Shown one piece after another: positions 1-64,000 of a DNA stretch of 64,000 nucleotides. Where the stretch lies: contig JAJEEM010000061.1 in NCBI GenBank assembly GCA_022820995.1, forward strand, positions 12,582 through 76,581, written 5' to 3'. Position 1 is the stretch's first letter, and each line of letters begins with the position of its first letter. The DNA is from Gemmatimonadota bacterium. GTDB taxonomy: Bacteria; Gemmatimonadota; Gemmatimonadetes; Palauibacterales; Palauibacteraceae. The notes under the pieces were generated by a model. It did no database searches, was not told the DNA's origin, and was given only the letters and a program-made list of their open reading frames with translations. The position numbers and the translations under genes were made by a program.

Positions 1-1
1 G

Positions 2-1939
2 GCGGCGATCCGCGGAACGCGACGGATCAAGGTGCCGCTGACCTTCGCCGTCCTCACGTCGGTGGCCGCCTTCATGCCGCTCCTGTTCATCCCCGGGGGC
101 GTCGGCGAGACCTGGTCCGCATTGCCGGTGATCGTCATCGCCATGCTGATGGTGTCGCTGGTCGAATCGCTGTTTGTTCTGCCCAATCACCTCTCCCATC
201 TGCCCGGACCGGAGTGGGTGCCGACGAGCGCCCCCGACCGGTTCTTCGCCCGGGTCCAGAGTCGCGTGGACCGCGTGCTGAAGCGGTTCGTGCGGGGCCC
301 GCTGGATCACGCTCTGCGCTTCGCGACGCGCGAGCCCGGCATCACGGTGGCGGGAGCGGTCTGCCTGCTCGTGTTGTGCATCTCCCTGCTGCCGGCAGGC
401 ATCGTCCCGACCACCTTCGCCGGCGTCGTCGAGGGGGACTTCGCCACGGCCACTCTGGAAATGCCGGATGGGACGACCGCGCAGCGAACGTACGAAGTAA
501 CGCAGGAACTGGAAGCGGCCGGGCACAGGGTCATCGAGCGTCTCTCGGCCGACCGGCCCGAGGATGCGCCTCCGCTGCTGTCGGGGGTCACCGTCATGGT
601 GGGCCAGCGGCCGCGGATTCAGGGCGGAGGGCTGAACCCCGCGCCGACCCTCAATCCGGAAGCCAATGTCGCCACCGTCGAGTTCAAGCTTCTCGGGGCG
701 CAGCAGCGACAGGTCTCCACCGGAGAGGTCGCGCAGGCGTGGCGCGAGGAAGTGGGCGTGCTGCCCTACGTCCGCAGCCTCACCTTCACCGCCGAGATCA
801 TCGATTTCGGCAACCCCGTCGAGGCCGTGCTGTCCCACCCGGACCCGGAGCGCCTCATCGGGATCGCGGACTCCGTCGTCGTCGGTCTCCGCCGCGTGGG
901 CGGCGTCTTCGACATACGCTCCGATCACACTCCGGGCGTCCCGGAGGTTCAGCTCGAGTTGCGGCCGGGAGCGCGCACCCTCGGTCTCACGCTGGAGGAT
1001 CTGGCCGGGCAGGCGCGGGCCGCGTTCTTCGGCGCGGAGGCCATGCGGATCCAGCGCGGCCGGGAGGAGGTTCGGGTCTACGTGCGCCTGCCGTCCGATG
1101 AACGGGAGTCCGTCACGGATATCGAAGGATATCTGCTCCGGACGCCGAGCGGCGGCGAGGTTCCCCTGACCACCGTGGCCTCGCTGAACTCGGGAACTTC
1201 GCCCCCCGCAATCCGGCGGAGGGATGGCCAGCGCGTCGTCACGGTGAGCGCGGATGTGGACCCCGTGGTGATTTCCGGCGGGGAGGCCAATGACATTCTC
1301 GTCAATTCGATCCTCGCGGACCTCACCGCCGCGGACCCGGACCTGACGTACACGCTCGGCGGCGAGCAGCAGCAGCAGGTCGAGTCCCTGGACTCGCTCT
1401 ATCGCGGGTTTGCGATCGCCATGCTCCTCATCTTCGCGCTCCTGGCCATTCCCCTGCCTTCCTGGACCAAACCGTTCATCATCATGGCCGTCATCCCGTT
1501 CGGGTTCATCGGCCTGATCCTCGGTCACCTGATTCTGGGGATCGCCGTGAGCGCGCAGTCCTTCATGGGTTTCTTCGGTCTCAGCGGCGTGGTCGTGAAC
1601 GATTCCCTGGTCATGATCGATCTCATCGACAGGAAACTCAGGGACGGCATGCCCGCGCGGGCCGCGATCATCGAGGGCGCGAAGGGGCGGTTTCGCCCGA
1701 TCATGCTCACGTCCGTGACGACCTTTCTCGGTTTCACGCCCCTCATTCTCGAGCGCGCGATTCAAGCGCAGTTCCTCGTGCCCTTTGCCGCGTCCCTCGG
1801 TTTCGGCATCCTGATCACTACGGCTCTGCTGATGATGATCGTGCCGGCGCTTTCCACGATTCATCTGCGGCTGATCTCGTCGCGCCGAAGTTCCGGCGTC
1901 CGCGAGATACCGGGCGAGCCGACTTCAGTCGGCGTCTGA
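2..1939 (+). CDS. RND (AcrB/CzcA-type) efflux transporter permease, C-terminal portion; the gene continues upstream of the window
   Basis: Open frame from base 2 with no upstream stop. Multi-TM hydrophobic segments and the conserved C-terminal RND block 'GFIGLILGHLILGIAVSAQSFMGFFGLSGVVVNDSLVMIDLID' are typical of AcrB/CzcA family TM10-12. Confidence 0.8.
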   Translation, partial: AAIRGTRRIKVPLTFAVLTSVAAFMPLLFIPGGVGETWSALPVIVIAMLMVSLVESLFVLPNHLSHLPGPEWVPTSAPDRFFARVQSRVDRVLKRFVRGPLDHALRFATREPGITVAGAVCLLVLCISLLPAGIVPTTFAGVVEGDFATATLEMPDGTTAQRTYEVTQELEAAGHRVIERLSADRPEDAPPLLSGVTVMVGQRPRIQGGGLNPAPTLNPEANVATVEFKLLGAQQRQVSTGEVAQAWREEVGVLPYVRSLTFTAEIIDFGNPVEAVLSHPDPERLIGIADSVVVGLRRVGGVFDIRSDHTPGVPEVQLELRPGARTLGLTLEDLAGQARAAFFGAEAMRIQRGREEVRVYVRLPSDERESVTDIEGYLLRTPSGGEVPLTTVASLNSGTSPPAIRRRDGQRVVTVSADVDPVVISGGEANDILVNSILADLTAADPDLTYTLGGEQQQQVESLDSLYRGFAIAMLLIFALLAIPLPSWTKPFIIMAVIPFGFIGLILGHLILGIAVSAQSFMGFFGLSGVVVNDSLVMIDLIDRKLRDGMPARAAIIEGAKGRFRPIMLTSVTTFLGFTPLILERAIQAQFLVPFAASLGFGILITTALLMMIVPALSTIHLRLISSRRSSGVREIPGEPTSVGV

Positions 1940-2991
1940 CCGGGGTTCGGCGGTCGTCGACGCCGAATTCGGATAGAACTGCCGGCAGTATCGGCGGTAC
2001 TTCCCGATGGGGCCGTCGGTCCGGCTCAGGCGGGGCGGGGTCCGGTAGCGCTTCCTGTCCCAGATGATGACGTCCTGCAGGACGAACCGCCTTTCCTCCC
2101 GGATGAAGAACATGTTCAGCAGCCGGTGGCGCAGCGGCACGGGCAGGAACGCCAGGCCCGCAATGAACCGGCCCGGTTTGCGGATCTCCCGCACCTGACT
2201 GACCAGCGTCAGCTCCACCGACTCACCGTCGACAGGCGTCGAAAGCACCCAGAGACGCGCACGCATGCCGACGGTCTTCTCGTGGATTTCGACGAAGGAA
2301 TAGCCGAGTCCGTGGACGTGCGTGATGGCGGAGACGTCGGAGTGGACGTCCGCCAGGCCCGCGATTCGGCGAACCATCTTGAAGTCGAAGCAGCTCTTCA
2401 GATAGGCGCCGTCGGTGAAAAAATCGGTCGGCTCCACATCGTGGTACCCGTGCGTGTATTCGAGGTGTTCCACGTCCACGGAGTTTTCCGTCGTCTCCTG
2501 GGGGTGACCCCGGAACCGCAGGGTAGTGGATCGCAGTTCGGTCCACTCCGCGCCGGCGGGCGGCTCATCCGGCAGGCGCCACTGCGGCGCCCGCCCGCCG
2601 CTCCCCCGCCACGCGAAGATCATGCCGAGGATCTCGCGCGTCTCGTAGAGCTTGAGTCTCGCGGCCTTCGGGGGCGGGGCATTGGGCGTGGCCACGCACC
2701 GGCCGGCGGTGTCGAACTCGAACCCGTGGAAGGGACAGACGAGGCAGCCGTCGCGCACCACGCCGCCGACCGATGGCCCCATGTGCGATCCAAGGTGCGG
2801 ACAGAACGCGTCCGCCACGCAGATCCGGCCATCGTCGTCGGCCCAGGCAACAATCTCCTCGCCCAGCCAGGTCTTCTCCATCAGCCCTTCCCGCACGACC
2901 GTTTTCCGGTTCGCGACGAAATACCACCCCTCGGGAAAGGCCGGCAGCGTACCCCTGTATGTCGAGGTTCGATTGCTTCTGGTCGTCATGA
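1925..2991 (-). CDS. Rieske [2Fe-2S] domain non-heme iron oxygenase (PAO/KshA-like)
   Basis: Rieske motif 'CPHLGSH...17 aa...CPFHGFEF' (CxH...CxxH) followed by a catalytic domain. Start chosen at MTTRSNR (2991); the upstream part of the ORF is low-complexity. Confidence 0.75.
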
Positions 2992-3065
2992 GGCGAACTT
3001 CGCTACCGTGACGCTGGCGAGTCAACCAGGATTCGTTGCACCGATCCGAGACGCCCGGAGGGACG

Positions 3066-5672
3066 ATGACTCTCGAAAGTGCCGCGCGCGCCGCGCCCTT
3101 TGCACTCTTCGTCGCGCTGGCGGCGGGCCTGCCGGCGAACGGTTCCGGCCAGACCGCGGGCGGGGTGCCGCGCTTCGAGATCGCGTCCTCGCCGATCGAA
3201 CTCGAGGGACCCGTGCGTCCCGGCGAGTACCTCGGCGTGACGGGGCCCCGTTCCGCGTGGCTCGGCCTCGAGACGGGCGAGGCGGAACTGTGGGTCCATC
3301 CCCTCAAGGTGGGGAACCGGTTCCGGCTCGGCTTCTCGACGCCGGCCTACGGGACGCCGATTCCGGGAGACGAAGTCGCGCGCACCGTGCGGGTGCGGCC
3401 CGAACTCACGACGATCACCTACAGCCACGCCGCCTTCCAGGTGCGCCAGCACATCCTCGCCCCGGCCGGACTCCCCGGCCTTCTGCTCCTCCTCGACGTG
3501 GACATTCCGGAACCGCTCGAGATCATCGCGGAGTTCGAACCCGTGCTGAACTTCATGTGGCCGGGTTCGATCGGCGGACAGTACGCGTACTGGGACGCCG
3601 ACCGGCGCGTATTCGTGCTCTCCGAGAGTCTGCAGGAGACGAACGCCGTCGTCGGGTCTCCGTGGGCCGTGAACTCGGTGGAACACCCGGCTCATCAGCT
3701 CGGCGAGGCGCCCCGGACCATGGTGATCCCGGTCGACCCGGAGCGCGCGCGGCGGGAGTTCATCCCGATCGCGGTGGCGGGCGGGACCGCGCCCCGCGAG
3801 GAGGTTTTCGACAGCTACGAACGGCTGATCGCCGAGGCGCGCGCCCTCTACGACGCGAAGCGGGCGTGGGCCGACTCCGTACTCGCCTCCACCGTCTCCA
3901 TCGAATCGCCGGATCCGCGGCTCGATCTCGCCCTCGAGTGGGCGAAGATCAACCTGGAGGAGCAGCGGGTCTGCAACCCCGACCTCGGGTGCGGGTTCGT
4001 CGCGGGCTGGGGGCTTTCGCGAAACGGAACCCGCCCCGGGTTCGGCTGGTTCTTCGGCGGCGACGCGGCGCAGACCATGTTCGCCATGGACGCGCTCGGG
4101 CAGTGGGAACTGGTGGCGGAGGAACTCGCCTTTCTCGCCGGATATCAGCGAGATGACGGCAAGATCACGCACGAAATCTCTCAGGCGGCCGCGCGTATCC
4201 CGTGGTTCGACGTGTACCCGTACGCCTACTACCACGCCGACACCACGCCCTACTGGATGGTCGCCCTCTACGAGTACTGGCGGGCGAGCGGCGACGACGA
4301 CCTGCTGCGGGAGCTGTGGCCGGCGTACCGCCGCGCCTGGGCGTGGTGCCTGACCGCGGAGACGGACGGGGACGGGATCATCGAGAACACCGTGGGCGGG
4401 CTCGCGGCGGTCGAGGTCGGCGGCCTCGGTGCCGCGCTCCACCAGGATGTCTACCTGGCGGGGATCTGGGTCGCGGCCCTCGAGGGAACCCGTGTCCTGG
4501 CCGAACGCATGGGCGACGCGGAGATGGCGGATCGGGCGCGGGCGCTCGCTCCCCGCGCGCGGGCGACCTTGAATGACGCGTACTGGCTGGAGGACGCGGG
4601 ACACCACGCCTTCGGGATCCTCGCCGACGGCGGCACGAACGACAACCTGACGGTGTGGCCCGCCACGGCGGCGGCGTTCGGCCTGTTCGACGAGCCACGC
4701 GCGCTCTCGACGCTTGCCCACCTCGCGAGCGATCGGATCTCGTCGGACTGGGGCGCGCACATTCTCTCCACCGGGAGCGAACTGTATCACCCCCTCCAGT
4801 ACAACATGGGAACGGTGTGGCCCTTCGTGACGGGATACGTGTCGTGGGCCCAGTACCGGTATCGGCGTCCGTGGGCGGGTTTCCATCTCATTGACGCGGT
4901 GAAGCAGATGACCTTCGACTGGAGCCTGGGGAGACACCCGGAGCTGCTGTCGGGAACCTTCTACCAGCCCCTCGACCAGACCGTCCCGCACCAGTTCTTC
5001 GCGACCTCGGCCCTGGTGACACCGTTACTGCGCGGCGTCATCGGCTGGGAGCCCGACGCCCCCATGGGTCGGGCGCAGCTCGCGCCGCAGCTCCCGCCGG
5101 ACTGGCCGGCCGTGACGGTGAGACGGCTCCGAGCCGGGGAGACGACAACGGACGTGGAGATCCGGCAACGGTGGACGCCGGAGGGCGGGGAGCGACGGAC
5201 GACGCTCACGACCAGGGGGCCTGCGCTGACATTCGGCTTCGTGCCCGACGTGCCGGCAGGCGCGCGGGACGTGTCCATCAGCGTGAACGGGACCGTCACC
5301 GAACTCACCGGGGATGGAACGCTGGAGATGACGCTGGGTGAGACCGTCGCCGCGGGCGATCGCGCGGAAATCGTCGTGACGTGGGGCGCCGGACTCGCAA
5401 TCGCCCCGCCCCGGATCAACCTCGAGCCGGGGCAAGGCAGCAACGGCCTGCGCATCCTCGACTTCGACGCGGATCCCGATGGCTGGATTCTAAGCGTGGA
5501 GGGGCTGGCGGGCCGGAGCTACGAACTCGGCATCTTCGGCGCCACGGTCGAACCCGACGTCGTGGAAGGCGCCGCAACGAGTACGCTGGCCAACCCCGCG
5601 ACCGTACGCATCACGTTCTCCCCGGACACCGCGGAACGCACGATAGCCGTGGTTCGTTTCACGACCCCGTAG
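3066..5672 (+). CDS. Secreted (alpha/alpha)6-toroid glycoside hydrolase, amylo-alpha-1,6-glucosidase/GDE_C-like
   Basis: Signal-peptide-like N-terminus (MTLESAARAAPFALFVALAAG). Long acidic/aromatic central region (GWGLSRNG...FFGGDAAQTMFAMDALGQWE...YPYAYYHADTTPYWMVALYEYW) resembles the six-hairpin glycosidase fold of glycogen-debranching-type enzymes. The family assignment is tentative. Confidence 0.55.
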   Translation: MTLESAARAAPFALFVALAAGLPANGSGQTAGGVPRFEIASSPIELEGPVRPGEYLGVTGPRSAWLGLETGEAELWVHPLKVGNRFRLGFSTPAYGTPIPGDEVARTVRVRPELTTITYSHAAFQVRQHILAPAGLPGLLLLLDVDIPEPLEIIAEFEPVLNFMWPGSIGGQYAYWDADRRVFVLSESLQETNAVVGSPWAVNSVEHPAHQLGEAPRTMVIPVDPERARREFIPIAVAGGTAPREEVFDSYERLIAEARALYDAKRAWADSVLASTVSIESPDPRLDLALEWAKINLEEQRVCNPDLGCGFVAGWGLSRNGTRPGFGWFFGGDAAQTMFAMDALGQWELVAEELAFLAGYQRDDGKITHEISQAAARIPWFDVYPYAYYHADTTPYWMVALYEYWRASGDDDLLRELWPAYRRAWAWCLTAETDGDGIIENTVGGLAAVEVGGLGAALHQDVYLAGIWVAALEGTRVLAERMGDAEMADRARALAPRARATLNDAYWLEDAGHHAFGILADGGTNDNLTVWPATAAAFGLFDEPRALSTLAHLASDRISSDWGAHILSTGSELYHPLQYNMGTVWPFVTGYVSWAQYRYRRPWAGFHLIDAVKQMTFDWSLGRHPELLSGTFYQPLDQTVPHQFFATSALVTPLLRGVIGWEPDAPMGRAQLAPQLPPDWPAVTVRRLRAGETTTDVEIRQRWTPEGGERRTTLTTRGPALTFGFVPDVPAGARDVSISVNGTVTELTGDGTLEMTLGETVAAGDRAEIVVTWGAGLAIAPPRINLEPGQGSNGLRILDFDADPDGWILSVEGLAGRSYELGIFGATVEPDVVEGAATSTLANPATVRITFSPDTAERTIAVVRFTTP

Positions 5673-5938
5673 GCGGGAGTCTGCCGCCCGCCGCTCCGCG
5701 GCGCTCGACTGTCGCTGAATTATCGTCAATTCACGGTTGCCCATCGCCCAAAAGTCGCATACGATCAGCTATCCGCATGAGAGCGAGCGGGGATTGGGCG
5801 GTGTCCACGTGATCGCAAGGCTCGTGGCGACCTCCTCGGCTCGGCATAGCGCCGTCCAATCCCTCTCCACGAACGACTCCAGGAGTCCGGTCGATTCGGG
5901 GTTGCCGCAATCGACGGTCCGGCGGCTCCCGGTCGGCG

Positions 5939-7093
5939 TCAGTCGGCCAGTACTTCCGTCAGCGCGTCGGCCACCTCGTCGATCTGCGCTTCGGTGATCA
6001 CAAGCGGTGGCAGCAGCCGGATGACCGTCGTGCCGGCCGGGAGGGCGAGGACGCCGCGCTCCGCGAGGGCTTCCAGATAGGGGCGGCAGCGCTCGCGGAG
6101 TTCCACGCCGATCATGAGGCCGACCTGCCGCACGGCGCGCACGCGGGCCGGCCGGTGTCGGTCGAAACGCTCGCCGAAGCGGGCGCCCCGCGCCTCGGCC
6201 CGCTCGTCGAGCCGCTCGTCCCGCATGAAGCGGATCGCGGCCAGGGCGGCGGCGCAGGCGAGCGGATTGCCGCCGAAGGTCGTGCCGTGCCGCCCGGGTG
6301 CCGGCTGCAGCCGTCGGTGCGCCAGGACCGCCCCCAGGGGCACGCCGCCAGCGATCGCTTTGGCGAGGCAGAGGACGTCCGGCACGACGCCGTAGCGATC
6401 GCAGGCGAACATGCGGCCGGCGCGGCAGAAGCCCGTCTGGATCTCGTCGAACACGAGGACCGCACCGGCCTCGTCGCAGATGCGGCGCGCCGCCGACAGA
6501 TAGTCCGGGCTGGCCGGCCGCACCCCGCCCTCGCCCTGCACCGGCTCGATGATCACCGCTGCCGTGTCCTCTCCCACGGCCGCGCGCAGCTTCTCGACGT
6601 GGTTGAAGGGCACGAACGAGAATCCCGGAACGAGCGGCTCGAACGGCTCCCGGTACTCCTTCTTGTGCGTCGCGCTCAGCGCTCCCAGCGTTCGCCCGTG
6701 GAAGCCGCGCATCGCGGACACGACCCCCGCCCGTCCCGTCGCGAGGCGCGCGAACTTGATCGCCGCCTCCACCGCCTCCGCCCCGGAATTGCAGAGGAAG
6801 GCGCGCGTGAGCCCCGCCGGCGCGACCGAGACGAGTTCGGCCAGCAGCCGCGCCCGGACATCGTTGTAGAAGATCCCTGGACACGACACCAGCACGCGAG
6901 CCTGTTCCGCCAACGCCTCGGCGACGGCCGGGTTGGCGTGTCCGATGCTCGCCACGCCGATGCCGCCCACGCAATCGATGTACCGGCGACCCTCGTCGTC
7001 CCACACGCACGCGCCCTCGCCCCGCACGATCGCAATGTCGCGCTTCGGGAACACTTCGAGCGCGTACTCCCGCTCCGTCTCGCGCGTGTTCAT
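5939..7093 (-). CDS. lysJ: Acetylornithine/LysW-gamma-L-lysine aminotransferase (class III PLP aminotransferase)
   Basis: Class-III aminotransferase hallmarks (GIASIGH, 'VFDEIQTGFCRAGRMFA', PLP lysine region 'LCLAKAIAGGVPLGA'). It overlaps the upstream lysZ/argB by 4 nt. Confidence 0.85.
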   Translation of the reverse strand: MNTRETEREYALEVFPKRDIAIVRGEGACVWDDEGRRYIDCVGGIGVASIGHANPAVAEALAEQARVLVSCPGIFYNDVRARLLAELVSVAPAGLTRAFLCNSGAEAVEAAIKFARLATGRAGVVSAMRGFHGRTLGALSATHKKEYREPFEPLVPGFSFVPFNHVEKLRAAVGEDTAAVIIEPVQGEGGVRPASPDYLSAARRICDEAGAVLVFDEIQTGFCRAGRMFACDRYGVVPDVLCLAKAIAGGVPLGAVLAHRRLQPAPGRHGTTFGGNPLACAAALAAIRFMRDERLDERAEARGARFGERFDRHRPARVRAVRQVGLMIGVELRERCRPYLEALAERGVLALPAGTTVIRLLPPLVITEAQIDEVADALTEVLAD

Positions 7094-7902
7094 CCGATGA
7101 CCGTGCCCCGTCCGGCCAGCGCCTCCGTGACCGGCCGTTCGACGCGCCCGTCCGCGATGACCACGCGCGTCGCGCCCGATTCCACGAGTCGCCGCAGGGC
7201 GAGCAGCTTCCGCTTCATGCGCCCGGTGACCTCGCCTTCCCGGCGGGCAAGCTCCCCGCGCTCGAGCCGTGCGACGACGGACGCCGGATCGTCGGGGTCC
7301 TCGAGGAAGCCGGGCGCCTCGATCAACTGGATCACGCAGTCCGCTCGCAATTCGTCGCTCAGCAGGGTCACGACGTCGTCGTTCTCCGAGTTGATCGCCA
7401 CGTTGCGTTCGTCGATGAGGGGCACGGTCACCACGGGTGTGAACCCGCCGTCGAGGAGCAGTCCCATCAGCTTGCGGTTCACTTCCACCGGCTTCCCGGA
7501 CAGGTCCCGCCTGATCAGCGTCTTGCCGCCCTCTCTCACCCGGATTCCCCGGTTGCGGCGGCCGCGCACGAGCGCGCCGTCGAGCCCGGTGAGCCCCACC
7601 GCGTTCACGCCCTGACCCTGCAGCAGTTCCACGATTCGCTTGTTGCGCAGGCCCGCGTAGGCCATGAGCATCACGTCGATCAGGTCGCGGTCGGAATGTA
7701 CGCTCTCGTGTCCGGAAACCGACGTGAGGATGCGCTTCTCGACCCCGAGCCTCCGGGCGAGGGAATCGCGCAGCGCGTTCGCCCCGTGCACGATGACGAA
7801 CGGACCGGGCAGGCCCCCCAGGTCGCGAGCGATCCCGTCAAGATTGATGGATTCCCCGCCGCCGATCTTGACGAGCGTCAACCCGCCGGATTCCCCAGGC
7901 AT
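7090..7902 (-). CDS. lysZ: Amino-acid kinase family: acetylglutamate kinase / [LysW]-aminoadipate kinase
   Basis: N-terminal 'LVKIGGG' nucleotide-binding motif and AAK-fold pattern (VIVHGANA...LTGLDG...). Sits inside the lysW cluster. Confidence 0.85.
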   Translation of the reverse strand: MPGESGGLTLVKIGGGESINLDGIARDLGGLPGPFVIVHGANALRDSLARRLGVEKRILTSVSGHESVHSDRDLIDVMLMAYAGLRNKRIVELLQGQGVNAVGLTGLDGALVRGRRNRGIRVREGGKTLIRRDLSGKPVEVNRKLMGLLLDGGFTPVVTVPLIDERNVAINSENDDVVTLLSDELRADCVIQLIEAPGFLEDPDDPASVVARLERGELARREGEVTGRMKRKLLALRRLVESGATRVVIADGRVERPVTEALAGRGTVIG

Positions 7903-7905
7903 CGG

Positions 7906-8553
7906 TCAGAACGTCCCGATGGCGCCGTTGGCCACGGGCGTCCACGTTCGCCGCCCGTCCGGATCCGGATACGGCGCCGAGCACAGGATCCCCACGCCGT
8001 CCCCGTGGGCGGCATGCATCCGGAAGTAGTCCGGGTCCTCGTTGAATCGGGTCGCGAAGTGGACCCGCCGCGACGCGTCGGCGACGATGAGATTCATCGC
8101 CCGCACGTAACGGGTGCGCTTCTCGATCGCAGCGAGTCCCCGCTCCAGCGCGCGACCCATGTCTCCGTCATCGAAGCGCTTGACGAAGTTGAACACCTTC
8201 TCCGCGCCGATCCGCCCCCGTTCCCTGATCCGCACACCGTGCAGCTCTCCGTTGAAGATGAACGCGCGTTCCCCGTCGAGGAACGGCATATTGTTCTCGA
8301 CCCGGATCCCCTCTCCGCGATACGCGCTCCTCGCATGGGCGAGCAGAAGCGTCGTGCGCCCGGACGGCGCCGCGGCGTCCTCCCAGACCGGCGAGATGTC
8401 GCGGTAGACGCGCCACCCGTCGGCATCGATCCACGCGCACCCCCACCCGTCGCCCTGGTACTCGGGACTCTCCCGGGCGAGTTGCGCGAAGGCGGTGAGG
8501 TGCGGCTCCATGTCGAAGGGCTCGTCGCTCCGGACGCAGAGGATGCGGCACAC
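7906..8553 (-). CDS. Class-II glutamine amidotransferase-like Ntn hydrolase (YafJ/EgtC-type), standalone
   Basis: Begins 'MCRIL' (N-terminal Cys nucleophile directly after Met) and is about 215 aa, typical of standalone GATase-2 domains. Located between lysY and lysZ. Confidence 0.6.
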   Translation of the reverse strand: MCRILCVRSDEPFDMEPHLTAFAQLARESPEYQGDGWGCAWIDADGWRVYRDISPVWEDAAAPSGRTTLLLAHARSAYRGEGIRVENNMPFLDGERAFIFNGELHGVRIRERGRIGAEKVFNFVKRFDDGDMGRALERGLAAIEKRTRYVRAMNLIVADASRRVHFATRFNEDPDYFRMHAAHGDGVGILCSAPYPDPDGRRTWTPVANGAIGTF

Positions 8554-8578
8554 GATGGATTCGGCTCCGCCCGTCGCG

Positions 8579-9601
8579 TCAGGCCGGGTGCAGTCCGGGG
8601 AACTCGAGCCCCCGCGACTCCGGCAACCCCTGCATCACGTTGAACGCCTGCACCGCCTGTCCCGCCGCTCCCTTCATGAGGTTGTCGATCGCGCTCAGGA
8701 CCACGACCCGGTTCGAGAGCGGATCGCGCTCGAACCCCACGTCGCAGTAGTTCGCGCCCGCCAGCAGGTTGGGGTCGGGAAAGCGGTGGATGCCGCTCCG
8801 CTCCTTGACGATGCGCACGAACGGTTCGTCGGCGTACGCGCTCCGATAGATCTTCCACAGCGCCTTCTCATCGAGATCCCGGTTCAGGAACACGTGACAG
8901 GTGGCGAGGACGCCGCGCACCATTTCAACCGCCGTCGCGGAGAAATGCACGTCGCCGCCGAGCACAGCGGCGATCTCGGCCGCGTGGCGGTGGCCGGTCG
9001 GCCGATACGACCGCATGGCGCCGCTGCGCTCCGGGTGGTGGCTGCCCTCGCTGGCGCGGTTCCCGGCCTCGCTCGATCCCACCTTGACCTCGATCACGAC
9101 CGAGTCCGCGACGCCCTCCCGGTACAGCGGCAGGAGCCCGAGGATGGAGGCCGTCGCGTTGCAGCCCGCACAGGCGACGAAGTCCGCGCCGGCCAGCGCC
9201 TCGCGGTTCACTTCCGCGATCCCGTACACGAACGACTCCAGGAGTTCCGGCCGAGGGTGCGGCCGGCCGTAGAAGCGCTCGTAGTCCGCACCGTTCCGGA
9301 GCCGGAAGTCGGCTCCCAGGTCGACGATCCGCCCCGCCAGCGACCGAAATCCGTCGATGCGTCGGGACGACTCCCCGTGCGGGAGGCAGAGGAAGAGCAC
9401 GTCGCACTCGGACAGCTCCTCGAGCGCGCTGAAGCGCAGTCGCGTGACGCCGCGCAGGTTGGGATGGACCCGGTGCGCGAACCGTCCCGCGAAGCGCTCC
9501 GACGTGATCTGCCGCACCTCGACATCGGGATGTCCGAGCAGGAGCCGCAGCAACTCGCCGCCGGCGTATCCCGAGCCGCCCGCGATCGACGCGCGGATCA
9601 A
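8579..9601 (-). CDS. lysY: N-acetyl-gamma-glutamyl-phosphate reductase / [LysW]-aminoadipyl-phosphate reductase
   Basis: NAD(P)-binding '[16 protein letters not shown]' N-terminus and catalytic Cys motif region '[10 protein letters not shown]'. Overlaps lysX by 4 nt. Confidence 0.85.
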
Positions 9602-10446
9602 CGGACCGCCGCCCGATCCGGCGAGACGACGTAGGATACGATCCTCTCCGGAATGTTCACGCCCGTCGCCTCGATGCTGTTCCGGAACTCCATCGTGTAA
9701 TTCACCTCGTTGACCAGCAGTTCGCCGCCGCTCTCGAGCAGATCCACCGCGACCACGCCCCCGCCCATGGCGGCCGCCGCCCGCAGGGAAAGCTCCGCGA
9801 TCTCGCTCGTCACCGGAAAGTTCGAGGCCGTTCCGCCGCGGGCCGTGTTCGTGATCCAGTGCTCGGACGACCGGTAGATGGCCGCCACGCAGTCGTCGCC
9901 CACGACGAACGCGCGGATGTCGCGCCCGCCCTTCTCGACGTACTTCTGCACGAAGAAGATCGAGTGATGATAGCTGCCCAGGATCGCCTTGTGTTCGAGG
10001 ACCGTCTCCGCCGCGTGCCGGTCGTTGATCCTCGACAGCAGGCGGCCCCAGGAGCCGACCGCGGGCTTGAGGACCACGGGATAGCCGAGTTCCTCAATGG
10101 CCTCGAGCGCGGATTCCTCGGTGAACGCGACCCTGGCTTCGGGCTGCGGCACACCGCATTCCCGGAGCGACGCCGCGGTGAGGATCTTGTCGCCGCAGCG
10201 GCGCGACACCTCGTAGCGGTTCACGCAATCGAGGCCGGCCCCCTCGAAGAGCCGCAGCGCGTGCATCGCCCGCGAGTGGTTGATGGAGCGCTCGAGGACG
10301 ACATCCACATCCGGGACGCTGCGGAAGTCGAACACGAGCCTGCGGTCGTCCAGAAACACCAGTTCGACGTCGCTGCGCCGGCGCAATTCCGCGATCAGCA
10401 GCTTCTCGTCCTTGCGGATGAGGGAATGAAGAAAGCCGACTCTCAT
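9598..10446 (-). CDS. lysX: RimK-family ATP-grasp ligase (alpha-aminoadipate/glutamate--LysW ligase)
   Basis: ATP-grasp/RimK architecture ([21 protein letters not shown]...). The start ATG overlaps the lysW stop (ATGA). The track ORF extends further 5' in low-complexity sequence, so the start was trimmed to MRVGF. Confidence 0.8.
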
Positions 10447-10607
10447 TCGCCCCAGTCCTCCTCCGCGTCCGGCGCCTCCCCCAGGGTGATGGGGTCGAGC
10501 GCGAGAATCTCGAGTTCGACGCCGCACTCCTCACATTCGAGGAGCTCGCCCTCGACGGGATCGTCGGAAATCGCCAGTTCGGCGTCGCAAACAGGACATA
10601 CGGACAT
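10443..10607 (-). CDS. lysW: LysW amino-group carrier protein (zinc-ribbon, C-terminal EDWGE)
   Basis: Small ORF absent from the track: M(DGM)[53 protein letters not shown] with a CxxC...CxxC zinc ribbon and the diagnostic acidic C-terminus ending EDWGE. GGAGG sits 9 nt upstream of the second ATG (10607). An alternative start lies at 10616. Confidence 0.75.
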
Positions 10608-10660
10608 GCCATCCATCCTCCACTACGGGGTTCTTCGCAAGAGAAAGGGGTTACGTACCG

Positions 10661-11365
10661 TCAGTCGGCTGCAGAGTTCCGGAAGGGAAGCCGCAGCGCC
10701 AGGAAGAGCCCGATGGCCACAGGTTCGAGTAGCAGAATATACCAGGGCCAGTCCGGGAAGAAGTCCAGTATCGATGCCGCCGGCGGCTTGTCGATGAGAT
10801 ACAGGTAGTTGGACCCGAGCACGCGATTGAGCGGATACAGCGCGACGGCGTACACGTTCATCAGGCCGAGCGCCAGCCAGGGATCGCGCGCCTTCGGCCG
10901 GTAGTCCTCCACCGTCACCGCCCATACGCCCGCAATGACGGCGATTCCGTGCGACGCCATCGTCTCGTAGAAGGCGAAGTGGTGAATGCCGTGCGCTGCA
11001 TCGGGCGTCAGCACGGCCTGGATCGCCCCCCCGACGCCGAAGAAGTACATGAGCCGAAGAGCCCACAGGTGCCGCGTCCACAGCCCGTACACCGTCAACC
11101 AGGCCATCGCCGCGCACAGGTGCAGCGGGAGGTCGTTCTGAACGGTCCATAGCCCCGCCGAGGCTTTCCACGTGTGCCTGAGGCCGAGGAGGAGGAGGAT
11201 CGCGGCGCCCATGGCGAAGCGGAGTCGGCGCCGCCGGTCCTCGTCGCCGGCCATGCCCGCCCGGATCAGACAGACGCCGACCGCGGCCAGCACGCCCATC
11301 GTCACGAGATGGACCGGGCTGAAGAGATCCAGCGGTACCGACTCCGTCCCGAAGAATTGGCTCAC
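10661..11365 (-). CDS. Polytopic membrane protein (TIGR02206/YwaF-like intramembrane family)
   Basis: Hydrophobic, about 6-7 TM segments, aromatic-rich (LHLCAAMAWLTVYGLW...). GTG start (VSQFFGTE) overlaps the stop of the upstream nagB-like gene. The longer ORF in the track is R-rich artefact in its N-terminal two thirds. Confidence 0.5.
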   Translation of the reverse strand: MSQFFGTESVPLDLFSPVHLVTMGVLAAVGVCLIRAGMAGDEDRRRRLRFAMGAAILLLLGLRHTWKASAGLWTVQNDLPLHLCAAMAWLTVYGLWTRHLWALRLMYFFGVGGAIQAVLTPDAAHGIHHFAFYETMASHGIAVIAGVWAVTVEDYRPKARDPWLALGLMNVYAVALYPLNRVLGSNYLYLIDKPPAASILDFFPDWPWYILLLEPVAIGLFLALRLPFRNSAAD

Positions 11366-13299
11366 GCGTCCGGGTCCGCGAGGGACGAAGTCGGGATTTC
11401 GGGCCCCTCCACCCTGCGGCCCTCCCGCAGCGTCACGTACGCCTCCATGGCGTAATAGGCCGGCAGGCCCAGTGCGGCGAGCCGGTTGGCGGTATCCCGG
11501 TTTCGTTCGACGACGCGCTGCCAGAATTCGCGCGGATCCGGTCCCGGGAAGGGGGCCAGATCCTTCTGCGACTCGTGTCGGAAGATCGCCTGGACCTTGC
11601 CGCGCAGTTCGCCTTCGGAGAGCGGCACGAGGACCGTCGCTTCGTCCAGGCTCCACTCCTGCCAGGCGCCGCGGTAGAGCCAGAGCCACGGCGGGTCGCC
11701 GCGGTAGCGGGCGAGCGCCGCCTCCACCGTCTCGAGACACATGCGGTGCGTGCCGTGCGGATCGGACAGGTCCCCGGCGGCGAACACGATCGTCGGCCGC
11801 ACCTCCTCCAACAGCCGCGCGACGATCTCCACGTCCTCCGACGTGATCGGGTTCTTCTTCACCGCTCCCGTCTGATAGAACGGCTGGTTCAGAAAGCGGG
11901 CGCGGTCGGCGGAGAGCCCCAGCGATTCGATCGCGGCCGTGGCCTCGGTCTCGCGGATGATCCGCTTGAGTTGCTGAACCACGCCGGGATCGACGCCCCC
12001 CGGCTCCTTGCGGGCAAGCCGGCCTTCGAGAGACCGCAGCACCCCATCGAGGTCCGCCGCGTCGCCGAGGTCGATGACGCCGGCCGCGCGCCGCAGGAAG
12101 TCCAGGTGCCGGCGCACCTCGTGGTCGAAGACGGCGATGTTCCCGGACGTCTGATACGCCACGGTGACGTGGTTGCCGTTCTCGACGAGTTTGCGCAACA
12201 GTCCGCCCATCGAGATCACATCGTCGTCCGGGTGAGGCGAGAAGACGACGATGTTCTGGCCGCGCGGCAGCCGGCTCTTCCCCCGGATCTTGGAGATGAG
12301 CGCGTTGAACACCTGTCCGTTGAGCGGCTCGGCCGAACCGTGCCTGGACGTGAGCGGGGCGAGGTGGTTCGCGCGATAGTCGTCGGTCGCGAGGTGCAGG
12401 ATCGACTTGTCGGTGCGTTCGCTCAGCCAGATGACGGCCGCGGTCTCGCGCTCCGCCGTCCACTCCACGTCGCCCACGAGCCACGGCGTGCGGACGCGGG
12501 TGAGATCGGAAGCGGCGGCCGGGTCGAGATAGACCGTCGCGGCGGCGTGCTGCTGAAGAAAGGTCGCGGCGACGTCCGCGTGGACCTCCCCCTCGACCGC
12601 TCGACGCACGATCCCGGCCTTGTGTTCGCCGGTCGCGAGCAGGACGACTTCCCGCGCTTCGAGGATCGTGGCCACGCCCATCGTGATCGCCTGCGGCGGC
12701 ACGTTCTCCTCGCCGAAGAAATCGGCGGCGGCGTCGCTCCGCGTGACGGTGTCCAGGTAGAGCCGCCGGGTGCGCGAGTCGCGCTCGGACCCCGGCTCGT
12801 TGAAGCCGATGTGACCGCTGCGCCCGATCCCGAGAATCTGCAAATCGATCCCGCCCGCCTGCCGGATTCGGCGCTCGTACTCGACGCAGTGGGCCTCGAC
12901 GTCCGCTTCCGGCACATCGCCGCGAGGGCCGTGGCATTGCTCGGGAGCGATGTTCACATGGTCGAACAGGTGCTCCCGCATGTAGCGGTGATAGCTGTGG
13001 AGGCTGCCGGGCCGCATCGGGAAGTACTCGTCGAGGTTGAAGGCGACCGCGTTGGAGAAGTCGAGTCCCTCGTCCCGATGCAGGCGGATGAGTTCCCGAT
13101 ACACGCCGACGGGCGTGGCGCCGGTGGCGAGGCCGAGAACGGCGGGGCTCCCGTTCTCGGCCCTCTCCCGCAGTAGAGCCGCGATCCGGCCGGCGACTTC
13201 GGCGGCGATGCTGTCGTGGTCCGGCATGACCCGGACCGGCACACGTTCCCTCCGCGCGTGTGCGGCGACGCTCATCCGATCATCCGCCGATCGTGGCAC
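11362..13299 (-). CDS. Glucosamine-6-phosphate deaminase-like domain fused to LmbE/PIG-L-type N-acetylglucosaminyl deacetylase domain
   Basis: N-terminal NagB/6-phosphogluconolactonase fold (GLATGATPVGVY...ILGIGRSGHIGFNEPGS). C-terminal 'VVFSPHPDDDVISMGGLL...PHGTH' zinc-dependent LmbE motif. The exact start is uncertain. Confidence 0.75.
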   Translation of the reverse strand: MPRSADDRMSVAAHARRERVPVRVMPDHDSIAAEVAGRIAALLRERAENGSPAVLGLATGATPVGVYRELIRLHRDEGLDFSNAVAFNLDEYFPMRPGSLHSYHRYMREHLFDHVNIAPEQCHGPRGDVPEADVEAHCVEYERRIRQAGGIDLQILGIGRSGHIGFNEPGSERDSRTRRLYLDTVTRSDAAADFFGEENVPPQAITMGVATILEAREVVLLATGEHKAGIVRRAVEGEVHADVAATFLQQHAAATVYLDPAAASDLTRVRTPWLVGDVEWTAERETAAVIWLSERTDKSILHLATDDYRANHLAPLTSRHGSAEPLNGQVFNALISKIRGKSRLPRGQNIVVFSPHPDDDVISMGGLLRKLVENGNHVTVAYQTSGNIAVFDHEVRRHLDFLRRAAGVIDLGDAADLDGVLRSLEGRLARKEPGGVDPGVVQQLKRIIRETEATAAIESLGLSADRARFLNQPFYQTGAVKKNPITSEDVEIVARLLEEVRPTIVFAAGDLSDPHGTHRMCLETVEAALARYRGDPPWLWLYRGAWQEWSLDEATVLVPLSEGELRGKVQAIFRHESQKDLAPFPGPDPREFWQRVVERNRDTANRLAALGLPAYYAMEAYVTLREGRRVEGPEIPTSSLADPDA

Positions 13300-13305
13300 A
13301 CGTCG

Positions 13306-16143
13306 CTAGGGGACCTTCTGCTCCGGAAGCAGCACGAACCGGGCGTACTGGTCGGTGCGGAGGTAACGGACGGCGGCCTGTTGCACCTGCTCCGCGGTCC
13401 AGCTCTCGATCCGCTCGTAGCTCGGGATCCCGTTCAGGTCCCGGCCGGCCCGCTCGAAGGAGGCCAGTTGCGACAGCCAATACCGGTTCTCCTGCAGGCT
13501 CGTCTCCTTCGCGCGGCGCTGCGTCTCGCGGACCTTGTCGACGGTCTCCGCGTCCGGTCCCTCCGCCTTCAGACGCTCGATCTCCTCGAACACGGCTTCG
13601 GACAACTCCTCCGCGCGTTCCGGATCCGACCCGAAGGAGATGGTGAAGCGGTACTCCTCGTCGGGCCGGTAGCTCAGCGACCCGCCGACGCCGACGCCGT
13701 AGGTGCCGCCGAGGTCTTCGCGCAGCACCTCCCGGAGGCGGATGTCCAGGACGTCCGCCATGGCCGAGATCGCGTTCGACTCCTCCAGCGAGTATTCCGC
13801 TTCGCCCGCGAAGATGATCTGCGTACGGCTCTGCGGCTCCAGACCCTTGTAGACGGTCGTTTCGATCGTCCCCGCGGGCGGATCGATCCCGAGGTCCCGC
13901 CAGGTCTCGACACGCCCGAGATTCGGAAGCGCCCCGAGATACTGCTCCACGAGCGGCCGGATCGTCGCGAGATCGAAGGCCCCCGTGAAGTAGAAAGTGA
14001 AGTCGCTCGCGTCCGCGAAACGGTCGAGATAGAAGTCGTACGCCGCGTCGAGATCGGCCTGCTCCAGGTACTCCGCAAACTGCGACAGCCTGATCACTCG
14101 TGGGTGCCCCTGCGACATCGTGGCCGAGACCGTGTCCGAGAACACGACACCGGGGTTTGCTCCCGCGTTCGCGAGGAACGCCGTCTGCTGGGCCTTCAGC
14201 GCCTCGAACATCGTCTCGTCCCGGCGCGGGGCGGAGAAGTACAGGTAGATGAGCTGGAACGCGGTTTCCACGTCCTGCGGAGACGCCGATCCACTGACCC
14301 CCTCCGACAGCGAGCCCACTGAAGCGGCGACGCGCACCGCCTTGCCGGCCAGCTTTTTCGTCAGCGCCGTCTGGTCGAACTCGCCGACGCCGGACTGGCT
14401 CACGACGCTGAGGGCGAACGACACGCGTCGGTAAAGGTCATCGGATATGATCGATGTGCCTCCGGGGCTCGTCGCGGAGAAGAGGATCTCGTCGTCCTTG
14501 AAGTCCGTGGGCTTGAGGACGACCCGGACGCCGTTCTCGAGGGTCCATATCGTGACCCCCACCTCGTCGAGGACCTCCTCGCTCGCGACGGGTACTCCAT
14601 CGGGAGCGACCGGAAGGAGCGGGGCATCGGCCGCCTCGTCCTCGTAGGCCTCGACCTCTCGCCCGCCCACGGCGGCGAACACGCCCAGGAGGTCGTCCTC
14701 CGACGGGGGTTCCAGGCCTTCCTTCGTGGGCGCGCTGGCGAGAACGACGCGTCCCTGCTCGGCCAGCCACGCCTGGGCGACGCCGTTCGTCTCCTCCAGC
14801 GTGATGCCGGGGAGGAAGGCGTCCACCAACTCCATCTGCGTCTCGAGGGCCGGGTAGGAGCTCCCCTGCAGGAACACCTGTATGTAGCGGCTCGCGAGCG
14901 CGCCGGACTCCTGGTTCTCCCGCTCGGCCAGGCGGCGTTCGTATCCCCGCCGGGTGTTGGTCTTTTCGCGGTCCAGTTCACTGTCGGTGAACCCGTTCTG
15001 AACGACGCGCTCGGCCTCGGTGAGGAGCGCTTCGAGCCCGCGCTCGATGCCGTCCTCGGCGACGACCGCGACGAGCTGGTAGGCATCCACGCCGCGCGCG
15101 AACTGCCCCTGGCCCGAAAAACCGAACATGAACGGCGGGTCGGCCTGGAGCCGGAGTTCGTTCAGCCGCGCGTTCAGCATGCCCGAGTAGAGCCCTTCGA
15201 CCAGACCGCGGCGGAAGTCGCCGATCGTGCCGCGCGGGGCGGGCGGCTGCTTGTACAGCACGCCGACCTGGCTTCCCGGCGCTTCGGGGTCGGTCGCGAT
15301 CGTGACGAGCGGCGGATGGTCGATCGGGACTTCGACCGCAATCCGGGGACGCGGTTCCGCGGGGCCGGTCAGCCCTGCGAACCGCTCGCGAATCGTCGCT
15401 TCGATTTCGGCGCCGTCAAAATCGCCGACGGCGATGATCGCCATCAGATCCGGCCGGTACCAGTCCTCGTAGAAGCTGCGCAGCCGCTCGGCGGGCGCCG
15501 TCTCGAGGATCTCCGGCTTCCCGATCGGGAGTCGCTCCGCATACAGCGACCCCTGGAAGAGGACCGGGAATTGCCGGTCCTGTATCCGCGCTCCGGCCCC
15601 CCGCCGTCCGCGCCATTCCTCGATCACGACCCCGCGCTCCTTGTCGACCTCCTCCGGGTCGAAGAGCACGCCCTGGGCCCAGTCCTCGAGGATTCGGAAC
15701 GCGGTGGCCAGCATCTCCGGGTCGTCCATCGGCACCTGGAGCATGTAGACCGTCTCGTCGAAGCTCGTGTACGCGTTGATATCGGGGCCGAACTGCATGC
15801 CGATCGACTCGAGATAGTCGACGAGCGCCTGCTTCTCGAAGTTCTCCGTGCCGTTGAACGCCATGTGCTCGACGAAATGCGCGAGCCCGAGCTGGTTTTC
15901 GTCCTCGAGGATGGAGCCCGCGTTCACGACGAGGCGCAGTTCCGCCCGGTTCTCAGGCTGATCGTTCTCGTGCACGAAATAGCGCAGGCCGTTGTCGAGC
16001 GTCCCGGTGATGACGGCCGGGTCCGGCGGAATCGGGTCCGTCGGGGCCGGGGTCTGCGCCGCCGCTCCGGGAGCGGAGAGGGACGAGAGGAGGATGACGG
16101 CGATCGAAACGAAAGCGAAGCCGGGCAAGCGGGACGTCTTCAT
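13306..16143 (-). CDS. Secreted M16 (pitrilysin/insulinase) family zinc peptidase, two-unit (about 945 aa)
   Basis: Signal peptide MKTSRLPGFAFVSIAVILLSSLSAPGAAAQ. Inverted zinc motif 'HFVEHMAFNG' (HxxEH), and a second inactive M16 half. Confidence 0.85.
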   Translation of the reverse strand: MKTSRLPGFAFVSIAVILLSSLSAPGAAAQTPAPTDPIPPDPAVITGTLDNGLRYFVHENDQPENRAELRLVVNAGSILEDENQLGLAHFVEHMAFNGTENFEKQALVDYLESIGMQFGPDINAYTSFDETVYMLQVPMDDPEMLATAFRILEDWAQGVLFDPEEVDKERGVVIEEWRGRRGAGARIQDRQFPVLFQGSLYAERLPIGKPEILETAPAERLRSFYEDWYRPDLMAIIAVGDFDGAEIEATIRERFAGLTGPAEPRPRIAVEVPIDHPPLVTIATDPEAPGSQVGVLYKQPPAPRGTIGDFRRGLVEGLYSGMLNARLNELRLQADPPFMFGFSGQGQFARGVDAYQLVAVVAEDGIERGLEALLTEAERVVQNGFTDSELDREKTNTRRGYERRLAERENQESGALASRYIQVFLQGSSYPALETQMELVDAFLPGITLEETNGVAQAWLAEQGRVVLASAPTKEGLEPPSEDDLLGVFAAVGGREVEAYEDEAADAPLLPVAPDGVPVASEEVLDEVGVTIWTLENGVRVVLKPTDFKDDEILFSATSPGGTSIISDDLYRRVSFALSVVSQSGVGEFDQTALTKKLAGKAVRVAASVGSLSEGVSGSASPQDVETAFQLIYLYFSAPRRDETMFEALKAQQTAFLANAGANPGVVFSDTVSATMSQGHPRVIRLSQFAEYLEQADLDAAYDFYLDRFADASDFTFYFTGAFDLATIRPLVEQYLGALPNLGRVETWRDLGIDPPAGTIETTVYKGLEPQSRTQIIFAGEAEYSLEESNAISAMADVLDIRLREVLREDLGGTYGVGVGGSLSYRPDEEYRFTISFGSDPERAEELSEAVFEEIERLKAEGPDAETVDKVRETQRRAKETSLQENRYWLSQLASFERAGRDLNGIPSYERIESWTAEQVQQAAVRYLRTDQYARFVLLPEQKVP

Positions 16144-16379
16144 CGATAACTCTCGGCAAAAGGAAGTAGCCTCCGGGGTGGAGGCCACCAAGATAGCCGA
16201 CGTTCCCCGGGGGCGCATACGCGACGGGAAGGCCATGCGGGTCTGGCCGGATTCGAGCGCCGGATGCGACACTGGTGTACGGTTCGCGCGCACCCGCAGC
16301 TGTGGACGGCGGTGAATCGCTCGCTTCGGGTCGAATACGGGGAAGGGGAGGAACGAGTCGTGCTCAACAGCGGTTCGAC

Positions 16380-17369
16380 ATGAGATGGCGCAGCGTCTTC
16401 ACGCTGGCGAAAGTCGTCACGTGCATCCTCGCCACCGTCGCCGTCATTGCGGCGCTCGCGTGGTCGCAGGCCCAGCCCTCCACCTCGACCGTGGTTGACG
16501 AGACGAGCGGCGTCGGTACGGAATCGTCCGCGCCTTCGGAAGGGCCCGCCTGGGCTCCGGAGGACCGGGCGATCTTCGAGGAGAAGGTGCGGTTCGCCGC
16601 GGAGCGCGGGCTCGCGGAGATGGACCTGGGCGACGCCATCGTGCAGCTGGCCGAGACCTTCGTCGGGACGACGTACGAACCCGGCACGCTCGAAGTCCCC
16701 GGACCCGAGCGGCTCGTGATCAACTTCCGCGAACTCGACTGCGTGACGCTCGTCGAGACCGTCCTCGCCCTGACGCGGTTCGCCCGCGAGCAGGGCGTCG
16801 AGGCCCTTGCGGATCCCCCCGGCGCGCAGGCCCGGTACGAGGCCCACTTGACGGCGCTCCGATATCGCGGGGGCCGGCTCGACGGATACCCGAGCCGTCT
16901 GCACTACTTCTCGGAGTGGCTCGCGGACAACGAAGCCCGGGGGATCGTGCGCATCGCGACGGGGGATCTGGACCCCGACATCGATTCCGAGCCCGTCAAC
17001 TTCATGTCCCGGCACCCCGAAGCGTATCGGCAACTCTCCGAGCCCGGCGTGCTCCGGGCCATCGCGGCCACCGAGGCGCGGCTCGGCGAGGGACCCGGCC
17101 GGGAATACGTGCCGCAGGACCGGATCGCGCAGGTGGCGGACCGGATCCGCAACGGCGACGTGATCGCGGCGACTTCGACCGTCGAAGGGCTGGACGTCGC
17201 CCACACGGGATTCGCCGTGTGGCGCGACGGGGCGCTTCACCTTCTCCACGCGCCTCTGGTGGGGAAGTCCGTGGAGATATCGGAACGTCCCCTCGCCGAG
17301 CGGATCCTCTCCATCGGCTCCCAGGATGGCATCATGGTCGCGCGCCCCGTCGAACCGCCCCGCCGGTAG
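16380..17369 (+). CDS. DUF1460 family protein (N-acetylmuramoyl-L-alanine amidase-like fold), exported
   Basis: Signal/TM N-terminus, then 'FRELDCVTLVETVLALTRF...LHYFSEWLADNEARG' characteristic of DUF1460. Divergent from the M16 peptidase gene. Confidence 0.6.
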   Translation: MRWRSVFTLAKVVTCILATVAVIAALAWSQAQPSTSTVVDETSGVGTESSAPSEGPAWAPEDRAIFEEKVRFAAERGLAEMDLGDAIVQLAETFVGTTYEPGTLEVPGPERLVINFRELDCVTLVETVLALTRFAREQGVEALADPPGAQARYEAHLTALRYRGGRLDGYPSRLHYFSEWLADNEARGIVRIATGDLDPDIDSEPVNFMSRHPEAYRQLSEPGVLRAIAATEARLGEGPGREYVPQDRIAQVADRIRNGDVIAATSTVEGLDVAHTGFAVWRDGALHLLHAPLVGKSVEISERPLAERILSIGSQDGIMVARPVEPPRR

Positions 17370-17419
17370 CCCGCGGGCCGCCCCGCCTCGAAGTCGGAGC
17401 CGGCCCGCGACGGCGCCGG

Positions 17420-20400
17420 CTAGTTGATCGTGTAGGTCATGCCGGCCTTGATCCGCCGTCCCTTGGGATCGTGCGTGAGGCCGTCGTACGCCCCCTCCTG
17501 ATTCACGAGCGGCGGCGCCGAATCGAACAGGTTGAAGCCCGTCACGAAGGCGTCGATGTCGTCCGTCAGCCTCATCATGAGCGTGGCATCGAACGTGGCG
17601 AAGGCATCGATGACGCGGTGTGCGTACGTCGGATCGCCCGCGTTGAGGTCGTCCTCGTAGGAGGAGATGTAGTTGACGTTGCCGATGGCCGAGTAGCGCT
17701 CGCCGTGGTATCCGACCGATGTCGACCACTTCCACCGAGGCAGCGGCCAGGCGAGCGGATTGAAGCGGTTGAGCTTCCCGGCCCCCTCCGTCGCGCCCAC
17801 CAGCTCCACATTGTTGAACTGAAGCGCCTTGATGTCGTAGGTGCGCGTGTAGGTGCCGTCGATGCCGAGCGACAATTCGCCGTTTCCGAGCGTGCGGCGC
17901 GTGGACAGGCTCCAGTCGAAGCCCGACGTCTGCATGCCGGGCCAGTTGATCAGGTCGATCCGGATGCGCTCGATGAGGGCCGAGTCGCAGGTCCCGGTGT
18001 TCCACCCGTCCGGGCACTTCACGAATTCCTGCACGGCGGCCCGGCTTGCCCCGCCCTGGTGGTAGAGGCTCGTGATGCTCGAATGGGGAATCACGTTGAT
18101 CACGTCCCTGAAGTCGTACGTCCAGTAATCGAACGTCGCCTGCAGGCGGCTCGGATAGTGGAAGAAGATGAGCCCCACGTTGCCGGTCACGGCCCGTTCC
18201 GGGTCGAGATCGGGGTTTCCGAACGTGTCCACCGCCTTGTAGACGTCGACTTCCTGCACGTACTCGAGCGCCGTGATCTGGTCCGTGTTCACGTCGTCCA
18301 CCGATGGGACGCGGAACGTGGACTGAAGCGACCCGCGCAGGGAAAGCTGGTGATCGTCGGATTCGGTCAGGTTCAGCCGCACGGACACCTTCGGGTCGAA
18401 GCTGCTCGCGACATCGTGGAACTCGTAGTTGGCGGCCACCTGTACGTCGAGCCGGTCCCCGAAACTGAGCGGAATCTCGCCGAAGAAGCGGTGTACCGTC
18501 TGCCCGTCTTCATACGGAAAATACCCCGTCGTGAAAGTGAAGGGCCCCGCCTGCTCGAGACAGGTCCGATCCCCGGGCACCTGGCAGGGGTTGATCGCCT
18601 GGTTGCCCGGGTCGTTGGGGGTTCCCGTCACGTCGAAGCGGCGGAACTGATAACCGAGGGCGTAACCGAGCGTCTCCGTGAACTGGCCCGTGAACGTCGC
18701 CTCCGCCACGAACAGGTCGGCGGTGTTGAAGAGATCGACTTCCTCGTTGATCCAGTCGATGAGTTCCGCGGAGTTGGCTCCGCCGGCCACGTAACCCGGG
18801 TTGTCGGCGTCGGTGTACCGCGTCCCCGGCTGCTCGGCGCGCTGGATCGCGTTGCTGAACGGGTTGTAGAACATGCAGTTGCCCTGTCCCGCCACCGCGC
18901 CACCCGTCGGACCGAGCGACATGCCGGAGGGCGACGTCGGGTCCACGACCACGTCGACGCCGCAGTTCGGGCCCCCGAAGCCGCGGAAGGCAAGGTGCTT
19001 CCGGTAGGCGTACTCGGCGGGCTGGTTCACGTTTCCGGTCGCCCGCGAGTAGCTGAACGAGATGTCCAGATGGCCCTCGGTCGCCTCGAAGTGCCGATCC
19101 AGCGAGGCCGCGATCCGCTGCGTGCGCGACGACCGGTGCAGCGTGCGGCCGGGGCCGCTGTTGCCCACCATCCGCCCGTAGAAGTACCAGTCGTCTTCCA
19201 GGCAGTCGGCGGCGGAGGCGAACCCGGCGTGGGCCGCGTTGGCGGCGCAGAACGCCTGGCGCCCCGGGTTCGCGGACGGCACGATCTGGTTCCCGTCGTA
19301 CAGTGAGATCGGCGGGAACGAGGGCGTCGTGAGCCAGTCGGGGATCGTGGCCTCGGACCACAGCCCCTCGAGGTGGAGCGTCGTGCCCGTGCCGAGCTCG
19401 CTGTTGATCTCGGCGAAGGCTCGGACATGGTTCTGCTTGTCGATCAGGTTGTCGTAGGGCTGGTAGCGGAACCGGCAGGTGACGCCTTCGTTCACGCCGC
19501 CGAAGTTCTCGCACTCCGGATCCACGAACAGACTCGGGTCGGCGCCGAACTGCGAATCGATGAGCGCGCTCACGAACTGCCCGGGAGTCTCGTTCCCGGT
19601 CAGCGTGGGCATAAGGAACGCGCCGGGGTTCCCGTAATAGGACCAGCCGCCCCCGCCGGGTCCCGGATAGGGCCGCAGACCCCAGTCACGCTCCTGCGGC
19701 TTGAGTTCCCGCCGCGCCGCCCACTCGGCGGAGAGGACGACGTTCGTCGACCCCATGCGCCCGCCCCATATCGCGGCCGCGTTCGAGTCTCCCGCCCCGC
19801 TGAAGTAGTCGTGCGCCGCGGTGGCCTCGAAGCCTTCGAAGTCCCGCCGGGTGACGAAGTTCGCGACGCCGGCCACCGCGTCGGAGCCGTAGATCGCGGA
19901 GGCTCCCTCCTTCAACACCTCGATCCGGTCGAGCGCGATGGACGGAAAGGCGTTCACGTCCACGAACCGACCGCCCGGGAGCCTGGACGGCGTGTAGACC
20001 TGCCGGCGCCCGTTCAGGAGGACGAGCGACCGGGAGGCCCCGAGCCCGCGCAGGTTGACGCTCGCGACCGTCTCTGGAACGAGCGTACCGCTGCGGTTGT
20101 ACCAGCTGTTGCGTTCCCCGAGGGAACCGTGGTTGGCCCCGAGCCGCTTGAAGAAGTCCACGACCAGCGGCGATCCCTCCTCCTGCATCGACTCGCGGGT
20201 CGAAACGTCCACCGCATACGGAAGACTGATCGGCGGAGCGGCGAAGTGCGTCCCCGTCACCACCGCCGTCAGCTCCTGCAGCGTCACCGTCCGCAGCGAG
20301 ACGAGTTCCACGTCGACCACGGTCCGGTCGCCCGCCGTAACCGCGACGCCCGCCCGCGTCTCGACCGAGAAGCCGGGATAGACGAATCGCAGCGAATAGC

Positions 20401-20644
20401 TTCCGGACGGGAGTCCCGTAAGGGCGTAGACCCCGTCCGTAGAGCTGAGGGCCGTACGCGATTCGCCCCCGAGCGGCGGCCCGGTCGCCGTCACGCTCAC
20501 CGTGGGCAGGGCGAGGCCGTTCTCGTCGGTGACCGTCCCGCCGATGGCGCCGTCCTGGGCGAGGGCGGCCGCCGGCCACACAAGCGCAAGAGCGGTAGCG
20601 AGTCTGACTCTGAGCATGCTTTTTCTCTCGATCTTCATGGTCAT
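17420..20644 (-). CDS. TonB-dependent outer-membrane receptor with N-terminal carboxypeptidase-regulatory-like domain (SusC/RagA-like)
   Basis: Signal peptide (MTMKIERKSMLRVRLATALALVWPAAALAQD). CarbopepD_reg-like beta-sandwich ('GTVTDENGLALPTVSVTA...DGVYALTGLPSGSYSL'), plug region ('LNGRRQVY...IEVLKGASAIYGSDAVAGVANFVTR'), and a long beta-barrel with aromatic-rich C-terminal strands. The start overlaps the amidase stop. Confidence 0.8.
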   Translation of the reverse strand: MTMKIERKSMLRVRLATALALVWPAAALAQDGAIGGTVTDENGLALPTVSVTATGPPLGGESRTALSSTDGVYALTGLPSGSYSLRFVYPGFSVETRAGVAVTAGDRTVVDVELVSLRTVTLQELTAVVTGTHFAAPPISLPYAVDVSTRESMQEEGSPLVVDFFKRLGANHGSLGERNSWYNRSGTLVPETVASVNLRGLGASRSLVLLNGRRQVYTPSRLPGGRFVDVNAFPSIALDRIEVLKEGASAIYGSDAVAGVANFVTRRDFEGFEATAAHDYFSGAGDSNAAAIWGGRMGSTNVVLSAEWAARRELKPQERDWGLRPYPGPGGGGWSYYGNPGAFLMPTLTGNETPGQFVSALIDSQFGADPSLFVDPECENFGGVNEGVTCRFRYQPYDNLIDKQNHVRAFAEINSELGTGTTLHLEGLWSEATIPDWLTTPSFPPISLYDGNQIVPSANPGRQAFCAANAAHAGFASAADCLEDDWYFYGRMVGNSGPGRTLHRSSRTQRIAASLDRHFEATEGHLDISFSYSRATGNVNQPAEYAYRKHLAFRGFGGPNCGVDVVVDPTSPSGMSLGPTGGAVAGQGNCMFYNPFSNAIQRAEQPGTRYTDADNPGYVAGGANSAELIDWINEEVDLFNTADLFVAEATFTGQFTETLGYALGYQFRRFDVTGTPNDPGNQAINPCQVPGDRTCLEQAGPFTFTTGYFPYEDGQTVHRFFGEIPLSFGDRLDVQVAANYEFHDVASSFDPKVSVRLNLTESDDHQLSLRGSLQSTFRVPSVDDVNTDQITALEYVQEVDVYKAVDTFGNPDLDPERAVTGNVGLIFFHYPSRLQATFDYWTYDFRDVINVIPHSSITSLYHQGGASRAAVQEFVKCPDGWNTGTCDSALIERIRIDLINWPGMQTSGFDWSLSTRRTLGNGELSLGIDGTYTRTYDIKALQFNNVELVGATEGAGKLNRFNPLAWPLPRWKWSTSVGYHGERYSAIGNVNYISSYEDDLNAGDPTYAHRVIDAFATFDATLMMRLTDDIDAFVTGFNLFDSAPPLVNQEGAYDGLTHDPKGRRIKAGMTYTIN

Positions 20645-22278
20645 CGTATCTCCGGGAAGCCGTCCGGGGGACGGCGGTGTCGTGTCGCCTGTTCGTATCC
20701 GTACGCGAGCCGGAAGAGGAGCCCATCGTCGTACGGACGGGCGAGAATCTGCAGCCCCGCCGGAAGCTCGCCGTAAGCGTACCCCATCGGGACCGTGATC
20801 GCGGGCATCCCGGTGGCGGGAGCCACGCGCTGGCTGTTGTCGCCGCAGTATTCCTCGTCCCCCCTGTCGATAGGGGCGGGCACGCAGAGCCACGACGGGT
20901 AGAGGATCGCGTCCACGCGCTCGGCATCCATCGCTTCCACGAGGCTCGCCAGGTAGGCCTGCCTGCCCTCGTTCTCCGCGTAGTCCGGGCACGGCTCGTC
21001 CCATTCGGAAGGATGTACATCGAGCGGGGCGCCCTCGTTCCGCCGCAGCGACGCCTGCGCGTAATCGGAGTATCGTCCGTCCTCCAGCACCTCGAGGACG
21101 TCGGTCATCGGCGCCGCGGGGCCCAGCGACCGCAGGTAGACCCACATGTCGTAACGGAAGCGACGGCAGAACATCCCCTCCCGCCCAAGTTCCGCTGCGA
21201 CGTCGAAATCGAAGGGGTCGACAATCTCGGCTCCCAGTGCCGCCAGGTCGTCGATCGCCGCTTCGAAGAGTGCGAGAATCTCGCCGTCGGCCTCCTCCGG
21301 ATCCGCCAGCGCGCGCAGGACGCCGATCCTCGCGCCCCGCGCCCCGTCGGCGTCCAGGAAGGCCGCGTAGTCCTCTTCGCCGCGGCCACGCCCCGCTTCC
21401 GTATACGGATCCGCGGGATCGTAGCCGGCCACGACATCGAACACGCGCGCGACATCCTCCACGGTTCGCCCCATCGGACCTGCGATATCGCGGTCGAAGG
21501 AGAGGGGGATGACCCCGTCGCGGCTCGTGAGGCCGATCGTCGACCGGATCCCGACCAGGGCGAGGTGGGAACTGGGTCCACGGATCGAGTTGCCGGTGTC
21601 GCTGCCCAGCCCGATGACGCCGAACGAGGCGGCGACCCCCGAGGCCGTGCCGCCGCTGGATCCGGCCGGGACGCGGTCGAGCGCGTAGGCGTTGCGCGTC
21701 GTGTCGAAGGAGGAACTGACGGACTGACGCGGACTGAACGCCCATTCCGCCATGTTGGTCTTGGCGATCACGATTGCGCCGGCCTCGCGGATCTTCCGCA
21801 CCATGAAGGCGTCGTCGGGCGGAAGGTTGTTCGCGAGCGCGATGGACCCTCCGGTCGTGACCATGTCGTGCGTGTCGAAGTTGTCCTTGACGAGCATCGG
21901 GACGCAGAAGAGCGGTCCCATCGTCTCGCCGGCGGCCTGCGCCGCGTCGAGCCGGTCCGCGCGCTCGAGAGCCCGGGGGTTGAGCACGGTGATCGCGTTG
22001 ATCGCGTCTTCGTAGGCTGCGATCCGGGCGAGATGCCCTTCTACGACCTCGCGGCAGGTCGTCGTCCCGGCGCGGATCGCCGCCTGCACGTCGCCGATCG
22101 TCGCCTCCACGACCTCGAAGACCGCGCCGGTCCCGGCGCCGGGGTCGGGAGAGCACGCGACCCACCCCCACGCGAGCGCAGCGGACAGCAGCGCCGGGGC
22201 CGAGCGGTGCTTCCACCGCACGCCGTCAGCGATCCGGAGACGCCAGGGGGTCCCGGATGCGTTGCTCCTCGGTTGCAT
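20641..22278 (-). CDS. Amidase-signature (AS) family amidase, exported/lipoprotein-like
   Basis: AS motif 'GGSSGGTASGVAASFGVIGLGSDTGNSIRGP' and Ser-cisSer-Lys context. The N-terminus has a hydrophobic segment ending 'WVAC'. Confidence 0.8.
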   Translation of the reverse strand: MQPRSNASGTPWRLRIADGVRWKHRSAPALLSAALAWGWVACSPDPGAGTGAVFEVVEATIGDVQAAIRAGTTTCREVVEGHLARIAAYEDAINAITVLNPRALERADRLDAAQAAGETMGPLFCVPMLVKDNFDTHDMVTTGGSIALANNLPPDDAFMVRKIREAGAIVIAKTNMAEWAFSPRQSVSSSFDTTRNAYALDRVPAGSSGGTASGVAASFGVIGLGSDTGNSIRGPSSHLALVGIRSTIGLTSRDGVIPLSFDRDIAGPMGRTVEDVARVFDVVAGYDPADPYTEAGRGRGEEDYAAFLDADGARGARIGVLRALADPEEADGEILALFEAAIDDLAALGAEIVDPFDFDVAAELGREGMFCRRFRYDMWVYLRSLGPAAPMTDVLEVLEDGRYSDYAQASLRRNEGAPLDVHPSEWDEPCPDYAENEGRQAYLASLVEAMDAERVDAILYPSWLCVPAPIDRGDEEYCGDNSQRVAPATGMPAITVPMGYAYGELPAGLQILARPYDDGLLFRLAYGYEQATRHRRPPDGFPEIR

Positions 22279-22338
22279 ACATCTAAACTTGCCACATCGC
22301 ACCGATATGCCAAGCGCCAGGACCGTGAGGTGTCGCCG

Positions 22339-23553
22339 ATGAAGCGGAGAATCGAAACCGCCCTCTTCACCCGTCGAGATTTTGTTCGCGCCGCCAGTGT
22401 GGGACCCGCCGCGGCCTGGCTCGCCGCCTGTGACCGCGGGGGAGACGGCGGGTCATCGGCGGACGCGGACGCGGCCATCGCCGCCCGCGGGGAGGCGGGG
22501 CAACCGCCCCGGTGGGCGAAGGATCCGTCGCCCTTCATCCGGCGCACGCTGAATCTGGAAACGCGGCTCGAGCTCGTCGACGGGTTCATCACGCCGAACG
22601 AACTGTTCTTCGTCCGAAACCACTCGCCCACGCCGGCGATCGATCCGGAGGGCTACTCGCTCCGCGTGGAGGGAGACGGCGCCGAGACCGAACTGCGGCT
22701 CGACCTGTCCACCCTCGAGTCGCTGCCGCAGCACTCGATCACCGCCTACCTGGAGTGCGCCGGAAACTGGCGGGGCCTGTACCCGGAACTCACGGGCACC
22801 CGCGCGAGCGGCGGCCAATGGACGACCGGAGCCGTGGGGTGCGCGGAGTGGTCGGGGCCGTCGCTCGCCACGGTGCTCGATCTGGCCGGCGTCCGGCCGG
22901 AAACGGTCGATGTGAATCTCGTGGGGCTGGACGGTTCCGGCTTCGAGCGCGCCATGCCGCTCGCGAAGGCGCGGGATCCCGACACCATCATCGCGCTGCG
23001 CATGAACGGCGAGCCGCTTCCCGCAGATCACGGATTCCCGGCGCGGTCCGTCGTTCCCGGATGGTCGGGGTCCAGCAGCATCAAGTGGCTGGGGTCGATT
23101 CAGCTCTCCACCGAGCGGGTGTGGAACGCGAACAACACGTCGTCCTACGTCCTCATCGGCGACGAGTGGCCGGCGGAGGAGCATGCGCCCGCTCAGGGGG
23201 CGGTGATCACGGAACTCGTCGTGAAGAGTGCGCTGGCCCTGCCCCGGCCCGCGCGGCTGGCGCCGGGACCCCACCTCCTTCACGGGTTCGCGCACGCGCC
23301 GGCGGGACCGGTATCCGCCGTCGAATGGAGTCCGGACGGCGGAACGACGTGGCTGGAAGCCGGGATCGTGGATCCGATTCTGCCTCTGGCGTGGCAACGC
23401 TTCGAGTTCGAGTGGGACGCGACCCGGGGGGCGCACACGCTGGCCACGCGCGCCACGGATGCGGCGGGGAACACGCAGCCGGACGAGCCTCTGATGAACG
23501 AGAAGGGCTACCTGCTGAACGTCCCGCTCCCGCACCCCGTGCAGGTGGAGTGA
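22339..23553 (+). CDS. Sulfite-oxidase-family molybdopterin oxidoreductase (SorA/YedY-like), Tat-exported
   Basis: Twin-arginine motif 'TRRDFVRAASVGPAAAWLAA'. Moco-binding 'YLECAGNWRG' and 'HGFPARSVVPGWSGSSSIKWL' blocks, plus a C-terminal dimerisation/Ig domain. Confidence 0.8.
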   Translation: MKRRIETALFTRRDFVRAASVGPAAAWLAACDRGGDGGSSADADAAIAARGEAGQPPRWAKDPSPFIRRTLNLETRLELVDGFITPNELFFVRNHSPTPAIDPEGYSLRVEGDGAETELRLDLSTLESLPQHSITAYLECAGNWRGLYPELTGTRASGGQWTTGAVGCAEWSGPSLATVLDLAGVRPETVDVNLVGLDGSGFERAMPLAKARDPDTIIALRMNGEPLPADHGFPARSVVPGWSGSSSIKWLGSIQLSTERVWNANNTSSYVLIGDEWPAEEHAPAQGAVITELVVKSALALPRPARLAPGPHLLHGFAHAPAGPVSAVEWSPDGGTTWLEAGIVDPILPLAWQRFEFEWDATRGAHTLATRATDAAGNTQPDEPLMNEKGYLLNVPLPHPVQVE

Positions 23554-23592
23554 CGCGACCCCGGCCGGCGCGCTGACGGAGGCCGAATCGCC

Positions 23593-23973
23593 GTGCTGTA
23601 CCGGTTGCTCGCAGACCTCGTCCTCGTCGTCCACCTGCTGTTCATCGCGTTCGTCATCGCCGGCGGGTTCGCCGCGGTCCGCTGGCCGAGGCTCGCGTGG
23701 GCGCACGTGCCCTGTTTCGTGTGGGGGGCCCTGATCGAGTTCGCCGGCTGGATCTGCCCGCTCACGCCGCTGGAGGTCAGACTCCGGATCGCGAGCGGCC
23801 AAGCCGGTTACTCCGGCGGCTTCATCGAGCGCTACCTGCTGCCCATCATCTATCCCGGCGCGCTGAACCGGGAGATCCAGATCTGGCTCGGGCTCGCCGT
23901 ACTGGCGCTCAACGCCGTGGCGTACGCCTTGCTCCTGCGCCGACTGCGCCGGCGCACCCGAAGCGGACGCTGA
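23593..23973 (+). CDS. Small membrane protein (DUF2784-like)
   Basis: 126 aa with about 4 hydrophobic helices and a basic C-terminus. No catalytic motif. Confidence 0.45.
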   Translation: MLYRLLADLVLVVHLLFIAFVIAGGFAAVRWPRLAWAHVPCFVWGALIEFAGWICPLTPLEVRLRIASGQAGYSGGFIERYLLPIIYPGALNREIQIWLGLAVLALNAVAYALLLRRLRRRTRSGR

Positions 23974-24010
23974 GCCGCCGCCCCCGCTCGCGAGCCGGGG
24001 GCGGGGACGG

Positions 24011-25171
24011 TCAGTCGATGGCGACGTTCCGGGTGAGCTGTCCGTTGCTCTCCCAGTAGGTCCTCTTGTTCACGAGCATCGGGTCGTCCGCCGCCGGCTG
24101 GACGTTGCCGTCCGCGTCGATCGCCCTCGAGACGATCGCGTGCCGACCCGGCGGGGCGTCCCAGTCCATGCGCCAGAACGTCCACGTGTGCGGGTCGCCC
24201 CGGCCTTCGCCCAGCGTCGCCGCCTGCCACGGCCCTTCGTCCACGCGGACCTCGACCGAGGCGATGTCCGCGCCCCACGCCGCCCCGTGGATCGCGTATC
24301 CGTCACCGTTCCGCGTGACCTTCGCGGGGACGGAGTTGATGTTCACCCGCCCCACCGAGGTCTCCGTCCACACGGTCTCGCCGTCGCGCTCCTCCGCCCG
24401 CAGCGTGACGTAATCGCGGGCCATGAACTTGCCCATGAAGCGACGGTCGCGCAGTTCGATCCGGGTGACCCACTTCACGTTCGCGATGCCGTACCAGCCC
24501 GGGGCGATGACGCGCAGCGGGAAGCCGTGCGCGCTCGGCAGCGGCTCGCCGTTCACTTCGTAGGCGAGGATGATGCCGGGATCCATCGCGTCCTCGAGCG
24601 AGAGACTGCGCGCGAAGTTCTGCGTCACGGTGTTGCCCCGGATCTCTTCCTCCCCCTCGTCCGCGCCGAAGAAGACGACCTCGATCCCGTCCTCCCGAAC
24701 GCCCGCTTCCGTGAGGACATCGGCGAGCCGGGTCCCCGCCCAGCGCGCGTTGTGCACGCCGCCGATGAACGAGGGCCGACCGCGGTTCCCGGAGCATTCC
24801 AGCGTGAACACGACCTCCTGGCGGGGCCGCGCCCTCAGCTCGGCGAGGCTGAACGTCCGCGGCCGGTCGACGAGTCCGCCGATCTCGAGGCTCCAGTCGC
24901 TCTCCGCGATGACCGGCAACCCGTAGTGTCCCACGCGGAACATCTGACTGACCGGCGTGATCCAGGAATCCAGTTCTTCCCAGTTCAGGATGTTCATCCG
25001 CTCCGTCATCCCGGGGTGCGGCCGCTGAACCCACGGGATGACAGCCTCCTGATCGAACCCGGCGAGCCAGCCGCGGAAGATGTCCGTCGGCAGGACCGCG
25101 AGACCGGCGGCGGCCGCGCCGCCCTGGATCAGCACCTGTCGTCGTGGAATCGCGTTTCGCTGGCTCATCAT
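24011..25171 (-). CDS. Sulfite-oxidase-family molybdopterin oxidoreductase, second paralogue, Tat-exported
   Basis: 'RRQVLIQGGAAAAGLAV' Tat signal. 'TLECSGNRGRP' and 'HGFPLRVIAPGWYGIANVKWV' Moco blocks parallel those of the gene at 22339-23553. Confidence 0.8.
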   Translation of the reverse strand: MMSQRNAIPRRQVLIQGGAAAAGLAVLPTDIFRGWLAGFDQEAVIPWVQRPHPGMTERMNILNWEELDSWITPVSQMFRVGHYGLPVIAESDWSLEIGGLVDRPRTFSLAELRARPRQEVVFTLECSGNRGRPSFIGGVHNARWAGTRLADVLTEAGVREDGIEVVFFGADEGEEEIRGNTVTQNFARSLSLEDAMDPGIILAYEVNGEPLPSAHGFPLRVIAPGWYGIANVKWVTRIELRDRRFMGKFMARDYVTLRAEERDGETVWTETSVGRVNINSVPAKVTRNGDGYAIHGAAWGADIASVEVRVDEGPWQAATLGEGRGDPHTWTFWRMDWDAPPGRHAIVSRAIDADGNVQPAADDPMLVNKRTYWESNGQLTRNVAID

Positions 25172-25279
25172 GTCAGACCTCGCCTCCGGTGGATCGCCTG
25201 GCTCGTCGTCCTCTCCCGTCCACGCGCAAGCTCGGGTCCGATCACGCGTCCGAGCAAGACGTCGGGCGCACGGCGCCGC

Positions 25280-26740
25280 TCAGCGGCCGGGTCTCCACGC
25301 GGATTCCTCCGAGGCATCCGCGGGCCCGATCCTGCCCTCCGCCATCGCGAGCAGCTCGTCCGGCGAATGAAGGCGTCCCCGCGCGAAGACGTACCAGACG
25401 TCGCGCGCGGCCCGGACATCCTCCAGCGGGTTCCCCCGCACGATCACGAGGTCCGCGATCTTTCCCTCCTCGATGCTGCCGAGTTCGTCATCGAGGCCCA
25501 TCGCGCGCGCCGAGTTGAGGGTCGCGATGCGGAAGACATCCGCCGGCGGGACCCCGGCGCGCGCGAGGGCGAGGAGTTCGCGGTGTACGGCGAACGGCGA
25601 CCAGTACCGCCCCCAGCTCGGGTGATCCGTGCCGAGCGTGACCAGGTCGCGTCCCCCGCCATCGTGGAAGGCCTTCAGCGTCCGGCGCTTGATCGGCGAC
25701 ATCAGCGCGAACGACTCGTTCACGGGGCGGGGCGGACGGGCCTCGACGATCTCCCGCATGTACGGCGTCAGAAAGCGAAGCTCGTCCGTCCAGTACTCCG
25801 TCATCTCCGGATCGTGCGGACCCCAGTATCCGTAGATGGAGAGCGTGGCGTCGAAGTACACGCCACGGTCGACGTAGAGATCGATGATGTCGCGGAGCGC
25901 GTCCCCCTCGAAATCGTCGAACTCCTGCAGCGAAGCGTAGGCCGTGCGGTCGGCCGGCAGCATGTCGCCCCCGAGGAAGTGCTCGACACGGTCGATGCCC
26001 ATGAGGATCGCGTCGCGGGGGTTCACCGTGTTCCCGAACCCGGAGTCGAGGTGGGCGGTGACGGTGAGCCCGTGCACGTGGGCCTGTTCGATGAGCACGG
26101 AGAGATGTTCCGGGCGGGCCCCCTTGGCCTTGAAGCCCGCCGCGCCCTGCGCCGCCCAGTGGTCCACTTCCCGCCGGATCGAATCGGCGGTCATCGCGGC
26201 GTCGTCCCAGCCCCGCCGCCAGGATCCGAAGTAGGGGCCGGAGTTGAGGAGCCGGGGACCCGTACGCTCGCCGCGCTCGATCGCGAGCCGCAGTTCCCGC
26301 ATGCGGAGCGGGTCCATCTCGCCGGCCGGGAACGTCGTCGTCACGCCATTGGCGAGGAAGAGTTCGGGATAGGCGGCCGTCTCATCGACGCGGCCATCGC
26401 CGAACAGGTCCACCGCATAGTGGGCGTGGAGGTCGAAGAACCCCGGAAGGATCGTCGCGTCCCCGTCGAGGTGGATCGTAATCGTGACGTTTGCGTCATC
26501 CTCCGGAGGGCCGATGGAGACGATCCGCCCGTCGCGAATCGTGATGCCCTCGTTATCGACGAGCGTGCCGGTGTGCACGTCCAGCCAGTGACCCCCCGTG
26601 ACCACGTAGGTCGCGTTCTCATCCACGAGATCGACGAGGTCCATCACGACCCCCTCGCACCCCGCAAGGGTCGAGAACAGGCCGCCGAGTCCCATCGCGA
26701 GGAACGACCGCCTCCGCTGCATCCGCTGTCTCCGAACCAT
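25280..26740 (-). CDS. Amidohydrolase-superfamily metallo-hydrolase (TIM-barrel), exported
   Basis: 'DLHAHY' metal-ligand HxH motif near the N-terminus of the barrel, and a later 'VTAHLD'/'GTDHP' His/Asp ligand pattern. N-terminal signal-like segment. The start could be at the internal MQRRR. Confidence 0.75.
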
Positions 26741-26965
26741 CGATTACACCTCGCGGGGCACAGGTGTCGGCCTCCGGTTCACCCGAAACCCGGATGGCCG
26801 GAACGTTGAACATAGATGGGCGCGCGTTCCTCCACGACGGACTCGATCCTGTATACTGTGAGCCGTCAGCACGCGGCTGCCATCCGAACGGGATCGGAGT
26901 ACACACTGCACGAACCGGGCGCGGCGCTCGCCAATCCTTCCACCGGCCTCCCGGGACGCACGTCG

Positions 26966-28126
26966 ATGCGCCCGGCGGTGGTCGTGGCGCTCATCGTCGT
27001 CTCGCACACGACGATCGATGCGTACACCGCGTTCCTGCCGCCGCTGCTGCCGCGGATCATGGACAACCTCGGCCTCTCGATCACGCTGGCCGCGACGCTG
27101 TCGACCGTGCTCTCCATCTCGACCGCGCTCCCGCAGCCGGCCTTCGGCTACCTCGCCGACCGGTTCGGGAGGCGCGCCTTCCTCGCCGCGGGCCCGATCG
27201 TTGGGGGCGTGTTCATCTCGCTGCTGGGGATGGCGCCCAGCTACTTCGTCCTCCTCCTGTTGCTCACGGTGGGAGGACTGGGGTCGGCCGCCTTCCACCC
27301 GCCGGGGGCCTCTCTCGTCGCGCGCGCCGGAGATGGTCGTGGAAGCGGCGTGCGCATGTCCGTCTTCTCCTTCGGGGGGGCGGCGGGCTTCGCGCTGGGG
27401 CCGATCAGCGCGGTCGCCATCGTGGGCCTGTTCGGCCTCTCCGGTCTGTGGATCGCGATGATCCCGGGGGTCGTGCTCGGGGTCGCCCTCTGGTTCGTCG
27501 CGAAGGGTCGGACCCGGGTGGGGCCGGGGACCCCGCCGCCTCCCCCGCTGGAGGTGCTCCGCAAGCTCAGGGGGCCGCTCGGTCTCGTATTCGGGATTTC
27601 GGTCGTCGGATCCTTCGCGCAGAAGGCGGTCCTCACCTTCATCCCGATCATCGCCCACCGCGCGGGACAGAGCGAGACGGCGGGCGCCATCGTGCTCAGC
27701 GTCTATCTCGGCGCCCAGGGCCTGGGGACGCTCGCCTCCGGCTACCTCACCGACCGGCTCAACCGGCAGCACCTCCTGGCCGCGATCAGCGTGCTCGCCG
27801 TGCCCACGCACATCCTCGCGTTCACGCTGGCGCCGGCCAGCCCCGCCGCGATCGTGATGGCCGTGTGCGCGGGCTTCCTGAACATGGCGCTGCTGCCTCC
27901 GATCGTCGTGGTGGCTCAGGAGATCCTGCCCTCCGGGACGGCGGTGAGTTCGGGCATCGTGATGGGGCTCGCGTGGGCCGTGGGGACGCTGGCGATTCCC
28001 GTCGTGGGCGGGTTCGCGGACGCGTTCGGGCCGGTCGTCGCGACCGCGTGGTCGATGCCGCTCCTGCTGCTCGGCGCGCTCTTCGCAATGCAGCCTTCGC
28101 TTCGTCCATACCGCAGAGCCCAATGA
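26966..28126 (+). CDS. MFS transporter
   Basis: 12 predicted TM helices and the MFS signature 'GYLADRFGRR' between TM2 and TM3. Start placed at MRPAVVV; the track ORF begins earlier in a non-hydrophobic leader. Confidence 0.75.
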   Translation: MRPAVVVALIVVSHTTIDAYTAFLPPLLPRIMDNLGLSITLAATLSTVLSISTALPQPAFGYLADRFGRRAFLAAGPIVGGVFISLLGMAPSYFVLLLLLTVGGLGSAAFHPPGASLVARAGDGRGSGVRMSVFSFGGAAGFALGPISAVAIVGLFGLSGLWIAMIPGVVLGVALWFVAKGRTRVGPGTPPPPPLEVLRKLRGPLGLVFGISVVGSFAQKAVLTFIPIIAHRAGQSETAGAIVLSVYLGAQGLGTLASGYLTDRLNRQHLLAAISVLAVPTHILAFTLAPASPAAIVMAVCAGFLNMALLPPIVVVAQEILPSGTAVSSGIVMGLAWAVGTLAIPVVGGFADAFGPVVATAWSMPLLLLGALFAMQPSLRPYRRAQ

Positions 28127-29919
28127 TGAATCGATCGAACCCCTCCGTCGTCGCATTGGCCGGCACCGTCGTCGTGTTGGCCGGCGCCGTGTTGGCTGGC
28201 GCCGCCCTCTCTGCCTGCGGGGGGTCGCCGCCGCCGGACCCGGCCGACCTGATCCTCGTGGACGGACGCGTGATCACGCTCGACGCGGAGAGCCGCGTGG
28301 CCGAAGCCGTGGCGGTGCGCGGCGAACATGTCGTGGCCGTCGGCGCGACGTCGGAGATCGAAGCGCTCGCGGGCCCGGAGACCCGCCGCATCGACCTCGC
28401 CGGGCGCGCGATGACGCCCGGCCTTATGGACGCGCACGTCCACTTCGCGAACGGCGGCGCGAACCGCCTGTACCGCCTCGACCTCAGCTATCCGAACGTG
28501 GAGAACATCGCGGACGTACAGGGCATGGTCGCGGAGCAGGCCGGGCGGCTGCCCGAGGGCGAGTGGGTGCGCGGCGGCGGCTGGGACGAAGGGAAGCTCG
28601 AGGAGTTGCGCTACATTTACGCCTCCGACCTGGACGCCGTCGCCGCGGGGCAGCCCGTGTGGCTGGCGCACACGATGGGCCACTACGGCGTGGCCAACTC
28701 CCTCGCCCTCGACATGGCGGGCATCACGGCCGAGACGCCCGATCCGCCCGGCGGCACGATCGACCGCGACGCGGCCGGGCAGCCGACCGGCGTCCTCAAG
28801 GAGTCCGCGATGGGTCTCGTGACCCGCCTCATCCCGTCGCTCGGACCCGGCGAGCGGCGCGAGGGGATCCGCGCGCTCGCCGACGCCTTCAACGCCGAGT
28901 GCATGACCGGCGGCAAGGACCCCGGAATCGGCCGCCGCACGTGGGAGGCCTACCGCGATGTCCTCGCCGACGGCGACCTCTCGGTGCGGATCTTCGCCCT
29001 GTGGGACGCCCGCGACGGGACGCCGGACGACGTCCGCGCCTACGCCGACAGCCTCGCGGCCTTCACGCGGCCCTACGAGTCGACGGGGGACGACCGGCTC
29101 ATCGCCGGCGGCGTCAAGTTGTACATCGACGGCAGCGGCGGCGCCCGCACGGCCTGGCTGTACGAGGACTGGAACCGGGAGCGCACCGGGACCGACACCG
29201 GCAATCGCGGCTATCCGACGATGGACCCGGACGAACTGCGCCGCCGCTTCCGGGCCTATCACGACGCCGGCCTCCACGTCTCGATCCACTCCATCGGCGA
29301 CCGCGCGATCGACTGGACCGTCGACAGCTTCATCGAGGCGCTCGAGGCCACCCCCACCCGCGGGCTCCGGCACGGGATCATTCACTCGAACATCCCCACG
29401 GACCGCGCGCTCGACGCGATGGCAGAACTCCAGCGGGAATGGCAGGCCGGCTACCCGGAGCCGTCCCCCACCTTCACGTGGTGGATCGGAGACACCTACG
29501 CGGGGAACTTCGGGCCCGAGCGAACGCTGCGGCTGAATCCGTTCCGCTCCTACCGGGACCGGGGCATGATCTGGGCGAGCGGTTCCGACTTCTTCGTCAC
29601 TCCCTACCCGGCGCGCTACGGCGTCTGGGCCTCCGTCGCCCGCCAGCCGCTGCTCGGCGTCTACGGGAGCGACCCGTACGGCACCGCCGAGTCCGTCGAT
29701 GTCGAGACGGCCCTGCGCTCGTTCACGACCTGGGCCGCGCACCAGATGTTCCTCGAGGAGAAAGTCGGGACGATCGAACCCGGAAAGTACGCGGATCTCG
29801 CGGTCTGGGACCGCAACCCGCTCACCGTCCCGACGATCGAACTGCGTGACCTGTCGTGCGAGATGACCGTCTTCAACGGGGAAGTCGTTTTTGACCGCGC
29901 GAGCGTCCCCGCACCATGA
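28123..29919 (+). CDS. Amidohydrolase-3 (YtcJ-like) metal-dependent hydrolase, lipoprotein
   Basis: Lipobox-like 'AGAALSAC', 'GLMDAHVHF' HxH motif, and a large inserted domain typical of the Amidohydro_3 family. ATG overlaps the MFS stop. Confidence 0.8.
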   Translation: MMNRSNPSVVALAGTVVVLAGAVLAGAALSACGGSPPPDPADLILVDGRVITLDAESRVAEAVAVRGEHVVAVGATSEIEALAGPETRRIDLAGRAMTPGLMDAHVHFANGGANRLYRLDLSYPNVENIADVQGMVAEQAGRLPEGEWVRGGGWDEGKLEELRYIYASDLDAVAAGQPVWLAHTMGHYGVANSLALDMAGITAETPDPPGGTIDRDAAGQPTGVLKESAMGLVTRLIPSLGPGERREGIRALADAFNAECMTGGKDPGIGRRTWEAYRDVLADGDLSVRIFALWDARDGTPDDVRAYADSLAAFTRPYESTGDDRLIAGGVKLYIDGSGGARTAWLYEDWNRERTGTDTGNRGYPTMDPDELRRRFRAYHDAGLHVSIHSIGDRAIDWTVDSFIEALEATPTRGLRHGIIHSNIPTDRALDAMAELQREWQAGYPEPSPTFTWWIGDTYAGNFGPERTLRLNPFRSYRDRGMIWASGSDFFVTPYPARYGVWASVARQPLLGVYGSDPYGTAESVDVETALRSFTTWAAHQMFLEEKVGTIEPGKYADLAVWDRNPLTVPTIELRDLSCEMTVFNGEVVFDRASVPAP

Positions 29920-29966
29920 CGCGCCCCGGCCGCTCACGTGCTCTCCCGCGGTAGGAAGGACAACGG

Positions 29967-30500
29967 ATGCAACCTCGACCCCTCGCGACGGAACGTCCCA
30001 TCCCGGAGAGTTGGGAGCCGGACCTCGAGGCGACCCTCCTCTACATCGTGCGGGGAGGCGAAATCCTCCTCATCCACAAGAAGCGAGGCCTCGGCGCCGG
30101 CAAGCTGAACGGAGCCGGGGGCAAGGTCGAACCCGGCGAGAGCACGATCGAGGCCGCGATGCGCGAGTTCCAGGAGGAACTGCGTGCGCGGCCCGTGGCG
30201 CCCCGGAAGGTCGGCGAAGTGGGATTCGAGGTGCTGAGCGGCATGTCCATCCTGATCCACGTCTTCCGGTCGGACGTGCTGGAAGGAGAGCCCGTCGAGA
30301 CGGGCGAGGCGACCCCCGTGTGGACGCCCGTCGACGACATCCCGTACGACCGGATGTGGGAGGACGACCGCCACTGGCTGCCGCACCTGATCGAGGACCG
30401 CCCGTTCCAGGCCTACGCGCGTTTCGAGGGCGATGACATGGTGCACTGCCGGGTGGTCTGTCTCTCCGACACCGACAGCTTGCGCCCGGAGTCGCTCTGA
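29967..30500 (+). CDS. NUDIX hydrolase (MutT-like)
   Basis: Nudix box 'GKVEPGESTIEAAMREFQEELRA' (GX5EX7REUXEEXGU). Confidence 0.8.
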   Translation: MQPRPLATERPIPESWEPDLEATLLYIVRGGEILLIHKKRGLGAGKLNGAGGKVEPGESTIEAAMREFQEELRARPVAPRKVGEVGFEVLSGMSILIHVFRSDVLEGEPVETGEATPVWTPVDDIPYDRMWEDDRHWLPHLIEDRPFQAYARFEGDDMVHCRVVCLSDTDSLRPESL

Positions 30501-30543
30501 AGCACCCGCGCGACCCCGTTCGGGCACCGAGACTCCGCAGGAG

Positions 30544-32400
30544 ATGAATCCGATGCCGAAGACATCGCGAAACCCGGCCCCGCTTCGTGCCGCACTCCTG
30601 GTGATCGCCGCGCTGGCGGGATTGGCTCTCCCGCGGAGCGCCGCGTCGCAGCAGCCGGTAGGGATCGCGGGACGCCTCCTCGACGCCGGCACCCGAGCAC
30701 CCATCGCGGCGGCGCTCGTCTCCATCCCCGCGCTGGACGTCTCGACGCTCACCGCCACGGACGGAGCGTTCCAACTGGTCGTCCCCCCCGGCTCGCACAC
30801 GTTCGAGATCCGGCACATCGGCTACGGTACGCGGACGACCGAGGTCGAGGCGCGGGCCGACGGCACGCTCTCGCTGGAGTTCCTCATCGAGCCGGCGGCG
30901 ATCGAGGTCGCCCCGCTCGAGGTCAACGTCGAGTGGAGACCGTCGTACCTGGAGCAGGTCGGTTTCTACGAGCGCCGGGCTCACGGCAACCCTCGAAGCA
31001 GATTCTACGATCCCGACGACATCCGCCGCGGAGGCGACCCCCTGATCGTCGGCTGGCGAATCATGAACGATAGTATCCTCAACCTGAGCCGGGCCACCAG
31101 CTTCAGCCTGTGCACTCCACAGATCCTCATCGATGGCCGCCGGGACCGCGTCGGCTTCATGACCGGCCTCGCCTATCACCGAATAGGAGGCGTAGAGGTC
31201 CACGGCGAGCCGCACAAAGTGCCGGGCCTCGAGCCTCTGATACGCGCGGGGGGCGAGGATGGGTATTGCCCCACGGTCCTCATCTGGACACGCCAGTGGC
31301 TGACCGCGGCCGAGCTTGAAGAGCGGCGGATCGTTCTCTGCGAGCCCGACCCCGGAACGGACCGGGCTCCGCTCGTGGTCGAGGGGACGGTCACGGATGC
31401 GCTGACCGGCCTCCTCCTGCCCCGGGCGACCGTGACGGCCTGGATCACGGAACCGGGCGGTCGGGAGCGTGAGAAGGAGACGACGGCCGACGACAACGGC
31501 CGCTTCCGGTTCTGCGACCTCGATCCGCGGACGGGCGTGAAGATCTGGGCCAGGTACGCCGGCCTCGGCGGCGAACTGGCGCCCGTGTCGGGCGAGACAG
31601 CCCCCGTGACGGCCGATACGGCCCCCGTGACGCGGGATCTGGTGATCCCCATCGCTCGTCACGGCCATGTCGCCGGCCGCGTCTTCGATCGCCAGCGGGG
31701 CGAACCCGTGCCCGGGGCCGAGATCAGGCTGGCGACGGCCGAGGCCGCACCGACCCCCGGCGACCGTGGCCCGTCCGCCGAGGCCGGTTATACGACGATG
31801 AGCGACGAGCACGGTCTCTTCGCGATTCCGGACCTGATCCCCGGGGACTACGGGCTCGCCGTATCCCACCCCGACGCCGGTGTCGCCGGAGACACCATCC
31901 CGGTCCCCTCCGGTTCAACGGTGGATGTCCGCGTCGAACTCGACCCCGCGCCCGACGCCGCCTCGCCCGGAGCGGGGCCGCGGATCGTGGCTGAGCGGCG
32001 GCATCCGCGTCTCACGGAAGTCGGTTTCTACGAACGCAGGCGGGAGAGCGCGACACGCGGCCGCGGACACTTTTTCACACCGGAGCGGATTAGGGCCCTC
32101 GCGCCCACTCGCCTCACCGACATCCTCACCGAGGTGGACGGCCTGCGCGAAGTCTGCCCGCGACAGACGTGCCGCCTCGTCTCGCCGCCCGCGAGGAGAT
32201 GCTCCCACATGTCCGTCTTCCTGAACGACACGCTGGTCATTGATGGCCGCGCCTGGGACTTCGAGCAGGGGGGCGTGGACGACCTGGCGGCTCCGCATGA
32301 GATCGTCGCCATCGAGGTCTACCTGAGGGCCGTCTCCCTGCCCGGGGAGTTCGCCGCTCCATCCAACCGGTGCGGCGCGATCGTCATCTGGAGCGGGTAG
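30544..32400 (+). CDS. Exported protein with carboxypeptidase-regulatory-like beta-sandwich domains and two TonB-plug-like modules (no barrel)
   Basis: Signal peptide. Repeated 'GRLLDAGTRAPIAAALVSI / GTVTDALTGLLLPRATVTAWI / GRVFDRQRGEPVPGAEIRL' CarbopepD_reg-like starts. Two internally similar modules, each beginning 'EVGFYERR...'. Confidence 0.5.
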   Translation: MNPMPKTSRNPAPLRAALLVIAALAGLALPRSAASQQPVGIAGRLLDAGTRAPIAAALVSIPALDVSTLTATDGAFQLVVPPGSHTFEIRHIGYGTRTTEVEARADGTLSLEFLIEPAAIEVAPLEVNVEWRPSYLEQVGFYERRAHGNPRSRFYDPDDIRRGGDPLIVGWRIMNDSILNLSRATSFSLCTPQILIDGRRDRVGFMTGLAYHRIGGVEVHGEPHKVPGLEPLIRAGGEDGYCPTVLIWTRQWLTAAELEERRIVLCEPDPGTDRAPLVVEGTVTDALTGLLLPRATVTAWITEPGGREREKETTADDNGRFRFCDLDPRTGVKIWARYAGLGGELAPVSGETAPVTADTAPVTRDLVIPIARHGHVAGRVFDRQRGEPVPGAEIRLATAEAAPTPGDRGPSAEAGYTTMSDEHGLFAIPDLIPGDYGLAVSHPDAGVAGDTIPVPSGSTVDVRVELDPAPDAASPGAGPRIVAERRHPRLTEVGFYERRRESATRGRGHFFTPERIRALAPTRLTDILTEVDGLREVCPRQTCRLVSPPARRCSHMSVFLNDTLVIDGRAWDFEQGGVDDLAAPHEIVAIEVYLRAVSLPGEFAAPSNRCGAIVIWSG

Positions 32401-33235
32401 CCGCGGACGCGATGGCTCTCAGCGCGGCGACGCGCTCTTCCGTGGGCGGATGGGTCGTGAAGAGGGAGGTGAGACCGCGACGTCGACCCGCGAAGGGGTT
32501 CACGATCGCGAGCGAGGCGCCGGCCGGGTTCACCTCCATCGGGATGCGGCGGGCGCCGGATTCCAGGCGCTTCAGGGCGCCGGCCAGACCCATGGGATCG
32601 CCCGTGATCTCGCCCCCGGTGCGGTCCGCCTGAAACTCGTTGCGGCGGCTGATCGCCATCTGGATGATGACGGCCGCCAGCGGGGCGACGATGGCCATGA
32701 CCAGCATGCCGAGCGGGTTGTCGCCGTCATCGCGTCCGCCGCCGAAGATGAAGCCCCAGCGGGCGATCGAGGCGATCATCGCGATCGCGCCCGCCATCGT
32801 CGCCGCGACCGTGCCGACGAGCATGTGCCGGTGCTTGATGTGGGCCAGTTCGTGCGCGATCACGCCGTCCAGTTCGCGGGGAGGCAGCGCGCGCAGGATC
32901 CCCTGCGTGAAGCAGACCACGGCGTGCTCCGGGTTGCGTCCCGTCGCGAAGGCGTTCGGCTGCGGCTGCGGCGAGACGGCCACGACCGGCGCCGGCAGCC
33001 CCGCCCGCTTCCGCAGCCGCTCCACCCGGTCGTACAGGTCCGGCGCCTGCGACCGGTCGACGATCCGGGCCCGGTACATGCGCAGGACGACCCGGTCGCT
33101 GAACCAGTACATCCCGAAGTTCATCGCCCCCGAAAGCACCAGGAACAGCACCGCGCCCTGCTGCCCGAACAGCATCTGGCCGGCGAACACCATGAGAAGC
33201 GTCAGGCCCGTCATGAGGCCGAATACCTTGAACAT
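32384..33235 (-). CDS. htpX: M48 zinc metalloprotease HtpX
   Basis: 'HELAHIKHRH' HExxH motif, downstream Glu ligand, and 4 TM segments arranged as in HtpX. Confidence 0.85.
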   Translation of the reverse strand: MFKVFGLMTGLTLLMVFAGQMLFGQQGAVLFLVLSGAMNFGMYWFSDRVVLRMYRARIVDRSQAPDLYDRVERLRKRAGLPAPVVAVSPQPQPNAFATGRNPEHAVVCFTQGILRALPPRELDGVIAHELAHIKHRHMLVGTVAATMAGAIAMIASIARWGFIFGGGRDDGDNPLGMLVMAIVAPLAAVIIQMAISRRNEFQADRTGGEITGDPMGLAGALKRLESGARRIPMEVNPAGASLAIVNPFAGRRRGLTSLFTTHPPTEERVAALRAIASAATRSR

Positions 33236-33277
33236 CCTCTTTATCCCTCCGAGATCCCTGCGTCTCTCTTCTCAGTC

Positions 33278-33985
33278 CTAGCGTCCGACCGCGGCGCCCC
33301 GCGCCGCAGCGATGTCCGCATCCGCCGCCAGCAGGTCGCAGAACACGAAACCATCCCGTTCCACGACCTCGCCGCGTGCGACCGGGATCGGCCGGGACAG
33401 GATCGGACCGTCCCACACGAAGGTATGGAATTCTCCGTTCTCCCCGCACGGATCGACCCCTTCCGGGAGGTCGGCGAGGAAGCGGGCGTCGAAAGCGCGG
33501 CCCGCGAAGGAGGCGTCGAGCGCCGCCGGGTCGATGCAGACCGCGATGGCCTCGAACCCGTCCCGGATGAAGGAACGCGCGAGCGCCCCCGTGGGTTGCC
33601 TCCAGATCGGAAAGAGACACTCCAGCCCGGAGCCGGCGAGTTGCCGTTCGCGATACTCGCGGAGGTCCTCCAGGAAGATGTCCCCGAAGGCCACGCGGCG
33701 GATTCCGTCCTCTTGGAGGCGGTCGAAGGCCTCTCCCATCGCCCGTTCATAGATTTTATTCGAGGACTGCGGCGGGACGACGACCTCGACGAGCGGGATG
33801 CCGATGGCCGCCGCCTGGTCGCGCACCAGCGCGCGCCGCACGCCGTGCATGCTCACCCGGTCGTAGGCGTCGGTCACCGTCGTGATCAGGGTCTCGACCC
33901 GCCAGGCTCCGGACTGCTGCAGCGCATGCAGGGCCAGGGCGCTGTCCTTGCCGCCGCTGAAGCACATCGCGATGCGTTCGCTCAC
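33278..33985 (-). CDS. PP-loop ATP pyrophosphatase of the Dph6/MJ0570 (COG2102) family
   Basis: 'FSGGKDS' PP-loop at the N-terminus, followed by a conserved 'EFHTFV' C-terminal block. The start (GTG, VSERIAM) is uncertain. Confidence 0.6.
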   Translation of the reverse strand: MSERIAMCFSGGKDSALALHALQQSGAWRVETLITTVTDAYDRVSMHGVRRALVRDQAAAIGIPLVEVVVPPQSSNKIYERAMGEAFDRLQEDGIRRVAFGDIFLEDLREYRERQLAGSGLECLFPIWRQPTGALARSFIRDGFEAIAVCIDPAALDASFAGRAFDARFLADLPEGVDPCGENGEFHTFVWDGPILSRPIPVARGEVVERDGFVFCDLLAADADIAAARGAAVGR

Positions 33986-34004
33986 TCCGGGCCCGCTCCG
34001 GCGC

Positions 34005-35510
34005 TCACTCCATGACCGTCGCCCGGAACGCCCCCGTGAGCACGCGGCCCTCTCGCTTGACCTGCACCCAGATCGTGTACTCGCCCGGCTGAGGGAATGC
34101 GAACGGGAACTCGACCACGCCGGCGGGGGACGCCGCGCCGGCGCCGCCCATCGGCGACCCTCCGCCCATCGGCGACCCTTCGGGCGCGAGCACCGAGAGC
34201 GAGCCCATGGAAATCGTGCCCGCGGGATGCAGGTGCACGAACACCGCCCCGTCATCTCGCGTGAGCGCGGCGTGGCTGCGCATCCCCATGTAGGGTTCCA
34301 GGTCGGCCGGCTTCTCGTCGGGATCCCACACCCTGAACGACAGCACCGTTTCCTCGTCGACCCGAAGCTCCCGGTCGCCCTGCCACTCGAGGATGGAACC
34401 GTCGGCCAGCGGCGCCTCGGAGCGCGGCCCGGCGACCGCCATCGGAAGTCCGGTCCACGCCGAGTCGTCAGGGTCCGGCAGCAGGTCGGCGCCCTCGCCG
34501 GCCTCGCCGGGAGCCGCGAGCGCCGCCGCGTCGACGGTCACCGTGTCGACGACCGTCTGCGCGAAGCCGGACTCGTTGACGATGTCGCCGTAGATGCGGT
34601 ATTCGCCCGGCGGCAGGTCCGGCCACGGGACGCGGAAGGTGGACGAGTCCACGGGGACGGGGTGCACGTGGGCGAACGCGTCCATGCCCGGCGCCCCGAC
34701 CACGAACATGTGCATGAGCTTGCCGTGGTCCGGCACCAGCGGAGTCCAGTCCCGGCCCCGCCAGGCGGGATCGGTGATCGCGATCTCCAGAGCGGGCGTC
34801 CCTCCGTCGCGCACGATCGCGCCCTCCACGGCGAGGCGCTCGAAGATCCCGCTGCGGACGTCCCGGTCGACTGCTTCCCACCAGGCGTTCCCCAGGTAGA
34901 GGAGGCCCGCGACTCCCACGGCGGTGAGGACCATGGCGATCCGGGCGCGGCGGCGCCGACCCGGCCCCGCCGCCTCCCCCGCCGGAACCTGGCTCTCCCG
35001 CACCGCGGCCCCCGTGATCGAGACCACGCCGGCGACCAGGAGCAGCGCGAGCGCGGCCAGGATCCAGCCGAGACCCGGCGGCAGGTCGAGCACTCCGAGC
35101 ATGACCGAGGTCACGGGAACCGAGACCTCGCCGCTCCCCCGGGCCCCCTCCACCGCGACCTCGACCCGGTACGCGCCCACCGTCATGAGCCACAGTTCCG
35201 CAGCGTACAGTTCGGGATCGCCCGCCACGGGAGCGGCGACGTCGGCGGGCGGCGCGCCGCCTTCCGGGGCCGCGTCCCAGCGCACGGGACGCACGGTCAC
35301 GCGGTCCGCACCGCCGCCCGACACGCGGACGGAGACCTCCGCCAGCCCCGGGATGACCTCCGGCGGACGGATGACGACGGAGACAGGCCAGGGCCCCGCC
35401 TCGCCGGAGAAGAAGACGTTCTTGCTCCCGACGTGCCCTGTCGCCACGACGTACAGCCCGGCCACGAACGCCGCTGTCCGCGCGAGACGGGCGACCCGGC
35501 AGGGCCTCAC
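34005..35510 (-). CDS. Exported/membrane-anchored hypothetical protein with two HxHP-containing beta-rich domains
   Basis: N-terminal hydrophobic signal, a central TM segment and two similar motifs ('DAFAHVHPVP' and 'AVFVHLHPAG'). GTG start overlaps the stop of the upstream membrane-protein gene (GTGA). Contains a small in-frame repeat GSPMGGGSPMGG. Confidence 0.5.
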   Translation of the reverse strand: MRPCRVARLARTAAFVAGLYVVATGHVGSKNVFFSGEAGPWPVSVVIRPPEVIPGLAEVSVRVSGGGADRVTVRPVRWDAAPEGGAPPADVAAPVAGDPELYAAELWLMTVGAYRVEVAVEGARGSGEVSVPVTSVMLGVLDLPPGLGWILAALALLLVAGVVSITGAAVRESQVPAGEAAGPGRRRRARIAMVLTAVGVAGLLYLGNAWWEAVDRDVRSGIFERLAVEGAIVRDGGTPALEIAITDPAWRGRDWTPLVPDHGKLMHMFVVGAPGMDAFAHVHPVPVDSSTFRVPWPDLPPGEYRIYGDIVNESGFAQTVVDTVTVDAAALAAPGEAGEGADLLPDPDDSAWTGLPMAVAGPRSEAPLADGSILEWQGDRELRVDEETVLSFRVWDPDEKPADLEPYMGMRSHAALTRDDGAVFVHLHPAGTISMGSLSVLAPEGSPMGGGSPMGGAGAASPAGVVEFPFAFPQPGEYTIWVQVKREGRVLTGAFRATVME

Positions 35511-36727
35511 CGGCGGACGCGCAGGCACCAGTTGCCCAGCCACAGGCCCGAGCGGGCGGAGACGAACGCGATCGGCAGCGCCCACCACGCCGCGGCGACG
35601 AACCGCGACGCGGAGAAGTCGCCCGCGAGGTACGGGCCGCCGTGCCAGAACACGTTCTGCCAGGCGCCGGGCGCTGCGGTGTAGCCCCACGTGTCGCCCT
35701 GGAAGAAGTAGTTCCGCGCCCCTTCGGAGAGCATGAAGTCGGCGAAGACCCACTGGATCGCGCCGAAGGTGGCCACGAAGGCGACGCCCCCCACGGCCGC
35801 GATCCGCCAGTCCGCCGATGCCCGCCCGGGCGCCTCGCCCGGCGCCGAATGTCGCCGCAGCAGGAGGTCGATCACGATCGCGGGCGCGAACAGGAGGAGC
35901 GGGAACTCGGGCGCCACCATGTGGGTGACCGGACGCAGGATCGGTGCGAGCATCGGCTCCGCCGGGAAGAGCGGCAGCACCCACATCATCGCCAGGGCGA
36001 CCCCGGTGTAGACCAGCGCCGCGCACGTCGCCGGCCAGCGCATCTGCCCGGCCCTCCCGATGGCGAAGAAGAGGACGGGGAAGACCGCCGCCATGATGAG
36101 GTGGAACGCCGCCCCGTGCATCTGGTTCGGGAACGTGTACTCCATGAGCAGCACGGAGAGCGACAGGATCAGCATCGCGGCGCTGAACACATAGGCCCCC
36201 GCGAGCTTGCGCCGGCCCGCCTCCGAGGCGCGGTTGTGCCACGACAGCGCCATCAGCAGAGCGCCCACCTGGATCGCATAGATTCCAAGCGCCAGGACCA
36301 CGTGGGGCGGGCTCAGGATCTCGACGTCGAGCCCGTACGCGTTGTGCCACCAGTCGTCGAGCGGCGCGGACGTGAGCATGGCGATCGCGCCCCAGATCGC
36401 CACCCAGGCCCCGAGCGGCGCACGGAAGCCCCACATGCGGACGGAGCGTCCGACCTCCGCGTCCGTCCCCGAAAACGTCGTCTTCAGCGCGAGCCACCCG
36501 CACGACAGCCCCGCCGCCAGCCCGCCCGCGTAGACGAGCAGGTGCGCGGGCGTGAAGAGCGTGTCCCGCCCGATCGTCCGGTGCCACGAGATGTCCCACG
36601 TAATGCCCACGATCACGGCTCCCGAGGCGAACAGGACCGCGGCCAGAGGCCACGGAATGCTGTCCGCCGACTCCGCCGCGCCCTCGCGCCGCGCGAAGAC
36701 GGAGGCGGGTGCTGCTGTCGATTCCAT
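35507..36727 (-). CDS. Polytopic membrane protein, hypothetical (about 10 TM)
   Basis: Strongly hydrophobic 406 aa ORF with realistic composition. Contains 'WDISWHRTIGRD' and 'LDDWWHNAYGLD' loop motifs. Confidence 0.55.
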   Translation of the reverse strand: MESTAAPASVFARREGAAESADSIPWPLAAVLFASGAVIVGITWDISWHRTIGRDTLFTPAHLLVYAGGLAAGLSCGWLALKTTFSGTDAEVGRSVRMWGFRAPLGAWVAIWGAIAMLTSAPLDDWWHNAYGLDVEILSPPHVVLALGIYAIQVGALLMALSWHNRASEAGRRKLAGAYVFSAAMLILSLSVLLMEYTFPNQMHGAAFHLIMAAVFPVLFFAIGRAGQMRWPATCAALVYTGVALAMMWVLPLFPAEPMLAPILRPVTHMVAPEFPLLLFAPAIVIDLLLRRHSAPGEAPGRASADWRIAAVGGVAFVATFGAIQWVFADFMLSEGARNYFFQGDTWGYTAAPGAWQNVFWHGGPYLAGDFSASRFVAAAWWALPIAFVSARSGLWLGNWCLRVRR

Positions 36728-36847
36728 CGCGTTCCCCCCGAATTCCTTCCTCCCGCGGCCGGCCGCTCCATGGGCCGCGGGCTATCGACACATCCGATCC
36801 ACCGCCCGAAGATAGGTCTGGTTCAACCGAGATGCAGGAGATTCAAC

Positions 36848-38371
36848 GTGAGATCAGAGAGATTCCGGCACCCGCGCCCGAGGTGGACCGGGAGCGCGCT
36901 CAGAGTCACCGCCCCGGCTGCGGCCGCCGTCGCCCTTGGCGTCGCCGGCTGCGCCCGCCCGGACCCGGCATCGGACCCCGCCGCCTCCGATTCGTCCTCT
37001 GCCGCGCTTGCGGCGGACCAGATCGACGCGATTCACGCCATCGCCGCTTCCCCGATCGAGGCGGGTCGCGCCGCGGGCATGTCCATCGCGGTCGTGCGCG
37101 GGACGGACACGCTCCTGATCGAGGAGTTCGGTCACGCCGACCTCGAACTGGACGTGCTCACGCCCCCGGACGCCGTCTACGAGGTCGGATCCGTGACCAA
37201 GCAGTTCACCGCGGCCGCCGTTCTCCTCCTGCAGGAGGAAGGGAAGCTCTCCCTCGACGACCCGCTCACGAGGTGGCTGCCCGACTACCCCGTCGGGGAC
37301 CGGACCGTCACCGTCCGACAACTCCTGGACCACACCTCGGGCATCAAGGGCTACACCGAGATGGAGCATCTCTGGGCGGAGCTCGCTCCCCTCGAACTCC
37401 CGCGGGACACGCTCGTCACGCTCTTCGCCGCCGAGCCGTTCGATTTCGAACCCGGCACGGCGATGACCTACAACAACTCGGGCTACTTCCTCGCCGGACT
37501 CGTCATCGAGGCGGCGAGCGGGATCAGCTACGAGGACTTCGTCGAGGAGCGCCTCTTCGGCTCGGCCGGGATGGAGAACTCCCGCTACTGCCACAAGGAC
37601 GAACTCACGCCCAACCGGGCGAAGGGGTACGAGCCGGGCGACGACGGGCTGCACCCGGCGCCGTACCTCGACCACCAGTGGCCCTACGCCGCGGGGTCGC
37701 TCTGCTCCACGGTGCGCGACCTCGTCGCCTGGAACCAGGCCCTCCACGGAGACGGGGAGGGCGGCGGGATCCTGACTCCCGAGAGCTATCGCCTGATGAT
37801 CACGCCCGAGCCCCTGCTCGACGGCACGGATCTGCGCTACGCGAAGGGCCTCGCGATCACCGATCGGGACGGGACCCCGCGGATCGGACACGGCGGCGGG
37901 ATCTTCGGCTACGTCACCGACCTCCGCTACGTCCCATCCGAGGATCTGTCCATCGCGGTGCTCATCAACACGGCCGGAGGCGCCTCGCCCGCCGAGGTCG
38001 CGGGACAGATCGAAGATGTGGTGCTCGGCGCGCCGGCGGAGACCGCCACGGCGACCTTCGAGGGCGACCCCTCACCCTACGCGGGCCGCTACGAAGGCCC
38101 GGCCCGCGGCCAGCGCATCACCGCGACGGTGGCGGCCGAGGACGGACAACTGACCATCGACACGGGAGGCGGCGAGCCGGCCACCCTCTCGTGGCTTGGC
38201 GGCGACGAGTTCGCCGATGGGCGGACCCTCTACCGCTTCATCCGCGGAGACGATGCCGAAGCCGCCGAAGCCGCCGAAGCCGCCGGCGGTGCCGGTGCGA
38301 CCGCCCCTTTCAATGAACTTCGGATGGACGTCGTTTCGGGACACTTCGTCCTGCGGAGGATGACCCCATGA
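36848..38371 (+). CDS. Serine hydrolase of the beta-lactamase/penicillin-binding-protein (class C-like) family, lipoprotein
   Basis: Lipobox 'ALGVAGC' and SxxK motif 'GSVTKQF'. YxN-like 'YNNSGY' and a 'HGGG' (KTG-equivalent) region. Probable GTG start; the exact start is uncertain. Confidence 0.75.
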   Translation: MRSERFRHPRPRWTGSALRVTAPAAAAVALGVAGCARPDPASDPAASDSSSAALAADQIDAIHAIAASPIEAGRAAGMSIAVVRGTDTLLIEEFGHADLELDVLTPPDAVYEVGSVTKQFTAAAVLLLQEEGKLSLDDPLTRWLPDYPVGDRTVTVRQLLDHTSGIKGYTEMEHLWAELAPLELPRDTLVTLFAAEPFDFEPGTAMTYNNSGYFLAGLVIEAASGISYEDFVEERLFGSAGMENSRYCHKDELTPNRAKGYEPGDDGLHPAPYLDHQWPYAAGSLCSTVRDLVAWNQALHGDGEGGGILTPESYRLMITPEPLLDGTDLRYAKGLAITDRDGTPRIGHGGGIFGYVTDLRYVPSEDLSIAVLINTAGGASPAEVAGQIEDVVLGAPAETATATFEGDPSPYAGRYEGPARGQRITATVAAEDGQLTIDTGGGEPATLSWLGGDEFADGRTLYRFIRGDDAEAAEAAEAAGGAGATAPFNELRMDVVSGHFVLRRMTP

Positions 38372-40236
38372 CCACGCATCGAACCCCTGCTACCCGCGCT
38401 CTCCGCGTGTTCCCTGCGGGGCTGGTCCCGGCCGTCACGGCCCTTGCCGCCGCGTCGGCCACAGCCGCCGCTCCCGCGTCGGCCCAGGAGGTCGCGGGGC
38501 TCGTCGGGGCGGAATCGAGCGAACTCGCACCGGTCGTGGAGCGCTACTCCGCCGACCGCGTCGCCCTCGGGCGCCGGTGGACCGTCTCGTACTCTCCTGA
38601 ACGCACCCGCCGATTCAACGGGTTTTTCTCCGGCTGGCAACGGGAGATCGACGCGCTTGATTTTGAGGCGTTGAGTCTCGAGGGACGCGTGGATTACGTC
38701 CTCCTCCTCAACGAACTGCGCTACCAGCTGGACCTGCTGACGCGCGAGTCGGGGCTCGCCGCCGAGATGGACGGGTTCATCTCCTTCACTTCGCTCATCG
38801 TGGAGCTGGAGGAACGTCGCCGGCGCCGGGAACCGGTGGAGTCGGAGTCCGCCGCGGCCCGTCTCGCGGAGCTCCCGGCCGAGATCGAGGCCGCCCGAGG
38901 CGAAGTCGAAGCCCGGCTCAGGGGCGGAGGAGGCGTCTCGCGGATCGTCGCGCTCCGGGCGGTCACGGCGCTGGCCGAGCGCACGCGTCTCCTCGAGGAC
39001 TGGTACGAGCACTATGCCGGCTACGACCCCGTCTTCACATGGTGGAACGAGGACCCGTACGCCCGAGCGAAGGCCGCCCTCGAAGGCTACGCGACTTTCC
39101 TGCGCGAGTCGGTCATCGGCTACCGCGAGGGCGAGGACGAACCCATCGTCGGCGACCCGATCGGCGCGGAGGGTCTCGCCGCGGACCTCCGGCGCGAGAT
39201 GATCCCCTACAGCCCTGCGGAGCTCATCGCGATCGCCGAGCGGGAGTACGCGTGGTGCGAGGAGCGGATGATCGAAGCGTCGCGCGAACTCGGCTACGGG
39301 GACGACTGGCGGGCGGCCCTCGAGTACGTGAAGACGCTGCACCGCGACCCCGGCGACCAACCGCAGATGATCCGGGAACTCGCCGACGAGGCGCTCGCCT
39401 TCGTCACGGAACGCGACCTCGTCACCGTCCCCCCGCTCGCGGACGAGATCTGGCGCATCGAGATGATGTCGCCCGAGCGCCAGAAGGTGTCGCCCTTCTT
39501 CCTCGGCGGAGAGGTGATCCAGGTCTCCTTCCCCACCGACGGGATGGAGCACGAATACAAGCTCATGAGCATGCGGGGGAACAACGAACACTTCTCCCGC
39601 GCGACCGTCCACCACGAACTCATTCCCGGACACCACCTGCAGGGGTTCATGACGAGCCGCTTCAACTCCCACCGGCGCGCGTTCTCCACCCCGTTCTGGG
39701 GCGAGGGGTGGGCGCTCTACTGGGAGATGCTGCTGTGGGACCTCGGCTTCCCGTCGACCCCCGAGGACCGCATCGGCATGCTCTTCTGGCGCATGCACCG
39801 CACGGCCCGGATCATCTTCTCCCTCTCCTTCCACCTCGAGCGCATGACCCCGCAGGAGGCGATCGACTTCCTCGTCGAACGGGTCGGGCACGAGCGCGCG
39901 AACGCGGAGGCGGAGGTGCGGCGGAGCTTCAACGGCTCCTACTCCCCGCTGTACCAGGTCGCCTACATGATCGGCGGGCTCCAGTTCCGGGCCCTGCACG
40001 AGCAGCTCGTGCAGTCGGGGGAGATGACGAACCGCGCCTTCCACGACGCGATCCTCAAGGGCGGCCGCATGCCGGTCGAGATGGTGCGCGCGCGCCTGCT
40101 CGGCGAGGCGCCGCCGAAGGACTTCGAATCGACTTGGCGCTTCCAGGGCGACCCGCTGCGCCGCACGACCTCCGGGGAACCGGCCTCGCTGGAGCCGGCC
40201 TCGAAGCGGCCCGCCTTGCCGGAGACGGCACACTGA
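38368..40236 (+). CDS. DUF885 family protein (putative exported metallo-peptidase-like)
   Basis: Signal peptide and the 'HHELIPGHHLQ' block typical of DUF885. Overlaps the upstream gene by 4 nt. Confidence 0.7.
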   Translation: MTTHRTPATRALRVFPAGLVPAVTALAAASATAAAPASAQEVAGLVGAESSELAPVVERYSADRVALGRRWTVSYSPERTRRFNGFFSGWQREIDALDFEALSLEGRVDYVLLLNELRYQLDLLTRESGLAAEMDGFISFTSLIVELEERRRRREPVESESAAARLAELPAEIEAARGEVEARLRGGGGVSRIVALRAVTALAERTRLLEDWYEHYAGYDPVFTWWNEDPYARAKAALEGYATFLRESVIGYREGEDEPIVGDPIGAEGLAADLRREMIPYSPAELIAIAEREYAWCEERMIEASRELGYGDDWRAALEYVKTLHRDPGDQPQMIRELADEALAFVTERDLVTVPPLADEIWRIEMMSPERQKVSPFFLGGEVIQVSFPTDGMEHEYKLMSMRGNNEHFSRATVHHELIPGHHLQGFMTSRFNSHRRAFSTPFWGEGWALYWEMLLWDLGFPSTPEDRIGMLFWRMHRTARIIFSLSFHLERMTPQEAIDFLVERVGHERANAEAEVRRSFNGSYSPLYQVAYMIGGLQFRALHEQLVQSGEMTNRAFHDAILKGGRMPVEMVRARLLGEAPPKDFESTWRFQGDPLRRTTSGEPASLEPASKRPALPETAH

Positions 40237-40255
40237 CGCGCTGAAAGGAAGACAC

Positions 40256-42184
40256 ATGACTCGCGATCCGCATACGACGGCGATCACCGGCATCCTCCTC
40301 GCTCTGGGCGCCGCGGCTGGCGGCGGGAGCGAGCTTCACGCGCAGGACGGCGGCTGGAACGGTGGCACGGACGGCGCCCTCTCGGTCGACCAGCTCCTCT
40401 CCATTGAATCGGTCGTCGGAGGCGCACCCGCCTGGTCCCCGGACGGCTCGACGATCCTGTTCGAGTCGGGGCTCTCCGGCGGTCTCATGACCCTGCCTCC
40501 CGACGGCGGCTTCCCCACGCGCGTGCCCGTGGACATGGGCGGCTCCGGCCACTTCCTCTCCTCGCAGATGCCGGGCTGGTCCCCGTCCGGGACGTGGATC
40601 TCATACGTGTCGGACAAGAGCGGCGCCCCGGAGATCTGGCTCTGGTCGACGCGTGACGGGGCCGATGTCCGGCTCACCGACCTCGGCGCGCGCATAAATT
40701 CCATGCGCTGGTCGCCGGACGAGCGCTCCATCGTCTTCGCGGGAGACCGCTACGGGAACTACGACATCTGGAAAGTGGACGTCGGCACGCGGCGCGTGGA
40801 CCGCCTCACCGATGACAAGCGCTACGAGGTCTTCCCCACCTGGACGCCCGATTCCCGTCACGTCCTGTACGTCCGCCTCGACGACGCGTGGGAGGACCAC
40901 GACGTGATCGAGATCGACGCCGCCGGCGGCAGCCCGCGCACGGTGATCGAGGACCGAGATTTCTTCGACTACGGCGCGGGCGCCACGTTCGGGTATCCGA
41001 GCGTATCCCCGGACGGCAGCCAGATCCTCTTCCGCTCGCACCGGAGCGGCTGGATCAACTACTGGCTTGCGCCACGAGAGGGAGGCGACCCCCGCCCGGT
41101 CGCCGCGGCCGAGGCCGACCAGAGCGCCGCGGCGTGGTCTCCCGACGGACGCTGGATCGCCTACACCGAGAACCACAACGGGCACCACGACCTGCGCGTG
41201 GTGCCGGCGGACGGGGGCGAGCCGCGAGTGCTCGTGTCACCGAAGGGCGGCGTCGCGTCGAGCCCCTCGTGGTCTCCGGATGGCCAGGCGATCGCCTACC
41301 TCCAGGAGGACCTTCTGAGCCCCCGCGACCTCCATGTCGTCTCGCTCGGGGACGGGCGCAGCCGGCAGCTCACCTCCTCCATGCCCGCCGGCAACTTCGG
41401 CGCCCGGCTCGTCGCGCCGGAGAAGATCCACTACGAAAGCACGGACGGGTACTCGATCCCGGCCCACCTCTACCGGCCCCCGGGGGCCGCGGCCGGCGAC
41501 GGCCTCCCCGGCGTGATGTGGATCCACGGGGGTCCCACGTCGCAGTTCCACGACACCTTCCAGCAGCACGTCCAGTTCTTCGTCCAGCGCGGATACGTCG
41601 TCCTCCTGCCCAACATCCGCGGGAGTTCGGGCTACGGGAAGGCGTTCGCCGACGCGAACAACGGCTGCTGGGGGCACTGCGATCTGGAGGATGTCGTCGC
41701 GGGCGCGGACTACCTGCGGGCGCTCCCGGAGGTCGATCCCGAGCGGATCGGGATCACGGGGACGAGTTACGGCGGCGTGATGAGCATGTACGCGGTCGCC
41801 TTCGCGCCGGACGCCTTCCGCGCCGCGATCCCCGGATCCGGCTACACGGACTGGGTCCACTTCCAACACGGCGAGAACGAACTCCGGCACATCAAGCTGC
41901 TCGACCACGAACTCGGCCCGTTCGAGACGAGCGAGGACGTGTGGAGCCACAGTTCGTCGATCTCGCACGTGGCAGACGTCTCGACGCCGATCCTCCTCGT
42001 GCACGGCGTCGGCCGCTATCCGGGCTCCGACCAGTCCGAGATCTTCGCGCGGGCGCTGGAGAACCATTACAAGCCGTTCCAGTACAAGACGTACCCGAAC
42101 GAGAACTACTACGTGTACGGGAAGGCGAACCGCCGGCAGATGCTCCTCGACATGCTCGACTTCTTCGAGCAGTTCCTGAAGTGA
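40256..42184 (+). CDS. S9 family serine peptidase (acylaminoacyl-peptidase/dipeptidyl-peptidase-like) with N-terminal TolB-like beta-propeller
   Basis: Repeated 'WSPDG' propeller blades. Catalytic 'GTSYGG' nucleophile elbow and a C-terminal Asp/His region. Confidence 0.85.
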   Translation: MTRDPHTTAITGILLALGAAAGGGSELHAQDGGWNGGTDGALSVDQLLSIESVVGGAPAWSPDGSTILFESGLSGGLMTLPPDGGFPTRVPVDMGGSGHFLSSQMPGWSPSGTWISYVSDKSGAPEIWLWSTRDGADVRLTDLGARINSMRWSPDERSIVFAGDRYGNYDIWKVDVGTRRVDRLTDDKRYEVFPTWTPDSRHVLYVRLDDAWEDHDVIEIDAAGGSPRTVIEDRDFFDYGAGATFGYPSVSPDGSQILFRSHRSGWINYWLAPREGGDPRPVAAAEADQSAAAWSPDGRWIAYTENHNGHHDLRVVPADGGEPRVLVSPKGGVASSPSWSPDGQAIAYLQEDLLSPRDLHVVSLGDGRSRQLTSSMPAGNFGARLVAPEKIHYESTDGYSIPAHLYRPPGAAAGDGLPGVMWIHGGPTSQFHDTFQQHVQFFVQRGYVVLLPNIRGSSGYGKAFADANNGCWGHCDLEDVVAGADYLRALPEVDPERIGITGTSYGGVMSMYAVAFAPDAFRAAIPGSGYTDWVHFQHGENELRHIKLLDHELGPFETSEDVWSHSSSISHVADVSTPILLVHGVGRYPGSDQSEIFARALENHYKPFQYKTYPNENYYVYGKANRRQMLLDMLDFFEQFLK

Positions 42185-42840
42185 GGATCGATCCGCCCGC
42201 CGCGCATTTCCTCGCGGCGACTCTCATCCTCGTGGGCTGCGAGCGCGTCGAACCCGTCCCGTCCTCCGATGTCGGCGCGGATGCCATGGCGCTCCGCGCT
42301 GCGACCGAGGCCGGCCCGGTTGAAGTGGCTGTAGCGACGAGCCAGGGGGAGTTCGTCATCGCCGTCCATCGCGAGTGGGCGCCGCTGGGGGCCGAGCGGT
42401 TCCTCACCCTCGTCGAATCCGGCTACTACGACGACGCCCGCTTCCACCGCGTCGTCCCCGACTTCATCGTCCAGTGGGGGCTCGCCGGCGACCCCGCCCT
42501 CACCGCCGAGTGGATGAACGCCTACATCCCCGACGATCCCGTCGTCGCCTCCAACACGCGCGGCCGCATCGCCTTCGCCTTCACCGACCCCGGCACCCGC
42601 GCGACCCAGGTGTATATCAGCCTCGTGGACAACTCGCGGCTCGACTCGACGGGATTCGCGCCGTTCGGCGAGGTCGTGAGCGGCATGGACGTCGTGGATG
42701 CCCTCTATTCCGGCTACGGAGAGAACTCGGGCGGCGGCCTGCGCCGAGGCGACCAGAGCCGGATCGTCACCGAGGGCAACACCTACCTGGACCGCGAGTA
42801 CCCCCTCCTCGACCGCCTCATCGGAGCCAGCCGCCGCTGA
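42181..42840 (+). CDS. Cyclophilin-type peptidyl-prolyl cis-trans isomerase, lipoprotein
   Basis: 'FHRVVPDFIVQWG' and 'FGEVVSGMDVVDAL' cyclophilin motifs. GTG start overlaps the S9 peptidase stop. Lipobox 'LILVGC'. Confidence 0.75.
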   Translation: MRIDPPAAHFLAATLILVGCERVEPVPSSDVGADAMALRAATEAGPVEVAVATSQGEFVIAVHREWAPLGAERFLTLVESGYYDDARFHRVVPDFIVQWGLAGDPALTAEWMNAYIPDDPVVASNTRGRIAFAFTDPGTRATQVYISLVDNSRLDSTGFAPFGEVVSGMDVVDALYSGYGENSGGGLRRGDQSRIVTEGNTYLDREYPLLDRLIGASRR

Positions 42841-42872
42841 GCCGGTCGCGCGTATGGGCCGACCCGAAAGCG

Positions 42873-43580
42873 CTAAGGGGCTGCTTTCTGTAGCTCGAAC
42901 AGTTTGCCCGCGCCCGCCTCGCCGAGCCGCAGGAGTTCGTCGAGTTCTTCGCGCGTGAAGGGGGCGCCCTCGGCCGTCCCCTGTACTTCGACCAGGCGTC
43001 CGTCCTCGAGGTGGACGAAGTTGAAGTCGACGTCGGCCGCCGCGTCCTCCACGTAGTCCAGGTCCAGTCTCGCCTCGCCGTCCACCATGCCGGCGCTGAT
43101 CGCGGCGACCCACTGGCGGAGGGGGCTCGCGCCGAGCATCCCGTCCGACACCAACCGCTGGAAGGCCATCTCGAGCGCCACGCACGCTCCCGTGATCGAG
43201 GCGGTCCGGGTGCCGCCGTCGGCGACGAGGACGTCGCAGTCCACGGTCACGGTCCGCTCGCCGAGGGCCGCGAGGTCGACCGCCGCCCGCAGCGAGCGGC
43301 CGATGAGGCGCTGGATTTCCTGGGTGCGGCCTCTCGCGCCGCGCCGCTCTCGCCGGGTGCGCTCGGCCGTGGCCCGGGGCAGCATGGCGTACTCGCCCGT
43401 CACCCAGCCGCCGCGGCCCTCGCGCCACGGCGGGACGCTCTCCTCGACGGAGGCCGTGCAAAGCACGCGCGTCATCCCCATCGTGATCGTGCACGATCCC
43501 TCGGCGAAGGGGGCGGTTCCCGTCTCGAGGGTCGTGGGTCGCAGGGCGTCCAGCGCCCGGCCGTGTGGACGTGCCGGCAT
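42873..43580 (-). CDS. rph: Ribonuclease PH
   Basis: Full-length RNase PH pattern ('[12 protein letters not shown]...GSC...[11 protein letters not shown]', '[19 protein letters not shown]'). Confidence 0.9.
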
Positions 43581-43618
43581 GGGGCAGCCTCGGTCGAAAG
43601 GTCGAAAAGGGAGAACCG

Positions 43619-45295
43619 ATGAACGTCGAGCGCGTTGAGAGTATGCCGGACGCGACCCCGCTGCGATGGCGGATCCCCGCCGCGTGTCTCGTGCTGGCCG
43701 GTGTGGCGGCGGCGTGCGCGCCGGGCGACGCCCCGGAGGCGGAAGCGGAGATCGTCCCGACGAGCGTCCTGCTCACCGGGGCGACGGTGATCGACGGATC
43801 GGGGGAAGCCTCGTTCACGGCCGACGTGGCGGTGGAGGGCGACCGCATCACCTTCGTCGGCGACGCCGCGGAGAGCGAAGCGGCGCCTGCCACGCGGGAC
43901 ACGATCGCGCTCGACGGCCTCCTGCTCACGCCCGGTTTCATCGACATGCACAGCCACATCAGCGTCATCAGCGTCGGCGAGGCGTACGGGCTCGCCGCGG
44001 TCGAGTTCCTCACACAGGGGATCACGACGGGCGTGATCGGGGTCGACGGCTCGAGCAGCACGGACCTCGCCGCGCTTTACGCGGACCTCGAAGCGTCCGG
44101 CGTCGGCAAGAACATCGTCTCCTATATCGGACACGGCTCCGTCCGGGGGACGGTCATGGGCATGGACGACCGCGCCCCGACCCCGGGCGAACTCGACGAG
44201 ATGAGGGCGCTCGTCAGGAAGGGAATGGAAGACGGCGCCTTCGGGCTTTCGACGGGACTTTTCTACACGCCCGGCTACTACGCGGAGGCCGACGAGGTCA
44301 TCGAACTCGGGCGGGTGGCGGCGGAGTACCCCATCGGCGGAGAGCACGCCCCAGTCTACGATACCCACGACCGGGATCTCGGGGCCGCCTATCAGGGCAT
44401 CGGCTACCACAACTCGATCCGCGAGGCGATCCACATCGGCGCCGAGTCGGGGCTCCGCACGATTTTTAGCCACTTCAACGCGCAGGGGGCCGCGCTCTAC
44501 GGGCGGGCCGCGGAGGGCGCGGCGATCATCGACTCGGCGCGCGCCGAGGGCCTTGAGGTGGCGGGCGCACAGCACGTCTACACGTCCACGATGTCGAGCC
44601 TGCGCGCCTACACGATCCCGCGCTGGGCGCAGGCCGGCGGTCCGGAGCAGATGGTGCGCCGCTTCGCCAACCCGGATACGGCCCGGATCCTCGATGTGCA
44701 GACGATGGAGATGCTCGAGATCCGCGGCGGCCCGGAGAAGATCGTGTTCGCCGACGCGAGGCCCGAGTTCAACGGCAAGACGCTGGCCGACGTGGCGGCC
44801 GAGCGGGGGCTGCCCGTCCCGGAGGCCGTGCGCGAGATCATGTCCGAGTCGAACCCGTGGGTGATGAACCGCGATCTCTACGACGTCGAGAACACGCGCT
44901 ACCTCGCCACGATGCCGTGGATGATGACGTGCACCGACGGTGCGACGCCCGCCCCGGGGGCCGAGATCGTGCACCCCCGCGTGTACGGGACTTTCCCGAA
45001 GAAGATCAAGGATTTCGTGGACCGGGATGGCGCGATCGGGCTGCCGTTCGCGATCCGGGGCATGTCGGGCCTCGCCGCGGACTTCCTGCGCCTCGACGAT
45101 CGCGGTTATGTCCGCGAGGGGATGGTCGCCGACATCGCGGTCATCGACCTCGACCGGTTCACGGACCGCGCGACGTACGACGACCCGCACCAGTTCTCCG
45201 AGGGTGTCGTTCACTTGCTCGTGAACGGCCGCTTCGCGATCCGCGACAACGAAGTGACCGGCGAACTCGCCGGCCGCCCGTTGCGCCGCCCCTGA
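43619..45295 (+). CDS. N-acyl-D-amino-acid deacylase (D-aminoacylase) family amidohydrolase, exported
   Basis: 'GFIDMHSH' metal motif, large inserted domain and the C-terminal small beta domain typical of D-aminoacylases. Signal peptide after MNVERVES. Confidence 0.8.
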
Positions 45296-45344
45296 CGGCC
45301 GCGGAAGATCAACGGCCACGTATCGACACATCAGGAGCAACCCC

Positions 45345-47234
45345 ATGATTCCGTCGCGCCTGGCGCCCACCGCGGCCCTTTTCGCGTTCGCCCTCCTTCC
45401 GGCGGCGGGCGCCGCCCAGACCGGCCTTGTCATCGAGGACGGGCAGGCGCAGATCGTCCCGGCCTTCGCGGATTCGTCGACGTGGATCCGGCACGATCTG
45501 TGGGTCGAGACCGGATTCGACTCCGATGGCGACGGCCGCCCGGATCGCGTCCACGTGGATGTGACCCGCCCGGCGCAGACCGAGAGCGAAGGGCTCGAAG
45601 TCCCGGTCATCTACGAGACGAGCCCCTACTACTCGGGCGTCGCCGGCATCGACTTCGCGCACTTCTGGGACCTGCGCCAGGAGGTGGGCGGCGAGCCGCC
45701 GCCGCGCGATCCCTTCCCGCCCACGATCCGCCACATTGAAAGCCAGCCGAGGATCTCGAACTCGCACGTGGCGACCTGGGTGCCCCGGGGGTTCGCGGTC
45801 GTCCACTCGCAATCGCCCGGGACGGGCCAGTCGCAGGGGTGTCCGACCGTGGGCGGCGCGAACGAATCGCTGGCGCCCAAGGCGGTCATCGACTGGCTCA
45901 ACGGCCGGGCGCGGGGCTTCACGAGCGTGGACGGAGACGAGGAAGTCGAGGCCTGGTGGGCGACCGGCCGAGTCGGGATGACGGGCACCTCCTACAACGG
46001 GACGCTGCCCCTCGCGGCGGCGACGACCGGGGTCGAGGGCCTCGAGGCGATCATCCCGGTCGCGCCCAACACCTCCTACTACCACTACTACCGCTCCAAC
46101 GGGCTCGTGAGGGCGCCGGGCGGATACCCCGGCGAGGACATCGACGTCCTCTTCGACTTCATCTTCAGCGGGTTCCCCGAGGTGCGCGACTACTGCCTCG
46201 CGAACGTCCGCGACGAGATGACGGCGCAACTGGACCGAACGACGGGCGACTACAGCGACTTCTGGGCGGGGCGGGACTACCTGAACCACGTCGACGGCGT
46301 GCGCGCGGCCACCCTCATGAGCCACGGCTTCAACGACTGGAACGTCATGCCCGAGCACAGCTATCGCATCTCGATGGCGCTGCGGGAACGGGGCGTGCCG
46401 CTCCAGATCTTCTATCACCAGGGCGGGCACGGCGGCCCGCCGCCGCTCGAACTCATGAACCGGTGGTTCACCCGGTACGTGGCCGGTGTGGAGAACGGAG
46501 TGGAAGACGACCCCGGGGCGTGGATCGTGCGAGAGGGAGACGACCCGCGGGAGCCCACGCCCTATCCGAGCTACCCGCACCCCGAAGCGGAGGGCGTGGC
46601 GCTTCAGCCGGGAGGCGACGGGCACTGGACGGGCGCCCTCTCCCTCGACGACTCCGAGCGCGGCGACGCATCGGGCGTCGTCCCCGGCGCAGGGGCGGGG
46701 ACCGGAACGATCATCGACAACTTCGCGTTCTCCGGGGACGAACTCGCCGCTGCGGAGTGGTCGAACCACCGCCTCCTGTACGCGACCCCCGAACTGCGCG
46801 AAGACGTCCATCTCTCGGGCGTCGCCACCGTCCGTGCGCGCGTGTCGGCGGACGCGCCCGCCGCCAACCTGTCCGTGTGGCTCGTGTCGCTGCCCTGGAC
46901 CGGGGGCGGGGAGATCAACGACAACCTCATCACGAAGGGCTGGGCCGATCCGTCCAACGCGCGCGCCGAGGACATCGCGTCGCCCCGCACCGGCGCGCCG
47001 CTCACGCCGGGAGAGTTCGTCGAGATGGAGTTCGCCCTCCAGCCCGACGACCAGGTGATCCCAGCCGGGGCCCGCATCGGCCTGATGATCTTCTCCAGCG
47101 ACCAGTCGTTCACGCTTCACCCCGACCCCGGCACGACCCTGACCGTCGACCTCGGCGCCACGAGCATCTCGCTGCCCGTCGTAGGGGGGACCGCAGCTCT
47201 GCGGCGTGCCCTGGGAGTGCCCGCCTCCCAGTAG
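45345..47234 (+). CDS. Xaa-Pro dipeptidyl-peptidase / CocE-NonD family S15 hydrolase, exported
   Basis: Signal peptide, 'GMTGTSYNG' nucleophile elbow and a C-terminal beta-sandwich (PepX_C-like) domain. Confidence 0.8.
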   Translation: MIPSRLAPTAALFAFALLPAAGAAQTGLVIEDGQAQIVPAFADSSTWIRHDLWVETGFDSDGDGRPDRVHVDVTRPAQTESEGLEVPVIYETSPYYSGVAGIDFAHFWDLRQEVGGEPPPRDPFPPTIRHIESQPRISNSHVATWVPRGFAVVHSQSPGTGQSQGCPTVGGANESLAPKAVIDWLNGRARGFTSVDGDEEVEAWWATGRVGMTGTSYNGTLPLAAATTGVEGLEAIIPVAPNTSYYHYYRSNGLVRAPGGYPGEDIDVLFDFIFSGFPEVRDYCLANVRDEMTAQLDRTTGDYSDFWAGRDYLNHVDGVRAATLMSHGFNDWNVMPEHSYRISMALRERGVPLQIFYHQGGHGGPPPLELMNRWFTRYVAGVENGVEDDPGAWIVREGDDPREPTPYPSYPHPEAEGVALQPGGDGHWTGALSLDDSERGDASGVVPGAGAGTGTIIDNFAFSGDELAAAEWSNHRLLYATPELREDVHLSGVATVRARVSADAPAANLSVWLVSLPWTGGGEINDNLITKGWADPSNARAEDIASPRTGAPLTPGEFVEMEFALQPDDQVIPAGARIGLMIFSSDQSFTLHPDPGTTLTVDLGATSISLPVVGGTAALRRALGVPASQ

Positions 47235-47342
47235 CGCCCGGCGGATGCAACCCCGGGGCCACCCATCGGCATCTACCGAGGTGAGGCCGTTGCCTGCGGG
47301 CACGGTTCGTGAACCCCGCGGACCCAAATCGGAGCTGAATCC

Positions 47343-48527
47343 ATGGGCCGACTCCTCTTCGCCGGACTCCTGTGCACGAGCCTGGCCTGTGCCGCGCCCG
47401 GTTCCGAGGGGGACGCCGCGACCCCGCGAGGGGTTCTGGTCTCCGATTCGGCGGGCGTCACGAACGTCGATCTTGGCGCGGTCGAGGAACTGGCGCCCCC
47501 CGGCCTGACGCCAACCCTCGTCTTTTCCACACGGGATCTCGGGATCGAGTTGTTCTGGGCCGGCGACGCCGTCCTGCTCGGAAACGGCGGCCTCGCGCTC
47601 GCCAACACCGGTTCGAGCGAGGTGCTGCTCTTCTCCGGCGAGGGTGCGATGACGGCCCGGATCGGGGGCCAGGGCGAAGGGCCCGGCGAGTTCAGCAGCG
47701 TCACCACTCTTCTCGCGACGGACGAGGGGTTCCTGGCCTACGATGCGCGGCTGGCCCGCCTCAGCGAGTTCTCGGAGAGCGGAGAGTTTCTCACGTCAGC
47801 CCCTCTCTCCCCCCAGAGCGCCATCGTGTCTCTGAAACCGCTCGCGAGAGACGCGGCCGGGCGCATGCTGGCGATCCTGGGAGAGCAGCGCTTCTTCCTT
47901 CCGGAGGGGATGAAGAGGGATACGACCCCAATCCTCTCGTTCACGGATTCCGGGGCGGAGCCCGACACGCTCGGAATGCTGCCCGCTCAGGAATGGACCT
48001 ACGGAGGGATGCCCGGTGGCGGGATGACGCGCACCGAACCGGCGTTCGGGCGAACCGTGGTGGCCGGCGGCTTCCGCGACCGCGCCCTGATCGGAGACAC
48101 GGACGTACTGAGCCTCTCCGTCCATGCGGCCGACGGGCGTCTCACGCGTCTCATCCACGGTTCCGGTGGCGGGTGGATGGTCACGGACGAAGAAATCGAG
48201 GCATGGAGAGCGGCGCGGCTCGCCCGCAGGGGCCCGGACATCCCCGACTTTTACGTGGAATTCGTCCGGAACGCCCCCTGGCGGGAGACGCATCCGGCCT
48301 TCCACTCCGCCGTTCTGGGACCCGACGAGATGGTGTGGATCGGGCTCGCGGCGCGGGCGGGCGACGAAACGCGACGCTGGCTCGTCCTCGGCCCCGACGG
48401 GCAGCCGCGCGGACAACTTGACCTTCCTGAAGGAGCGACGGTGCTGGCGATCGATGCCGACCGCTTCGTCCTCCTCGAGACGAACGCCCTCGACGAGGAG
48501 GAGGTCCGGCTCTACCGCTACCGGTAA
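47343..48527 (+). CDS. Hypothetical lipoprotein, predicted beta-propeller
   Basis: Lipobox 'LCTSLAC', repeated about 45-aa beta-rich segments, and no catalytic motif. Confidence 0.5.
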   Translation: MGRLLFAGLLCTSLACAAPGSEGDAATPRGVLVSDSAGVTNVDLGAVEELAPPGLTPTLVFSTRDLGIELFWAGDAVLLGNGGLALANTGSSEVLLFSGEGAMTARIGGQGEGPGEFSSVTTLLATDEGFLAYDARLARLSEFSESGEFLTSAPLSPQSAIVSLKPLARDAAGRMLAILGEQRFFLPEGMKRDTTPILSFTDSGAEPDTLGMLPAQEWTYGGMPGGGMTRTEPAFGRTVVAGGFRDRALIGDTDVLSLSVHAADGRLTRLIHGSGGGWMVTDEEIEAWRAARLARRGPDIPDFYVEFVRNAPWRETHPAFHSAVLGPDEMVWIGLAARAGDETRRWLVLGPDGQPRGQLDLPEGATVLAIDADRFVLLETNALDEEEVRLYRYR

Positions 48528-48672
48528 CCCCGCTGGCGGGACCCCGTCCACCACCCGCGAAACCGTGGGCGATTGAATTCGGTACGGTTCTCCCGGTATG
48601 CTGATCCGTCGTTCCGGGTCGTGACGCGCCCGGGAACGAACGACCCGGACGAACGGTACCGAACGGCGAAGC

Positions 48673-49362
48673 ATGAGGACCCAGCGCAGGCTTCTCATCC
48701 TCCTCACAGGACTTCTCGCGGCCGCCCAGGCGTGCGCGAGTGCGGGGCGGGGTCCGTCCGACGACGCCGTCAGACCGGCTGCGGCCGTCCGCCCGGACGC
48801 GGCGCGCGTGGCGGAACTCGAGGCGATCTACCGGGCGCGCGCGGAAGCGGCACTCGAGGGCGCGCACGAGGCGGACATCCGCTTCATGACGCACATGATT
48901 CCGCACCATGCCCAGGCGCTGGTCATGGCCGGGTTCGCGCCGGACAACGGAGCCAGCCCCTCGATCCGGACCCTCTGCGCGAGGATCATCAACGCGCAGA
49001 CCGATGAGATCGCCGTCATGAGCCGCTGGCTCTCCGACCGCGGCCTCCCCGTGCCCGAGATGGGAGACATGCGGGGCCACGGGGACGGAGCCATGCTCAT
49101 GGCCGGGATGCTGACCCCGGGGCAGCTCGCGGAACTCGAAGACGCGCGCGGGGCCGACTTCGACCGGCTCTTCCTCGAATACATGATCCAGCACCACAAG
49201 GGCGCCGTGACGATGGTGCGGGAGTTGTTCGCGACGGACGGCGCCGCGCAGGACGACTTCGTCTTCAAGCTGGCCTCCGACATCCACGTCGATCAGGCCA
49301 CGGAAATCGCCCGCATGGAAATCATGCTCGAGGCGCTCGCCGCGCCTGAGCCGGGCGGCTGA
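48673..49362 (+). CDS. DUF305 family four-helix-bundle protein (exported)
   Basis: Duplicated 'MIPHHAQAL' / 'MIQHHKGAV' HH motifs that define DUF305. Signal peptide. Confidence 0.75.
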   Translation: MRTQRRLLILLTGLLAAAQACASAGRGPSDDAVRPAAAVRPDAARVAELEAIYRARAEAALEGAHEADIRFMTHMIPHHAQALVMAGFAPDNGASPSIRTLCARIINAQTDEIAVMSRWLSDRGLPVPEMGDMRGHGDGAMLMAGMLTPGQLAELEDARGADFDRLFLEYMIQHHKGAVTMVRELFATDGAAQDDFVFKLASDIHVDQATEIARMEIMLEALAAPEPGG

Positions 49363-49365
49363 TTC

Positions 49366-51432
49366 GTGAAGTTCACCCCAATCGAAGGATCCGACATGTC
49401 CGCAGTGACGAAGAAACGCGACGAGACCCGTTTCACCGCTCGCCTCGCGACGGTGCTCGCCGGCGCGATCGCCGTGGGAGGGTTCGCCGGCTGTGCATAC
49501 CAGTCGGCGCAGACCGGCATGGCCACCGCTCCCGCAGCGGCGGCCGCCGCGCCCACGGGGCTTCAGGTGAATCCGCCCACGCCGGACCCGCGGATCGGAC
49601 TCGCGCCCGGCATGTTCGACGCGGGCGAGGCGATCTGGAACCTCGACCTCGTGTCCACCACGCCCCCGCCGGACCCGTTCGTGGGCAAGACGAACTCCGA
49701 TCTCGCCTTTTCCGGTCCGTACGCGATCCAGGGGAACTACGACGGCATCCAGATCTGGGACATCTCCGATCCCGCCAACCCGCAGACCGTCGTCACGTAC
49801 GTCTGTCCCGCGTCCCAGAGCGACGTCTCCGTGTACGAGAACCTCCTGTTCGTCTCGGGCGAGGGGTTCGGCGGGCGGCTGGACTGCGGTGCGCAGGGCG
49901 TGGAGGAAGCCGTGAGCCACGACCGGCTCCGCGGCATCCGGATCTTCGACATCTCCGATATCACGGCGCCGGAATACGTGGCGAACGTCCAGACGTGCCG
50001 CGGGTCGCACACGCACACGCTGCTGGAACACCCCGGGGATGACGAGAACGTCTACATCTACGTCTCCGGCTCGGCGCCGGTGCGCCCGGCCGAGGAACTC
50101 GCCGGCTGCTCGGCCGCGCCGCCGGCCGAGGATCCGAACTCGGCGCTCTTCCGCATCGAGGTCATCCGCGTACCGCTCGCCGACCCGGCCAGCGCCGAAA
50201 TCGTGAGTTCGCCCCGCATCTTCGAAGACCTGGTGGCGCCCCCGACCCACGGCCCGGCGCCCGACGACATCGCCGCGATCGAGGCGGCCCGGGAGCGCGG
50301 CGCCTTCATCATTGAGGTGCAGGGGCAGGAGATGGTGATGCCCGATCAGGCCGCCGCGCAGATGCTCGGGCAGTTCGTGGCCCAGCGCGGCGGCGAGGGC
50401 CCGCCGACCGCGGCCGACAGCGCGGCGCTGCGGGAGGCGCTGCCCGCGATCGTGGCGCAGATGATGGGACCGCAGGGAGATGGAGACGGCCCGGAGCCCG
50501 GTCCGACGCAGTGCCACGACATCACGGTCTATCCCGCCATCGGCCTCGCCGGCGGGGCCTGCGAGGGCTACGGCATGCTGATCGACATCAGCGATCCGGA
50601 GAACCCGCGGCGACTGTCTGCGGTGGCCGACTCGAACTTCTCCTACTGGCACTCGGCCACATTCAACAACGACGGCACCGCCATCCTGTTCACGGACGAG
50701 TGGGGCGGCGGCGGCGCGCCGAAGTGCCGTGCCTCGGACCCGATGGAGTGGGGCGCGAACGCGATCTTCACCATCGAGGGCACGGAGATGGAGTTCCAGA
50801 GCTATTTCAAGCTGCCCGCGCCACAGACGCCCGAGGAGAACTGCGTGGCCCACAACGGGTCGCTGATCCCGATCCCGGGCCGCGACATCATGATCCAGGG
50901 CTGGTACCAGGGCGGAGTCTCGCTCATCGACTGGACCGACGCGGCGAACCCGGCCGAGATCGCCTACTTCGATCGCGGTCCGGTAGACGGCAGCCAGATG
51001 CAGATGGGCGGCAGCTGGTCCGTCTACTGGTACAACGGCGTCATCGTCAACTCCGAGATCGCCCGCGGCCTCGACATCCTCGAGCTGGTCCCGAGCGAGG
51101 CCCTCACGCAGAACGAGATCGACGCCGCCAACTCCGTTCAGTTGACGCACCTGAACTCGCAGGGTCAGCCGATCTTCGAATGGCCCGCGACGTTCGCGCT
51201 CGCGAGGGCCTACCTCGACCAGTTGGAGCGGCACGGCGGGCTCTCCGCCGCGAGGATCGGCGCGATCCGCGCTGAACTCTCCGGAGCCGAGGGGATGTCG
51301 GGCTCGGGACGCTCGGGGGCGCTCCGGTCGCTGGCCGACGCCGTGTCCGGCGACGCCGGCGGAGCGGGAGACGCCGCGAAGGTCCGCATGCTGGCCGATG
51401 CGGTCCGGGCCCTCGCGAACGCGGGGATGTAG
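49366..51432 (+). CDS. LVIVD-repeat beta-propeller surface protein, lipoprotein
   Basis: Repeated 'GIQIWDISDP', 'GIRIFDISD', 'MLIDISDPENP', 'VSLIDWTD', 'LDILELVP' units (LVIVD repeat pattern). Lipobox 'GFAGC'. The start may be at the internal MSAVTKK. Confidence 0.6.
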   Translation: MKFTPIEGSDMSAVTKKRDETRFTARLATVLAGAIAVGGFAGCAYQSAQTGMATAPAAAAAAPTGLQVNPPTPDPRIGLAPGMFDAGEAIWNLDLVSTTPPPDPFVGKTNSDLAFSGPYAIQGNYDGIQIWDISDPANPQTVVTYVCPASQSDVSVYENLLFVSGEGFGGRLDCGAQGVEEAVSHDRLRGIRIFDISDITAPEYVANVQTCRGSHTHTLLEHPGDDENVYIYVSGSAPVRPAEELAGCSAAPPAEDPNSALFRIEVIRVPLADPASAEIVSSPRIFEDLVAPPTHGPAPDDIAAIEAARERGAFIIEVQGQEMVMPDQAAAQMLGQFVAQRGGEGPPTAADSAALREALPAIVAQMMGPQGDGDGPEPGPTQCHDITVYPAIGLAGGACEGYGMLIDISDPENPRRLSAVADSNFSYWHSATFNNDGTAILFTDEWGGGGAPKCRASDPMEWGANAIFTIEGTEMEFQSYFKLPAPQTPEENCVAHNGSLIPIPGRDIMIQGWYQGGVSLIDWTDAANPAEIAYFDRGPVDGSQMQMGGSWSVYWYNGVIVNSEIARGLDILELVPSEALTQNEIDAANSVQLTHLNSQGQPIFEWPATFALARAYLDQLERHGGLSAARIGAIRAELSGAEGMSGSGRSGALRSLADAVSGDAGGAGDAAKVRMLADAVRALANAGM

Positions 51433-51465
51433 GGACAGCGGGGGGCGCCCGGCCCGGTCCCGGAC

Positions 51466-51828
51466 ATGCCCGTTTTGATCGAAGCCCCGGCCGTCATCGA
51501 GGCGGCCGGGAACAAGCCCAAGCGCATCGAGGAGTTCGCCGGCCGAGTGCGGACGGAACACGAAGCCGTCAGCGTGGCGCGCATGGTGGCGCCCTCCGGG
51601 TGGGTCGAACCGGGTCAGCGTCCCGAGTTCGAGGAGATCACCGTCGTGCTGAAGGGATCACTGCGCGTAGAGCACGAAGGCGGCGCCCTGGACGTGGAAG
51701 CCGGCCAGGCGGTCGTGACGCACGCCGGCGAATGGGTCCGCTACAGCACGCCGGGCCCCGAAGGCGCCGAGTACATCGCCATCTGCCTCCCCGCCTTCTC
51801 CCCCGACACCGTCCACCGCGATCCCTAA
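51466..51828 (+). CDS. Cupin-domain protein
   Basis: About 120 aa with the two-motif cupin pattern ('EEITVVLKGSLRVEHEG...AGEWVRYS'). Confidence 0.6.
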   Translation: MPVLIEAPAVIEAAGNKPKRIEEFAGRVRTEHEAVSVARMVAPSGWVEPGQRPEFEEITVVLKGSLRVEHEGGALDVEAGQAVVTHAGEWVRYSTPGPEGAEYIAICLPAFSPDTVHRDP

Positions 51829-52673
51829 CCCGGGGGACGTTCCCAGCGAACGTGGGGTACGTCCCGGAATCGTTTCGCCATCACCTCGAGCGCTTCCGGG
51901 TTGTCGTCGACAAGGAGGAAGTCGCGCCCGAGTTCGTGGGCGGCCATCCCGGTCGTGCCGCTGCCGGCGAAGAAATCCAGCACGAGGTCACCGGGGTTCG
52001 ATGAGGCCGTGATGATGCGGCGCAGGATTCCGAGCGGCTTCTGGGTCGGATACCCCGTCCTCTCCGCGCCGCTCGTGGGGACGATCGTGTGCCACCACGT
52101 GTCCGTTGGGAGCTTGCCGCGCGCGGCCTTCTCCGGGCCCACCAGGCCGGGAGCCATGTACGGGATGCGCTCGATCTCGTCCACGTTGAAGACATAATTC
52201 GACAAGTCCTTCACATAGAACAGGATGTTGTCGTGCTTCGCCGGCCACCGCGTCTTCGGTCGCGCGCCGTAGTCGTACGCCCAGATGATCTCGTTCAGGA
52301 GATGGTCGGGCCCGAACAGGTCGTCGAGGAAGAGCCGGCAGCGGTGCACTTCCCGGTAGTCGACGTGGAGATAGAACGACCCGTGTGGGGCGAGGACGCG
52401 GTACGCCTCGACGAGCCGGGGCCCGAGGAACGCCAGGTAATCGTCGAACCGGTCATCGAACCGGCGCGTGCCCACCGCGGTCGTCTCGTAGCGCGCCCCC
52501 TGGAAGCCGGTCCGGTCCCCGTCCTCGCCATGTGAAGCGCGACGCGTCCTGATCCGGGTCCGCCGCTGCGTCCGGCCGGTGTTGAAGGGCGGGTCGATGT
52601 AAATGAGATCCGCGTGGCCGTCCGGCATGCCCCGGAGCGCCTCCAGGTTGTCCGCCAGCATGATCGTGGGCAT
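51825..52673 (-). CDS. Site-specific DNA methyltransferase, beta-class (N6-adenine or N4-cytosine), solitary
   Basis: Motif IV 'DLIYIDPPFN' precedes motif I 'LVLDFFAGSGTTGMAAHELGR' (the beta permutation). No restriction endonuclease gene adjacent. Start trimmed to MPTIM. Confidence 0.8.
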   Translation of the reverse strand: MPTIMLADNLEALRGMPDGHADLIYIDPPFNTGRTQRRTRIRTRRASHGEDGDRTGFQGARYETTAVGTRRFDDRFDDYLAFLGPRLVEAYRVLAPHGSFYLHVDYREVHRCRLFLDDLFGPDHLLNEIIWAYDYGARPKTRWPAKHDNILFYVKDLSNYVFNVDEIERIPYMAPGLVGPEKAARGKLPTDTWWHTIVPTSGAERTGYPTQKPLGILRRIITASSNPGDLVLDFFAGSGTTGMAAHELGRDFLLVDDNPEALEVMAKRFRDVPHVRWERPPG

Positions 52674-53041
52674 GGGGACCTTTCGGGCGATGCTCCGCAC
52701 GTCGCAGGAAGAGGGCAGTAGTCCACCGAAGCTAGGGCAGCCGCGCGGACGTCTCAACGCGCTGACGGAAGTGACGCCCATTGCCCGTTCGGGCGGCCGC
52801 GCGCCGCGATCAGCAGGCCCCCCGGGAGCCTGGTCCGGTCCCCTGCGTCACCACCGAGGGTCTCGTGACGCATCGCTGAATCGGATCGTGTCATGGCTGC
52901 CCCCGTTGCCCGTCGGGGACGAGTGGGCCACGATGGTGGCGCGAAAGATCGATCGTTCGAATCGCGGTTGGACCGCCTCGGCGTCCGGCCGCCCCAGACG
53001 CTGGACATGCGCCGCGCGACGGCGCCGCACCGGAGACGCCA

Positions 53042-54304
53042 ATGGAATACGATCCCACGCTTCCCTGGTACCGACGCCTTCACTGGCAGGTGCTGTCCGC
53101 CATGATCCTTGGTCTCGGCGTGGGCTGGGCCTTCGGGTTGCCCGCAGCCAACGCGATCGGCTGGATCGGCGAGCTGTTCATGAAGCTGCTCCGGATGATC
53201 ATCGTGCCGCTCGTGCTCACGTCGATCGTGTCCGGGGTCGCCTCCGTGGGCGGGGGACGGGCGATCGGCCGCCTGTTCGGCAAGACGATGGGCTACTACG
53301 TGTTGTCGAGCATGCTGGCGGCGCTGACCGGACTCCTGATGGTGAACCTCATCCGGCCGGGGCAAAACGCCGACATGGGTGCGGCGGCCCAACAGGAGGT
53401 CCCGGAACTCAGCACGCCGGACTCTCCGGTCGAACTGATCCTCGACATCGTTCCGAACAACTTCTTCGCCGCCGCATCGGCGGGCGACATGCTGGCGATC
53501 ATCTTCTTCTGCATCGTCTTCGGCGCGGCGATCACCGGGTTGCCGGAGAAGCCCCGCGTGGTGGTCACCGACATCTTCAACGCCTTTTTCCAGGCGATGA
53601 TGGCGCTCACGTCCGGGATCATTAAGTTCCTCCCCATCGGTGTCTTCGCGCTCATCACGAAGATGGTGGGGGAGACCGGCTTCGACCGCTTCGCCGCGCT
53701 CGCGAAGTACTTCGCCACGATCGGGTCGGGGCTCACGATCCACCTCTTCATCACGATGCCCCTCCTGCTCATCGTGCTGGGCCGCATCAAGCCGCTGGTC
53801 CACTTCGCGAACCTGCGCGAGCCGCTCCTGACCGCGTTCTCGACGAGTTCGTCGGGCGCGACGCTCCCGGTCACGATCAAGACGCTGCGCGAAAAGGTCG
53901 GCGTTTCGAACAAGGTCTCCTCGTTCGTGCTCCCGATGGGGGCCACCGTGAACATGGACGGCACGGCGATCTTCGAGTGCGCCGGCGCCCTCTTCATCGC
54001 GCAGGTGCTCGGGGTCGACCTCACCATCGGGCAGCAGGCGATCGTCGTCCTCACGGCGCTCCTCGCCTCGATCGGCGCGGCGGCGGTGCCCTCGGCCGGC
54101 GTCGTCGTGATCTTCATCGTCCTGAACGCGATCGGCCTCGGCGACAATCCGGAGGCGATCACGATCGTGGGCGCGATGCTCGCCATCGACCGGCCGCTCG
54201 ACATGTACCGCACCGCGGTCAACGTCTTCAGCGACTCGTGCGGCGCCGCGATCATCGCCCGTTCCGAAGGGGAGGAGGGGGTAGACACCGAAGTCCGGCA
54301 CTGA
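53042..54304 (+). CDS. Dicarboxylate/amino-acid:cation symporter (DAACS, GltP/DctA family)
   Basis: Conserved 'SSSGATLP' (HP1-like) and 'NMDGTA' motifs with the 8 TM + 2 hairpin architecture. Confidence 0.85.
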   Translation: MEYDPTLPWYRRLHWQVLSAMILGLGVGWAFGLPAANAIGWIGELFMKLLRMIIVPLVLTSIVSGVASVGGGRAIGRLFGKTMGYYVLSSMLAALTGLLMVNLIRPGQNADMGAAAQQEVPELSTPDSPVELILDIVPNNFFAAASAGDMLAIIFFCIVFGAAITGLPEKPRVVVTDIFNAFFQAMMALTSGIIKFLPIGVFALITKMVGETGFDRFAALAKYFATIGSGLTIHLFITMPLLLIVLGRIKPLVHFANLREPLLTAFSTSSSGATLPVTIKTLREKVGVSNKVSSFVLPMGATVNMDGTAIFECAGALFIAQVLGVDLTIGQQAIVVLTALLASIGAAAVPSAGVVVIFIVLNAIGLGDNPEAITIVGAMLAIDRPLDMYRTAVNVFSDSCGAAIIARSEGEEGVDTEVRH

Positions 54305-54351
54305 CGGCGTGTCGCTCGGCCGCAAGCGCCGAACGGCAGGGGAGAAACGCG

Positions 54352-55281
54352 ATGAAGCGAATTCTGGTTCCGCTGGACGGTTCCGACTTCTCGGAGCGGG
54401 CGCTCGATCCGGCGGCGGCCCTTGCGATCCGGGACGGAGCGGAGATTCGCCTCCTGTCCGTCGTCCCTACCGAGCCGCCGATTCCGCTTGCCTTCGCGGA
54501 CCCCACGCTCCTGGGGAACTGGGTGGATGAAGAGGGCGCTCGCAGGCGGGACTACGTAGAGCGGACGGCCGCCGGGGCGGCCCGCTCAGGAGAGTGCCGC
54601 GTCGAGGCCCTCGTGCGCGTGGGGAAGGTGGACGCGGCCATCCGGGAGGTTGCCGAAGAGTTCGACGTCGATCTCGTCGTGGCGACGACGCATGGCCGGG
54701 GAGCGTTCCAGCGGGCCTGGCTCGGCAGCACGGCGGACCGGCTGCTGCGCAGTCTGGAGCGCCCGCTCCTCCTCCTTCCGCCGACGCCGGCCGACGCGGA
54801 CCGGTTCTCGGAGGCGGAGGTCCGTCACGTGCTCGTTCCCCTGGACGGTTCAAAGGCGGCGGAAGCCGCCCTCGACGCGCTGCCCCTGGTGCTTCCGGGA
54901 TCGGCGGGCGTCCGGCTCACGCTCGCGACCGTCGTTGAAGAAGGGTTTGCGCTCCCGGCGGCCTACCTTCCTAACGCGATCTCCGAGGAATCGGCTCGCG
55001 ACGAGCGCAGGAAGAAAGCGGCGGCCTACCTGGCCGGGATCTCGCGGCGAGTGGAGGAGGGCGGCCTCGGCGTCCCGGACACGCATGTGCTCACGGCGGA
55101 CAGCGCGGCGCACGGCCTGCTTCGCTACTGCAAGGAGGCCGACGTCGACATGATCGCCCTCTCGACGCATGGGAGGGGCGGCGTTTCCCGGTTCGCCGTG
55201 GGCAGCGTCGCCGACAAGCTGGTTCGGGGCGCCGGGATCCCCGTCCTGGTCATCCGGCGTCCCCGGGACGAGAACCCGTGA
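54352..55281 (+). CDS. Tandem universal stress protein (UspA) domains
   Basis: Two repeats of 'ILVPLDGS...' through 'DLVVATTHGRG / DMIALSTHGRGGVSRFAVGSVADKLV...PVLVI' (ATP-binding Usp motif). Confidence 0.8.
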   Translation: MKRILVPLDGSDFSERALDPAAALAIRDGAEIRLLSVVPTEPPIPLAFADPTLLGNWVDEEGARRRDYVERTAAGAARSGECRVEALVRVGKVDAAIREVAEEFDVDLVVATTHGRGAFQRAWLGSTADRLLRSLERPLLLLPPTPADADRFSEAEVRHVLVPLDGSKAAEAALDALPLVLPGSAGVRLTLATVVEEGFALPAAYLPNAISEESARDERRKKAAAYLAGISRRVEEGGLGVPDTHVLTADSAAHGLLRYCKEADVDMIALSTHGRGGVSRFAVGSVADKLVRGAGIPVLVIRRPRDENP

Positions 55282-55303
55282 GGGCCTGACACAGGGAGAT
55301 CGG

Positions 55304-56758
55304 ATGCCGGATCGCAGGGAGTTTCTGAGCCTGGCAGGCGTCGGCGGGGGGAGCGCGCTCCTCGGCGCCTGCGCGGGAGGGGGCTCGTTCGACGCCGGCC
55401 GGGCCGGGGCCGAGGGACTGGATCCGACGGCCCGGGCGCTGCTGGACGAGTTGCGTGAGATCCCGGTCGACGACACGCACTGTCACCCGCTCACCTTCGA
55501 CGACGCGCAGACGGACCCCGACGCGTTCGTCGAGCGGCTGGCGCTCTCCGCCTTCCCCATGGACCGCTACTTCCCGGCGGGCGTCTACCAGCGCTGGCGG
55601 GCCGGAGACGCGGCGGAGCGGAGCGCGCTCGACGCCGAATTCGACATCGCCCCCACGCGGGCGCGCGTCCTCGAACAGGCGGGGGAGACCGTCTTCCTCC
55701 GCTATCTCGTGAAGGAACTCGCCGCCTTCCTCGACTGCGACGCGACCTTCGAGGCGGTGATCGAGGCCCGGAACGAGAGGGGCGCGGACTACGCGAGCTA
55801 CCTCGGCGCCCTGTTCGCCGACGCGAACATCGAGAACGCGATGCTCGACATGGGCTACCGCGAGGGGATGGACCAGGACGGCGTGACGCGCTTCAAGGAC
55901 GCGATCGCCCCCACACGCGGCCGTCACATCCTGCGCGTCGACACGATCCTCGGCGGCCTCATGCGCGACGACCTCGACCTCGGCATCGACGAGATCGAGA
56001 CGCGGATGATGGCCGAGATCGAGGCCGGCCTGGATGGCAACGGCAACCTCGGCGCTCCCTCGTACGGGATGAAGTCGTACCTGCTACCGCGACTGGGGTT
56101 GCTGAAGCCGCACTTCGACCGGGCCGCGACCCGCCGTTCGTGGGACGCGTTCCGGGCCCTCCGCGCGCGTGGCGAGGTCCCCGCGGCCGACGCCCGGGAC
56201 CGCGACGACTACTGGCAGATGCAGAGCGAGGCCCTCCTCTACCTGCACTCGCTCGCGCTCGAAGCCTGCCTCGAACGGGACATGCCGATGCAGTTCCACG
56301 CCGGCGACGGCGAGGCCCCGCGCGGGATCATGCGGAACCAGGATCCCTTCCTCATGGAGGAGATGGTCCGCTTCGAGCGCGGCGGCGTGATGCGCATGCC
56401 GCAGGTCATCCTCATCCACGCCGGTTACCCGCTGATCGGCCAGGCCGCGTGGCTGACCCACCTGTACGCGAACTGCCACTTCGAACTGTCGCTCGCCGCG
56501 CCCCTCATCCACCACGGGATGCTGCGCATGTTCCTCGAGGTGATGGAGGTCGTCCCCCTCTCGAAGATCCTGTTCGGGAGCGACGCCTATCACCTGCCGG
56601 AGTTCTACTGGCTCGCGGCCAAATGGGGCCGGCGATTCCTCGCGCAGGCGCTCGGGATCTACGTGGATGCCGGAATCCTGACCCGCGACGAGGCCGTGGC
56701 GGCCGCGCGCATGATCCTGCACGAGAACAACCGCCGCCTCTACCACCTCGACGGTTAG
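55304..56758 (+). CDS. Amidohydrolase-2 (ACMSD/LigW-like TIM-barrel) family protein, Tat-signal
   Basis: 'RREFLSLAGVGG' Tat motif. 'DTHCHP' N-terminal metal motif, 'QFHAGDGE' and C-terminal 'GSDAYH' ligand pattern typical of Amidohydro_2. Confidence 0.7.
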   Translation: MPDRREFLSLAGVGGGSALLGACAGGGSFDAGRAGAEGLDPTARALLDELREIPVDDTHCHPLTFDDAQTDPDAFVERLALSAFPMDRYFPAGVYQRWRAGDAAERSALDAEFDIAPTRARVLEQAGETVFLRYLVKELAAFLDCDATFEAVIEARNERGADYASYLGALFADANIENAMLDMGYREGMDQDGVTRFKDAIAPTRGRHILRVDTILGGLMRDDLDLGIDEIETRMMAEIEAGLDGNGNLGAPSYGMKSYLLPRLGLLKPHFDRAATRRSWDAFRALRARGEVPAADARDRDDYWQMQSEALLYLHSLALEACLERDMPMQFHAGDGEAPRGIMRNQDPFLMEEMVRFERGGVMRMPQVILIHAGYPLIGQAAWLTHLYANCHFELSLAAPLIHHGMLRMFLEVMEVVPLSKILFGSDAYHLPEFYWLAAKWGRRFLAQALGIYVDAGILTRDEAVAAARMILHENNRRLYHLDG

Positions 56759-56833
56759 CCGAAAGCCTCTCCACGTTCAGGCACGACTACAAACCGTCGC
56801 CGTCGCAGAGTTGCGATTCCGATTGCAAGGACG

Positions 56834-57079
56834 TTGCAAACAAGATCGTACAGACGTTGCAAATCCGATCATCACAACGGCCGCTGGGCCGCCTTCGAAG
56901 TCAAGTTGGGTACGCACCGGATCGACGACGCTGCCAGGGGCCTGCTCAAGTTCGCGCAGCGGGTGGATACGGACCGGTGTGGAGAACCGGCGGCCCTCTG
57001 CATTATCGTTCACGATGGCTACGCATACGAACGTGCGGACGGTGTCGCCGTAATCCCCGTCGCGGCCCTTGGACCGTAG
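56834..57079 (+). pseudogene. C-terminal fragment of a COG1373/DUF4143 AAA+ ATPase gene (gene remnant)
   Basis: 81-aa ORF '...WAAFEVKLGTHRIDDAARGLLKFAQRVDTDRCGEPAALCIIVHDGYAYERADGVAVIPVAALGP' matches only the extreme C-terminus (DUF4143 end, '...V.iPl.aL') of about 400-aa COG1373 ATPases. It lies in a locally low-GC stretch with short direct repeats. Confidence 0.45.
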
Positions 57080-57139
57080 CGGTCCGTCCCTCCCGCCGCC
57101 GGGCGGAGCGCCGCCGCACCATCGATGGAGGACGACGCA

Positions 57140-58803
57140 TGAAGACGATCGACCGCGCCATCCGAAGCGCGCTGACCGCCATTTCGGCGCTGATCCTGCT
57201 GGCCACCACGGCCGCGGCCGTGCAGCCGGCGCAGATGGTCGGGGCTCCGGACCGGGGCCCGGACGAGGGCGACGGACCGTACGACCGCCTCATCATCCGC
57301 GGCGCCACCGTGATCGACGGCACCGGCGCGCCCCCCATCGGGCCGATGGACATCGTCATCGAGGGGAACCGCATCGTCGACGTCCGCGGCGTCGGCGTCC
57401 CGCAGCGGCCCATCGATGAGTCGCGGCGTCCCGGACTCGCGGTCGAGAGCAACCCGGACGCGATCGTGCATGAAATCGACGCGACCGGCATGTACGTCCT
57501 GCCGGGCTTCGTCGACCTCCACCTGCACACCGGCGGCGTCCCCAAGGCGCCCGAGGCCGAGTACACGTACAAGCTGTGGATGTCGCACGGGATCACGACC
57601 GGGCGCGGCGTCGCCTTCGGCCCCCACGACTGGTCCGTGCAGGAGAAGGCCCGGAGCGCGGCGAACGAGATCGTGGCCCCCCGCATGTGGGTCTATCCCT
57701 TCACCGGCGCGGGCGGCGAGGGATGGGGAGGCCGCATCATCGACACCCCGGAGGACGCGCGGGACTGGGTCCGGTACGTGAAGGAGTCGGGCGGCGACGG
57801 ACTCAAGCTCAACTCGTTCCGCCCGGAGATCATGGAGGCGCTGCTCGACGAGGCCGCCCGGCTCGGACTCGGCAGCACGGCGCACCTGGGACAGATGGGC
57901 GTCGCGCAGATGAACGCGCTCGACGCCGCGCGCCTCGGCCTCGGCACCGTCACGCACTTCTACGGCCTGTTCGAGGCGCTGTACAAGGACTACGACGTCC
58001 AGCCGTGGCCCCCCGAGATGAACTACAACGACGAGCAGCACCGCTTCGGCCAGGTCCCGAGGCAGTGGAACCTGATCCACGAGCGCGGCAGCCCCGAGTG
58101 GACCGCCTTTCTCGAGGAGATGCTCTCGCACGACGTCACCCTGGACCCGACGATGACCGCCTACCAGGCGAGCTGGGACGTGGACGACCAGATGTACGCC
58201 CCGTGGCACGAGACCTACACGCTGCCGACGCTGTGGGAGTTCTACGAGGCGAACCGGGAGGATCACGGCTCCTACTACTTCGACTGGACGACGTGGGAGG
58301 AGGTCGCCTGGCGCAACTTCCTCGAGGTGTGGCACGACCTGCTCAACGACTACAAGAACATGGGCGGCCGCGTCACGGCGAGTTCGGACGCGGGCTACAT
58401 CTACAACCTCATGGGCTTCTCCACGATCCAGGAGATGGAACTTCTGCAGCACGCCGGGTTCCATCCGCTGGAGGTGATCCGCGCCGCGACCATGCACGCG
58501 GCCGAGACGCTGTTCAAGCCGACGGGCCGCCCCATCGAGTTCGGCGTCGTGCGCCGCGGCCTGCTGGCGGACCTCGTGATCGTGGACGAGAACCCGATCC
58601 ACAATCTGAAGGTCCTGTACGGGACCGGCGCCCGGCGCCTGAACGACGAGACGGGAGAGGTGGAGACGGTCGGCGGCATCCTCTACACGATCAAGGACGG
58701 CATCGTCTACGACGCGAAGCAATTGCTCGCCGACGTGGCCGAGATGGTCGAGGAACAGAAGCGCACCACGACCACCACCACCCAAGGCGGGGAAACAGGA
58801 TGA
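57140..58803 (+). CDS. Amidohydrolase-superfamily metallo-hydrolase, exported
   Basis: Signal peptide and a 'VDLHLHT' HxH metal motif. Large TIM-barrel with Thr-rich C-terminal tail (TTTTTQGGETG). Confidence 0.75.
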
Positions 58804-58840
58804 CCAGACACTTGACCGCTCGTTCCAATACCCTCCGCGC

Positions 58841-60637
58841 GTGACGAATCAACTGTTCGATGCCACGCCCTTCCTGACTCAGGACGAAGGCCAGCACTTC
58901 GACCGCAAGTCCATGTTCGAGGGTCCGCCCGGTGCCAAGCGGCCGCGGAGACGTCGTGAGATGAGGGAGCAGGTGGCCGAGTATGTCGCCGCGTTCGCGA
59001 ACGCCGATGCCGGCGTCCTCCTGTTGGGCGTCGAGGACGACCGTGAAGTGACGGGCCATGGGCTTCCTTCCTCGGCGGTGGAATCCCTCCTGGACGCGCC
59101 CCGGGCTCGGCTGGATCCGCCGCAGCCACCTGGATTCACGGTTTCCCACAAAGGCGTCGAGTTGATCGTATTCGACGTGCCTGCCGCGGATGCGCCGGTG
59201 CAAATGACCGGGAACGGCTTCCCGCTTCGCGTGGGCGACCAAACCGTCCGAGCACGGGAAACGCAAATCGCGGCGACCAAACAGCAGGGGATGTATGAGA
59301 GCTGGGAGAGTCGCCGTTCCTCGTGCTCCGTGGCGGACCTCGATCCGAAACTGCTGGCCCGGGCACGCGCTGGCGCAGGACTGTCTGCGTTATCGGACGA
59401 GGAATACCTGCTGAAACGGAAGCTGGCGGACCAACGCGGACGCCGAATCGTGCTCCGTAAGGCGGCGGAATCGTTGTTCGCGCGCCAAGATCCGGACCAT
59501 CCCAACGCCGGAGTCCGCCTGTTTCGCGTCATCGGAACCGAGCGGCGGTTTGGGGCAGAGCACAACGTGGAGGAACGACCTCGCATCGAAGCCAGCCTGC
59601 CGCACGTCCTCGATGAAGCTCACAAAGTGGTCTCGGGATTGCTTCGACGACCGTCCCGTCTGGTCGGCATGCGGTTCCAGGAGATGCCGGAGTACCCGGA
59701 CTTCGCTTGGCGAGAGGCGTTGCACAACGCGGTGGCTCATCGCGACTACGCCATCCAGGGAAGCGGCACCGAGATATGGCTGTTCGAGGACCGCATGGAG
59801 GTGGTCAGCGCAGGCACCCTGCCCGACGGTGTTACGCTGGAGGAAGTGCTCCGACTGGAACGGGTACACAGAAGTCGTAATCCACGCATCGTAAGGGCGC
59901 TGGTCGATCTCGGTTTCGCGAAGGACCAGGGCGAGGGCATCCCCCGCATGTTTGCGGAGATGGAAGACGCCTTCCTGCCGCAGCCCGAGTTGGACGTTGG
60001 TGGGGAGCGCATAATCGTTACGCTGCGCAATACGTCAACTCTAACGGCTTCGGATCGCCAGTTCGTGGCCGGTCTGGGGAACGCCGACCTGAGCCGCCAC
60101 GAGTTTCGTGCGCTTCTCATGGCTTACAGGCGCGGCCGCGTGGACAACGCCGCGCTGCGTTCGGTCACGGGACTCGACACCCTACGCGCGAGCCATTTGC
60201 TGCGCGGTCTTCGCGACCGGGAACTTCTCACGCTGCAGGGGCGTGGGGCGGATAGCTTCTACACGCTTACGCCGGTGGTCCGTGACCTCGCCCTGGATCG
60301 AGGGGAGTTGTCGGGCGGATCGAGGGGAGCTGTCCGTTCGGATCGGGGGGAGCTGCCCGAAGAGGTGCAGCGCGCGCTCGACGGATTGGGATTGCGGCCT
60401 CGGAAAGAACGGCTACGTGCGGTCATCGAAGCGATCTGCGCGGCCAGGGAATGGACGACACCGGGAGAAGTCGCGCGATTCCTGAGCTTCTCCCAGCGTA
60501 AGCTGAGCGGTCGCCACCTGACGCCGATGGTGGAGGCGGGGCGGCTCATGCGGCGCTATCCGGACAACCTCACACACCCCGAGCAGGCGTACAGAGCCAA
60601 CAGCTCTGAAGCGTCTGCCGAAAAGGGAACATCATGA
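58841..60637 (+). CDS. AlbA_2 ('divergent AAA'/Schlafen-like) + HATPase_c_4 + wHTH protein (RecG-C-terminal-like putative regulator)
   Basis: N-terminal 'DEGQHFDRK...EYVAAFANADAGVLLLGVEDDREVTG' AlbA_2 pattern. Central 'REALHNAVAHRDY...GTEIWLFEDRMEVVSAG' HATPase_c_4 pattern. C-terminal HTH-like tail. Stop overlaps the msrA start (ATGA). Confidence 0.7.
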   Translation: MTNQLFDATPFLTQDEGQHFDRKSMFEGPPGAKRPRRRREMREQVAEYVAAFANADAGVLLLGVEDDREVTGHGLPSSAVESLLDAPRARLDPPQPPGFTVSHKGVELIVFDVPAADAPVQMTGNGFPLRVGDQTVRARETQIAATKQQGMYESWESRRSSCSVADLDPKLLARARAGAGLSALSDEEYLLKRKLADQRGRRIVLRKAAESLFARQDPDHPNAGVRLFRVIGTERRFGAEHNVEERPRIEASLPHVLDEAHKVVSGLLRRPSRLVGMRFQEMPEYPDFAWREALHNAVAHRDYAIQGSGTEIWLFEDRMEVVSAGTLPDGVTLEEVLRLERVHRSRNPRIVRALVDLGFAKDQGEGIPRMFAEMEDAFLPQPELDVGGERIIVTLRNTSTLTASDRQFVAGLGNADLSRHEFRALLMAYRRGRVDNAALRSVTGLDTLRASHLLRGLRDRELLTLQGRGADSFYTLTPVVRDLALDRGELSGGSRGAVRSDRGELPEEVQRALDGLGLRPRKERLRAVIEAICAAREWTTPGEVARFLSFSQRKLSGRHLTPMVEAGRLMRRYPDNLTHPEQAYRANSSEASAEKGTS

Positions 60638-61188
60638 ATGATCGAAGAGAGACGGCGACGTTGGCCGGGGGGTGCTTCTGGTGCGTCGAGGCCGTGTATC
60701 AGCTGCTGGAAGGCGTCCGCGGCGTGAAGTCGGGGTACGCCGGGGGGCAGGTCGAGAACCCCACGTACCAGCAGGTCTGCACGGGGCGGACCGGCCACGC
60801 CGAAGTCGTGCGAGTCACCTTCGACCCGGACGCGGTGTCGTTCGACGATCTGCTGGATGTCTTCTTCACGATTCACGACCCCACGACGTTGAACCGGCAG
60901 GGCGCGGACGTGGGGACGCAGTATCGCTCGGCGATCTTCCACGAGAGCGAGGCACAGAAGGAAGCGGCTAAACGCAAGGTCGCGGAGATCACGGCGGCCG
61001 GGATCTGGCCGGATCCGATCGTGACGGAGATCGCCCCGCTGGAGACGTTCTATCCGGCGGAGGCGTATCACGACGACTACCTGAATCGGAACCCGACGCA
61101 GCCGTACTGCCAGGCCGTCGTGGCGCCGAAGGTGGCGAAGTTCCGGCAGCAGCACATGCAGCGGCTGAGGCGCGGAGCGGGCGTCTGA
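60634..61188 (+). CDS. msrA: Peptide methionine-S-sulfoxide reductase MsrA
   Basis: 'ATLAGGCFWCVEAVYQ' active-site GCFWC motif. Confidence 0.9.
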   Translation: MNDRRETATLAGGCFWCVEAVYQLLEGVRGVKSGYAGGQVENPTYQQVCTGRTGHAEVVRVTFDPDAVSFDDLLDVFFTIHDPTTLNRQGADVGTQYRSAIFHESEAQKEAAKRKVAEITAAGIWPDPIVTEIAPLETFYPAEAYHDDYLNRNPTQPYCQAVVAPKVAKFRQQHMQRLRRGAGV

Positions 61189-61234
61189 CGGAACCCCCGC
61201 CGACTCGAGCCCTGCGGCGGCCACGGACGGCCGC

Positions 61235-61870
61235 GTGACGACGCCGGCGCACGCGGCGCTCAGTCTCATCGTTCTGGGCCGGTCGGAGCGCAACGCCCTG
61301 CCGGTCGCGCTCGGGGCCGTGGCCCCGGACCTCCCGATGCTCGTCTTCTACATCTGGGAGCGGCTCGTGCGCGGGGTGTCGGAGGGCCGGATCTGGTCGG
61401 AACGCTACTTCGACCCCGGCTGGCAGGTGGTGTTCGACATCCCGAGTTCGATTCCTCTCCTCGGGATCGCCCTGTGCATCCTCCTGGTGCTCATCGGCCG
61501 GCGCTCGACCGCCGGGCACGTCCCGTCGGCGGGGGTGGCCGCCGCACCGCGGCCCACGAGGCTCACCGCATCGACCCTGTTCGTCGCGAGCATGATCCTC
61601 CATGCGCTGGGCGATCTGCCGCTGCACCGGGAGGACGCGCACCGCCACTTCTTCCCCTTCAGCGACTGGCGGTTCACGAGTCCTGTGTCCTACTGGGAGC
61701 CGGATCACTACGGAGGGTACGTAGCGGTCGCGGAAATCGTCCTCGTCCTGGCGGTTTCCGTCTTGCTCTTCCGAGCCTACCGGGGGCGGGGCCGCTGGAT
61801 CGTGGCTGGCGTGGCTGGAATCTATGCGCTCTTCATCGGCTTCGCCCTGCTGATGTGGTCCGGGCTATGA
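61235..61870 (+). CDS. Membrane protein, hypothetical (possible membrane-bound metal-dependent hydrolase fold)
   Basis: About 5-6 TM helices and conserved His/Asp in loops ('HALGDLPLHREDAHRHFFPFSDW'). Stop overlaps the P450 start. Confidence 0.5.
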   Translation: MTTPAHAALSLIVLGRSERNALPVALGAVAPDLPMLVFYIWERLVRGVSEGRIWSERYFDPGWQVVFDIPSSIPLLGIALCILLVLIGRRSTAGHVPSAGVAAAPRPTRLTASTLFVASMILHALGDLPLHREDAHRHFFPFSDWRFTSPVSYWEPDHYGGYVAVAEIVLVLAVSVLLFRAYRGRGRWIVAGVAGIYALFIGFALLMWSGL

Positions 61871-63060
61871 AGCGGATCGACCGGTTTCCGCTCGGGGCGC
61901 ACGTCCGACTCTCGGACCTTGCGATCGATCCCTATCCGATCTTCGCGGGCCTGCGGGAGGAAGAGCCCGTCACCTGGGTGCCGGAGATCCAACGCTGGTT
62001 CCTCACCCGCCGCGACGACATGCTGGCGGTACTCCGGGACCCCAACCTGTTCACGACGGACGCCCCGTCCACGATCCGGGACATGTTCGGCGTCCACATG
62101 ATGACCACGGAGGGGCCGACGCAGATCCGTTACAAGCGGAAGTGTCTGCCCCCGTTCCACGCCTCCCGCCTCCGGTCGGCGTCGCTGCCGCTCCTGAGGA
62201 CCGAAGTCGAGCGGCTCGTGGAGGGACTGCGGTCGGACAACCGCCGGACCGGGGAAGTGCGGACGACCGTGGCGCGGCCGGTGGCGCTCCATTCGGTGCT
62301 GTCCGTGCTCGGCATCCCGCTGAGCGAGACGGAACGCGTCAACGAGTGGTACGAACACTTCGCCCGGGCGCTGGCGAACTTCGCGGGCGACCCGGACCTG
62401 CGCGCCGAGGGCAAGGGAGCCGCGGACGCGTTCGGCCGGGCGCTCGAACCGATCATCGAGGCACTCGAACGGGATCCCGACGGCAGCCTTCTCTCCGACT
62501 TGGTGTGTGACCACGTCGACCCGCTCACGGCGGAGGAGATCCGCTCCAACGCGCTCATCATCCTCTTCGGCGGGATCGAGACGACGGAATCGATGATCGC
62601 GAACGCCGCGTGGGCGCTGCTCTCGCACCCCGAGCAACTCGGGACCGCCCGGTCGAGCCGCGAGGCCCTGGACCTGGCGATCGAGGAGACGCTGCGCTGG
62701 GAGCCGGCGGTGCAGTCGGCCGCGCGCCAAGCGACCCGCGACACCGAGATCCGCGGGGTCCCCATCGCGCAGGGGGAGGTCGTCCACTGCATGCTGGGCG
62801 CCGCGAACAGGGACCCGTCCCACTTCGAGGACCCCGATCGCTTCGACGTGAGCCGCGCCAACGCGGGCGACCACCTCTCCTTCGCGGTGGGGCGCCACTT
62901 CTGTCTCGGGGCCCCGCTCGCCCGCCTCGAGACACGCGTCGTACTCGAAACCCTGTGGGCCCGCTGCCCGGGCCTCCGCCTTGATCCGGAACGAACCAAC
63001 GCCCCGTATGGCTACGAGTTCCGGAAGCCGCCGGCTGTCTGGGTGGAGTGGGACGTCTGA
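61867..63060 (+). CDS. Cytochrome P450
   Basis: Heme-binding loop 'FAVGRHFCLGAPLA' (FxxGxHxCxG), ExxR 'ETLR', and I-helix 'ILFGGIETT'. Confidence 0.85.
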   Translation: MKRIDRFPLGAHVRLSDLAIDPYPIFAGLREEEPVTWVPEIQRWFLTRRDDMLAVLRDPNLFTTDAPSTIRDMFGVHMMTTEGPTQIRYKRKCLPPFHASRLRSASLPLLRTEVERLVEGLRSDNRRTGEVRTTVARPVALHSVLSVLGIPLSETERVNEWYEHFARALANFAGDPDLRAEGKGAADAFGRALEPIIEALERDPDGSLLSDLVCDHVDPLTAEEIRSNALIILFGGIETTESMIANAAWALLSHPEQLGTARSSREALDLAIEETLRWEPAVQSAARQATRDTEIRGVPIAQGEVVHCMLGAANRDPSHFEDPDRFDVSRANAGDHLSFAVGRHFCLGAPLARLETRVVLETLWARCPGLRLDPERTNAPYGYEFRKPPAVWVEWDV

Positions 63061-63103
63061 CCCGGCCGTCGAGGACCAGCTTCCGAGGTTGGAGGCGGTG
63101 CGA

Positions 63104-63481
63104 TCAGGTGGCGTGCGGCGGGCGACCGGTGACCCACACGACCTCCTTCGTCATGACGTCCGCGAAACGATCGCCCCGTGCGAGCAGGCGTCCCCACTCG
63201 GGAACCGTGTAGACGATCAGATCCGCGGGCACCGGCAGTTCCTCGAACGGCCAGTCGCGGAGACGCTGGAGCGGTGGAACATCGCTCCGGTCGACGATCG
63301 CTACGACATCGAGGTCGCTCCCGAAGCCGGCGTCGCCGCGAGCGTAAGAGCCGAAGCACCCGACCGCTCTCAACTCGCCGCGCGCGGCAGCCTGCGCTTC
63401 GGCCCACTCCTCAAGCGCCGCCAGCACCGCCTCGGTCGTCGGCCATCGCACCACGGACGAATCGGATGATTTCACGGGCAT
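63104..63481 (-). CDS. Nucleotidyltransferase (MNT/MntA-like) antitoxin component
   Basis: 'GCFGSYARGDAGFGSDLDVVAI' Pol-beta-type NTase motif. The first ATG (63481) overlaps the HEPN gene by about 70 nt. Alternative GTG starts at 63451 or 63427 would reduce the overlap. Confidence 0.7.
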   Translation of the reverse strand: MPVKSSDSSVVRWPTTEAVLAALEEWAEAQAAARGELRAVGCFGSYARGDAGFGSDLDVVAIVDRSDVPPLQRLRDWPFEELPVPADLIVYTVPEWGRLLARGDRFADVMTKEVVWVTGRPPHAT

Positions 63482-63821
63482 GGTCCACCGCCTGCGAGCT
63501 GTGAAGCGATCCGAAGTGTTCGAAGGCCGGCCCGTCCACATGTCCGTTCGGATAGCGCGCGGGCACATAGTAGCCATCCAGAATTCGCGCCCGGTCGACC
63601 AACTCCGGTGGCGGAGGGTTCGGCAACGCCTTCAGCAATCGAGAAACGACGTGTCCCCACACTTCCCGTCCCTGCGTAAGGTGAAGAGCCTTCAGAGCCT
63701 TCTCGGCCGCCTGGTGCGCCGCGAAGCACGCCCAATCGTGACGGTCGTCCCGAGCCGAGGCCACGGCCTGCTCAAGATCGTGCTCCGCCTGGGCGAACCA
63801 GTCTCTCCACCGTTGGGTCAT
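63411..63821 (-). CDS. HEPN-domain protein (HepT-like toxin component)
   Basis: 136 aa, helical, with the Rx4-6H-like HEPN motif region 'ARYPNGH'. Genetically paired with the MNT gene. Confidence 0.65.
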   Translation of the reverse strand: MTQRWRDWFAQAEHDLEQAVASARDDRHDWACFAAHQAAEKALKALHLTQGREVWGHVVSRLLKALPNPPPPELVDRARILDGYYVPARYPNGHVDGPAFEHFGSLHSSQAVDHAREIIRFVRGAMADDRGGAGGA

Positions 63822-63854
63822 GCATCCATCTCCTCGCGCACGCCTTCGTAACGT

Positions 63855-64000
63855 TAGCAATCCGCGCCGCAGTGCGCAGCGACGAGGCGGGTGAGGATGC
63901 CCGTGTAGTCGTCCCACGGCGTCCGGGCGTCCGGCACCGTCTTGTGCGCGACGACCATGTCCAGCGAGGGGATGACCGTGATGAACTGGCCGTAGGCGCC
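63855..64000 (-). CDS. C-terminal end of a beta-lactamase-related serine hydrolase (partial; continues beyond window)
   Basis: Minus-strand frame reads '...GAYGQFITVIPSLDMVVAHKTVPDARTPWDDYTGILTRLVAAHCGADC*', resembling the conserved C-terminus of class-C-type serine hydrolases. Open to the window edge. Confidence 0.4.

Follow-up and report, generated by a model that had tools for sequence, protein, structure and literature searches.

A putative class-II amidohydrolase embedded in the LysW amino-acid biosynthesis operon of a marine Gemmatimonadota bacterium

The LysW-pathway operon

The window analysed, a 64-kb stretch of DNA from a marine Gemmatimonadota bacterium, contained an operon for amino-acid biosynthesis on the LysW amino-group carrier protein. 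As the preliminary description had it, six co-directional ORFs were present, each at the position it had given and all on the minus strand: lysW, lysX, lysY, gene X, lysZ and lysJ (order W-X-Y-Ntn-Z-J, Ntn being gene X; Table 1). Its claim of ATGA/GTGA overlaps at almost every junction was overstated: 4-nt overlaps were found at only three of the five junctions (lysW/lysX, ATGA; lysX/lysY, TTGA; lysZ/lysJ, ATGA), none of the five was a GTGA overlap, and the remaining two were gaps of 25 nt (lysY to gene X) and 3 nt (gene X to lysZ).

Table 1. Genes of the LysW operon, with their positions in the window and supporting models.
Gene	Product	Position	Strand	Model scores
lysW	Amino-group carrier protein	10443-10616	-	TIGR01206 56.6 bits (cut-off 53.2); PF21344 (Zn_ribbon_LysW) 55.9 bits
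lysX	RimK-type ATP-grasp ligase	9598-10446	-	TIGR02144 328.3 bits (cut-off 275.6)
lysY	ArgC-family semialdehyde-forming reductase	8579-9601	-	TIGR01850 376.8 bits; Semialdhyde_dh + Semialdhyde_dhC_1
gene X	Stand-alone class-II (Ntn) amidohydrolase, 215 aa	7906-8553	-	Pfam GATase_4 28.8 bits
lysZ	[LysW]-aminoadipate/glutamate kinase, amino-acid kinase fold	7090-7902	-	NF010659 233.9 bits (cut-off 223)
lysJ	Class-III aminotransferase (LysW-semialdehyde to LysW-Lys/Orn)	5939-7093	-	TIGR00707 438.9 bits (cut-off 410)

In profile searches the five classical genes (lysW, lysX, lysY, lysZ and lysJ) reached or came near curated LysW-pathway models, and LysW and LysX exceeded the cut-offs of the two models, TIGR01206 and TIGR02144, with which the preliminary description had proposed to check them. 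The assignment to a LysW carrier-protein module was borne out: LysW showed a zinc ribbon with two CxxC motifs (CPVC...CEEC) and a C-terminal EEDWGE, and LysX, LysZ and LysJ belonged to LysW-type families rather than to the classical ArgB/ArgD families. The argB model gave only 111 bits on lysZ (cut-off 151); the top model for lysJ was LysJ_Th_th (473.5 bits, below its own cut-off of 700). LysX carried the GSWGR motif and had T. thermophilus LysX as its best PDB match (3vpd/1uc8; E 1e-84, 269 residues aligned); aligned to this protein, its specificity motif, defined in PMC12998189, was F180-I190-T201-N256-S257, the Thermus LysX (AAA) type. Translation of lysW probably starts at ATG 10607 (54 aa) rather than at ATG 10616, because the GGAGG at 10621-10617 abuts the latter and lies 9 nt ahead of the former, and because public gene calls at a 99%-identical locus (L002) also gave a LysW of 54 aa. 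The start codon of lysY was TTG, overlapping the lysX stop, and the boundaries of this gene matched the public calls at L002.

LysK, the [LysW]-lysine/ornithine hydrolase of Thermus, Sulfolobus and Thermococcus, is an M20 metallopeptidase homologous to ArgE and DapE. As stated earlier, no LysK-type (M20) deacylase was found in the cluster, nor was there one in those parts of the 64-kb window that were scanned; beyond the Pfam-scanned ORFs the search was made with an E. coli DapE sequence and a motif regular expression, at limited sensitivity. The module had also been called complete-looking, which was wrong in the classical sense, since the LysK step was not encoded.

Gene X and its linkage to LysW clusters

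Gene X, overlooked in the preliminary description, was the key feature of the cluster and is the foremost candidate for the LysK step. Its sequence and modelled structure predict an undescribed cysteine amidohydrolase of the class-II Ntn type with a glutaminase/EgtC fold. It started at GTG 8553, and the protein began with MCRIL..., with Cys2 as the nucleophile; an N-terminal "MC" was found in 49 of 49 diverse members of the family. Nine residues were invariant in the family alignment (C2, R3, W57, R75, P90, N101, G113, G116 and N154), and R75, N101 and G102 matched GlmS R73, N98 and G99. No Asp or Glu was invariant, or nearly so, anywhere in this alignment. The invariant Gly116 fell at the position of the class-II alpha-amino-binding Asp in the profile alignment, an assignment that depends on the alignment, as a single-sequence alignment gave another register, whose Asp was not conserved in the X family. 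The nearest structures to the AF2 model (pLDDT 96.8) were those of EgtC (4zfl/4zfj, TM up to 0.80, Foldseek), and TM values to the glutaminase domains of GlmS, GFAT and PurF were 0.62-0.75. The EgtC equivalog model gave only 44 bits on gene X (cut-off 218.65).

All X loci (129/129, with members down to 28% identity) carried LysW-pathway genes, and in none of these clusters did the same search, of limited sensitivity, find an M20 gene. They came from Gemmatimonadota, Acidobacteriota, Gammaproteobacteria, Ignavibacteria (Melioribacter roseus type) and an archaeal-looking contig. X adjoined lysY inside the cluster in 83 of 83 genome-derived loci from three phyla, and members at 28-47% identity still adjoined lysJ, lysZ, lysY or lysW in rearranged orders. 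Two main orders were seen across the 129 loci, Y-X-Z-J and Z-J-X (X here being gene X); the second places gene X at the usual position of lysK, and X was terminal in several clusters. X and LysZ were conserved to much the same degree, with median identities to their window counterparts of 67% and 70%.

The hydrolytic step and the product

In 5 genomes and at least 118 metagenome loci (28-71% GC in the latter), Gln replaced Glu as the C-terminal residue of LysW (EEDWGQ), with at least six E/Q switches on the LysX tree. X was encoded in 35 of the 36 LysW-Gln loci with at least 3.5 kb of downstream sequence (21/21 with at least 6 kb, 14/15 with 3.5-6 kb), a count made on LysW-Gln loci alone. The one exception, L186, lacked X in 5.7 kb of downstream sequence. 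Of the 82 X-carrying clusters in the genome set, 77 had LysW-Glu. Since a carboxamide is no substrate for an ATP-grasp ligase, lineages with LysW-Gln must have a deamidase, and the fold of X is that of a glutaminase; the presence of X seems to let many bacteria encode LysW with a Gln-capped end.

By family membership, LysX would attach the substrate amino acid, alpha-aminoadipate most probably but perhaps glutamate, to LysW at the gamma-carboxyl of its C-terminal Glu, and the carrier-bound intermediate would be phosphorylated by LysZ, reduced by LysY and transaminated by LysJ. Gene X would then supply the step for which no LysK is encoded. On the evidence of sequence and model, we lean towards X hydrolysing gamma-amides at the LysW C-terminus, both as a stand-in for LysK in product release and as the deamidase of pro-LysW-Gln. 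After removal of Met1, Cys2 would attack the gamma-carbonyl of the LysW C-terminal residue, whose free alpha-carboxylate would be bound by Arg75; the leaving amine would be lysine or ornithine, or ammonia if LysW was made with a terminal Gln, and hydrolysis of the LysW-thioester would regenerate LysW-Glu. The lack of an Asp for a free alpha-amino group in the X family would fit this, because the alpha-amine of such a substrate sits in a peptide bond. Attacking from the acyl (LysW) side, X would be indifferent to the leaving group, so that lineages with X could tolerate the E-to-Q change ("pro-LysW"), which would explain the abundant LysW-Gln variants alongside it. The nearest fold is that of EgtC, an enzyme whose substrate is a gamma-glutamyl amide with a bulky amine to be released, which argues for X as a product-releasing enzyme. 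So does a published KO matrix of 48 Palauibacterales MAGs, in which K05826-K05830 were present in about 19 MAGs and the row for K05831 (LysK) was missing (K05830 was followed by K05837). The authors of the Caldithrix abyssi genome paper, too, noted a LysWXZYJ+Hcs locus and a possible non-orthologous displacement in lysine synthesis.

It is conceivable, though unlikely, that X only matures or repairs LysW, LysW-Gln being genetically encoded or formed by ammonia capture of the LysX acyl-phosphate intermediate, and that an unlinked M20 (ArgE/LysK-like) hydrolase releases the product. The co-occurrence of LysW-Gln and X would be explained equally well in this way, and the lysK of Thermus is likewise unlinked to the main cluster. 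In the Palauibacterales KO matrix, exactly the LysW-positive MAGs carried K01438 (ArgE-like M20) and K01439 (DapE-like M20) in 1-2 copies each, so an unlinked M20 enzyme could still do the work of LysK. However, K01438 was present in LysW-negative Palauibacterales MAGs too and hence is not tied to the LysW pathway, and the 77 clusters with LysW-Glu need no deamidase, yet X was kept there and was conserved about as well as LysZ. The terminal, lysK-like position of X in several clusters, the count of 0/129 for clustered M20 genes and the bulky leaving group handled by EgtC also speak against a role in maturation or repair alone. Very improbable is the reading that X works on small molecules as a common gamma-glutamyl amidase or glutaminase (EgtC/YafJ-like) and merely travels with the operon, perhaps as a source of glutamate or ammonia, or to process some gamma-glutamyl compound foreign to the pathway. 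X does have the fold and catalytic residues of glutamine/gamma-glutamyl amidohydrolases, and glutamate is the amino donor needed by LysJ, but the linkage was kept across bacteria and the archaeal-looking contig, through reordered genes and down to 28% identity. Moreover, a free alpha-amino group would find no acidic partner in the X family, the EgtC model failed (44 vs. 218 bits), no egt genes lay nearby, X has no synthase partner domain, and LysW-Gln would be left unexplained.

The preliminary description was right to leave lysine and ornithine undecided, as enzyme signatures and in-cluster genes resembling homocitrate synthase favour lysine and the Palauibacterales KO tables favour ornithine. 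The LysX specificity check it had proposed gave the Thermus AAA/lysine-type motif F-I-T-NS, and the KO tables of the same order pointed otherwise. Synthesis of ornithine for arginine from glutamate (the LysW/ArgW route), instead of lysine via alpha-aminoadipate, is a serious possibility that we would hold only tentatively. In the KO matrix argB, argC, argJ and argD occurred only in MAG column 8, bar one extra argC (K00145), and argF, argG and argH in nearly all 48 MAGs. The searched KOs for homocitrate synthase, the homoaconitase subunits and homoisocitrate dehydrogenase were not found in the Palauibacterales KO file, the homoaconitate hydratase KO (K01705) was not in the LysW-positive MAGs, and these MAGs had most DAP genes (asd, dapB, dapE, dapF and lysA). 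In addition, for related marine Gemmatimonadota one paper infers that ornithine is made via the LysW-glutamate route, and Thermus LysZ and LysY accept LysW-Glu intermediates. Against ornithine, the motif of AAA-specific Thermus LysX was present in 82 of 82 loci (I-Y-V-GF in ArgX), with its last two residues differing also from those reported for haloarchaeal ArgX (Ala-Leu), and LysZ was above the [LysW]-aminoadipate kinase equivalog cut-off. A synthase gene lay inside or adjoining 18 related X-type clusters; the seven synthases tested all best matched homocitrate synthase (TIGR02146), each below the cut-off, one such synthase was near a Gemmatimonadota MAG cluster, and at the Melioribacter roseus-type locus, too, there was a synthase carrying an HCS_D2 domain. 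The LysW-positive Palauibacterales MAGs lacked dapA, and they had two leuB-like copies, the second a HICDH candidate, in spite of lacking ilvC.

Comparison with known systems

The cluster resembled the LysW-LysX/Z/Y/J/K pathway of T. thermophilus in its identical five-residue LysX motif, in a LysZ that reaches the aminoadipate-kinase model and in the zinc ribbon and EDWGE of LysW. It differed in gene order (W-X-Y-Ntn-Z-J), in having no LysK, in the extra Ntn gene embedded in it, in the absence of upstream AAA genes from the scanned parts of the window, and in its hosts, which are Gram-negative marine/sponge-associated Gemmatimonadota and not Deinococcus-Thermus. LysK frees lysine or ornithine, and regenerates LysW, by cutting the isopeptide bond that ties the alpha-amino group of the product to the C-terminal Glu gamma-carboxyl of the carrier; this is the reaction proposed for X, which also holds the terminal operon position of lysK in several X-type clusters. 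Their folds and chemistries are unrelated, LysK being a metal-dependent M20 enzyme and X a predicted metal-free hydrolase with an N-terminal Cys nucleophile. A Gln terminus would be beyond LysK but could be deamidated by a nucleophile attacking from the acyl side, as X is proposed to do.

EgtC of the ergothioneine pathway (PDB 4zfj/4zfl), the best structural match (E 6e-13), is stand-alone with a Cys2 nucleophile, as X is, and hydrolyses its gamma-glutamyl amide with release of a bulky amine. It shares only about 20% sequence identity with X, which has no egt gene context and conserves no acidic side chain that would hold a free alpha-amino group, and it acts on a small molecule instead of the protein C-terminus proposed for X. 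The glutaminase domains of class-II amidotransferases (GlmS, PurF and AsnB) share with X the Ntn fold, the Cys nucleophile (Cys1 in these domains), the Asn-Gly oxyanion hole and the Arg for the substrate alpha-carboxylate; X, however, has no fused or adjacent synthase domain, no alpha-amino-binding Asp, and one helix fewer after the NG strand, with 15 residues instead of 25 up to the next helix.

Pup, a small acidic protein of Actinobacteria, forms conjugates via the gamma-carboxyl of a C-terminal Glu. The pup gene of many species specifies Gln at this position, which must be deamidated first by Dop; Dop is both deamidase and isopeptidase and is kept in species with Glu-ended Pup. Dop has an ATP-binding, glutamine-synthetase-like fold, unlike the Ntn hydrolase X, and where Pup marks proteins to be degraded, LysW shields an intermediate in biosynthesis. 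The logic proposed for X and LysW would be the same as that of Dop and Pup, a resemblance in working and not in family membership.

The operon and its surroundings

Six ORFs were read in a row on the minus strand of the window, in the order lysW-lysX-lysY-X-lysZ-lysJ, where X is a stand-alone class-II (Ntn, Cys2) amidohydrolase gene (coordinates and model scores are collected in the table). HMM searches of the ORFs bore out the LysW-type identity proposed in the preliminary description: LysW, LysX and LysZ exceeded the cut-offs of their models, LysZ failed the argB model, Pfam domains agreed with the curated-model assignments, and T. thermophilus LysX structures matched the window LysX at E 1e-84. 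The zinc ribbon and EDWGE architecture of the carrier were both confirmed. The statement that almost every junction carries an overlap was exaggerated: there were three 4-nt overlaps (ATGA at lysW/lysX and lysZ/lysJ, and TTGA, with a TTG start, at lysX/lysY), X was flanked by gaps (25 nt before, 3 nt after), and the GTGA overlap was absent. The lysW gene probably starts at an ATG lying 9 nt after GGAGG, giving 54 aa, in agreement with public gene calls on a contig of 99% identity.

The G+C of the region was about 0.68-0.71, and the closest relatives were Candidatus Palauibacter MAGs, sponge- and marine-associated Gemmatimonadota. Rfam searches of the window and nine related loci returned no lysine riboswitch, T-box or other leader, and thus no regulatory clue to the product. 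A secondary-metabolite (DADH-type) amino-group carrier protein reading of the cluster was rejected, the operon comprising six genes only and its neighbours being housekeeping or catabolic.

The upstream neighbours (a TMEM164-like membrane protein, a glucosamine-6-P isomerase/PIG-L fusion and an M16 peptidase) were conserved across Gemmatimonadota (L001, L002 and many other related loci), and, since only ~45 nt separate lysW from the upstream gene, it may be co-transcribed with them. The window was unusually rich in peptidases and amidohydrolases (M16, an amidase, five Amidohydro_1/2/3, M48, beta-lactamase-fold, S9 and S15) and encoded a sodium:dicarboxylate symporter, together suggesting a peptide- and amide-scavenging lifestyle. 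The segment with the highest G+C in the window had a strong positive AT skew, and its two long ORFs gave no Pfam match. A possible mobile or defence-related island holds an N6/N4 DNA methylase and, at a G+C dip, a Schlafen AlbA_2 + HATPase_c_4 protein.

Features of the window and of related loci, with positions in the sequence named
Feature	Sequence	Position	Strand	Details
Operon	window	5939-10616	-	lysW-lysX-lysY-X-lysZ-lysJ
lysW	window		-	TIGR01206 56.6 bits (cut-off 53.2); PF21344 55.9 bits; two CxxC (CPVC...CEEC); C-terminal EEDWGE
lysW probable start	window	10607	-	ATG
lysX	window		-	TIGR02144 328 bits (cut-off 275.6); RimK ATP-grasp; VGSWGRLL (GSWGR motif); adjoins lysW
lysY	window		-	ArgC family, 377 bits; assignable to ArgC family only, no LysY-specific model matched
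X	window	7906-8553	-	GTG start; 215 aa; N-terminus MCRIL
lysZ	window		-	NF010659 [LysW]-aminoadipate kinase 233.9 bits (cut-off 223); argB model 111 (cut-off 151)
lysJ	window		-	TIGR00707 439 bits (cut-off 410); best model LysJ_Th_th 473 bits, under its 700 cut-off
Upstream neighbours	window	10661-16293		
Isomerase/PIG-L fusion	window	11362-13299		
Peptidase/amidohydrolase set	window	13306-16293, 20641-22302, 25280-26740, ~28130-29919, 32384-33235, 36800-38371, 40256-42184, 43565-47234, 55169-58803		
High-G+C segment	window	33882-36727		G+C 0.735; AT skew +0.19
Long ORF	window	33882-35684	+	
Long ORF	window	35507-36727	-	
DNA methylase	window	51825-52781		
Symporter	window	53042-54304		
Schlafen protein	window	58841-60637		G+C 0.645
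lysW ending in Gln	L061	4308-4472		
lysW ending in Gln	L066	6843-7007		
LysW-like ORF	L089	362-532		56 aa
Weak M20 match	L137	1699-3075	opposite to lysW	E 0.004
ORFs between lysY and lysZ	L186	6313-7994		133 aa and 409 aa
X cluster	L211	9833-15703		Melioribacter roseus P3M-2-type contig

Protein X: fold, conserved residues and linkage

Members of the X family are named "hypothetical protein" at NCBI, an exact-sequence look-up of the window X retrieved no identical entry, and Pfam GATase_4 matched it weakly (28.8 bits). The family was compact: when 1.84 billion representative proteins were searched exhaustively, 399 reached E<=1e-3 and 198 reached E<=1e-10, and among the members listed most were of 200-230 aa and matched from residue 1. 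Many public gene calls start at an internal ATG (Met15) and not at the GTG of 8553 (P0001, P0013, P0017 and other matches of ~198-208 aa, most of them without Pfam annotation), losing 8512-8553 and with it the invariant Cys2. These miscalls, which delete the putative catalytic Cys, may be one reason why the family stayed unannotated.

In X the Cys nucleophile directly follows the initiator Met, as in class-II (Ntn) enzymes, and M1-C2-R3 showed little or no variation across 49 diverse members and 29 further paired sequences. Among these 49 (25-71% identity), C2, R3, W57, R75, P90, N101, G113, G116 and N154 were invariant and M1, L5, F22, Q33, G36, W37, G38, P55, H73, F100, G102, Y176 and S192 nearly invariant; no Asp or Glu was invariant or at least 90% conserved. 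The AF2 model of X (pLDDT 96.8, pTM 0.92) showed the four-layer alpha-beta-beta-alpha Ntn fold. Foldseek ranked EgtC structures first among PDB entries (E 6e-13, TM up to 0.80); next came 1te5, which is YafJ-like, 3mdn, and glutaminase domains from GlmS, GFAT and PurF (probability 1.00 for EgtC, 1te5, 3mdn, GlmS and PurF).

In GlmS, Arg73 binds the alpha-carboxylate, Asp123 (TDSE) binds the free alpha-amino group of glutamine, and N98/G99 form the oxyanion hole. When X was aligned to 3mdn by profile and to GlmS by hhalign (with a GlmS sequence that reproduces the published catalytic numbering), HARSA of X paired with HTRWA, placing the invariant Arg75 at GlmS Arg73, and FNGE with HNGI, placing Asn101 (invariant) and Gly102 (at least 90% conserved) at the oxyanion hole. 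The invariant Gly116 fell opposite the Asp of 3mdn GSTDSE (GlmS Asp123) in the profile alignment; the single-sequence alignment took another register, onto Asp129 of X, a residue not conserved in the family. Judged from these alignments, the alpha-amino-binding Asp would have no conserved counterpart in the X family in either register. We rejected the reading that X is the ammonia-donating subunit of an amidotransferase, as there is no synthase partner and LysJ already supplies the amination.

With a 10-sequence alignment as query, a scan of GTDB at one genome for each species found relatives of X in at least 586 genomes, the best 80 belonging to Gemmatimonadota (Palauibacter, Longimicrobiales), Acidobacteriota (Vicinamibacteria, Marinacidobacterium) and gammaproteobacterial MAGs. 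X adjoined lysY within lysW-lysX-lysY-X(-lysZ-lysJ) in 83/83 loci of the first set. Distant members kept the linkage in other arrangements: X-lysZ-lysJ (P0124, 47% identity to the window X), lysY-X-lysZ-lysJ (P0162, 35%), X-lysW (P0198, 31%), lysW-HCS-like-lysX-lysY-lysZ-lysJ-X (P0204, locus L089, 30%; HCS, homocitrate synthase) and lysJ-X (P0240, 28%); P0167 (35%), on the archaeal-looking contig L090, had the same order as the window. LysW-pathway genes flanked X in all 129 loci collected (127 by a same-strand pathway-gene test; on the other two, both short contigs, lysW follows X directly), with the order lysX-lysY-X-lysZ-lysJ in 93 of them and X after lysJ in at least six. Median identity to the window protein was 67% for X and 70% for LysZ, X being conserved about as well as LysZ.

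In several gammaproteobacterial MAGs (L061, L066, L070, L071, L077, L082 and L083) only lysW-lysX-lysY-Ntn lay together, with lysZ and lysJ not within 8 kb. The LysW-like ORF of the lysW-HCS-lysX-lysY-lysZ-lysJ-X cluster in L089 had zero cysteines (no zinc ribbon) and ended in DEDWGE. The M. roseus-type contig (L211) carried lysW-HCS-lysX-lysY-X(Ntn)-lysZ-lysJ, and M. roseus, a cultured thermophile, is thus a ready experimental model.

Pathway product and the missing LysK

The specificity motif of the ligase is F-I-T-NS in LysX, I-Y-V-GF in ArgX and Y-I-T-NA in bifunctional enzymes (PMC12998189). On whether the cluster makes lysine or ornithine, a question posed in the preliminary description, the evidence was divided: the LysX specificity residues were of the lysine type, but published KO tables favoured ornithine. 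The window LysX has F180-I190-T201-N256-S257, identical to the alpha-aminoadipate (AAA)-specific Thermus LysX, and F-[IV]-T-NS was found in 82/82 related loci; in haloarchaeal ArgX work motif swaps left specificity unchanged, and specificity therefore depends on more than the motif. Lysine was also favoured by LysZ, above the aminoadipate-kinase cut-off, and by a synthase gene in or beside 18 X-type clusters (7/7 tested synthases best matched the HCS model TIGR02146, all under its cut-off). Also counted for lysine were the M. roseus-type HCS-bearing cluster, the Caldithrix abyssi LysWXZYJ+Hcs locus Cabys_3146-3153 (eight genes for six names) and a second leuB copy found only in LysW-positive Palauibacterales MAGs, though ilvC is absent (PMC10469786). 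The M. roseus-type cluster was revealed by a search with the HCS-like protein of L058, which matched its own clade and Ignavibacteria/Melioribacter, no Palauibacter, and has no bearing on the window's genome.

Ornithine was favoured by the Palauibacterales KO data (PMC10469786): argB, argC, argJ and argD were confined to one LysW-negative MAG column, bar one extra argC call; argF, argG and argH were present in LysW-positive MAGs; the KOs of HCS, hacAB and homoisocitrate dehydrogenase (HICDH), which were searched for, were absent from the file; and K01705 (homoaconitase) occurred only in LysW-negative MAGs. A study on related Gemmatimonadota likewise infers a LysW-glutamate route. Counted on the same side were asd, dapB, dapE, dapF and lysA, which are present in LysW-positive MAGs, though dapA is not (PMC10469786). 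The same data list leuB and leuC in most Palauibacterales MAGs, with visible ilvC entries all zero and leuA nearly absent, and argF, argG and argH in LysW-negative MAGs without an annotated ornithine route. A Pfam scan of ORFs of the 64-kb window found no HCS, homoaconitase, HICDH or AAA aminotransferase. Overall, we regard the chance that the product is lysine as roughly even; ornithine is a plausible but less probable product, and a small share of our confidence falls to both. What we propose for X does not depend on which of the two is made.

That the cluster has no LysK-type (M20) product-releasing hydrolase, as stated earlier, held: Pfam detected no M20 domain in the six operon genes or in the other window ORFs scanned (most window ORFs). 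Over the window and 210 loci, phmmer with an approximate E. coli DapE sequence and a PROSITE-like M20 motif regex, a search of limited sensitivity, gave one weak match, outside a cluster and 3.7 kb upstream of lysW (L137). In the KO matrix of 48 Palauibacterales MAGs (PMC10469786, supplementary file 10), K05826-K05830 were present in about 19 MAGs, and the rows pass from K05830 to K05837, the K05831 (LysK) row being absent. The C. abyssi genome paper had flagged possible non-orthologous displacement in lysine synthesis.

Carriers ending in glutamine and the proposed role of X

The idea that X acts on the C-terminus of LysW prompted an inspection of LysW C-termini. In five gammaproteobacterial genomes (L061, L066, L070, L071 and L077) the carrier ended in EEDWGQ-stop (codon CAG) instead of EEDWGE-stop, and a metagenome scan for AP..EEDWGQ-stop gave at least 120 loci (L091-L210); of the 120 listed, 119 had a DWGQ-ended ORF and 118 also two CxxC. 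These LysW-Gln loci spanned 28-71% G+C, and the LysX tree requires at least six E/Q switches. Where the sequence downstream of lysW reached at least 6 kb, X was present in 21/21 LysW-Gln loci; the figure was 14/15 at 3.5-6 kb and 6/12 at 2-3.5 kb. The only one of these loci with more than 3.5 kb and no X was L186, where lysJ was also absent nearby. The longer of the two unrelated ORFs between lysY and lysZ in L186 is alpha/beta-hydrolase-like by eye. The LysW of the window itself ends in Glu. LysX is an ATP-grasp ligase that needs a carboxylate, and a Gln terminus must therefore be deamidated first; X, whose glutaminase fold would tolerate a peptide-bonded alpha-amine, is the obvious candidate for the deamidase.

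We propose, with confidence evenly poised, that X is a new family of LysW-specific Ntn cysteine hydrolase that replaces LysK in many bacterial phyla and some archaea and deamidates LysW carriers with a C-terminal Gln. In the mechanism that we infer, Met1 would be removed and Cys2 would attack the gamma-carbonyl of the terminal residue of LysW, whose alpha-carboxylate would be held by Arg75, and the lack of the Asp would leave space for the Gly before that residue. The amine (Lys or Orn, or NH3 from pro-LysW-Gln) would leave, and hydrolysis of the thioester would give LysW-Glu. X would then be a non-homologous substitute for LysK, and the E-to-Q change at the LysW end would become selectively tolerable, as with Pup/Dop.

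In the main rival reading, X would serve for deamidation or repair alone, and the product would be released by an unlinked M20 enzyme. The M20 genes K01438 (ArgE-like) and K01439 (DapE-like) occur, in 1-2 copies, in exactly the LysW-positive Palauibacterales MAGs, K01438 being present also in some LysW-negative ones (PMC10469786); the K01438 data fit a deamidase-only X, and these unlinked genes are the main caveat to X replacing LysK. A deamidase-only X explains less well, however, that lineages with Glu-ended LysW (77/82 X-cluster loci in the genome set) keep X well conserved, and that X stands so often in the lysK position.

The LysW pathway is a familiar one, and KEGG annotation had already placed it in Gemmatimonadota. 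No description of X was found in the literature on LysW with amidotransferase, Ntn or EgtC, or on Melioribacter with aminoadipate or lysine; literature searches found no description of a Gln-terminated LysW and no mention of the string EDWGQ. Clusters of the LysW type that have no LysK are scored incomplete, and lysine auxotrophy, for example, is commonly predicted for Palauibacterales. Assigning X would close this pathway hole; if the proposal is true, auxotrophy and cross-feeding would be predicted differently for abundant bacteria of marine, sponge and sediment habitats. The proposal would also add a second release chemistry (thiol acyl-enzyme vs. metallopeptidase) to amino-group carrier protein pathways, which also serve natural-product building blocks. 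Direct tests of the proposal are possible in vitro and in carriers that are in culture (M. roseus and C. abyssi).

Of the known systems, EgtC is the nearest in fold, but X fails the EgtC equivalog TIGR03442 (44 bits vs. a cut-off of 218.65), and its neighbours are LysW-pathway and not egt genes, the egtA/B/D context being absent. Gln-ended LysW suggests that biosynthetic carriers can be made as inactive precursors, paralleling Pup, and this would be, if true, the first Pup/Dop-like pro-carrier mechanism in primary metabolism. LysW-Gln variants, which co-occur with X, would, given the activities that we infer for X, resemble a carrier that is deamidated and then conjugated; the fold of Dop is unrelated to that of X.

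What the first reader, a model, noticed from the sequence alone, without database searches (positions are those of the whole stretch)
7906..8553. Standalone class-II amidotransferase-like Ntn hydrolase embedded inside the lysW cluster - candidate non-canonical release enzyme
The ORF starts 'MCRIL' (a Cys1 nucleophile after Met removal), the hallmark of Ntn class-II GATase domains. It sits between lysY and lysZ, where no such gene is expected. Class-II GATase domains hydrolyse gamma-glutamyl amides. The LysW-product linkage is a gamma-glutamyl amide on the C-terminal Glu of LysW. Because no LysK is present, this enzyme could be an analogous LysW-unloading hydrolase. An alternative is an EgtC/YafJ-like unrelated amidohydrolase that happens to be inserted here.
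Basis: inference. Interest (0 to 1): 0.75.

Follow-up and report, generated by a model that had tools for sequence, protein, structure and literature searches.

The report
Ntn hydrolase standing in for LysK
A small cysteine-nucleophile hydrolase gene inside the LysW carrier-protein operon is very probably an unrecognised substitute for LysK, the enzyme that frees finished lysine or ornithine from its carrier, which would close an apparent pathway gap in at least three bacterial phyla.

Summary
Window 7906-8553 (minus strand, GTG start, the only possible start) encodes a 215-aa protein beginning MCRILCVR. It lies between lysY and lysZ in a tightly packed lysW-lysX-lysY-ORF-lysZ-lysJ operon.

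Every family member whose context I could see lies in a lysW cluster, in at least three gene orders. In one clade it is the last gene of complete aminoadipate-lysine operons.

Among 21 complete lysW clusters found with LysX as the seed, 10 end in this gene and 11 end in canonical M20 LysK. None has both and none has neither.

The family keeps Cys1, the Arg that binds the alpha-carboxylate, and the Asn-Gly oxyanion hole. The Asp that binds glutamine's free alpha-amine is an invariant Gly. That fits a gamma-glutamyl substrate whose alpha-amine is in peptide linkage, such as LysW's C-terminal Glu.

Best reading: a non-homologous LysK replacement. In this organism it probably releases ornithine.

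Caveat: M20 "ArgE"-annotated genes occur elsewhere in related genomes, and nothing has been tested biochemically.

The parts
7906..8553 (-). Standalone Cys1 Ntn hydrolase of the class-II amidotransferase fold (215 aa, GTG start, MCRILCVR...). Proposed LysW-gamma-ornithine/lysine hydrolase, a functional analogue of LysK.
10443..10616 (-). lysW: amino-group carrier protein with a zinc ribbon and a C-terminal ...AEEDWGE tail. Its terminal Glu gamma-carboxyl carries the pathway intermediates. Proposed macromolecular substrate of the hydrolase.
   Evidence: PF21344 55.9 bits; TIGR01206 56.6 bits against cutoff 53.2. Net charge -19, pI 4.05.
9598..10446 (-). lysX: ATP-grasp ligase that loads aminoadipate or glutamate onto LysW. 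The likely start is MRVGFLHS at 10446, in an ATGA overlap with the lysW stop; the longest ORF runs to 10527.
   Evidence: TIGR02144 LysX_arch 327.8 bits against cutoff 275.6; PF22626 and PF08443. ORF coordinates.
8579..9601 (-). lysY: LysW-aminoadipyl/glutamyl-phosphate reductase (ArgC homologue), directly upstream of the hydrolase gene.
   Evidence: TIGR01850 376.8 bits; PF22698 and PF01118.
7090..7902 (-). lysZ: LysW-aminoadipate/glutamate kinase (ArgB homologue). It starts 3 nt after the hydrolase stop codon.
   Evidence: NF010659 233.9 bits against cutoff 223; PF00696.
5939..7093 (-). lysJ: LysW-semialdehyde aminotransferase (ArgD homologue), last gene of the operon in this window.
   Evidence: PF00202 379 bits; TIGR00707 438.9 bits against cutoff 410; NF042418 LysJ 473 bits, below its 700 cutoff.

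Best explanation
The gene encodes a standalone N-terminal-cysteine (Ntn) amidohydrolase recruited from the EgtC/YafJ branch of class-II amidotransferase domains. It carries out the last step of LysW-mediated amino-acid synthesis in place of the M20 metallopeptidase LysK.

Proposed mechanism (inferred):
1. Removal of Met1 exposes Cys2 as the nucleophile.
2. The C-terminal Glu of LysW enters the former glutamine pocket. Its free alpha-carboxylate is held by Arg75.
3. The peptide chain of LysW leaves through the space opened by Gly116, which replaces the alpha-amine-binding Asp.
4. Cys attacks the gamma-glutamyl amide, stabilised by the Asn101-Gly102 oxyanion hole. The amino acid leaves as the amine.
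5. The resulting LysW-enzyme gamma-glutamyl thioester is hydrolysed, regenerating free LysW.

The chemistry is that of EgtC, which cleaves a gamma-glutamyl amide and releases the amine product. Here the glutamyl donor would be a carrier protein.

In this Gemmatimonadota (Palauibacter-like) genome the product is most likely ornithine for arginine synthesis. In a second, low-GC clade, whose operons also carry homocitrate synthase, homoaconitase and homoisocitrate dehydrogenase, the product is lysine.

Shown: fold, catalytic residues, linkage to lysW clusters, complementarity with LysK. Inferred: substrate, mechanism, product.
For: 1. Fold and catalytic apparatus.
- AF2 model pLDDT 87.
- hhalign against E. 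coli YafJ gives 98.6% probability over the full length.
- Cys2, Arg75 and Asn101 are invariant and Gly102 nearly invariant in 54 members down to 25% identity.

2. Active-site change in the predicted direction.
- Family motif G113-R-I-G116-A-E-K aligns with YafJ G-E-T-D-S-E-K and GlmS S-E-T-D123-T-E-V.
- The Asp that binds glutamine's free alpha-NH3+ (GlmS D123, PurF D127; my knowledge of Isupov 1996 and Kim 1996) is therefore an invariant Gly. The alpha-carboxylate Arg is retained.
- LysW's terminal Glu has exactly this pattern: free alpha-COO-, acylated alpha-N.

3. Dedicated family. Only 399 clusters at 50% identity reach E<=1e-3 among 1.84 billion representatives.

4. Linkage to lysW clusters.
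- 80 of 80 species genomes (Gemmatimonadota, Acidobacteriota, Gammaproteobacteria) have a lysW-pathway gene directly upstream of it. About 69 show the order W-X-Y-GAT-Z-J.
- Distant members: P0128 (41% identity) in W-X-Y-GAT-Z-J; P0198 (31%) as GAT-LysW; P0204 (30%) in LysW-like-HCS-X-Y-Z-J-GAT; P0240 (28%) as J-GAT; P0164 (35%) as Y-GAT.

5. Displacement pattern.
- Among LysX-seeded metagenome loci with complete clusters, 10 have GAT only and 11 have LysK only; 0 have both and 0 have neither (Fisher p 2.8e-6, not corrected for phylogeny).
- The M20 genes are true LysK (NF003367, 412 bits against cutoff 363).
- L100 reads W-X-Y-HCS-HacA-HacB-HICDH-Z-J-GAT, so the gene ends a complete aminoadipate-lysine operon.
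- The same ArgE and LysK queries that detect those LysK genes find nothing in the window or in 88 GAT-bearing loci.

6. Independent genome-wide hint. In a published KO table of 48 Gemmatimonadota genomes, K05826-K05830 are present in 17 genomes, but K05831 (LysK) has no row at all.
Against: - There is no biochemical test, and no model of the complex.
- Genome-wide absence of a LysK-type enzyme is not shown. In the same KO table, 16 of the 17 LysW-positive genomes carry 1-2 M20 genes annotated K01438 (acetylornithine deacetylase), although argB, argC and argJ are essentially absent. Such an enzyme, encoded elsewhere as lysK is in Thermus, could release the product.
- The complementarity statistic rests on few independent lineages: two GAT clades and a handful of LysK clades in a rough NJ tree.
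- The Asp-to-Gly assignment comes from profile alignments and secondary-structure position, not from superposed coordinates.
- Overall charge is not distinctive. Median family pI is 8.25, against 8.1 for YafJ, and the window protein's pI is 6.3.
Confidence: 0.65

Rival explanations
1. Accessory or editing hydrolase. The enzyme acts on LysW conjugates but does not catalyse the productive release step. It might strip mis-loaded or dead-end adducts (LysW-gamma-Glu, LysW-gamma-AAA, damaged intermediates) to recycle the carrier. The final release would be done by an M20 ArgE/LysK-like enzyme encoded elsewhere.
For: K01438-annotated M20 genes are present in 16 of the 17 LysW-positive genomes of the Palauibacterales study, although the N-acetyl arginine route (argB, argC, argJ) is essentially absent. 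In Thermus, lysK is also unlinked from the main cluster (established knowledge, Miyazaki 2002, cited). The active-site features fit any LysW-gamma-glutamyl amide, not only the final product.
Against: An accessory enzyme should co-occur with LysK at least sometimes. No locus has both: 0 of 21 complete LysX-seeded clusters and 0 of 89 GAT loci. Every complete cluster has one or the other. In clade A the gene sits after lysJ, where LysK sits in sister operons. K01438 is also present in 6 LysW-negative genomes, and its pattern tracks a clade with many extra genes.
Confidence: 0.17
2. Gamma-glutamyl transamidase. The LysW-enzyme thioester is resolved by the alpha-amine of a fresh aminoadipate or glutamate rather than by water. 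This would release product and reload LysW in one ATP-free step, as gamma-glutamyltranspeptidases do.
For: Ntn gamma-glutamyl acyl-enzyme chemistry allows aminolysis in principle (inference). The same linkage and active-site evidence applies as for the best explanation.
Against: lysX, the ATP-dependent loader, is directly upstream or nearby in nearly all GAT-bearing clusters where the upstream region is covered. No acceptor-site feature was identified.
Confidence: 0.06
3. Genuine glutaminase subunit. The protein hydrolyses free glutamine to supply ammonia or glutamate to the pathway, for example glutamate for LysJ or LysX.
For: It has the class-II GATase fold with Cys1, Arg and Asn-Gly, and passes the Pfam GATase_4 threshold. 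JGI names it 'predicted glutamine amidotransferase'.
Against: The Asp that binds glutamine's alpha-amine is an invariant Gly. There is no synthase domain or partner, and no step of the pathway consumes ammonia (established pathway knowledge). This reading does not explain the mutual exclusion with LysK.
Confidence: 0.04
4. Unrelated EgtC/YafJ-type amidohydrolase that happens to be inserted in the operon.
For: EgtC is the closest solved structure and the only NCBIfam hit.
Against: TIGR03442 scores 44 bits against a cutoff of 218.65, over 76 residues only. No egt gene was found among the ORFs scanned. The gene lies in lysW clusters in 80 of 80 genomes and in at least three gene orders down to 28% identity.
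Confidence: 0.02

Closest known systems
EgtC (ergothioneine-biosynthesis Ntn amidohydrolase, PDB 4ZFJ/4ZFK/4ZFL; TIGR03442)
   Different: About 20% identity. TIGR03442 scores 44 bits against a cutoff of 218.65. Different pathway context. The proposed glutamyl donor is the C-terminal residue of a protein rather than free gamma-Glu. The alpha-amine-binding Asp of the TD(S)E motif is an invariant Gly.
LysK, [LysW]-lysine/ornithine hydrolase (M20 metallopeptidase, ArgE/DapE family; NF003367, K05831)
   Same: Proposed to catalyse the same reaction: release of Lys or Orn from LysW-gamma-Lys/Orn. It occupies the same operon position after lysJ in sister clusters, and the two are mutually exclusive.
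   Different: No homology. LysK is a binuclear-metal M20 peptidase that acts by metal-activated water. This protein is a metal-independent Ntn cysteine hydrolase expected to pass through a covalent LysW-enzyme thioester.
YafJ / Pfam GATase_4 (PF13230) uncharacterised standalone class-II amidotransferase-like proteins (E. coli YafJ; PDB 3MDN, 1TE5)
   Different: YafJ keeps the ETDSE Asp; this family has G-x-I-G-A. The family is shorter (about 215 aa against about 255) and has a fixed lysW context.
Glutaminase domains of GlmS, PurF, AsnB and GltB (class-II / Ntn amidotransferases)
   Same: Fold, Cys1, the Arg73-equivalent and the Asn-Gly oxyanion hole.
   Different: No fused synthase domain or ammonia channel. 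The Asp123/127 equivalent is lost. The predicted leaving group is an amino acid rather than ammonia.

Membership tests
Class-II (Ntn) glutamine amidotransferase domain | N-terminal Cys nucleophile exposed after Met removal | tested here: met
   MCR is forced by the only available start codon. C2 is invariant in 54 diverse members.
Class-II (Ntn) glutamine amidotransferase domain | Four-layer alpha-beta-beta-alpha Ntn fold | tested here: met
Class-II (Ntn) glutamine amidotransferase domain | Arg binding the substrate alpha-carboxylate (GlmS/PurF Arg73) and an Asn-Gly oxyanion hole | tested here: met
   R75 and N101 invariant, G102 present in at least 90%. H-A-R-S-A aligns with GlmS H-T-R-W-A, and F-N-G with H-N-G.
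Class-II (Ntn) glutamine amidotransferase domain | Asp binding the free alpha-amino group of glutamine (GlmS Asp123, PurF Asp127, YafJ ETDSE) | tested here: not met
   The aligned position is Gly116, invariant in the family. The role of the Asp is from my knowledge of the literature, not verified here.
Class-II (Ntn) glutamine amidotransferase domain | Coupled synthase/acceptor domain receiving ammonia | tested here: not met
   Single-domain protein of 215 aa. No partner other than the LysW-pathway enzymes, none of which uses ammonia.
Pfam GATase_4 (PF13230) | Score at or above the gathering threshold (23 bits) | tested here: met
   28.8 bits, E 7.2e-7, residues 1-112 only. Most homologues carry no precomputed Pfam hit.
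EgtC (TIGR03442, ergothioneine biosynthesis) | Equivalog score at or above 218.65 bits | tested here: not met
   44 bits over residues 34-109. 30 bits for a clade-A member.
EgtC (TIGR03442, ergothioneine biosynthesis) | egtA/B/D/E gene neighbourhood | tested here: not met
   The neighbours are lysW, lysX, lysY, lysZ and lysJ in every locus examined.
LysK ([LysW]-lysine hydrolase, NF003367 / K05831) | M20 (ArgE/DapE) metallopeptidase homology | tested here: not met
   No M20 signal. The protein has an Ntn fold. It is proposed as a functional analogue, not a member.
LysK ([LysW]-lysine hydrolase, NF003367 / K05831) | Hydrolysis of LysW-gamma-Lys or LysW-gamma-Orn releasing the free amino acid | not testable with these tools
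   Inferred from operon position, mutual exclusion with LysK and active-site features.

The most novel reading that the evidence does not exclude
The family is the sole product-release enzyme of LysW/AmCP pathways in Gemmatimonadota, Acidobacteriota, some Gammaproteobacteria and (probably) Bacteroidota, and a low-GC lineage, and true LysK is absent genome-wide in these organisms. It works through a covalent carrier-protein-enzyme gamma-glutamyl thioester, making it the first Ntn hydrolase whose glutamyl donor is a protein C-terminus. It displaced the M20 LysK, or was displaced by it, at least twice, as suggested by two GAT clades with different operon positions separated by LysK clusters in the LysX tree.
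Probability: 0.5. Interest if true: 0.8.

Novelty: new variant of a known kind. Interest (0 to 1): 0.72.

Why it matters
LysW (AmCP)-mediated lysine and arginine synthesis is treated as a fixed six-protein system (W, X, Z, Y, J, K). KEGG-style reconstructions score it as incomplete when K05831 is missing.

If this family is the release enzyme, several things follow:
- A non-homologous, mechanistically different solution (a cysteine Ntn hydrolase instead of a metallopeptidase) exists for the last step.
- Putative lysine or arginine auxotrophies called for Gemmatimonadota and other MAG-only lineages may be annotation artefacts. Lysine is listed among the most common putative auxotrophies of Palauibacterales. 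This affects ideas about dependency in sponge and marine symbionts.
- Roughly 1,700 proteins now labelled 'hypothetical' or 'predicted glutamine amidotransferase' would gain a function.
- The EgtC/YafJ branch of Ntn hydrolases would gain a second assigned reaction and a clear specificity determinant (Asp to Gly) for protein-bound gamma-glutamyl substrates.
- It would give a clean case of in-situ non-orthologous gene displacement for work on pathway evolution.

The hypothesis can be tested directly with established LysW assays.

Tried and rejected
- **Complex modelling.** I built paired GAT-(GGGGS)6-LysW fusions from 20 loci.
- **afdb50 fold search.** The library was not available.
- **Charge complementarity with acidic LysW.** Not distinctive. 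Median family pI is 8.25 against 8.1 for YafJ, and the window protein's pI is 6.3. Only R3, R51, R75, R108 and K119 are conserved basic positions. Not used as evidence.
- **LysK in GAT-bearing genomes.** This says nothing about absence.
- **hhalign against a 130-residue GlmS fragment and the 240-residue GlmS domain.** Probabilities were very low for a single-sequence target. Only the local register around HxR, NG and TDTE was used, and only as corroboration of the strong YafJ alignment.
- **Possible fusion proteins.** P0160 is GAT(1-153) plus AA_kinase. It may be a GAT-LysZ fusion or a frameshift, and was not used as evidence.
- **Genes downstream of GAT in gammaproteobacterial loci lacking adjacent lysZ/J.** These are unrelated transporters and a GRDB-like protein.
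- **Literature.** Searches for LysW with amidotransferase, or amino-group carrier protein with Ntn hydrolase, gave nothing relevant. Searches for a citable statement of the Asp123 role also gave nothing.

Full report
**1. Observation**

The ORF at 7906-8553 lies on the minus strand and encodes 215 aa. The open frame reaches 8634, but it contains no ATG, GTG or TTG before the GTG at 8553. The product must therefore begin Met-Cys-Arg-Ile-Leu. Third-position GC is 0.87, like its neighbours.

The surrounding minus-strand genes are:
- lysW (10443-10616): zinc ribbon plus an EEDWGE tail.
- lysX (9598-10446).
- lysY (8579-9601).
- lysZ (7090-7902).
- lysJ (5939-7093).

Each is recognised by Pfam or NCBIfam. 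LysW, LysX, LysY and LysZ score above the curated cutoffs. Gene junctions are 4-nt overlaps or spacers of 3-25 nt, so this is a single operon.

Pfam GATase_4 is above its gathering score: 28.8 bits against 23, N-terminal half only. The only NCBIfam hit, EgtC, is far below its cutoff: 44 bits against 218.65.

**2. What the protein is**

The word-index search found 1,722 homologues. Where named, they are called 'hypothetical protein' or 'predicted glutamine amidotransferase'.

An exhaustive HMMER scan of 1.84 billion representatives found only 399 clusters at 50% identity with E<=1e-3, and 198 with E<=1e-10. The family is small and dedicated.

An AlphaFold2 model built from 24 sequences is confident: pLDDT 87, pTM 0.88. 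The exception is loop 108-113, which lies in a highly conserved basic stretch, GVRIxERGRIGAEK.

Structure searches agree on the fold.
- Foldseek puts EgtC first (E 2e-11, TM 0.7-0.77), followed by GlmS and PurF glutaminase domains.
- Profile-profile comparison with E. coli YafJ gives 98.6% probability over the whole length.

The protein is thus a standalone class-II-amidotransferase-type Ntn hydrolase of the EgtC/YafJ branch.

**3. Active site**

Across 54 members down to 25% identity, the invariant positions are C2, R3, W57, R75, P90, N101, G113, G116 and N154. Nearly invariant are Q33, G36-W37-G38, P55, H73-A74, F98, F100, G102, Y176 and S192.

The alignments give these equivalences:
- H73-A-R75 matches the H-x-R of GlmS and YafJ. 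This is the Arg that binds the alpha-carboxylate. Arg73 contacts with the ligand carboxylate are tabulated for PurF in PMC7953260.
- N101-G102 matches the oxyanion-hole Asn-Gly.
- G113-R-I-G116-A-E-K matches YafJ G-E-T-D-S-E-K and GlmS S-E-T-D123-T-E-V.

The Asp that binds the free alpha-ammonium of glutamine (my knowledge of the GlmS and PurF literature) is therefore an invariant glycine. In the model it sits directly before helix 117-125. From my recollection of the GlmS structure, Asp123 likewise precedes a helix.

The family keeps what is needed to attack a gamma-glutamyl amide and to hold a free alpha-carboxylate. It has lost the anchor for a free alpha-amine and placed the smallest residue there. 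The C-terminal Glu of LysW, whose gamma-carboxyl carries the pathway intermediates, has exactly that pattern: free alpha-carboxylate, alpha-nitrogen in a peptide bond.

**4. Linkage to lysW clusters**

A scan of one genome per species returned 516 relatives. I analysed the best 80. They come from Gemmatimonadota (Palauibacter, Longimicrobiales), Acidobacteriota (Vicinamibacteria, Marinacidobacterium) and Gammaproteobacteria MAGs.
- In all 80, a LysW-pathway gene lies directly upstream of the gene.
- About 69 show the full order W-X-Y-GAT-Z-J.
- In 8 gammaproteobacterial loci, lysZ and lysJ are elsewhere, but W-X-Y-GAT, X-GAT or Y-GAT adjacency remains.

Contexts of remote members were recovered by exact look-up:
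- P0128 (41% identity): W-X-Y-GAT-Z-J on a 38% GC contig that may be Bacteroidota, judged only from a neighbouring Por-secretion-tail protein.
- P0198 (31%): GAT followed by lysW.
- P0204 (30%): LysW-like, HCS, X, Y, Z, J, GAT.
- P0240 (28%): Z-J-GAT.
- P0164 (35%): Y-GAT.

The association therefore survives rearrangement and 70% sequence divergence.

**5. Complementarity with LysK**

To sample lysW clusters without selecting for the gene, I seeded a metagenome scan with a LysX alignment. Every locus was then classified with HMMs.

Among loci whose cluster is complete (LysX, LysJ and at least 1.3 kb downstream):
- 10 carry the Ntn gene only.
- 11 carry an M20 gene only.
- None carries both, and none carries neither (Fisher p 2.8e-6; not corrected for phylogeny).

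In most LysK-only loci (for example L124, L134, L166, L169) the M20 gene directly follows lysJ. In one it lies about 4 kb downstream (L165), and in L157 and L162 it follows lysX. These genes are bona fide LysK: NF003367 [LysW]-lysine hydrolase, 412 bits against a cutoff of 363 for L166.

In most of the Ntn-type loci the Ntn gene takes that same terminal position. L100 reads W-X-Y-homocitrate synthase-HacA-HacB-homoisocitrate dehydrogenase-Z-J-GAT. That is an almost complete 2-oxoglutarate-to-lysine operon whose last gene is the Ntn hydrolase.

The E. coli ArgE query detects those LysK genes at 1e-6 to 1e-13, and a 120-sequence LysK HMM detects them at up to 1e-177. Neither finds anything in the 64-kb window or in 88 other GAT-bearing loci, about 1.65 Mb in total.

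A rough LysX neighbour-joining tree shows two GAT clades separated by LysK clusters. Clade A is low-GC with GAT after lysJ. Clade B, which includes the window, has GAT between lysY and lysZ. This hints at more than one displacement event.

**6. Which amino acid is made here**

The window matches Candidatus Palauibacter (92% protein identity to complete MAGs). The supplementary KO table of the Palauibacterales paper (PMC10469786) covers 48 genomes.
- K05826-K05830 (LysW, X, Z, Y, J) are present. LysW is in 17 genomes.
- K05831 (LysK) has no row, and neither does K01655 (homocitrate synthase).
- argB and argJ each occur in a single genome, and argC in two.
- dapA occurs in one genome only.
- OTC, ArgG and LysA are present.

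The paper lists lysine among the most common putative auxotrophies. A related paper treats the system as the 'LysW-L-glutamate' route to ornithine in Gemmatimonadota. In this organism the cluster therefore most plausibly makes ornithine for arginine, and the hydrolase would release ornithine. In clade A it would release lysine.

**7. Main caveat**

The same table shows K01438 ('acetylornithine deacetylase', M20) at 1-2 copies in 16 of the 17 LysW-positive genomes. It is also present in 6 of the 31 LysW-negative ones. Without an N-acetyl pathway, such an enzyme might be a distal LysK-like hydrolase, much as Thermus keeps lysK away from its main cluster.

I could not retrieve these proteins or scan whole genomes. 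A LysK-profile search returned only LysK whose named hits are from Chloroflexota or Tectomicrobia among its top 120. The rival reading, 'accessory LysW-conjugate hydrolase plus a distal M20', therefore stays open at roughly 0.17. The lack of any operon carrying both genes argues against it.

**8. Comparison and novelty**

The protein works like EgtC: a Cys1 Ntn hydrolase cleaving a gamma-glutamyl amide to free the amine product. It is not EgtC. It would do the job of LysK without being related to it. As an amidotransferase it fails on two defining features, the alpha-amine Asp and a synthase partner.

Full-text searches found no paper linking LysW or AmCP systems to an amidotransferase-like or Ntn hydrolase. 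Public annotations are uninformative. I rate it a new functional variant of a known enzyme kind. Confidence in the release-enzyme reading is 0.65. Interest is 0.72, because it closes a recurrent 'missing LysK' gap and can be tested directly.

Noticed in passing
L087:362-532 (+); also the LysW ORFs of clade-A loci such as L100 and L093: In L087 the 56-aa ORF that opens the operon ends in ...VDEDWGE, like LysW. It has none of the four zinc-ribbon cysteines and gets no Pfam hit. It may be a zinc-free variant of the amino-group carrier protein. Other clade-A LysW proteins keep the CxxC...CxxC pattern.
   Followed up: partly
PMC10469786 supplementary file 10 (KO table), relevant to the window's organism: K01438 ('argE', M20) is present at 1-2 copies in 16 of 17 LysW-positive genomes, although argB, argC and argJ are essentially absent. 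K05831 (LysK) and K01655 (homocitrate synthase) have no rows. dapA is in one genome only, while lysA is common. Either these M20 enzymes have a non-ArgE role, or they act on LysW conjugates.
   Followed up: partly
P0160 (477 aa, from the representative search): Residues 1-153 match the Ntn hydrolase family and residues 215-401 match the AA_kinase family (LysZ-like). This is either a natural GAT-LysZ fusion or a frameshift/assembly artefact joining adjacent genes.
   Followed up: partly
L130, L132, L134, L162, L167 (LysK-type metagenome loci): These LysK-type loci carry two LysX paralogues a few kb apart. This resembles the LysX/ArgX pair of bifunctional archaeal systems. No second copy appeared in the GAT-type loci of the LysX-seeded set or in the tblastn survey of the 80 genome loci.
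   Followed up: no
window 1-3307 compared with L081:15337-20660: In the related complete MAG (L081), a methyltransferase with a sterol-methyltransferase C-terminal domain (CMAS/Sterol_MT_C) and a GPP34-P450 protein lie between the Rieske/KshA-like oxygenase and the RND transporter. In the window those two flanking genes abut (1925-3307 and 32-1939), so the pair is missing.
   Followed up: no
window 11362-13299 (-) and 10661-11360 (-): Upstream of lysW lie a fused glucosamine-6-phosphate-isomerase-like/PIG-L deacetylase protein (645 aa) and a TMEM164-family membrane protein (identified in L081). Both are conserved next to the cluster in the relative L081. No link to the pathway is evident.
   Followed up: no
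window 7906-8553, residues 106-119 of the protein: The only low-confidence stretch of the AF2 model (108-113) falls in one of the most conserved segments, GVRIxERGRIGAEK. It is probably a mobile lid that orders on substrate binding, and a candidate LysW-tail contact.
   Followed up: partly

Follow-up and report, generated by a model that had tools for sequence, protein, structure and literature searches.

Copper membrane monooxygenases (CuMMOs; pMMO and AMO) control biological methane and ammonia oxidation. They are encoded in xmoCAB operons, which usually stand alone in the genome, are hard to express recombinantly, and their evolutionary origin is not known. Subunit C (AmoC/PmoC; Pfam accession PF04896, NCBIfam TIGR03078; e.g., PDB 9leg_C, 9cl6_C, 7s4l_C, and 1yew_C) is a protein of about 250-290 residues with six transmembrane helices. 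It carries two intramembrane copper sites, CuC, with Asp-His-His ligands, and CuD, with Asn-His-His ligands (PMC13058606), and which of the two is the active site is still debated. Subunit B (PmoB/AmoB; Pfam accession PF04744) has a signal peptide that is cleaved to leave an N-terminal histidine, followed by a periplasmic beta sandwich, a two-helix membrane hairpin, and a further periplasmic beta sandwich; the N-terminal histidine and an HxH pair in the N-terminal domain form the CuB site (PMC11725843). An extracytoplasmic Ig-like domain with an N-terminal histidine is also paired with a polytopic membrane protein, in a small, self-contained module, in the CopC-CopD and YcnI-YcnJ copper uptake systems and in the N-terminal-His "anglerase" domains fused to HupE/UreJ permeases (PMC12537917).

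Here we describe a gene pair, annotated only as hypothetical, from a 64,000-nucleotide stretch of DNA (the window) of a Gemmatimonadota bacterium (GCA_022820995.1 JAJEEM010000061.1:12582-76581). The initial annotation, made from the sequence alone, reported a 10-helix membrane protein whose TGA stop overlaps the GTG start of a 501-residue exported protein with two beta-rich halves, each containing an H-x-H-P motif, and a Gly/Pro/Met-rich tandem insert. This observation is confirmed: both open reading frames, here termed A and B, and the overlap between them are present (Table 1), and the two H-x-H-P motifs are invariant in 30-32 homologues. However, B is not a plain exported protein with two halves; it is predicted to have a signal peptide, three beta-sandwich domains, and a membrane hairpin between the first and second of these.

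Table 1. Features of the A-B gene pair; positions are those of the 64,000-nucleotide window, and residues are those of the protein named.
Feature	Position	Strand	Residues	Description
Gene A	35507..36727	-	1-406	ATG at 36727, TGA ending at 35507; integral membrane protein with 10 predicted transmembrane helices; member of an unnamed family (2573 representatives at 50% identity)
AmoC/PmoC-like core of A	36230..36652	-	26-166	four helices, TM1-TM4
Site 1 motif of A	36542..36595	-	Asp45, His49, His62	DISWHRTIGRDTLFTPAH; aligns with the CuC ligands Asp-x3-His-x12-His of AmoC/PmoC; RDT and FTP second-shell residues also shared
Site 2 motif of A	36302..36358	-	Asp124, His128, His142	DDWWHNAYGLDVEILSPPH; aligns with the CuD ligands Asn-x3-His-x13-His of AmoC/PmoC, with Asp in place of Asn
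C-terminal part of A	35510..36223	-	169-406	six helices; invariant Asp287; no detectable relative outside the family
A-B junction	35507..35510	-		GTGA overlap of the stop codon of A and the start codon of B
Gene B	34005..35510	-	1-501	GTG at 35510, stop at 34005; membrane-anchored periplasmic protein (predicted)
Signal peptide of B	35436..35510	-	1-25	predicted; ends ATG|H
B domain 1	35091..35435	-	26-140	Ig-like, YtkA-like beta sandwich beginning with invariant His26, the predicted mature N-terminus
Membrane hairpin of B	34851..35078	-	145-220	two helices
B domain 2	34521..34838	-	225-330	invariant His262, Lys264, His267, His281, and His283 (PDHGKLMH...FAHVHP)
B domain 3	34008..34478	-	345-501	duplicate of domain 2; invariant Met408, Met410, His413, His426, and His428 (EPYMGMxSH...FVHLHP) and an invariant DPDDS motif
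Tandem insert of B	34143..34178	-		GSPMGGGSPMGG; GSPMGG x2 in a variable, disordered loop of domain 3; not conserved

In 83 of 84 independent loci B lies directly downstream of A on the same strand, which is far beyond chance, and the one remaining locus has only 163 nucleotides after A. Conservation of the two genes as neighbours had been set beforehand as a condition for the metal-handling interpretation, and it is fulfilled. The spacing between the genes in relatives runs from -9 to about +400 nucleotides and is often -3 or 0. No third gene is conserved beside the pair: when we looked for a PmoA analogue, a redox partner, or a copper chaperone, no family occurred in more than 12 of 85 loci, and the recurrent ones were peptidases or amidohydrolases. 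CuMMO operons likewise usually stand alone. A scan for promoters and terminators was uninformative. The family occurs in at least 569 species genomes of Gemmatimonadota, Acidobacteriota, Verrucomicrobiota, and others, soil and marine bacteria among them, and these hosts are mostly not known as methane or ammonia oxidizers. Conservation across phyla is unusually high for both proteins (about 45-55% identity, with 68 invariant columns in A and about 85 in B). The family has no Pfam or NCBIfam name, look-ups of its sequence clusters gave no names or cultured hosts, and we found no literature on it; searches for distant PmoC-like or AmoC-like families also returned nothing relevant.

The initial annotation could not place either protein in a named family. 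We found that residues ~44-143 of A are a remote homologue of AmoC/PmoC. The scores of A are below the curated cut-offs (PF04896, E = 0.0024, 17.7 bits against 26.7; TIGR03078, E = 1e-3, 18.7 against 280.6; NF041641, 16.5 against 319), and Pfam AmoC reached E ≤ 1 in only 10 of 36 family members, although it was the only recurring hit. However, a phmmer search of PDB sequences with residues 25-166 returned 14 hits, all of them AmoC/PmoC chains (best E = 1.1e-5), and hhalign comparisons with an alignment of AmoC/PmoC fragments gave probabilities of 86% (E = 4.8e-6) and 92% (E = 6e-7). Because the homologue search used to build this AmoC profile was seeded with a 91-residue AmoC fragment and returned only fragments of 160 residues or less, the profile covers only the core region. 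When an AmoC HMM was run against 4415 background ORFs, it picked out 83 A orthologues, ranking them above all but 2 of the background ORFs; the only 2 other ORFs hit were both at E above 2.

These alignments place all six ligand columns of CuC and CuD in register with the two motifs of A, the CuC triad on two consecutive helices and the CuD triad on the next two, and the second-shell residues (SWH, RDT, FTP-H) are also shared. The hit to M. capsulatus PmoC spans chain residues 155-249, which puts Asp45 on residue 156 and, if that stretch is ungapped, His142 on residue 245, matching the ligand numbering of this protein. The site 1 triad is invariant in the set of A sequences labelled A1, and both motifs are present in 84 of 84 loci and in 90% of the representatives that cover both. 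On the other hand, some divergent subfamilies replace the His ligands with Glu, Asp, or Gln yet keep B. By a positive-inside reading of the loops, the sites lie at the periplasmic end of the helices.

Only about 100 of 406 residues are alignable (to profile positions 125-214 of 245), and A lacks the N-terminal helices of PmoC. The AlphaFold model of A (pLDDT 88, pTM 0.88) has 10 long helices, and a Foldseek search with it gave no significant hit, AmoC being at rank 19 with E = 1.3; a full-length profile of A also found nothing among PDB sequences, and only the N-terminal segment as a single sequence recovered AmoC/PmoC. The C-terminal part of A has no PmoA or other PDB sequence relative, and hhalign gave 0.6% against AmoC and 0.4% against the N-terminal half, so it is not a duplicate of the latter. 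No AMO/PmoA-like hit was found in A, B, or conserved neighbours, and the pair is not in an xmoCAB operon.

The layout of B copies that of PmoB without sequence similarity, and both proteins contain HxH motifs and are encoded next to the C-like subunit. A hydrophobic leader followed by small-x-[A/G] and then H[VI]G[ST] is found in 82 of 83 loci, so that predicted cleavage would leave an N-terminal histidine. The AlphaFold model (pLDDT 87, pTM 0.82) shows strands at residues 32-135, helices at 145-172 and 183-220, and strands at 228-326 and 350-500, and the hydrophobic segments of the hairpin are conserved. There is thus one more sandwich than in PmoB. Domains 2 and 3 are detectably duplicated (hhalign E = 5e-5), with His262 aligned to Met408. 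In contrast to PmoB, domain 1 has no conserved histidine other than His26, the HxH pairs being in domains 2 and 3, and it is not detectably cupredoxin-like. No PF04744 hit was obtained at E ≤ 1 in 30 members, and neither the PDB sequence searches with B and its separate domains nor the top 50 Foldseek hits contained PmoB or AmoB.

The Pfam YtkA (YtkA/CtaK-like, PF13115) model matched domain 1 in 13 of 30 members (best E = 2.3e-6), and one homologue has a precomputed PF13115 hit, but the window protein itself scores 18.2 bits against a cut-off of 25.9. CopC was hit in only 2 of 30 members, at E about 0.009, and A has no CopD hit in Pfam or NCBIfam, so the pair does not have the composition of a CopC/CopD-type uptake system. 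The only PDB sequence relative was marginal, the 110-residue "copper resistance protein" 9ll2, whose Met-rich segment (MMPEMPGMPAM) corresponds to a Met-free segment in B. Foldseek with the whole B model returned generic Ig-like arrays; the periplasmic metal-capture protein Zcp (DUF4198, PDB 9mhl; PMC12663993), which has an Ig-like fold with a multi-His metal site, appeared at rank 36 (E = 4e-5), but with a low TM-score (0.14/0.26) and 12% identity, generic arrays such as complement C3 scored better, and B has no Pfam DUF4198 hit.

Thus, the initial interpretation of a metal-handling module is supported in part. It points in the right direction, because both proteins carry invariant His/Asp/Met clusters and form an obligate conserved neighbour pair. 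However, three of its arguments fail. The Gly/Pro/Met insert, likened to motifs of periplasmic Cu/Ni-binding proteins, is not conserved: it lies in a loop that varies in length and sequence (pLDDT below 50 at residues 446-459, Met 2-fold enriched) and is doubled only in the closest relatives, and we therefore rejected it as a functional motif. The genomic context is not conserved either, so the DUF305 and cupin genes that the initial annotation mentioned in the window cannot be used as evidence. Finally, B is predicted to be membrane-anchored and not just exported.

Our preferred, though tentative, explanation is that A and B form a two-subunit copper protein complex in the inner membrane that is a distant relative of the CuMMOs. 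In this view, the first four helices of A would hold one or two copper ions in two neighbouring 2-His-1-carboxylate sites at the periplasmic end of the bundle, the counterparts of CuC and CuD, the proposed CuMMO active site, and the six extra helices would take the place of the missing PmoA subunit and PmoC N-terminus. B would take the place of PmoB: its N-terminal histidine and the 4-His and Met+3-His sites of its duplicated domains would bind copper above the membrane and load or electronically serve the A site. The complex would be a copper-dependent redox enzyme (oxidase or monooxygenase-like) acting on a probably membrane-soluble or small substrate. What the analysis establishes is the homology of the core, the conservation of all six ligand columns, the A-B pairing, the histidine at the predicted N-terminus, and the domain architecture of B as modelled, whereas the identity of the metal as copper and its binding, the formation of a complex, the periplasm-facing position of the sites, and catalysis itself are inferred. 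The sub-threshold scores, the negative full-length profile and Foldseek searches with A, the short alignable region, the absence of PmoA and of similarity to PmoB, the position of the HxH motifs, the lack of a conserved redox partner or pathway gene nearby, and the subfamilies with altered ligands all weigh against this view.

Almost as plausible, and equally tentative, is that the pair is a copper acquisition or delivery system and not an enzyme. B would catch periplasmic copper with its N-terminal histidine and relay it through its 4-His and Met/His domains, and A would accept it at the intramembrane sites and either move it across the membrane or hand it to membrane cuproenzymes, much as in CopC-CopD, YcnI-YcnJ, or the anglerase-permease fusions. 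On the one hand, domain 1 matches YtkA-like and, weakly, CopC models and a copper resistance protein, and an N-terminal histidine on an Ig-like domain tethered to a membrane partner is the arrangement described for the Cu-binding Ang-1/Ang-2 domains, which showed little oxidase activity (PMC12537917). The His262/Met408 swap and the Met-enriched loop are features of Cu(I)/Cu(II) trafficking proteins, Zcp is among the Foldseek hits, the small, self-contained module stands alone in varied, housekeeping-like contexts, and the altered ligands of some subfamilies could reflect changed metal preference. On the other hand, the only detectable relatives of A are the catalytic subunit of CuMMOs, which is not known to transport metal, and A shows no similarity to CopD, HupE/UreJ, P-type ATPases, or other known metal permeases in the Pfam, NCBIfam, and PDB searches. 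The conserved ligands cluster at one end of the bundle, and apart from Asp287 no Met/His/Cys ladder across the membrane is conserved. B carries two extra His/Met domains and its own membrane hairpin, and its conservation across phyla (about 45-50% identity) seems to us high for a metallochaperone, although this is a judgement and not a measured comparison.

It is unlikely, although possible, that the sites bind a metal other than copper (Zn, Ni, Fe, or Mn) and that the module is a periplasm-facing metal sensor, buffer, or a hydrolytic or other non-redox metalloenzyme. The CuC site of PmoC reportedly held zinc in some crystal structures, the 3-His sites of the structurally similar Zcp bind Zn and, in vitro, also Co, Ni, and Cu (PMC12663993), the Glu/Asp/Gln variants would suit harder metals, and neighbouring genes are often peptidases or amidohydrolases. 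However, invariant Met408 and Met410 beside three histidines, the Met-enriched loop, and the N-terminal histidine are features associated with copper, the YtkA/CopC-like hits point to copper as well, and the peptidase neighbours are not conserved and seem common across these contigs. Least likely is that the resemblance to AmoC/PmoC is convergence or chance between helical membrane proteins sharing two short D-x3-H...H motifs, A being unrelated: although all family scores are sub-threshold, the full-length profile and Foldseek searches were negative, and hydrophobic helices inflate alignment scores, the two motifs have identical internal spacing (4/13 and 4/14), the same order, and about the same separation, non-ligand polar residues are shared, only AmoC/PmoC appears in the PDB and Pfam hit lists, the hhalign E-values come with a clean negative control from the C-terminal half, and the AmoC HMM is selective for A orthologues.

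A bolder reading, which is possible but less likely than not, is that A-B is a previously unrecognized, minimal two-subunit branch of the CuMMO superfamily, a catalytically active copper enzyme built on the CuC/CuD core and spread through Acidobacteriota, Gemmatimonadota, Verrucomicrobiota, and other abundant soil and marine phyla, which oxidizes a so far unknown substrate and may resemble the ancestral scaffold from which pMMO and AMO arose. In sequence, the family keeps exactly the two-site core of the CuMMOs, and it is reduced to two genes, very strongly conserved, and present in hundreds of non-methanotroph, non-nitrifier genomes. If the pair is an enzyme, a widespread and unassigned oxidation chemistry exists in dominant soil phyla; if it is a copper relay, it would show what the CuMMO core evolved from. 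Either way, it gives a new and possibly more tractable system for studying CuC/CuD-type sites, and it would give a first functional lead for a family of about 2,500 representatives at 50% identity.

Two genes, A and B, lie on the minus strand of the window, and the junction between them reads GTGA, so that the start codon of B overlaps the stop codon of A (see the table below). The observation made in the initial annotation, that of an overlapping gene pair whose second product carries two similar histidine motifs, held up: B contains both FAHVHP and FVHLHP, as well as a GSPMGGGSPMGG tandem. Because the window has 67-73% G+C, long spurious ORFs overlap this region, one of which is a 928-aa reading frame that merely extends the frame of B upstream; homologs, however, fix the start of B near the GTG.

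Positions of the gene pair and of neighboring features in the window
Position	Strand	Feature	Remarks
36727-35507	-	Gene A, 406 aa	ATG start, TGA stop
35510-34005	-	Gene B, 501 aa	GTG start
34143-34178	-	GSPMGG tandem in B	
30433-32400	+	655-aa protein with CarboxypepD_reg domains	Weak DUF4198 (periplasmic metal-capture family) match, E 3.5e-4, below cut-off; about 1.6 kb beyond the 3' end of B, on the opposite strand
33278-34255	-	Dph6/MJ0570-like ATP pyrophosphatase (PF01902)	Listed ORF overlaps the 3' end of B by about 250 nt, but the Pfam match starts at residue 94; the real start is probably just downstream of the B stop, with no terminator-like site between them; neighbor family shared by only 7 of the 85 loci
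32384-33235 (-), 35642-38371 (+), 38368-40236 (+), 40256-42184 (+)		HtpX-like M48 peptidase, beta-lactamase-family protein divergent from A, DUF885, S9 prolyl oligopeptidase	Envelope or secreted hydrolases

Database searches returned more than 7,500 relatives of A and more than 2,800 relatives of B, all of them annotated as hypothetical and with essentially no Pfam assignment; the closest ones come from Candidatus Palauibacter (Gemmatimonadota), which is probably the source of the window. An exhaustive profile search with A identified 2,573 representatives at 50% identity (461 of them at E<=1e-30), none of which is longer than 433 aa, and thus no fused forms appear among the 150 representatives listed. 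In a scan of one genome per species, A was found in at least 569 species, belonging to Gemmatimonadota, Acidobacteriota (Vicinamibacterales, Thermoanaerobaculia, Blastocatellia), Verrucomicrobiota, Eisenbacteria and Methylomirabilota. Two contigs carrying the pair are labeled as MAGs of Klebsiella pneumoniae and Clostridia; given the distribution of the family, these look like mis-binned or mislabeled contigs.

In 83 of 84 loci, B lies immediately downstream of A on the same strand, with a spacing that runs from -9 to about +400 nt and is often -3 or 0; the single exception has only 163 nt of contig after A. By contrast, all-against-all clustering of the flanking ORFs identified no other family in more than 12 of 85 loci, and the recurrent families, which are also found near the pair in other phyla, are peptidases, amidohydrolases and similar proteins. 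The surroundings of the pair in the window are rich in envelope or secreted hydrolases. Its neighbors there, namely the HtpX-like M48 peptidase, the Dph6-like ATP pyrophosphatase, the beta-lactamase-family protein, DUF885 and the S9 peptidase, carry no information about its function. The initial annotation also cited DUF305 and cupin genes in the window; since the genomic context of the pair is not conserved, such genes would not bear on its function.

AlphaFold gives a confident 10-helix model of A (pLDDT 88, pTM 0.88). An alignment of 36 homologs that share 49-78% identity with A has 68 invariant columns, including Asp45, His49, His62, Asp124, His128, Asn129, Asp134, His142 and Asp287, as well as many Trp residues. 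Searches against Pfam and NCBIfam yielded one weak but specific lead, AmoC/PmoC (E 0.0024 and 1e-3, respectively, both below the cut-off), and this was the only family that recurred among members (10 of 36). We then tested this lead in several ways. First, residues 25-166 of A searched against all PDB sequences returned 14 hits, every one of which is an AmoC or PmoC chain, with the best three at 1e-5 to 4e-5. Second, profile-profile comparison with an alignment of genuine AmoC/PmoC fragments gave 86% probability (E 4.8e-6) for A and 92% (E 6e-7) for its N-terminal part alone, whereas the C-terminal half, which serves as a negative control, gave 0.6%. Third, an HMM built from the same AmoC/PmoC fragments and searched against 4,415 six-frame ORFs from 85 loci hit 83 A orthologs and only two other ORFs, both at E>2. 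Finally, the alignments are anchored on polar rather than hydrophobic residues: wDiSWHrtIgRDTlFTPaH against qDaSWHqvIiRDTsFTPsH, and LDDWWH...SPPH against LNEWGH...SAPLH.

These columns are the Asp/His/His of the CuC site and the Asn/His/His of the CuD site, each of which is described as two His plus Asp or Asn (PMC13058606). The hit to M. capsulatus PmoC spans chain residues 155-249, which places Asp45 on residue 156 and, if that stretch is ungapped, His142 on residue 245; this matches the ligand numbering of that protein. Both motifs, with identical spacing, are present in 84 of 84 loci and in 78 of the 87 representatives that cover both motifs. Loop charges suggest that both sites sit at the periplasmic ends of TM1/2 and TM3/4, although this is our inference. 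The homology has limits: only about 100 residues, corresponding to four helices, can be aligned, a search of PDB with a full-length profile found nothing, and a Foldseek search with the whole model was not significant, with AmoC at rank 19 (E 1.3, 20% identity over 191 columns). For the six C-terminal helices, no relative was found, including PmoA.

More distant representatives of A (P0386, P0396, P0409, P0414, P0426, P0390, P0413 and P0433 in our set of homologs; genomic loci L085-L087) form divergent subfamilies in which the His ligands are replaced. The variants seen are Asp-Glu-His/Asp-Gln-Gln, Asp-Asp-His/Glu-Thr-Gln and Asp-Gln-His/Asp-His-His. For two of these, the downstream gene is a clear B homolog with its His motifs intact, whereas a third (P0433) is followed by a small gene that looks like an acyl-carrier-protein gene, with no B directly downstream.

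The predicted structure of B (pLDDT 87) comprises, in order, a leader helix, a beta sandwich (residues ~32-135), two long helices (145-172 and 183-220) and two further beta sandwiches (228-326 and 350-500). In 82 of 83 loci, the leader ends in small-x-Ala/Gly, directly followed by His-[Val/Ile]-Gly-[Ser/Thr]; the mature protein should therefore start with His26, which is invariant. Domain 1 matches the YtkA-like model in 13 of 30 members (best E 2.3e-6) and CopC in 2 of 30, and it weakly matches a 110-aa copper resistance protein, although it lacks the Met-rich segment of that protein. Domains 2 and 3 are duplicates of each other (hhalign E 5e-5): PDHGKLMH...FAHVHP aligns with EPYMGMxSH...FVHLHP, which puts His262 opposite Met408, and thus one domain offers four invariant His, whereas the other offers Met408/Met410 plus three His. 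The GSPMGG tandem lies in a loop of domain 3 that is disordered in the model and varies in length and sequence, and it is doubled only in the closest relatives. Across the family, this loop is 2-fold enriched in Met. In several Acidobacteriota/Thermoanaerobaculia homologs it is a His/Met-rich low-complexity stretch (e.g., GMGHGAHVHHQHG and MDHSAHMGHG; columns ~540-600 of the alignment of B homologs), whereas in the Palauibacter-type proteins it is Gly/Ser/Pro/Met.

No sequence relative of B was found in PDB. Foldseek hits for B are generic Ig-like arrays, with the zinc-capture protein Zcp (DUF4198) among them, and PmoB does not appear. Even so, the layout of B is the layout of PmoB: an N-terminal His after a signal peptide, then a sandwich, a membrane hairpin and a sandwich. 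In PmoB, the CuB site uses the N-terminal His amine and three His side chains (PMC11725843).

The analysis itself establishes the remote homology of the A core to AmoC/PmoC, with all six ligand columns and some second-shell residues conserved, the obligate A-B pairing, and the N-terminal His, domain duplication and membrane hairpin of B; that the metal is copper, that A and B form a complex, and what such a complex does are inferred, the first of these from the Met/His chemistry, the N-terminal His, the YtkA/CopC-like hits and the identity of the homologous sites. The suggestion in the initial annotation that the pair may be a metal-handling module is partly supported. We consider the homology likely, but any assignment of function is tentative. 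The reading that we favor, by a narrow margin, is that of a copper redox enzyme related to CuMMOs, because the only known relatives are catalytic, second-shell residues are conserved, and both proteins are very strongly conserved across phyla. A copper capture or relay system is almost as plausible, given the trafficking-like features of B and the analogy to CopC-CopD, YcnI-YcnJ and the "anglerase"-permease fusions. Another metal or a non-redox role appears unlikely. Convergence or chance is the least likely reading.

Neither protein reaches any Pfam or NCBIfam threshold, and all source annotations are hypothetical. Searches of the literature for distant PmoC/AmoC-like families found nothing relevant, although the collection searched is incomplete and a prior description cannot be excluded. 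While the core itself belongs to a known type, that of CuMMO subunit C as judged by remote homology, it appears here in a new two-gene architecture, with a new partner and in new host phyla.
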